DNA of 32,000 bases from Allobaculum fili (GCF_020969955.1 NZ_JAHDSX010000003.1:30001-62000); one strand, 5' to 3'; shown: positions 1 to 32,000, numbered from the stretch's first letter. The notes: generated from the letters alone by a model not told the origin. Program-made: numbers and translations.

Positions 1-7684: not shown

Positions 7685-7978
7685 TCAGCCGAGTCTTCTG
7701 GCATTGAGCGTACGATTTTCCTGCAGTGCGCGATACGCTTCCCCGTCGTGGAGCAGGCGGTCGCCATAAGCGTCCATCGCGTTTTTCAGCTGCAGCATTT
7801 TCGGACGCAGTTCTTCAAGTCTTGCCATGAAGGCTGCGCTGTCTTCGCCCTGCCACTGGCTCTGCAGTTCATTCATCGTCTGAATCATCTGGCTCAGCAG
7901 CGTTTCGTATTCGCCGGCCCGGCTTTTGAGCGTTCTTCCGGTCCGGGAAATCTCATTAAAATCCGCAACAATTCGCAT
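7685..7978 (-). CDS. esxA: WXG100 family type VII secretion target (EsxA-like), 97 aa
   Basis: Central W-x-G motif LQSQWQGEDSAAF, ~100-aa size, helical-hairpin sequence pattern, RBS AAAGGA, and T7SS gene context. Confidence 0.85.
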   Translation of the reverse strand: MRIVADFNEISRTGRTLKSRAGEYETLLSQMIQTMNELQSQWQGEDSAAFMARLEELRPKMLQLKNAMDAYGDRLLHDGEAYRALQENRTLNARRLG

Positions 7979-8089
7979 ACGCTATCCTTTCTGAACACAT
8001 CCGTGTTCCCATTCGTTTTTTCTCATTTATCCGGCCGCTGTGTGCGGCCGCTTTTGGTTTTCTGCTCTTGCTGAGGGGGGATTCTGCTT

Positions 8090-8344
8090 TTATTTCCGGT
8101 CAGATTCGCAGGACGTGATTGGAAACAGAAGCAGATGATCCTGATCGCAGATCGGCAGATCGCTCAGTCTCGTTTCCCCATCCACAAGTCCGTGTTCTTC
8201 TTCGAGATACCAGGCACTTTCCGCGCGCGAATAGCCTGAAAGAAAGGGCAGAAAATCGAGCAGATCGTTCAGCACCAGACAGGCTGGATTTGCTATTCGA
8301 AGAAGATACGTCTTTCGATCCGTCAGGGTCAGATGCAAAATCAT
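8090..8344 (-). CDS. YukD/EsaB-like ubiquitin-fold T7SS protein candidate (84 aa)
   Basis: The size matches EsaB/YukD (~80 aa). ATGA start/stop overlap with the essC-like gene. Alternating beta-like N-terminus ILHLTLTDRKTYLLRI and ...DGETRLSDLPICDQDHLLLF. Assignment rests on size and context, not a strong motif. Confidence 0.5.
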   Translation of the reverse strand: MILHLTLTDRKTYLLRIANPACLVLNDLLDFLPFLSGYSRAESAWYLEEEHGLVDGETRLSDLPICDQDHLLLFPITSCESDRK

Positions 8345-11300
8345 GGCTCGTCCAGTGCGGCGGTCTGCACATCGAAAACCTGTCCGTCTTCGATCCAGAG
8401 CGCATTGCCTTCACACGGATACGGCAGGCGAAGGCCCAGACTGTACATCCATTCGTTTTCCGGGTGCCCAAACAGGAGCACAGTTCCCTGCCTCGTTTTT
8501 TCCTGAAGAACGGCCTGGATCTGGACAGAATCCGCCCGGCTTAAATCCAGACATTCAAAATTCGTTCCGTTTGAAGCGGATCCGTTTTGTTCAAATGGAA
8601 CCGCCGTCGGATTTTGCATGTACAGTCTTCGCTGCAAACAACGGGCGGCTTTCCCCATTGCCGGCGTCAGGATAATCAGAGTCGTTTTTTGCCCTCGATA
8701 AAACAAAGGGGATCGACTGGAAAGATCGATAGCCATGAACAGATCACCCGGTTCTTCTTCAATCTCGTCAGCTTTCAGTCGCAGGCGGCATTCGGGCAGG
8801 CGATAAAACCAGGGCCGAATGGTCTGCTGCGCCCTTTTCTGACCGAGAATCAGCCGCTTCTTTTCGCCTTGGATCCTCGCAATCGCTTCGTTTTCCTTAA
8901 CCTGACCCGGTACGCTGGTTCCCAGAAAGAGAGCGCGCATTTCCCGATCGGCCAGATCGAAAAGAATGCGACAGTCGAGTGTGCCGATAAAGGAAGACCG
9001 CGCATAAGGGACGGTCGTAAAGACCAGAATCAGAGTGATGGCCGCTTTTTGCGGCAGCCGATCGATCTGACGTATAGCGGATTCAAAGCCGGCGGGATCA
9101 TCAAGGACGAAAATCGCAGGACCAATCTCTTCCGGCAGGGCGTCCAGGCATTCCGGCGCAATGACTTGATCGACCCCTTCAAAATTCAGGGTGGAATAAA
9201 CCGCTCTTTCTTCCTTCGATACCAGGAGCGATAAAGCGTGTCGAAGTGTCTTTTCTTTTCCAGCCATGGCCATCGGTCCGCACGGCAGTCGAAACGGAAT
9301 CGTTCGATGGATTTCATCGATGAGAATCTGATCTGAGTGTTCTTTCTCTTCGAGCGGATCGGGACAGAGAATCCATTCATGGGGCAGTCCCCTGGCGGCA
9401 ATCGTCTCGCCGATCTGATCCTGCAGGCTTCTTCTTGGCTGCAAAGCCCACAGGCCGTTTTCATCGAGATATTCGACGGAACTTTTCTGATCCGCCGGCG
9501 CCTTGAGATAAAAGACGCGCCCGCGCTTTTCTGCACTTCCCTGCACTTGAAGAATGAACTCTCCCGGCTGCTTTAAATGCACCGCCCCGTCATGCCCGAG
9601 CACTTCCCTGGAATCTCCGGAATCCAGAACGGAAAAACAGAGGCGGCTTCTGGAATTGGCCCAGATCTGCTCGTCCACCAGACCGGCCGGTTTCTGTGTG
9701 GAAAGAATCAGATGGACGCCGAGGCTTCTTCCAATTCGTGCCGTTTCCTGCAGCGATTTCATGAACTCTGGACAGCGGGCTTTCAGCTGACCAAATTCAT
9801 CCACGCAGATGAACAGATGGCTGAAAGGAAATGGCGCCGTTTCTGTTCCTGCCGCCTGCTGCTGTATCTGTTCTGCAATGACTTTCTGGCGCCGGTTCAG
9901 CTCATTTTCTAGAGCCTTTTCCATACGTTCAATCGAGGCCGCCTGAAGATTGGTCATCAACCCGGCGGTATGCGGCAGCGCCAGAAGCGGTCCGCCAAAC
10001 GCGCCGCCTTTAAAGTCGATCAAAATGAACTGAACCCGAGAGGGCGGATTTTGCCATGCCAGCAAATGCAGCAGGGTACTTAATCCTTCGCTTTTTCCGC
10101 TTCCCGTCGCTCCGGCAACGAGCGCGTGCGGGCCATCCTGAACCAGGTCCCAGAACACGCCTGGCGCCAGTTCAATGCGCAAATTCAGATTGCTCGAGCT
10201 CCAGAGCGGTTCGTTTACTGTGCTGGGAACCGGCAGACTGAACAAATCGGATGCCAGACCAAAGCCGCTCGCTCGCAGTTTCTGCCGTTTTTGCGTTCGA
10301 TCCAGCGACAGGCGAATCGGGGCCGTCTCCCCTTCGGGTTTTGAAAGAGACGTCTTGCAAGTACAAGGAAGAAATTCAATACATGCAGCATTTGCAGGAA
10401 GCTGGCTTGCAAAGAGTTTCTGGCGCGAACAGATCGTCCACTCCAAAGACGGATGAAGAGTGGCAAAACGAGAAAATGCCTGCACATGCGGAAAGCAGAG
10501 CGGTGTCTGTTCGAAAAAGCAGGCGGAATGAACCGGCATCTGCTCCAGAGAAAAACCGATCCACGCAAAACGCCGTCCGGAAGAATAGACCATATGGCAC
10601 CATATGAGAAAAAGATCAAGCAGGGCCGATTCGTCCAAATCCGAAAGCGTGATCGTCCTGCCTGGTTCCAGAAAAGACCAGGATGGTGCGCTGAAGCACA
10701 TCTCTTCCAGTCGATGGACGGCTTCGAGGGCTTTGGGATTTTCGGTCTGCCAGCTGATTTTCGGCTTTCGAAGCGTGATGCACGAGGAAAACTGAACGCC
10801 GGCGGGAATGGCCCAGTCCTTTCGCAGACATCCATGACGAAGCGTGTCTTCGAGAAGACAGAGTGTTTTCGCTTCGCTTTGAAACGCGCTTGTTTTCTTT
10901 TGGCGCCGTTCTTCCATTTCGTTTGCTACCCGGTTTAAGTACGCCAGATAGCTTTCCTGCGTCTTCTGCGCTTTTCGAAAAATGTTCTGCTTTTGCTTGC
11001 GGCCCTGCCAGCCATACCATCCGCCAAATGCAGCTGCGCTCATTCCCGCCCCGACAAGAGATGCCCCCAGCGTTTTCCAGTCACCGGGATTGAGCAGTGC
11101 ACCGCTGAGTGCCGACACCAGCGAGCTGATCACCATCATTCCGGCGGGAGAGGGCATGCGCGTATATTCGTCGGATTCATCCCGAACGAACGCTTCCAGT
11201 TCAAATTCCGCCGGTTTCTCCGGAGATTGAAAGGCATACGGCACAATTTCCTTTTCCCCCGAGGGTGCATCTCGTTTGTGTACGTTGGCCATTTCTCGAC

Positions 11301-11808
11301 TGGGGCCATCGGAAAAAGCCGGAGGAGCCAGCAGCAGTCGATTCCAGAACATAAACAGAGCACCTGCCGCAAAAATCCAGTCGCCTCGATTTAAGAGACA
11401 GGATTTTTCAACGCGCTGACCATTCACATACGTTCCGTTGCAGGAAAAATCTTCCAGTTTCCAGAGACCGGGCGAATCCGCTCCAAAGGCCGTCTCAACC
11501 GGCTCTGAAGAGATCTCTCCATCATCCTCCGTACGGCCTGCGAGCTCGATTCGAAAATGGAGCGGCGAAGCGTAGGGGAAATCTGCGGAGGCCGTGAACG
11601 CAAAACCTTCCGGATCCAAATCGAGCGCCATAAAGCGCGTATTCACCCGACACAGGTAACCGCCAGACCAGGGATGGAATTCGTGAACAGCTAAAAGGGG
11701 GGCCTCCATAGTAGAGTCTGTCTTCTCGTCTGTCTTGGCCGCTTCGAAGAGAACGGCCCGTTCTGGCTCAACGAAGAGAAGCGTTCCGCAATCGTCTGCG
11801 TTTTCCAT
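8341..11808 (-). CDS. essC: FtsK/SpoIIIE-family T7SS ATPase, EssC-like, short form (~1155 aa)
   Basis: N-terminal FHA-like region (..SCNGTYVNGQRVEKSCLLNRGDWIFAAGALFMF). Two TM helices (MMVISSLVSALSGALL, LGASLVGAGMSAAAFGGWYGW). Canonical Walker A GATGSGKS (nt 10090-10113) and Walker B HLFICVDEFGQL. Two further degenerate P-loop-like regions (AMAGKEKT, PAMGKAAR). Start is uncertain: TTG 11826 (ORF track), ATG 11808 or ATG 11709. None has a good RBS. Confidence 0.85.
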   Translation of the reverse strand: MENADDCGTLLFVEPERAVLFEAAKTDEKTDSTMEAPLLAVHEFHPWSGGYLCRVNTRFMALDLDPEGFAFTASADFPYASPLHFRIELAGRTEDDGEISSEPVETAFGADSPGLWKLEDFSCNGTYVNGQRVEKSCLLNRGDWIFAAGALFMFWNRLLLAPPAFSDGPSREMANVHKRDAPSGEKEIVPYAFQSPEKPAEFELEAFVRDESDEYTRMPSPAGMMVISSLVSALSGALLNPGDWKTLGASLVGAGMSAAAFGGWYGWQGRKQKQNIFRKAQKTQESYLAYLNRVANEMEERRQKKTSAFQSEAKTLCLLEDTLRHGCLRKDWAIPAGVQFSSCITLRKPKISWQTENPKALEAVHRLEEMCFSAPSWSFLEPGRTITLSDLDESALLDLFLIWCHMVYSSGRRFAWIGFSLEQMPVHSACFFEQTPLCFPHVQAFSRFATLHPSLEWTICSRQKLFASQLPANAACIEFLPCTCKTSLSKPEGETAPIRLSLDRTQKRQKLRASGFGLASDLFSLPVPSTVNEPLWSSSNLNLRIELAPGVFWDLVQDGPHALVAGATGSGKSEGLSTLLHLLAWQNPPSRVQFILIDFKGGAFGGPLLALPHTAGLMTNLQAASIERMEKALENELNRRQKVIAEQIQQQAAGTETAPFPFSHLFICVDEFGQLKARCPEFMKSLQETARIGRSLGVHLILSTQKPAGLVDEQIWANSRSRLCFSVLDSGDSREVLGHDGAVHLKQPGEFILQVQGSAEKRGRVFYLKAPADQKSSVEYLDENGLWALQPRRSLQDQIGETIAARGLPHEWILCPDPLEEKEHSDQILIDEIHRTIPFRLPCGPMAMAGKEKTLRHALSLLVSKEERAVYSTLNFEGVDQVIAPECLDALPEEIGPAIFVLDDPAGFESAIRQIDRLPQKAAITLILVFTTVPYARSSFIGTLDCRILFDLADREMRALFLGTSVPGQVKENEAIARIQGEKKRLILGQKRAQQTIRPWFYRLPECRLRLKADEIEEEPGDLFMAIDLSSRSPLFYRGQKTTLIILTPAMGKAARCLQRRLYMQNPTAVPFEQNGSASNGTNFECLDLSRADSVQIQAVLQEKTRQGTVLLFGHPENEWMYSLGLRLPYPCEGNALWIEDGQVFDVQTAALDEP

Positions 11809-13693
11809 CCGCAGCAAAGCCGCCAAGCAGTCCGCAGGCCAGAATCAGTCCTCCCATGGCCGATGCAGGTTTCACATGCAGGGTAAGCGTGTCGAGTTTC
11901 TGACCGTCTTTGAATACTTCGACCCTCTGATTTTTTCGAGCGCTGTACAGTTCGAGATACGGCTGCCCCAGCTCATCTTCCTTCAGTTTTGCGGGCTGCT
12001 CTTTTCCATCGATTTGAAGGGCATAGGAAGCCGAAGGATCATCCACATACAGGCGGAGCGCTTCGCAGGGCATAATGTCTGTTCCATCCGTTTGGACAAA
12101 CCCTCGGCAAAGCATAACTTCCTTGCGATGAAGCGCATCCCTGCGAATCATCCGGCCGTTTTCATCGAGGGAACAAAAGCGTTTTAAACGCAGCCCCGGC
12201 AGCTGGATCTGCTCCTGAAACATCTTCCCCGAATCGATGACGGTCCAGCTTTGATCCACCTTCTGCTGTCTGGCGTCCAGAAAAACCGCCTGAATCTGAA
12301 ACGCAGAATTCGATTCTGCATCAAACGCCTGTTCGAGCGATTCGTACGTTTTCTGGGTATCGAGCGACTGTACAGTAAATGCTTCAAGCGTCCCGTTTTG
12401 AACGTCGACTTTCAGATCCTGAGCGGAGGACGTAAAAATCAGCTCACCGGGTTTATACGCTTTTTCATTTCCTTTCAAAGCGGTCTGAAGAAGAGAATCC
12501 CCGTATTTGCGGCTGGAAGGGCGAAGGCTCTTTTCCGGATCCGCGCTGAGAACGGCTCCGGGATTTTGTCGTCCGGTCGGCGCAAAAGGCGAATACAGCA
12601 GCGGATCGTCGAGAAGCGATACGCTGGAAGAAGCGGAATTTGAATCCGTAAAAACCGAAGCGGTCAGCTCAGCGAATGGCCGATCCTGCATAAACGAAAA
12701 ACTAGCCGAAGAATTCCAGCTGGAATCAGAGAGAGGTGCGTCCTGATACGTGAAGGCATTCTCGACATTTAAAACGGATGGATCCGAAAGATCTGTGCCG
12801 TTCGTCTGCGGATTGGGCTGAGGCGTATCGGGATGTTCATACACCGCAAAATCCGAACTGTCGTTTCCTCCTTCCTCTGGCAAGTCATCCTCCAGAGAGC
12901 CGTCCTGAGAAGTATTTTCACTATAGGAAAAATCGGATTCGGGACGAGACAATTCACTGGCAGAAAATCCTCCAGCTGCCCAGGATACATCCAGCGGACT
13001 GAGCCGTTCGATTTCCGCTGGAGAATGGAACGACTCTGAATATCCGGTATCCGGCTCAGCATCCGGCTGCCCGTCCTTGTTTTCGAGGGAAGGACTATAG
13101 ACGCTCCATTCCAGTGCGGCACCCGTCGGTACATGGATCAGCCGAAGCCGGCTATGCGGATACTTCAGCGAGAAGCGAAACGAATCGCCCAGAGCGTACA
13201 CTTCTCGCCTTCCCTCTTCATCCTCGATTTCCAGAACGCATTGCCCAGTGTCGTCATTCAGTCTCAGACAAAGTTCGGTATCCGATAAAATCCGTTCGCC
13301 CGGCGTAGCAAAAGGCGCCTGAGGCATGGAAAGCGGCCAGTCGATACTCTCCGTTTCTTCCTGCAGTTGTCGCTGGCTGGCGGAAGACATGCGCTGAAGG
13401 CGTAAATACGGGCTGAGCAAGAAGGGACTGTCTTTGGACAGGGCGATTTCGCTGCTTTCCAGAATGTGTCCGTCTGAATCCTGCAATTCATAGGAAAGAA
13501 CATGAAATCCTTCATCGAGAAGAAGATCCAGATCGTGCAGACGCGAACCATCGAGACAGAAAATCGACCGGTGCCGGTCGACCTGCGGATAACAGACCAC
13601 CCGCGCCTCAGCGAATACTGAATTCGCAGGATTTTCTGGACTAAGACTGGCGCTGCAAGTCTGCATCACCGTTGTAACCACAGTCATATTCAT
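11768..13693 (-). CDS. 641-aa tail-anchored protein of unknown function, T7SS-locus specific
   Basis: RBS AAGGCAGGTGA. No N-terminal signal peptide. ~200-aa N-terminal domain, then a ~200-aa Ser/Asp/Glu/Pro-rich low-complexity region, then a ~200-aa beta-rich domain. Single C-terminal TM helix SAMGGLILACGLLGGFAA followed by DGKRRRLR. Its 3' end overlaps the essC-like start. Confidence 0.75.
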   Translation of the reverse strand: MNMTVVTTVMQTCSASLSPENPANSVFAEARVVCYPQVDRHRSIFCLDGSRLHDLDLLLDEGFHVLSYELQDSDGHILESSEIALSKDSPFLLSPYLRLQRMSSASQRQLQEETESIDWPLSMPQAPFATPGERILSDTELCLRLNDDTGQCVLEIEDEEGRREVYALGDSFRFSLKYPHSRLRLIHVPTGAALEWSVYSPSLENKDGQPDAEPDTGYSESFHSPAEIERLSPLDVSWAAGGFSASELSRPESDFSYSENTSQDGSLEDDLPEEGGNDSSDFAVYEHPDTPQPNPQTNGTDLSDPSVLNVENAFTYQDAPLSDSSWNSSASFSFMQDRPFAELTASVFTDSNSASSSVSLLDDPLLYSPFAPTGRQNPGAVLSADPEKSLRPSSRKYGDSLLQTALKGNEKAYKPGELIFTSSAQDLKVDVQNGTLEAFTVQSLDTQKTYESLEQAFDAESNSAFQIQAVFLDARQQKVDQSWTVIDSGKMFQEQIQLPGLRLKRFCSLDENGRMIRRDALHRKEVMLCRGFVQTDGTDIMPCEALRLYVDDPSASYALQIDGKEQPAKLKEDELGQPYLELYSARKNQRVEVFKDGQKLDTLTLHVKPASAMGGLILACGLLGGFAADGKRRRLRNASLR

Positions 13694-13732
13694 TCACCTG
13701 CCTTTTTACATGCCGTTGATGACGGCTGCGGT

Positions 13733-15289
13733 TCATCTATTCATACGAGCCTGAATTGTCGAGAGCGAAAATTTGAGACGGCTTTTGTTTTCTCGAAAAT
13801 CATTCCAGGCTGGAAAAGTCATCGGATAGTTTCCACAAAAACGAATTGTTTTTCTCATCTTCCTGGCGATCGGTTTCCAGAGCGGAATTCGTAACCAGAG
13901 GAAAATCGAAAAGAGATCCTCTTTCTGAATTTCCTCTATGGAAGCAGCATCGTCTGAATCTGCGCTTTGCCAGTGCAAATACAGTTTCCAGAGATCCGGG
14001 GCGCGTTTGGCCAGAGCGTTCTGCATCGTTTCGTTTAAAGAAAGGGTCTGTCCGTTCTGCCGTTTTCCAATCAGCATGTACACGAGCGAACGCGCACACT
14101 CTCCGCTCATCTGTTCAGGAGTTTCGATCTCTGCCAGAAGGCGTTCGAGCCGATCTGGAGCGACCGCATCCGGCGTAAGGGCGACCATCTGCGCCATAAG
14201 CTCAAGCGGTTCCTGCCATCCGCTCTGGTCTGGGAGTTCTTCGAGCAGATCGTCCAGCTGCTTCTGCGGGATCAGGCCATACACTAAAAGCTCCAGCATC
14301 GCCTTTGAAAAGCGGATCGAATAGTTCGTATCGTCTGGCAGATGATCCATACAGAAGCCGGCCAGACTGCGATGTTCTTCGCGCAAAGCCGCTTTGGCCG
14401 CCACACTCCACTCCGCCGGGCTCAGTTTGCGCTGCGGGTTTTCTTCCAGAAGTCTGGCATACTGGGCGCACAAAACCGAGGCTTCGGGAAGTCCGTTCGA
14501 CGAGTCGAGCGCATACGCCAGCCGCTCATTTTCGCCTGCCTGGGAAGACATTCCAATCGGCAGCACGAGCATCAATACCGAACAGCACGCGACCAGAAAA
14601 AGGGACAGGATCAGCAGCGCGCTTTTCTTTCGCGATTTCTTAACGGCCTTTTTCATGGCCTTCAACGACGAGAATCGCCGTCTCGGATCGGTACTCAGTG
14701 CTGTCCACGCAATGAGCGAAGGTCCAAACATATGCAGATACAGACGGCCCAACCCGATCTGATCCGCTCGCTCATCCATGCGTGCACCGTCCGCGCCTTC
14801 AGGCGGCAGCGCGTCTTTATTGACGAAGACCGGACGCGTGCTCCCGATCGGCAGACAGGCATTGAAATCGATCAGTACGGCATGTCCGTTGTGGACCAGG
14901 ACGTTGTCGCCTTTCAAATCGAGATACAGATATCCGGCCTGATGCACCTGTTCGATCAGCGCAAGAATTTGAAGGAAGATTTCTTTTTTCGCCTTTCGCG
15001 AGGGGCGTTCGTGCAGCCATTCCTCTAACGAACAGCCCTCAAACCAGGTTTCCACCAGCGTGTGGGCATACAAATCGGATCCATACTCCACTAAAGAAGG
15101 AGTCCACATCGAATCGAGCTTTTCCAGAACGTCTTTTTCCCGTCGCAAAGCGTCCAGAACAACGGAGGGCGCATCGATCGGAACGCTTTTGCGCACGGCT
15201 TTCTTTTGGGAGAGCGGATGCATTACCAGATCGGTCTGGCCATGCGGCGTCTGCTTGAGCGTTTCGATCCAGATCCAGGATTCACTCAT
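13733..15289 (-). CDS. Single-pass membrane protein with N-terminal Hanks-type protein-kinase-like domain (EssB/YukC-like topology), 518 aa
   Basis: Kinase-like motifs: AVRK (beta3 Lys), catalytic loop YLDLKGDN (nt 14903-14920), DFN in place of DFG, PPE in place of APE. The Gly-rich loop is degenerate. TM ALLILSLFLVACCSVLMLVLPIG at residues ~224-246. ~270-aa helical extracytoplasmic domain. 8-nt overlap (ATGAGTGA) with the upstream FHA gene. Confidence 0.75.
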   Translation of the reverse strand: MSESWIWIETLKQTPHGQTDLVMHPLSQKKAVRKSVPIDAPSVVLDALRREKDVLEKLDSMWTPSLVEYGSDLYAHTLVETWFEGCSLEEWLHERPSRKAKKEIFLQILALIEQVHQAGYLYLDLKGDNVLVHNGHAVLIDFNACLPIGSTRPVFVNKDALPPEGADGARMDERADQIGLGRLYLHMFGPSLIAWTALSTDPRRRFSSLKAMKKAVKKSRKKSALLILSLFLVACCSVLMLVLPIGMSSQAGENERLAYALDSSNGLPEASVLCAQYARLLEENPQRKLSPAEWSVAAKAALREEHRSLAGFCMDHLPDDTNYSIRFSKAMLELLVYGLIPQKQLDDLLEELPDQSGWQEPLELMAQMVALTPDAVAPDRLERLLAEIETPEQMSGECARSLVYMLIGKRQNGQTLSLNETMQNALAKRAPDLWKLYLHWQSADSDDAASIEEIQKEDLFSIFLWLRIPLWKPIARKMRKTIRFCGNYPMTFPAWNDFRENKSRLKFSLSTIQARMNR

Positions 15290-23123: not shown

Positions 23124-24227
23124 TCAGAATTCGGCAGTTCCATCGTCCGCCCGATTCAGCATAAGCACATCGTGGTGGTATTTCTTTAAAAACTCGATCC
23201 GTTCCGTTTCCGTTTCAAAAACGAAAATACGGCCGGTTTTATAGTTGCTTTTTGGATGATGATAGTCCGCCGCGTCCTGAAATGTCCCGCGGATGAAAAT
23301 CGGGCGGTTTCCAGATTCTTTATCCAGAATGGTAAATCGATGAATTCCATCTTTTTTCCCTGGTTCGATCTCCATGTCCCCGAAAACGCCTTTGGTGGAT
23401 TTTGAAGCCGAAAAGATTCCGACCAGTTCCCGGTCCTGACAAAGATACGTTCCCTGCCACCGGGTAATATCCCACTGGCTGAGTTCAATCGTTCCATCCG
23501 CTGGGTTATAGCTTACCTTATGATTTTCCGCATTGGCAATGATCTCTCCCGGCTGCTCCCCTCGTAAAAAAGTAACCGTTCCCAGTCGGAGATATCCCTT
23601 CGCCACTTCGCTCATATGGACCTGATAGTAAGGGCGTCCAAATTCAAGCTCATAATAACTGTCCACAGGCATTCCCCGGATCCAGCCGCTCACCTGACTG
23701 GTATTGCGATTGACAAAGTTGCGGCAGCTTCGGATCAGCTTGTACGGATCGGTTGCCGGCACAGGCGAATGAATGGAACAGACGAACTTCAGCTGATCGC
23801 GGATATCGTTCACGGACTGGTGAGGATCGAGAGCCTGAAGTTCTTCAACCGGCATGTCCGCGTTTTGCAAATACAGATCTCTGGCCCGCACCAGCTCCGG
23901 TGTCAGGCCTACCCAGACTTTAATGCCCTTGTTTGTGGACGTTTTAACGGTCTGGCAGTATTCGTATTCTTTCTGGGTCCAGCTTTTTCCTGTATCGTCG
24001 CGGGATCCATACCGCAGCGAAAGAATCATGAGAAAAAAGTCGGAACTCTCAATCATTCTCCGGATATCCGCAAAGCCCTCATCCGCATCCACCGCAAAAT
24101 GTTCCATCGCAAACGGGAATACGCTGTAGTCAATCAGTTCATCGAGAATGCTTTTGCGAATATCTTCAAGATCGCTGGTGGAAGACAGAAAGGCTGTATA
24201 GATCGACTCGCGGTTATTCATGCTCAT
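23124..24227 (-). CDS. DUF4062 (TIR-like fold) N-terminal domain protein with an unknown beta-rich C-terminal domain (367 aa)
   Basis: RBS AAGGAGGG. The N-terminus AFLSSTSDLEDIRKSILDELIDY..FPFAMEHF.......IRRMIESSDFFLMILSLRYGS....GKSWTQKEYEY matches my recollection of the DUF4062 pattern (F.SST..DL..ER......l...G..p..mE.F.........C...i..cD.yi.i.g.RYG......SyTe.Eye.A). I did not recognise the C-terminal ~200 aa. Confidence 0.65.
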   Translation of the reverse strand: MSMNNRESIYTAFLSSTSDLEDIRKSILDELIDYSVFPFAMEHFAVDADEGFADIRRMIESSDFFLMILSLRYGSRDDTGKSWTQKEYEYCQTVKTSTNKGIKVWVGLTPELVRARDLYLQNADMPVEELQALDPHQSVNDIRDQLKFVCSIHSPVPATDPYKLIRSCRNFVNRNTSQVSGWIRGMPVDSYYELEFGRPYYQVHMSEVAKGYLRLGTVTFLRGEQPGEIIANAENHKVSYNPADGTIELSQWDITRWQGTYLCQDRELVGIFSASKSTKGVFGDMEIEPGKKDGIHRFTILDKESGNRPIFIRGTFQDAADYHHPKSNYKTGRIFVFETETERIEFLKKYHHDVLMLNRADDGTAEF

Positions 24228-24325
24228 CCCTCCTTTTCTGTAACGGGTAAAGAGAAGCTGTCCCTTTCTGGAAACGCAGCTCCTGTTCCCGTTTTTTCTT
24301 CAATAAAGCCGCATCGATGATTTTT

Positions 24326-26917
24326 CTACTTTCGTGTTGTGTATCTGGAATTGCCTTCCATCACAGCCTGACGCGTCCTTTCTTTCAGTTTTTCAAAGGC
24401 AAGCTGGCGGCCTGGGCTGGATGGGACCGGATCCTTGAGGAAGAACCGGCCAATTTTCTGACAGAGCGTAACGTCGAAACAGGGCAGGTCATTTACCTTA
24501 TAGTCCTTTTCCGGATACTGGCTTAACGTCGGACGATTTCCCTGTTCATCCTGTAGCGGATTGGCTTGCAGGGTTGCTTCACTCACCTCATCGAGACGGT
24601 CCGCTTCCAGACTCATTCCATACTCCTCGCGCAGAAAGAAAGGCAGGGACAGTTCTGGAGTCGTTTCCACTAAGCAGACGTGCCGCATGAGATGGCCGTC
24701 TTTGGACTGATTTTTAAACTGGTCGATCTCGTTTCGTTCGATCACGGGCATGTACGAATAGCCTGATACGCGGGTGGCGGCATTCCATCGCCGCTTTTCC
24801 ATCCACGTCAGATCCGAAATCACCGATGGAATTTCAAAATAGCCTGGATCCACGTCCTGGACGCTCTCGATCCGGCTGAAGGCGTTCATATTCCGGGCTG
24901 GACTGGATGAGGCTAAAGAACAGGAATCGTTCAAAGTGCCTGGCTCGATCACCGCCGACTGAATCAGCCCCAGATCAAAGAGCTTGTATTCCGCATGGGA
25001 TGCTCTCGACCAGTTCGACCAGTTGCCGTAATCTTTTTTCAAAAAATTCGGGGCTCCCTTTTTCTTCGCTTTTTTGGAGGCGGAAGAAGTGGTCCGCTTG
25101 CGGTGTCGAGTTTCGGCCGGTTTCTCCTCGGCATAGCCATGAATCACGTCGTAGCGGAAATTGGATTCCACGGACGTTTCGAGAATGCTCATCTGCAGCG
25201 CCGCTTCGAGGCTGAAGCGCGCCTGATCAAATCCATAAGGAATGACAATGGGCACGTATCGTTCGGTGGAACCCAGAGCTTCTTCTTCGATTCCATTTTC
25301 CGGGGTTTGCAAAGTCAGCGGCAGCGGTGTCTGCATAGAAGGAAGCAGCGCCGAGTTCTGAAGGATCGGTACGACGAGCTGCCTGCCGATTCGTCTGGAA
25401 TCATAGTTTCTCTGGGTCAGGAAAAGTTTCATTCTTTGCGCCATTTCCATATTTTCCGTCTGAGCGTCCTGAGCGAGAACGATATAATCCGCTCGAAGTG
25501 CCTCCTCCATCAGTCGTCTCATGTCTTCGCTCTCATCCAGACTCAGAAAATTCAGTCTGGCATAAGGGGAATTTCTTCGATTTCGCTGTGCGGATAAGAC
25601 GGGATCCGGGCAGAGCAGATCTTCGTTTTCCAGACAGGAGAGCATGAGTTCCGGATAATTCAGATGAAGTTCCTTTTCCATGCTCGACTGCGAAGGATTC
25701 ATGACCGTAACGGACAGACGGTGATTTTTCATCTGTCCTAAAACGATGGAGTGCAGAACAATGGATTTCGCCGCGGATGAAGATCCACAGACCAGCAGTT
25801 TCAATTCTCCGCTCTCGGATTCAGGCTTCTCAATCAGAGGAAGAAAGAGCGGGAGATCGCGCAGAAGATTGAATCCCATTGTCATATAGTCTTTTATTCC
25901 GTTCACCTCGAGAACCCGATCCCCGTTCTGGGCGGAGAGGTTCAGAAGATGATCAATGCGCTCCATCCATACCGGATCGTCAATGTAAATATTGACCAGC
26001 GTGCTCTCTGTGGGAAACGGAGCTTTGAGCAGCGGCTGCCGGCCAAGGGAGCGATTGAGATAATCGTGCTGAAGAACGCTCCATATTCCGGCTTTCTGGG
26101 AGCCGCTGTATTTTGTGAAGTTGGACAGAATTTCGTAGTTTTCCATGGTGTCGCCCATCAAGTAATACACCACCCGGGAAGACTTCTGCAGATGAAGAAG
26201 GCGCGGATCGGATTTCACACAGATCGCCTGAATGCTTTTCGCGCGTTCCACGAGTTCCATATTGGCTTCCGAATCACTGGTCATGTACGTGTCTGTAAAA
26301 ATCAGCAGCGGCCGCTTGCAGCTCGAAGGAAGCGGGTCATTCAAATCCAGACCGTACAGCGCACGCAGTGTCTTTTCATCCCCGCGGGCAAGGCGTCTGT
26401 GGATATCCTCCGCCATTAAAATGGTTGCCTCGCTCAGCGACGTAAACACAATTTTCGGTCGGAAGGGGTGCCCCATAATTTTCAGCACCGGGAAAAGAAT
26501 ATCCAGAGCGGTCACGACCGAACTCAGCCCGCAAATGGGAGCCGCCACATTCAATACGGCGGTCAGATCCAGCAGGATGGGCTTGATCCATGCCCAGGCT
26601 GGATAGGGACCGGACTGAATCCACCAGTCAATCGCCTGCTCTTCCATCGCAAGAAACTGACCGTAATCCGCATCAAGAGAGACAGTCTGCAGCGTATTGA
26701 TTATGGACATGGATACGTTTTCCAGTCCATTTGCATCCTGCGCGATTGCCGGACTAGGGCTGCTCAGTACAAACAGGTTTAAAAGGAAAACCGTGATGAG
26801 AATCCCGCCTGTGAACACGAAAATTCGATGAAATCGAAACTGCGTACCAAAGGCGAAAACCAGCATAAGAATAAAAATGATCAGTATCGAACCAGCCAGC
26901 ACAAGCAGACTTTGCAT
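24326..26917 (-). CDS. 863-aa membrane protein of unknown function (N-terminal TM helices, Rossmann-like central regions, degenerate RyR-like C-terminal motif)
   Basis: I prefer the ATG at 26917 (GAGGAG 7 nt upstream) over the ORF-track TTG at 26989, which has no RBS. TM helices LLVLAGSILIIFILMLVFAF and IFVFTGGILITVFLLNLFVL, plus 1-2 more. LKLLVCGSSSAAKSIVLHSIVLG resembles a dinucleotide-binding beta-alpha-beta start. LTWMEKRRWNAATRVSGYSYMP...HLMRHVCLVETTPEL loosely resembles the bacterial RyR-domain pattern (HE.W.....GW.YG....HP.LVPY.EL). The domain calls are low confidence. Confidence 0.7.
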   Translation of the reverse strand: MQSLLVLAGSILIIFILMLVFAFGTQFRFHRIFVFTGGILITVFLLNLFVLSSPSPAIAQDANGLENVSMSIINTLQTVSLDADYGQFLAMEEQAIDWWIQSGPYPAWAWIKPILLDLTAVLNVAAPICGLSSVVTALDILFPVLKIMGHPFRPKIVFTSLSEATILMAEDIHRRLARGDEKTLRALYGLDLNDPLPSSCKRPLLIFTDTYMTSDSEANMELVERAKSIQAICVKSDPRLLHLQKSSRVVYYLMGDTMENYEILSNFTKYSGSQKAGIWSVLQHDYLNRSLGRQPLLKAPFPTESTLVNIYIDDPVWMERIDHLLNLSAQNGDRVLEVNGIKDYMTMGFNLLRDLPLFLPLIEKPESESGELKLLVCGSSSAAKSIVLHSIVLGQMKNHRLSVTVMNPSQSSMEKELHLNYPELMLSCLENEDLLCPDPVLSAQRNRRNSPYARLNFLSLDESEDMRRLMEEALRADYIVLAQDAQTENMEMAQRMKLFLTQRNYDSRRIGRQLVVPILQNSALLPSMQTPLPLTLQTPENGIEEEALGSTERYVPIVIPYGFDQARFSLEAALQMSILETSVESNFRYDVIHGYAEEKPAETRHRKRTTSSASKKAKKKGAPNFLKKDYGNWSNWSRASHAEYKLFDLGLIQSAVIEPGTLNDSCSLASSSPARNMNAFSRIESVQDVDPGYFEIPSVISDLTWMEKRRWNAATRVSGYSYMPVIERNEIDQFKNQSKDGHLMRHVCLVETTPELSLPFFLREEYGMSLEADRLDEVSEATLQANPLQDEQGNRPTLSQYPEKDYKVNDLPCFDVTLCQKIGRFFLKDPVPSSPGRQLAFEKLKERTRQAVMEGNSRYTTRK

Positions 26918-27036
26918 ATTCTTTCTCCTCTTCCTGTTTTTGGAATAAATCGAGTTCCAGTATTCTTTCAGTTTACGGAGAATATTCAAAATGCGGATGC
27001 GGTTTATTATTTTCGTTGCATTTTAATCCTCTTCCG

Positions 27037-27076
27037 TAAAAAAGCGTCCCTCATTTTCTGAATGAAGGACGCTTTT
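27037..27076 (-). terminator. Rho-independent terminator after the 1538-aa gene
   Basis: Stem aaagcgtccctcatt / aatgaaggacgcttt (~14 bp, one mismatch), loop ttctg. On the minus strand it is followed by TTTTTTAC. It lies ~140 nt downstream of the stop at 27213 and separates this gene from the 863-aa gene. Confidence 0.8.
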
Positions 27077-27212
27077 CAAAAGGCAAAATGTACAGACTGT
27101 TCCCTCCTGAACGTTCATGCAGGTACGGTTCTATTGAACGGCGCACCCGTTTGAAGCGTTGGGATTTTTTTCTGGAATTGAAAGCAGACGGGCTGAATCC
27201 ATTCGATCCCGG

Positions 27213-30200
27213 TTACTGTTCGACCGCTTCTTCTTCGCTTGCATACGGAATGGGCGGGAGCGTATTGAACGGTGTCTTGCTTGTACCGAGCATCGAATCC
27301 TGCTGAATCGGATAGTTGGCGAGGTACAGGCGCATACCGATTCCATACTCATTGTCTTCCAGTTCACGGTTGCGCATATACCGTATGGCGCGTTCGATCT
27401 CGCCCATCGCGACATAGTACTGGACTTCTGTCCAGACAGCCATGCCTTCATGCAGAAGCAGGTTCGTCTCCTGGTTGTCATACCCTGGTCCTACGTTCTC
27501 GGAGTTCCAGTGCTCAAACTGCCAGGCATGGGTCATTTCATGCACAATCGTCGATTTCACATTCCAGAGCGGAGAACCATTTTCCACATAGATCACTGTC
27601 TTTCCCTTTCGCGGCGAAGCGTAGCCTACACAGCGGGGATCCATTTCCGGCGTCGGCTTGAAGTCGGTCAGGTGCTTGTTCACCTTGCGGGCGTTCACCA
27701 TATGGAATTCCAGTTTTGTTCGGAAGGTAATGTTAAAGATTTTCTCCAGTTCCGCATGCGTTTCATTGACTACACGCTTGAACTGAATCTTATTGCGTAC
27801 AGCAGTGGCCGAGCATTCCGGGCATCGCTCGCGGCCGTCTTTGAGCGTATCGTAATGACCTGGAGTAAGCTGCTGACCGCAGAAATCACAGTAATGGATA
27901 CCCGGCATGCGCGGATCATACGTCGATCCGGAATCAAAATGCGCTTTGGCGGTACGGGCATCGTGAAGACTGCTTTCTTCGAAATGCATGCCTCGCAGGT
28001 ATTCGAGCGTCGCGTCGAGCGCAAGCCAGTCTGGTACTTCCTGGGCGCCGTACTGAAGATACGGAAGAATAACAAACGGGGACTGGATTTCATCCTCTTC
28101 TTCCAGCTCTTCATCTTCCGCGAAGATCGCTGCTGGATTGGAAGGTCCTTTTACCGGTTCGGATATGGGCTGTCTGCCAGGTTCGGGTTTCGAACCGCCG
28201 CCCGTTTCCTGCGAGCCGTTTTCTTCGGGGGCGTTTTCCTCAGAATCCTCGTCCTTGCGGCCGCGTCCAAACCAGCCTCTGCGTTTTTTCTTCCGGCGGC
28301 CTTTTCCTTCTTTCGGATCCGGAGCCTTGGCCGGTTCGGGTTCTGGTTCCGGTGTAGGCGCCGGGTTCGGTTCGGGTTCTGGAGCAGCAGGCGGTTCGTG
28401 TGTTTCTACAGAAGACGTACCCGAAGACGGGTTTGCCGCTCCTTCTGGGTTTGCCTCAGTCTGCGGTGTCGGTTCGGCTTCACCAGAAACGTTTTCAGAA
28501 GCGGATGCTTTCTGCTCTTTTGAAGCAGCAGGCTGATCCGCCTGGGAAGCCTTCTCGGTCTGAACGTCAGCCGGATCGGCTGCCGGTGATGGATTCTCAG
28601 CTGGAGCAGGTGTTTGTTCGGATGAATTTGAAGAGTCTGCGCTCTCAGAAGAATTCGCTTCGTCTTTTTTCCGTCGGCCAAATCCAAAGAGCGGCATCAC
28701 GGAATAGAGCGTCGGACTGGAATCCGAAGGCCGGCTGGCCATGGATCGCAGCGATTTTTGCGAAGGCAGATAATTCTGCACCTGCGTTTCGTTCGAACCG
28801 TCTTCATCACTGACGTCGTGTGCAGCGTCTTCGCCTTCTCTGTGCGTGGTCGATGGACCTTTGGAATTCCATACGAGATAGTCAGCAATGATTTCCATAA
28901 TTCTCTGCAGATTTCTTTCTACTGTCACAAGCAGACCGAGATCGATATGAGAATCTTCCACAATATAAATCGCGTTCTTCTCCATATCTTCCTCTTCAAA
29001 AGCGACACAGGCAGAAGCCGCCCGGTTTCGATCGCGGTAAAGCGGATCGTTTAAGACGGCTTCCGGAATCTGTCCAGGAAGCGCAATCAGATATCCGGTC
29101 TCGTTTGGAAACAGAGTTCGGAAAACTTCGTTAAGCAGAACGGCAACGGTGTAGACCACTTCCGGTTTCACGTTTTCCAGCGTGATCTGCAAAAATTCCT
29201 TCTGATACAGGCGGCGAACATGGGCCGGTTTGAGCCGAACGTGCGAGGCGTGTTCAAAATCGTTGGGCGAAGGCAGATCCAGATAGCCATCGGTCCGGAC
29301 TTCAATATTCGCAAAGCCATGACGGATGACCATATCCCGGAAATGATTTTCTCCTGGCTGCATCTCGACACCGGAAATCTTATAGTCGCGCAGCTGACGG
29401 TAATACACGCGCCGCATGAAGTGATCTCCGGAACGGCGAACGATAATTTCGCTGTCATTGGAAATCGAAACGACCTGATAGTAACGGCCGTCCCACGAAA
29501 AGAACTGTCCAGGCAGCAGGACCTGATAAATCTGGCCGAGCAGCCGGTTGCCCATCGGATATTCCTTCGTTTTTTCGTTTTCAATGACGAAGTAAACCGA
29601 ACGCAGGGCGGAGTCGTATACCGAATGGAGCTGGTCGAGGTTAATGCTGTACTGGAAGCGGGTGGCCTGAATGTCCGCCCGATAGGCATTGACCTGCGTC
29701 GTGTGAATCTTGAATTTTTCCTGTCCGGTATGCTTATGGATCAGATGCTGAAGGACGTCATATGTTTTTCTGGAATGAATGCCATGGATGGCCAGCTGAT
29801 TGCTGATATAGCTTTCGTCTACCGGTTCCATGCTCATCAGCATGAGCAGCCGGATAATGAAGTTGCGCTCCGTTCGGGCGTAATCCGGAACAATCGTCGG
29901 GATCGCTTTGGAGTCAACTGTCATCATTTCGGCATTGGCCGTCATGTAATCGCGAAGCATGTAGTTTTCCGAAAGAATATTGACGAAGCCTTTCTTTTCC
30001 AGACGCGAGCTGAACAGGCGGGCGATGTCAAATGCGTTTCGAAACTCATCTTCCACGATCAGATAGCCTTTTTCCATTTCCGGCACCTGCCAGAGATGGC
30101 TTTCATAATGCATGCGCTCTTCCAGCTGGTTCTGTTCCAGACGGGTGTGCGTATATTCACAGAAACTTGGGTAATACTGCGAAACGTTCCAGCGAATATC

Positions 30201-31829
30201 GGCAATCGGCGATTTAGAAGAACTGAACCAGTAAATCTCATCTGCCCCATTCGCCAGACCTTCAAGGGCGATTTCCGTACCGACGCCAAGATAGCGGGAA
30301 ATTCCAGGAACAATGCGGTTCTGCATGCCAGGGCCGTCCACATGCCAGATCGCCCGGCAAGTGCCGGCTTCGCTGGCAGGCGGAGCAAGGACTTCAACAA
30401 GCGGCTGATGGACGAGATGGCTCAGGGCGTCGACCAGACCGTCCACACTGCGGTCGAGCGCGCAGTAAGTGAGCGGATCGCCCGAAGATTCACAGATTTC
30501 CAAAATGTTTCGCAGACCGATCTGACCTGTTCCTAAAAGATTGGAAGGTTCCAGAAGCAGAACGAACTGTACCTCTTTGAGGAAGCCGATATTGTTGTGA
30601 ATGAACGTGTGGTTATAAATGTTGTGGAACGTAATGATGCCGACGCTGATGTCGTCGCTTCTTCCCTTCTCACTGAGCTCCTCCGTCATCCACAGCTTTT
30701 TCAGGTTGGTCGTTTCCAGAAATCCGTCGGTAATCCATTCCTTGATATCCTGTGCGTCCGTACTTCGGCCGCAGATCACGAGAACCTTTTTATTTTTAAG
30801 GAGCGTGGCAATCATCGGAAGCATGAGGTAATACGTGAAGTCTCTATAAAAGGGATTCATTACGACCAGACTTTCACGGTTAAGCAGCTGTCTTGCCGCC
30901 TTCTGATAGTCCGGCTGCAGAGGAATTCCGATATCCAGCAGGGAGTTGAAATACGCAGAAGCCAGTTCATCGATTTCTGTGTTTTCGAGAGCATCTTCCT
31001 GATAGAGTCCGGTGACTTTTGCCACCGTTTTTCTTTTCTGATGATCATCGAAGCAAAGCCGGTCTCGGAACATTTTTTTAAGAGACGCACGGATCGTATC
31101 GCATTCCGCGCTGTTTTCTTCTTCGGCCAGAATTTTTCCTTCGTTTTTCTCAGGCTGCCAGCCGTTTAAAAAGGCGAAGCATTCTCCAAGAATCAGGATT
31201 CCGGCAACCGGCGTCATCATTGCGGGAATGTTCGATCCCCCAATGCCGGAATACACATACTGGGTAATGAGATAAATGAAATAGCAGAAGAAGACTGCCG
31301 CCATGATCAGAACCCGCAGATTGTAGTACCGCGGCTTGAGCACGTAGCGTTCCTGCGGATTGGTGTACTGCCGCAGGGCTCTTTCATCTTTCTCGTAAAA
31401 TTCGCCAGAAGTCAGATCAAACAGATAGGCATGGTTTTCCCAGAGGCTGACCAGTTTTCGAAACGTCAGTTTCTTGACGAGCAGCCAGAACAGAGCCAGC
31501 AAAATGTTGGACCAGACAAAGGCCCCCAGACCCGTCAGAATCGTGCCGGCCAGCCAGGCAAAGAACGCATAGAGATAGCGGCCAAGCAGAGGAATCTGGC
31601 CAACTAGATTCGCGATCCAGATCAGAATGTCGTACAGAAACTGAAGAACGGCATCGTTGTTGAACATGCCAAGGCACACAACAAGCAGACAGAGGAACGG
31701 AACAGCGAACTGATAGCAGCGCTTTTTCGGTTTTTCATGAATCAGAAACGGCGTCATGATGAAAAAGAACTGAAAGGCGAACAGAACCCAGAACAGGATA
31801 AAGGAGATAAATGCGTGGATATAATTCAT
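27213..31829 (-). CDS. 1538-aa multidomain membrane protein with C-terminal Zn-ribbon and DA1-like HExxH metallopeptidase
   Basis: RBS CAGGAGGA. Residues 1-225 hold ~7 TM helices. Residues 330-985 form a large alpha/beta region with helicase-like strand-helix patterns (KKVLVICGRSTDAQDIKEWI; VQFVLLLEPSNLL) but no Walker A. Residues ~988-1249 are a Pro/Glu/Ser-rich low-complexity linker (PEPEPNPAPTPEPEPEP, RRKKKRRGWFGRGRK). Zn-ribbon CDFCGQQL-x14-CPEC is at nt 27813-27890. HEMTH is at nt 27528-27542, followed by LHEGMAVW, which matches the DA1-like peptidase pattern (HEMMHAW...EEGICQV). Confidence 0.85.
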   Translation of the reverse strand: MNYIHAFISFILFWVLFAFQFFFIMTPFLIHEKPKKRCYQFAVPFLCLLVVCLGMFNNDAVLQFLYDILIWIANLVGQIPLLGRYLYAFFAWLAGTILTGLGAFVWSNILLALFWLLVKKLTFRKLVSLWENHAYLFDLTSGEFYEKDERALRQYTNPQERYVLKPRYYNLRVLIMAAVFFCYFIYLITQYVYSGIGGSNIPAMMTPVAGILILGECFAFLNGWQPEKNEGKILAEEENSAECDTIRASLKKMFRDRLCFDDHQKRKTVAKVTGLYQEDALENTEIDELASAYFNSLLDIGIPLQPDYQKAARQLLNRESLVVMNPFYRDFTYYLMLPMIATLLKNKKVLVICGRSTDAQDIKEWITDGFLETTNLKKLWMTEELSEKGRSDDISVGIITFHNIYNHTFIHNNIGFLKEVQFVLLLEPSNLLGTGQIGLRNILEICESSGDPLTYCALDRSVDGLVDALSHLVHQPLVEVLAPPASEAGTCRAIWHVDGPGMQNRIVPGISRYLGVGTEIALEGLANGADEIYWFSSSKSPIADIRWNVSQYYPSFCEYTHTRLEQNQLEERMHYESHLWQVPEMEKGYLIVEDEFRNAFDIARLFSSRLEKKGFVNILSENYMLRDYMTANAEMMTVDSKAIPTIVPDYARTERNFIIRLLMLMSMEPVDESYISNQLAIHGIHSRKTYDVLQHLIHKHTGQEKFKIHTTQVNAYRADIQATRFQYSINLDQLHSVYDSALRSVYFVIENEKTKEYPMGNRLLGQIYQVLLPGQFFSWDGRYYQVVSISNDSEIIVRRSGDHFMRRVYYRQLRDYKISGVEMQPGENHFRDMVIRHGFANIEVRTDGYLDLPSPNDFEHASHVRLKPAHVRRLYQKEFLQITLENVKPEVVYTVAVLLNEVFRTLFPNETGYLIALPGQIPEAVLNDPLYRDRNRAASACVAFEEEDMEKNAIYIVEDSHIDLGLLVTVERNLQRIMEIIADYLVWNSKGPSTTHREGEDAAHDVSDEDGSNETQVQNYLPSQKSLRSMASRPSDSSPTLYSVMPLFGFGRRKKDEANSSESADSSNSSEQTPAPAENPSPAADPADVQTEKASQADQPAASKEQKASASENVSGEAEPTPQTEANPEGAANPSSGTSSVETHEPPAAPEPEPNPAPTPEPEPEPAKAPDPKEGKGRRKKKRRGWFGRGRKDEDSEENAPEENGSQETGGGSKPEPGRQPISEPVKGPSNPAAIFAEDEELEEEDEIQSPFVILPYLQYGAQEVPDWLALDATLEYLRGMHFEESSLHDARTAKAHFDSGSTYDPRMPGIHYCDFCGQQLTPGHYDTLKDGRERCPECSATAVRNKIQFKRVVNETHAELEKIFNITFRTKLEFHMVNARKVNKHLTDFKPTPEMDPRCVGYASPRKGKTVIYVENGSPLWNVKSTIVHEMTHAWQFEHWNSENVGPGYDNQETNLLLHEGMAVWTEVQYYVAMGEIERAIRYMRNRELEDNEYGIGMRLYLANYPIQQDSMLGTSKTPFNTLPPIPYASEEEAVEQ

Positions 31830-31833
31830 CGGT

Positions 31834-32000
31834 TTAATCCTCCTGATCCTTCAGGCCGCTTTTTTCTACGACCTTCATTTCATAAGGTTCCAGACGTTTT
31901 TTATCGATGCTCGTCACAAAGGGAAACGGCGAATGAATGACCGTTCCGTCCGGGAACGAGACAAAGACGGGATCTTCCGGTTCTTCCAGCAAATATGCCG
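31834..32000 (-). CDS. 3' end of an unidentified gene, translationally coupled to the 1538-aa gene (partial, 55 codons)
   Basis: My own minus-strand translation gives ...AYLLEEPEDPVFVSFPDGTVIHSPFPFVTSIDKKRLEPYEMKVVEKSGLKDQED*. The stop TAA at 31834-31836 lies inside the RBS region, 4 nt before the ATG at 31829. The frame stays open to the window edge. Confidence 0.6.
   Translation of the reverse strand, partial: AYLLEEPEDPVFVSFPDGTVIHSPFPFVTSIDKKRLEPYEMKVVEKSGLKDQED

What the first reader, a model, noticed from the sequence alone, without database searches (positions are those of the whole stretch)
27213..32000. Giant polytopic membrane protein fused to a P-loop-less helicase-like region, a long PE-rich linker, a Zn-ribbon and a DA1-like metallopeptidase
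Seen: one 1538-aa ORF with this layout:
- ~7 N-terminal TM helices
- a ~650-aa alpha/beta region whose strand-helix motifs resemble SF2 helicase cores but lack a Walker A/GKT (KKVLVICGRSTD..., VQFVLLLEPSNLL)
- a ~260-aa low-complexity linker
- a CxxC-x14-CxxC ribbon (nt 27813-27890)
- HEMTHAW...LHEGMAVW (nt 27528-27542 for HExxH)

It is translationally coupled to an upstream gene cut off by the window edge (stop 4 nt before its ATG). It ends at its own strong terminator (27037-27076).

Established: the pattern HEMMHAW...EEGICQV defines the DA1-like Zn-peptidase family. In plants this family is preceded by LIM zinc fingers and is regulated by ubiquitin binding.

Inference: I do not recognise a membrane-tethered protease with a nucleic-acid- or NTPase-like sensor module as any described system. 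The architecture (sensor plus protease effector on the membrane) would fit a conflict/defence or regulated-proteolysis signalling device.
Basis: partly seen in the sequence, partly recalled or inferred. Interest (0 to 1): 0.7.

Follow-up and report, generated by a model that had tools for sequence, protein, structure and literature searches.

The report
Membrane-anchored dead helicase with tethered protease
This 1538-residue gene encodes a membrane protein made of a helicase of the MrfA/YprA type that has lost its ATP-binding motifs, a long floppy linker and an apparently active zinc protease; it is a fixed part of an uncharacterised gene cassette, listed in 2010, built around a tubulin-like GTPase in gut Clostridia, and that cassette often sits next to immune-type TIR genes.

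Summary
ORF 27213-31829(-) encodes 5-7 TM helices, a ~750-aa helicase-like core without a P-loop, a 250-aa Glu/Pro/Ser/Ala-rich linker, a 4-Cys ribbon and an HExxH...E zincin.

What the tools added:
- The core models with high confidence (pLDDT 87). It matches the whole MrfA "DUF1998" helicase (Foldseek E 1e-21, 814 columns) in the order NTR-RecA1-RecA2-WH-OB-CON-MZB. Motif I is "CGR", motif II is "LEPS", and the 4-Cys Zn site is absent in every relative read.
- The protease is a generic gluzincin. DA1-like is only one of about ten sub-threshold Pfam matches.
- The gene is not an orphan. In the 84 fetched loci it follows vWA protein, FtsZl1 tubulin-like GTPase and a 2-TM protein. [quoted passage not shown]
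- Variable downstream genes are rich in TIR proteins (21 of 56 loci). They also include transglutaminase-like proteases, RyR-domain membrane proteins and EssC-like ATPases.

Best reading: a membrane-bound sensor/scaffold plus protease subunit of a tubulin-based conflict or stress system. Function is untested. I rate it a new variant of known kinds, of moderate-to-high interest.

The parts
27213..31829 (-). Whole gene 'D' (family B12 of Makarova & Koonin 2010): 1538 aa, stop codon at 27213-27215
31155..31829 (-). Residues 1-225: polytopic membrane anchor with 5-7 TM helices, predicted N-out and C-in
   Evidence: Hydropathy and the positive-inside rule. The AF2 helices have pLDDT mostly above 85.
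31038..31109 (-). Residues 241-264: an alpha-helix followed by a 7-residue beta-strand, matching the MrfA N-terminal region (NTR)
   Evidence: Secondary structure of the model compared with the MrfA description. Inference, not a residue-level superposition.
30375..31037 (-). Residues 265-485: RecA1-like domain. The motif I position is G354-R355 (nt 30765-30770) and the motif II position is LEPS 426-429 (nt 30543-30554). No Walker A.
29880..30374 (-). Residues 486-650: RecA2-like domain, with invariant VEDEF, NxxSExYxLRDYM and KAIPxxxPDYARTERN blocks
28863..29870 (-). Residues 654-989: WH-like helices, a 5-strand OB-like barrel (744-799), three very long antiparallel strands (809-884, CON-like) and an MZB/DUF1998-like domain (889-989) that lacks the 4-Cys Zn site
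   Evidence: The model's secondary structure. Foldseek aligns 814 columns to the 748-residue MrfA chain 6znp_A. MrfA domain map. No conserved Cys in this stretch.
28095..28844 (-). Residues 996-1245: disordered Glu/Pro/Ser/Ala-rich tether, variable in length across the family
27216..28094 (-). Residues 1246-1538: C-terminal module of short helical lead-in, Zn ribbon and minimal gluzincin
   Evidence: AF2 pLDDT 86.6. Top fold hits are all zincins. The module also occurs as a stand-alone ~274-aa gene.
27813..27890 (-). Zn ribbon C1314-x2-C1317-x18-C1336-x2-C1339, all four Cys invariant
27447..27542 (-). Zincin active site: H1430-E1431-x-x-H1434 and E1461 (HExxHxWQ ... EGMAxW), invariant in the family
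27037..27076 (-). Intrinsic-terminator-like hairpin plus U-run after the gene
   Evidence: dG -26.9 kcal/mol, z -5.96; sequence
31834..32000 (-). 3' end of the upstream gene 'C' (family B5; 659 aa in L001; two TM helices), cut by the window edge. Its stop lies 4 nt before the ATG of D. SD AGGAGG at 31839-31844.
24326..26989 (-). Downstream gene 'E' (likely start ATG 26917): TM helices, a Rossmann-like GxGxxG region and a C-terminal RyR domain. It is a divergent member of the family that follows D in 26 or more loci.
23124..24227 (-). DUF4062 protein (I take DUF4062 to be TIR-like from my own knowledge, not tested here), probable variable or effector gene of the cassette
   Evidence: Pfam E 7.7e-17. 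TIR proteins occupy the equivalent place in other loci.
22339..23109 (-). Inositol-monophosphatase-family protein, paired with the DUF4062 gene. A TIR + IMPase pair flanks the cassette in L002.
20869..21969 (-). Transglutaminase-like (papain-fold) protein with an N-terminal signal anchor. The same domain lies just downstream of D in many loci, or is fused to the C-terminus of D in members of about 1500-2050 aa.

Best explanation
Gene D is the membrane-anchored sensor/scaffold-and-protease subunit of a conserved cassette. The cassette encodes a vWA membrane protein (A), an FtsZl1 tubulin-like GTPase (B), a 2-TM protein (C) and D, usually followed by an RyR-domain membrane protein (E).

Shown:
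- D has a cytoplasm-facing module with the full MrfA/YprA helicase architecture.
- That module has uniformly lost the ATP-binding P-loop, the Walker-B Asp and the DUF1998 Zn site, yet it keeps many invariant residues.
- A 100-700-aa disordered tether joins it to a Zn-ribbon and a gluzincin that keeps every catalytic residue.
- The cassette is followed by variable genes enriched in TIR-domain proteins and transglutaminase-like peptidases.

Inferred mechanism:
1. The dead helicase no longer translocates. It acts as a ligand-operated clamp. The ligand could be ssDNA or another nucleic acid, or a partner such as the FtsZl1 polymer. The clamp would use the MrfA-type 'canopy' movement of OB-CON-MZB.
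2. The cue would come from the envelope through the extracellular vWA protein and/or from GTP-dependent FtsZl1 assembly at the membrane.
3. That switch frees or positions the tethered zincin, which cuts a partner or pro-effector. Candidates are the TIR proteins, the transglutaminase-like protein or FtsZl1 itself.
4. The output is a conflict or stress response involving NAD+-linked effectors.
For: Identity and architecture:
- AF2 model of residues 1-1001 has pLDDT 87.2.
- Foldseek against the PDB gives MrfA 6znp_A at E 1.2e-21 over 814 columns. The next hits, Hel308, Pol-theta helicase, Brr2 and Lhr, start at about 4e-9 over about 530 columns.
- The model's order of elements matches the published MrfA map: helix plus 7-residue strand, two RecA domains, a helical domain, a 5-strand barrel, three very long antiparallel strands and an alpha/beta end domain.
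- Motif loss is uniform: 'CGR' at motif I, 'LEPS' at motif II and no conserved Cys in 889-995. About 80 positions are invariant across 14 diverse members.

Protease:
- AF2 pLDDT is 86.6. The top fold hits are zincins: 3o0y, SPRTN 6mdw, M32, M61 and YbeY.
- HExxH, Glu and four Cys are invariant.
- Pfam zincin families are matched weakly by 19 of 19 members.
- The module occurs as a separate gene in Microbacteriaceae and in L067, so it is a functional unit.

Cassette:
- In the 84 fetched loci the order is A>B>C>D, with C in 77, B in 70 and A in 61. The shortfalls are at least partly due to loci cut upstream.
- A carries a MIDAS DxSGS in 60 of 61 copies. B carries GGTG[ST]G in 62 of 70 and matches Pfam Tubulin_2 at E 1.4e-60.
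- The same cassette is listed in Makarova & Koonin 2010.

Conflict flavour:
- TIR-like ORFs lie within 10 kb downstream in 21 of 56 loci, in at least four architectures: TIR-LRR, TIR-HD, TIR-propeller and TIR-DUF4190.
- The window itself carries DUF4062, IMPase, a transglutaminase-like gene and NUDIX.
- YprA-type helicases are the core of DISARM, Dpd, Druantia and ARMADA.
- Other tubulin-containing cassettes, with vWA, GTPase and GAP1 partners, were interpreted as conflict systems by Kaur et al. 2020.

Topology: Lys/Arg-rich loops place the C-terminal 1300 aa in the cytoplasm, where FtsZl1, which has no predicted TM helix or signal peptide, would also be.
Against: - No experiment exists for any member. 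All database names are 'hypothetical protein'.
- PADLOC has no model for A, B, C, D or E.
- No copies were found on plasmids or phages. Enrichment in defence islands was not measured.
- TIR genes are absent from most loci. Other neighbours are transporters and channels, which fit a physiological role as well.
- The ligand of the dead helicase and the substrate of the zincin are guesses. No residue-level superposition on the MrfA-DNA complex could be made.
- In the sister contig L001 the vWA gene carries an in-frame stop, so the cassette may be decaying in this strain.
- A strong hairpin separates D from the downstream genes, so co-transcription with them is not shown.
Confidence: 0.45

Rival explanations
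1. Housekeeping membrane-remodelling or cytoskeletal machine, the original Makarova & Koonin 2010 reading. FtsZl1 filaments shape membranes or vesicles. D anchors or regulates them, and its protease trims filament or envelope components. There is no role in conflict.
For: - All core proteins except FtsZl1 are membrane proteins, and the vWA domain is extracellular.
- The 2010 paper argued for this reading.
- Neighbours include transporters and channels.
- No PADLOC hit and no plasmid or phage copies.
Against: - The distribution is patchy: 351 of 185,579 species genomes, scattered over Clostridia with stray hits in genomes labelled Actinobacteria, Treponema and Prevotella, some of them MAGs.
- The genes that follow the core vary from locus to locus and are strongly enriched in TIR proteins.
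- The core uses a helicase family otherwise known from DNA repair and defence.
Confidence: 0.25
2. DNA-handling device at the membrane. The helicase-like core still binds, and perhaps moves on, DNA. The Zn-ribbon plus zincin acts like SprT/SPRTN/Wss1 as a DNA-dependent protease that removes proteins from DNA. This could happen during DNA uptake, transfer or repair, together with FtsK/EssC-like ATPases.
For: - MrfA is a DNA-repair helicase.
- SPRTN (6mdw) is the third-best fold hit for the protease. SprT-like and WLM appear among the weak Pfam matches.
- FtsK/SpoIIIE ATPases lie directly after D in several loci, and one lies further downstream in the window.
Against: - No Walker A and no Walker-B Asp in any member, so no motor activity is expected.
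- SprT and WLM matches are weaker than several unrelated zincin families.
- No nuclease, recombinase or conjugation gene is conserved in the cassette.
- The FtsK-type genes look EssC-like, that is secretion ATPases, and are present in few loci.
Confidence: 0.12
3. Accessory part of a type VII-like secretion or toxin-delivery locus. The cassette scaffolds or regulates export, and the TIR and transglutaminase-like proteins are secreted toxins processed by the zincin.
For: - EssC-like ATPase next to D in L007, L008, L009 and L081.
- The window carries FHA-FtsK, a pseudokinase-like gene and FHA/DUF6382 genes.
- Stand-alone transglutaminase-like partners have signal anchors, so they are extracytoplasmic.
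Against: - EssC-like genes accompany only about 5 of 84 loci.
- The TIR partners carry LRR, beta-propeller or HD domains, which I take to be typical of intracellular sensors (own knowledge). No export-type domain was called for them by Pfam.
- No WXG100-type gene was looked for or seen.
Confidence: 0.08
4. A bacterial DA1-family peptidase in the strict sense, regulated like plant DA1.
For: - Motif resemblance: HExxHxW ... E-G.
- PF12315 appears among the weak matches, in 7 of 19 members with best E 0.024.
Against: - Below threshold, and weaker than DUF6782, BSP, DUF6055 and M1.
- No PF12315 label on the roughly 200 family proteins listed with precomputed Pfam annotations.
- No LIM or UIM domains. 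The Zn element is a single 4-Cys ribbon.
Confidence: 0.03

Closest known systems
Family 'B12' of the vWA-FtsZl1 cassette (RUMLAC_01526 of Ruminococcus lactaris, BACCAP_04121 of Bacteroides/Pseudoflavonifractor capillosus); Makarova & Koonin 2010, Biol Direct 5:33, Additional file 5
   Same: - Same gene order: vWA, FtsZl1, B5, B12.
- Same sizes: 732/1136/678/1418 aa and 861/1183/658/1435 aa, against 740-860/~1180/~660/1246-1538 aa here.
[quoted passage not shown]
   Different: - The 2010 table gives no central domain. The MrfA/YprA-like dead helicase, the tether, and the TIR, transglutaminase-like and RyR partners are not mentioned there.
- Identity of this gene with B12 rests on order, size and description. 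It does not rest on an alignment with those two accessions, which I could not fetch.
MrfA/YprA (DUF1998) SF2 helicases: B. subtilis MrfA, and DrmA/DrmB (DISARM), DpdJ (Dpd), DruE (Druantia) and ARMADA helicases
   Same: - Same fold and domain order, NTR-RecA1-RecA2-WH-OB-CON-MZB.
- The family is repeatedly recruited to defence systems.
   Different: - No sequence-level similarity. PDB profile search and Pfam are both negative.
- Walker A, the Walker-B Asp and the 4-Cys Zn cluster are all missing.
- It is fused to a polytopic membrane anchor and a tethered zincin.
- It is not covered in the 2025 YprA survey, whose text has no mention of tubulin, FtsZ, transmembrane or zincin.
Tubulin-containing GAP1-N2 / DO-GTPase conflict systems (Kaur, Burroughs, Iyer & Aravind 2020, eLife 9:e52696)
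   Same: - A tubulin-like protein with a C-terminal helical or coiled-coil part, and a membrane vWA protein with the vWA domain outside.
- Membrane-proximal, with variable linked genes.
- Found in Firmicutes and Actinobacteria.
   Different: - No DO-GTPase, GAP1 or FNIII-repeat gene was detected in this cassette by Pfam or by Walker-A search.
- In their place sit the B5 protein and the dead-helicase-zincin protein.
Minimal gluzincins with Zn-binding appendages: SprT/SPRTN, Wss1/WLM, DA1-like, DUF6782, BSP, DUF4157/eCIS_core
   Same: - HExxH plus a downstream Glu on the next helix, and a small 3-strand sheet.
- An adjacent Zn-binding element.
- Weak Pfam and fold matches.
   Different: - No family reaches its Pfam threshold.
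- The invariant signature HExxHxWQ...EGMAxW, the preceding CDFC-x18-CxxC ribbon and the helical lead-in are specific to this family.

Membership tests
vWA-FtsZl1 cassette, family B12 (Makarova & Koonin 2010) | Encoded next to an FtsZl1 (Pfam Tubulin_2) gene in one direction | tested here: met
   Tubulin_2 at E 1.4e-60, two genes upstream in L001. B is present in 70 of the 84 fetched loci.
vWA-FtsZl1 cassette, family B12 (Makarova & Koonin 2010) | A vWA-domain membrane protein in the same cassette | tested here: met
   Gene A has a MIDAS DxSGS in 60 of 61 copies. Pfam VWA gives E 1.7e-4 for one member. The 2010 table calls it COG2304.
vWA-FtsZl1 cassette, family B12 (Makarova & Koonin 2010) | Large membrane-associated protein with a zincin fused to a Zn finger, following the B5 gene | tested here: met
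vWA-FtsZl1 cassette, family B12 (Makarova & Koonin 2010) | Direct sequence alignment with RUMLAC_01526 or BACCAP_04121 | not testable with these tools
   Sequences cannot be fetched by accession. Mediterraneibacter loci L024, L028 and L043 have matching gene sizes.
MrfA/YprA (DUF1998) helicase family | SF2 tandem RecA fold with NTR strand, WH, OB, three-strand CON and MZB domains in that order | tested here: met
   Foldseek E 1.2e-21, with 814 aligned columns against the 748-residue MrfA chain. The model's element order matches the MrfA map. This is fold level only.
MrfA/YprA (DUF1998) helicase family | Walker A (motif I, GxGKT) and DExH (motif II) for ATP hydrolysis | tested here: not met
   The corresponding positions read 'CGR' and 'LEPS'. 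A Walker-A-like string occurs in 4 of 77 members and never at the motif I position.
MrfA/YprA (DUF1998) helicase family | Four-cysteine Zn site of DUF1998 | tested here: not met
   No conserved Cys in residues 889-995. Such loss is also reported for Dpd helicases.
MrfA/YprA (DUF1998) helicase family | Sequence-profile membership (Pfam DEAD, Helicase_C or DUF1998; PDB sequence match) | tested here: not met
   No such Pfam hit at E<=1. No PDB sequence hit for the protein or for the family profile.
DA1-like peptidase (Pfam PF12315) | Match to the DA1-like profile above threshold | tested here: not met
   Hit by 7 of 19 members, best E 0.024. Weaker than four other zincin families. Absent at E<=1 for the window protein itself.
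   No LIM or UIM in Pfam scans. The Zn element is a single 4-Cys ribbon.
Zincin / gluzincin metallopeptidases (clan MA) | HExxH on a helix, a third ligand Glu on the following helix and a small mixed sheet | tested here: met
   Model elements E127-133, E157-162, E165-171, H176-195 (HExxH) and H208-229 (Glu), with pLDDT above 90. The best fold hits are zincins, but E is at best 0.009. The motif residues are invariant.
Known anti-phage defence systems (PADLOC-DB v2) | Any core protein matches a defence-system model | tested here: not met
   No hits for D, E, A, B or C.

The most novel reading that the evidence does not exclude
The cassette is a previously unrecognised, cytoskeleton-based immune signalosome of gut Clostridia. 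An extracellular vWA sensor and a tubulin-like GTPase polymer assemble at the membrane. A YprA-type helicase has been converted into a non-motor receptor, for invader nucleic acid or for a nucleotide signal. That receptor gates a tethered zincin, which proteolytically licenses the TIR and transglutaminase-like effectors. This would be the first case of a dead DUF1998 helicase acting as a receptor, and the first assigned function for the FtsZl1 tubulin family.
Probability: 0.2. Interest if true: 0.85.

Novelty: new variant of a known kind. Interest (0 to 1): 0.6.

Why it matters
FtsZl1 is one of the most divergent branches of the tubulin/FtsZ superfamily. I found no experimentally assigned function for it in the literature searched, sixteen years after its description.

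This gene shows that one widespread form of its cassette carries an inactivated copy of the helicase family that drives DISARM, Druantia and Dpd. That copy is hard-wired to a membrane anchor and an apparently active protease, and it sits beside TIR genes.

That gives concrete, mutable handles:
- the zincin Glu (E1431);
- the four Cys of the ribbon;
- the invariant 'CGR', 'LEPS' and 'DGLVDALSH' residues of the helicase-like core (cleft position inferred, not checked by superposition);
- the FtsZl1 GTP loop.

It also points to cultured hosts in which the question 'what do FtsZl1 systems do?' can be tested: Faecalicatena contorta, Dorea spp., Faecalibacterium sp. An122 and R. lactaris. Finally, it extends the YprA family beyond what sequence searches detect.

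Tried and rejected
- Sequence searches of the whole protein and of family profiles against PDB sequences found nothing for the core. A weak CdvB/Vps2 hit (E 0.02-0.05) fell in the TM region and was treated as noise.
- Pfam and NCBIfam gave only sub-threshold zincin and ribbon hits on the full protein.
- PADLOC gave nothing for the cassette core.
- Foldseek for the protease domain gave no hit at E<=0.001. The zincin assignment therefore rests on motif, topology and consistent weak hits.
- A profile search of 1.84 billion representatives returned 790 hits. The 150 shown are all the same architecture, so no bridge to active helicases was seen. The weak tail is not listed.
- tblastn against plasmids and phages found no match. 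There is no tRNA in the window.
- The simple terminator scan missed the hairpin. Folding confirmed it.
- One literature query was wasted on 'Tubulin_2', which matched tubulin2. A query for tubulin + vWA + anti-phage + TIR found only a jumbo-phage review.
- Profile-to-PDB search for gene C found nothing.
- I considered that the long antisense ORFs inside the gene, for example 27159-28523(+), might be genes. I rejected this: they lie opposite a conserved coding region and its low-complexity linker.


Full report
1. The observation

ORF 27213-31829 on the minus strand encodes 1538 aa. It is 99% identical to a cluster of 52 public sequences.

Hydropathy and the AF2 model give five long hydrophobic helices in residues 1-225. 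Two are long enough to be counted twice. Lys/Arg-rich loops at 30-42 and 120-165 and uncharged loops at 77-82 and 196-206 give N-out, C-in. This places the remaining ~1300 aa in the cytoplasm.

A family alignment splits the rest into three parts:
- a strongly conserved block, residues 240-995;
- a poorly conserved Glu/Pro/Ser/Ala-rich stretch, 996-1245;
- a conserved C-terminal module, 1246-1525.

The ribbon is C1314-x2-C1317-x18-C1336-x2-C1339. HEMTH is at 1430-1434 and the third ligand is E1461. All of these residues are invariant.

The upstream gene ends TAA, 4 nt before the ATG, with AGGAGG 9 nt upstream. A 23-bp hairpin with a U-run follows the gene (dG -26.9 kcal/mol, z -5.96).

Seventy of 77 homologous clusters repeat the whole layout.

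2. The central region

No sequence method recognises the central region.

An AF2 model of residues 1-1001, built on 51 homologues, has pLDDT 87.2. Foldseek against the PDB puts B. subtilis MrfA, the 'DUF1998 helicase', far ahead of everything else:
- 6znp_A: E 1.2e-21, 814 aligned columns against a 748-residue chain.
- 6zns: target-normalised TM-score 0.65.
- Hel308, the Pol-theta helicase, Brr2 and Lhr follow from about 4e-9, with about 530 columns.

The published MrfA map is:
- NTR: a 10-residue helix plus a 7-residue strand;
- RecA1, RecA2 and WH;
- OB barrel;
- CON: an elongated three-stranded antiparallel sheet;
- MZB, which holds the 4-Cys DUF1998 site.

The model shows the same order:
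- helix 241-257 plus a 7-residue strand, 258-264;
- two alpha/beta domains, about 265-485 and 486-650;
- helices 654-701;
- five short strands, 744-799;
- three strands of 15-23 residues, 809-884;
- an alpha/beta end domain, 889-989.

So this is not merely 'SF2-like'. It has the MrfA/YprA architecture.

The catalytic signatures are gone in every member read. After the first core strand (KVLVIC) only G354-R355 precede the helix. Motif II reads LEPS, so the Glu is kept and the Asp is lost. No Cys is conserved in the MZB-like part.

Yet about 80 positions are invariant across 14 diverse members. They include NPFYRD, CGR, LEPS..TGQIGL, DGLVDALSH, VEDEF, LRDYM and PDYARTERN. The module is therefore under strong selection for something other than ATP-driven translocation.

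A full-sensitivity profile search of 1.84 billion representatives found 790 relatives. The 150 listed all have the module starting near residue 200-330, behind a membrane anchor, or look like truncated fragments.

3. The C-terminal module

The AF2 model (pLDDT 86.6) shows a short helical lead-in, the ribbon, a three-strand sheet, the HExxH helix and the Glu helix.

Foldseek gives only weak hits, but the best are zincins: 3o0y, SPRTN, M32, M61 and YbeY.

Pfam scans of 19 diverse members give sub-threshold matches:
- DUF6782, 19 of 19;
- BSP, 18;
- DUF6055, 12;
- eCIS_core/DUF4157, 7;
- DA1-like, 7 (best E 0.024);
- SprT-like, 6;
- Peptidase_M1, 5.

It is a gluzincin of clan MA with its own signature, HExxHxWQ...EGMAxW. 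It is predicted to be active. 'DA1-like' is not specifically supported.

The module also exists as a separate ~274-aa gene in Microbacteriaceae and next to a shortened D in L067.

4. Context

The window is cut just upstream. A sister contig, L001, supplies the rest:
- gene A: a 68-aa fragment plus 815 aa;
- gene B: 1197 aa, Pfam Tubulin_2, E 1.4e-60;
- gene C: 659 aa with two TM helices;
- then D.

A scan of one genome per species found relatives in 351 of 185,579 species. Most are gut or rumen Clostridia: Lachnospiraceae, Oscillospiraceae, Acutalibacteraceae, Faecalibacterium, Dorea, Faecalicatena and Mediterraneibacter. There are stray hits in genomes labelled Actinobacteria, Treponema and Prevotella, some of them MAGs.

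In the 84 fetched loci the order A>B>C>D is near-universal. C is in 77, B in 70 and A in 61. The shortfalls are at least partly due to loci cut upstream.

- A has a signal anchor, a vWA MIDAS (DxSGS in 60 of 61 copies), beta-rich repeats and a C-terminal TM helix.
- B keeps the tubulin GTP loops.

This is the 'vWA/FtsZl1 operon' of Makarova & Koonin (2010). Their Additional file 5 lists R. lactaris RUMLAC_01529-01526 and B. capillosus BACCAP_04124-04121 as vWA, FtsZl1, B5 and B12. [quoted passage not shown] The gene family was therefore catalogued, but its 750-aa core was not identified. The authors proposed membrane remodelling.

5. Variable genes downstream

After D the loci diverge.

Transglutaminase-like protein:
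- It is a separate gene just downstream of D in many loci; tblastn finds the domain in 32 of 80 loci. Most stand-alone copies carry a signal anchor.
- It is fused to the end of D in eight of the 217 family proteins checked, of about 1500-2050 aa. The five such members checked that carry it after the zincin have no TM helix in between.

Family E:
- It has 3-4 TM helices, a Rossmann-like region and a RyR domain (profile against PDB RyR repeats, E 1.6e-14).
- The window's 887-aa gene is a divergent member.

TIR proteins:
- They occur in at least four architectures: TIR-LRR, TIR-HD, N-domain-TIR-propeller and TIR-DUF4190.
- They are present within 10 kb downstream in 21 of 56 loci that have enough sequence.

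Other neighbours are EssC-like FtsK/SpoIIIE ATPases, an RCK-type channel-like protein, and CitMHS and SulP-STAS transporters.

In the window, D is followed by:
- E;
- a DUF4062 gene;
- an IMPase-family gene;
- a transglutaminase-like gene;
- the N-terminal domain of the TIR-propeller family;
- a 427-aa gene of unknown function;
- a NUDIX gene.

A TIR + IMPase pair also flanks the cassette in L002.

6. How it most likely works

Shown:
- the architecture and the motif losses;
- retention of the catalytic residues of the zincin;
- the fixed cassette;
- the TIR-rich variable region.

Inferred:
- D is a non-motor clamp or receptor at the membrane.
- It uses the MrfA-type OB-CON-MZB canopy movement to respond to a ligand. 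The ligand may be nucleic acid, a nucleotide or the FtsZl1 polymer.
- Through this it controls a zincin on a long leash, which cleaves a partner or pro-effector.
- The vWA protein supplies an envelope-side input and FtsZl1 supplies GTP-dependent assembly.

The conserved-core-plus-variable-effector pattern and the TIR enrichment point to a conflict or stress system. So do the use of a helicase family central to DISARM, Dpd and Druantia and the reading of other tubulin-vWA systems by Kaur et al. 2020. I put this at about 0.45.

The rivals are a physiological membrane-remodelling machine (0.25), a DNA-handling and DNA-protein-crosslink-protease device (0.12), a T7SS-linked export accessory (0.08) and a strict DA1 homologue (0.03).

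Against the defence reading:
- there are no PADLOC hits for A to E;
- there are no plasmid or phage copies;
- TIR genes are absent from most loci;
- defence-island enrichment was not measured.

7. Comparison and novelty

As a gene, it belongs to a family already listed in 2010 as B12. I could check membership only by gene order, size and description.

As a helicase relative, it meets the fold and domain-order criteria of the YprA family. It fails the Walker A/B, 4-Cys and sequence-profile criteria. It should be called a YprA-like pseudo-helicase, not a YprA helicase. The 2025 survey of that family does not mention anything like it.

As a peptidase, it is a clan-MA gluzincin outside any curated family.

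Overall it is a new variant of known kinds, inside a catalogued but functionally blank system. All database names are 'hypothetical protein'.

8. Verdict

The 'DA1-like' label and the claim of an undescribed system need correcting.

Interest is 0.6. The system is untested, and its parts are unusual together: tubulin-like GTPase, vWA protein, dead DUF1998 helicase, tethered zincin and TIR genes. The work gives clear handles for experiments on the long-open FtsZl1 question.

Noticed in passing
L001:1096-3756 (sister contig of the window, upstream of the window edge): The vWA gene A is interrupted by a single in-frame stop after about codon 68. The signal anchor and the MIDAS motif VVYDDSGSM lie in the 68-aa ORF, and the rest continues in the same frame. 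This could be a pseudogene, recoding or an assembly error.
   Followed up: partly
window 24326-26989 (-): The gene after the terminator is a divergent member of a family that follows D in 26 or more loci. It has TM helices, a Rossmann-like GxGxxG region and a C-terminal RyR (ryanodine-receptor repeat) domain. Its real start is probably ATG 26917, which has a Shine-Dalgarno sequence, rather than the TTG at 26989.
   Followed up: yes
window 22339-24227 (-); L002:1-1776: A TIR-like gene (DUF4062 here, TIR in L002) is paired with an inositol-monophosphatase-family gene beside the cassette in two unrelated loci. The IMPases are 37% identical. A NUDIX gene lies nearby in the window and in L003. This hints at nucleotide-signal processing.
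   Followed up: partly
window 8341-16859 (-); L007, L008, L009, L081 just after D: The window carries a type VII secretion-like gene set: FHA-FtsK/SpoIIIE (1161 aa), a 641-aa gene of unknown function, a protein-kinase-like gene (518 aa) and an FHA/DUF6382 protein (525 aa). An EssC-like 1525-aa ATPase lies directly downstream of D in several other loci, and its ATPase domain is 41% identical to the window's. The link to the cassette is unexplained.
   Followed up: partly
window 20869-21969 (-); P0057, P0062, P0065, P0201, P0211: Most stand-alone transglutaminase-like partners have an N-terminal signal anchor and an acidic or low-complexity spacer, which predicts an extracytoplasmic location. 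The five copies checked that are fused after the zincin of D have no TM helix in between, which predicts a cytoplasmic location. In L048, L051, L074 and P0199 a TM helix does separate the two domains. The difference in topology is unexplained.
   Followed up: partly
P0161, P0163, P0167 (Microbacterium); L067:12898-13734: The Zn-ribbon plus zincin module occurs as a stand-alone gene of about 274 aa in Microbacteriaceae. In Pseudolysinimonas it sits next to a D gene that lacks it. One copy is named 'DUF4157 domain-containing protein' by UniRef.
   Followed up: partly
window 20212-20766 (-): This 184-aa ORF matches only the N-terminal domain (residues 13-178) of a ~1090-1260-aa family with the layout N-domain, TIR, beta-propeller. 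That family is found after the cassette in Dorea, Faecalicatena and Mediterraneibacter loci. Here the TIR and propeller parts are missing, so it is either a remnant or a stand-alone domain.
   Followed up: partly
window 27159-28523 (+) and 29220-30536 (+): Long antisense ORFs of 454 and 438 aa lie inside gene D. Their composition is low-complexity or Arg-rich, opposite the linker and the conserved core. I took them to be non-coding shadows.
   Followed up: no
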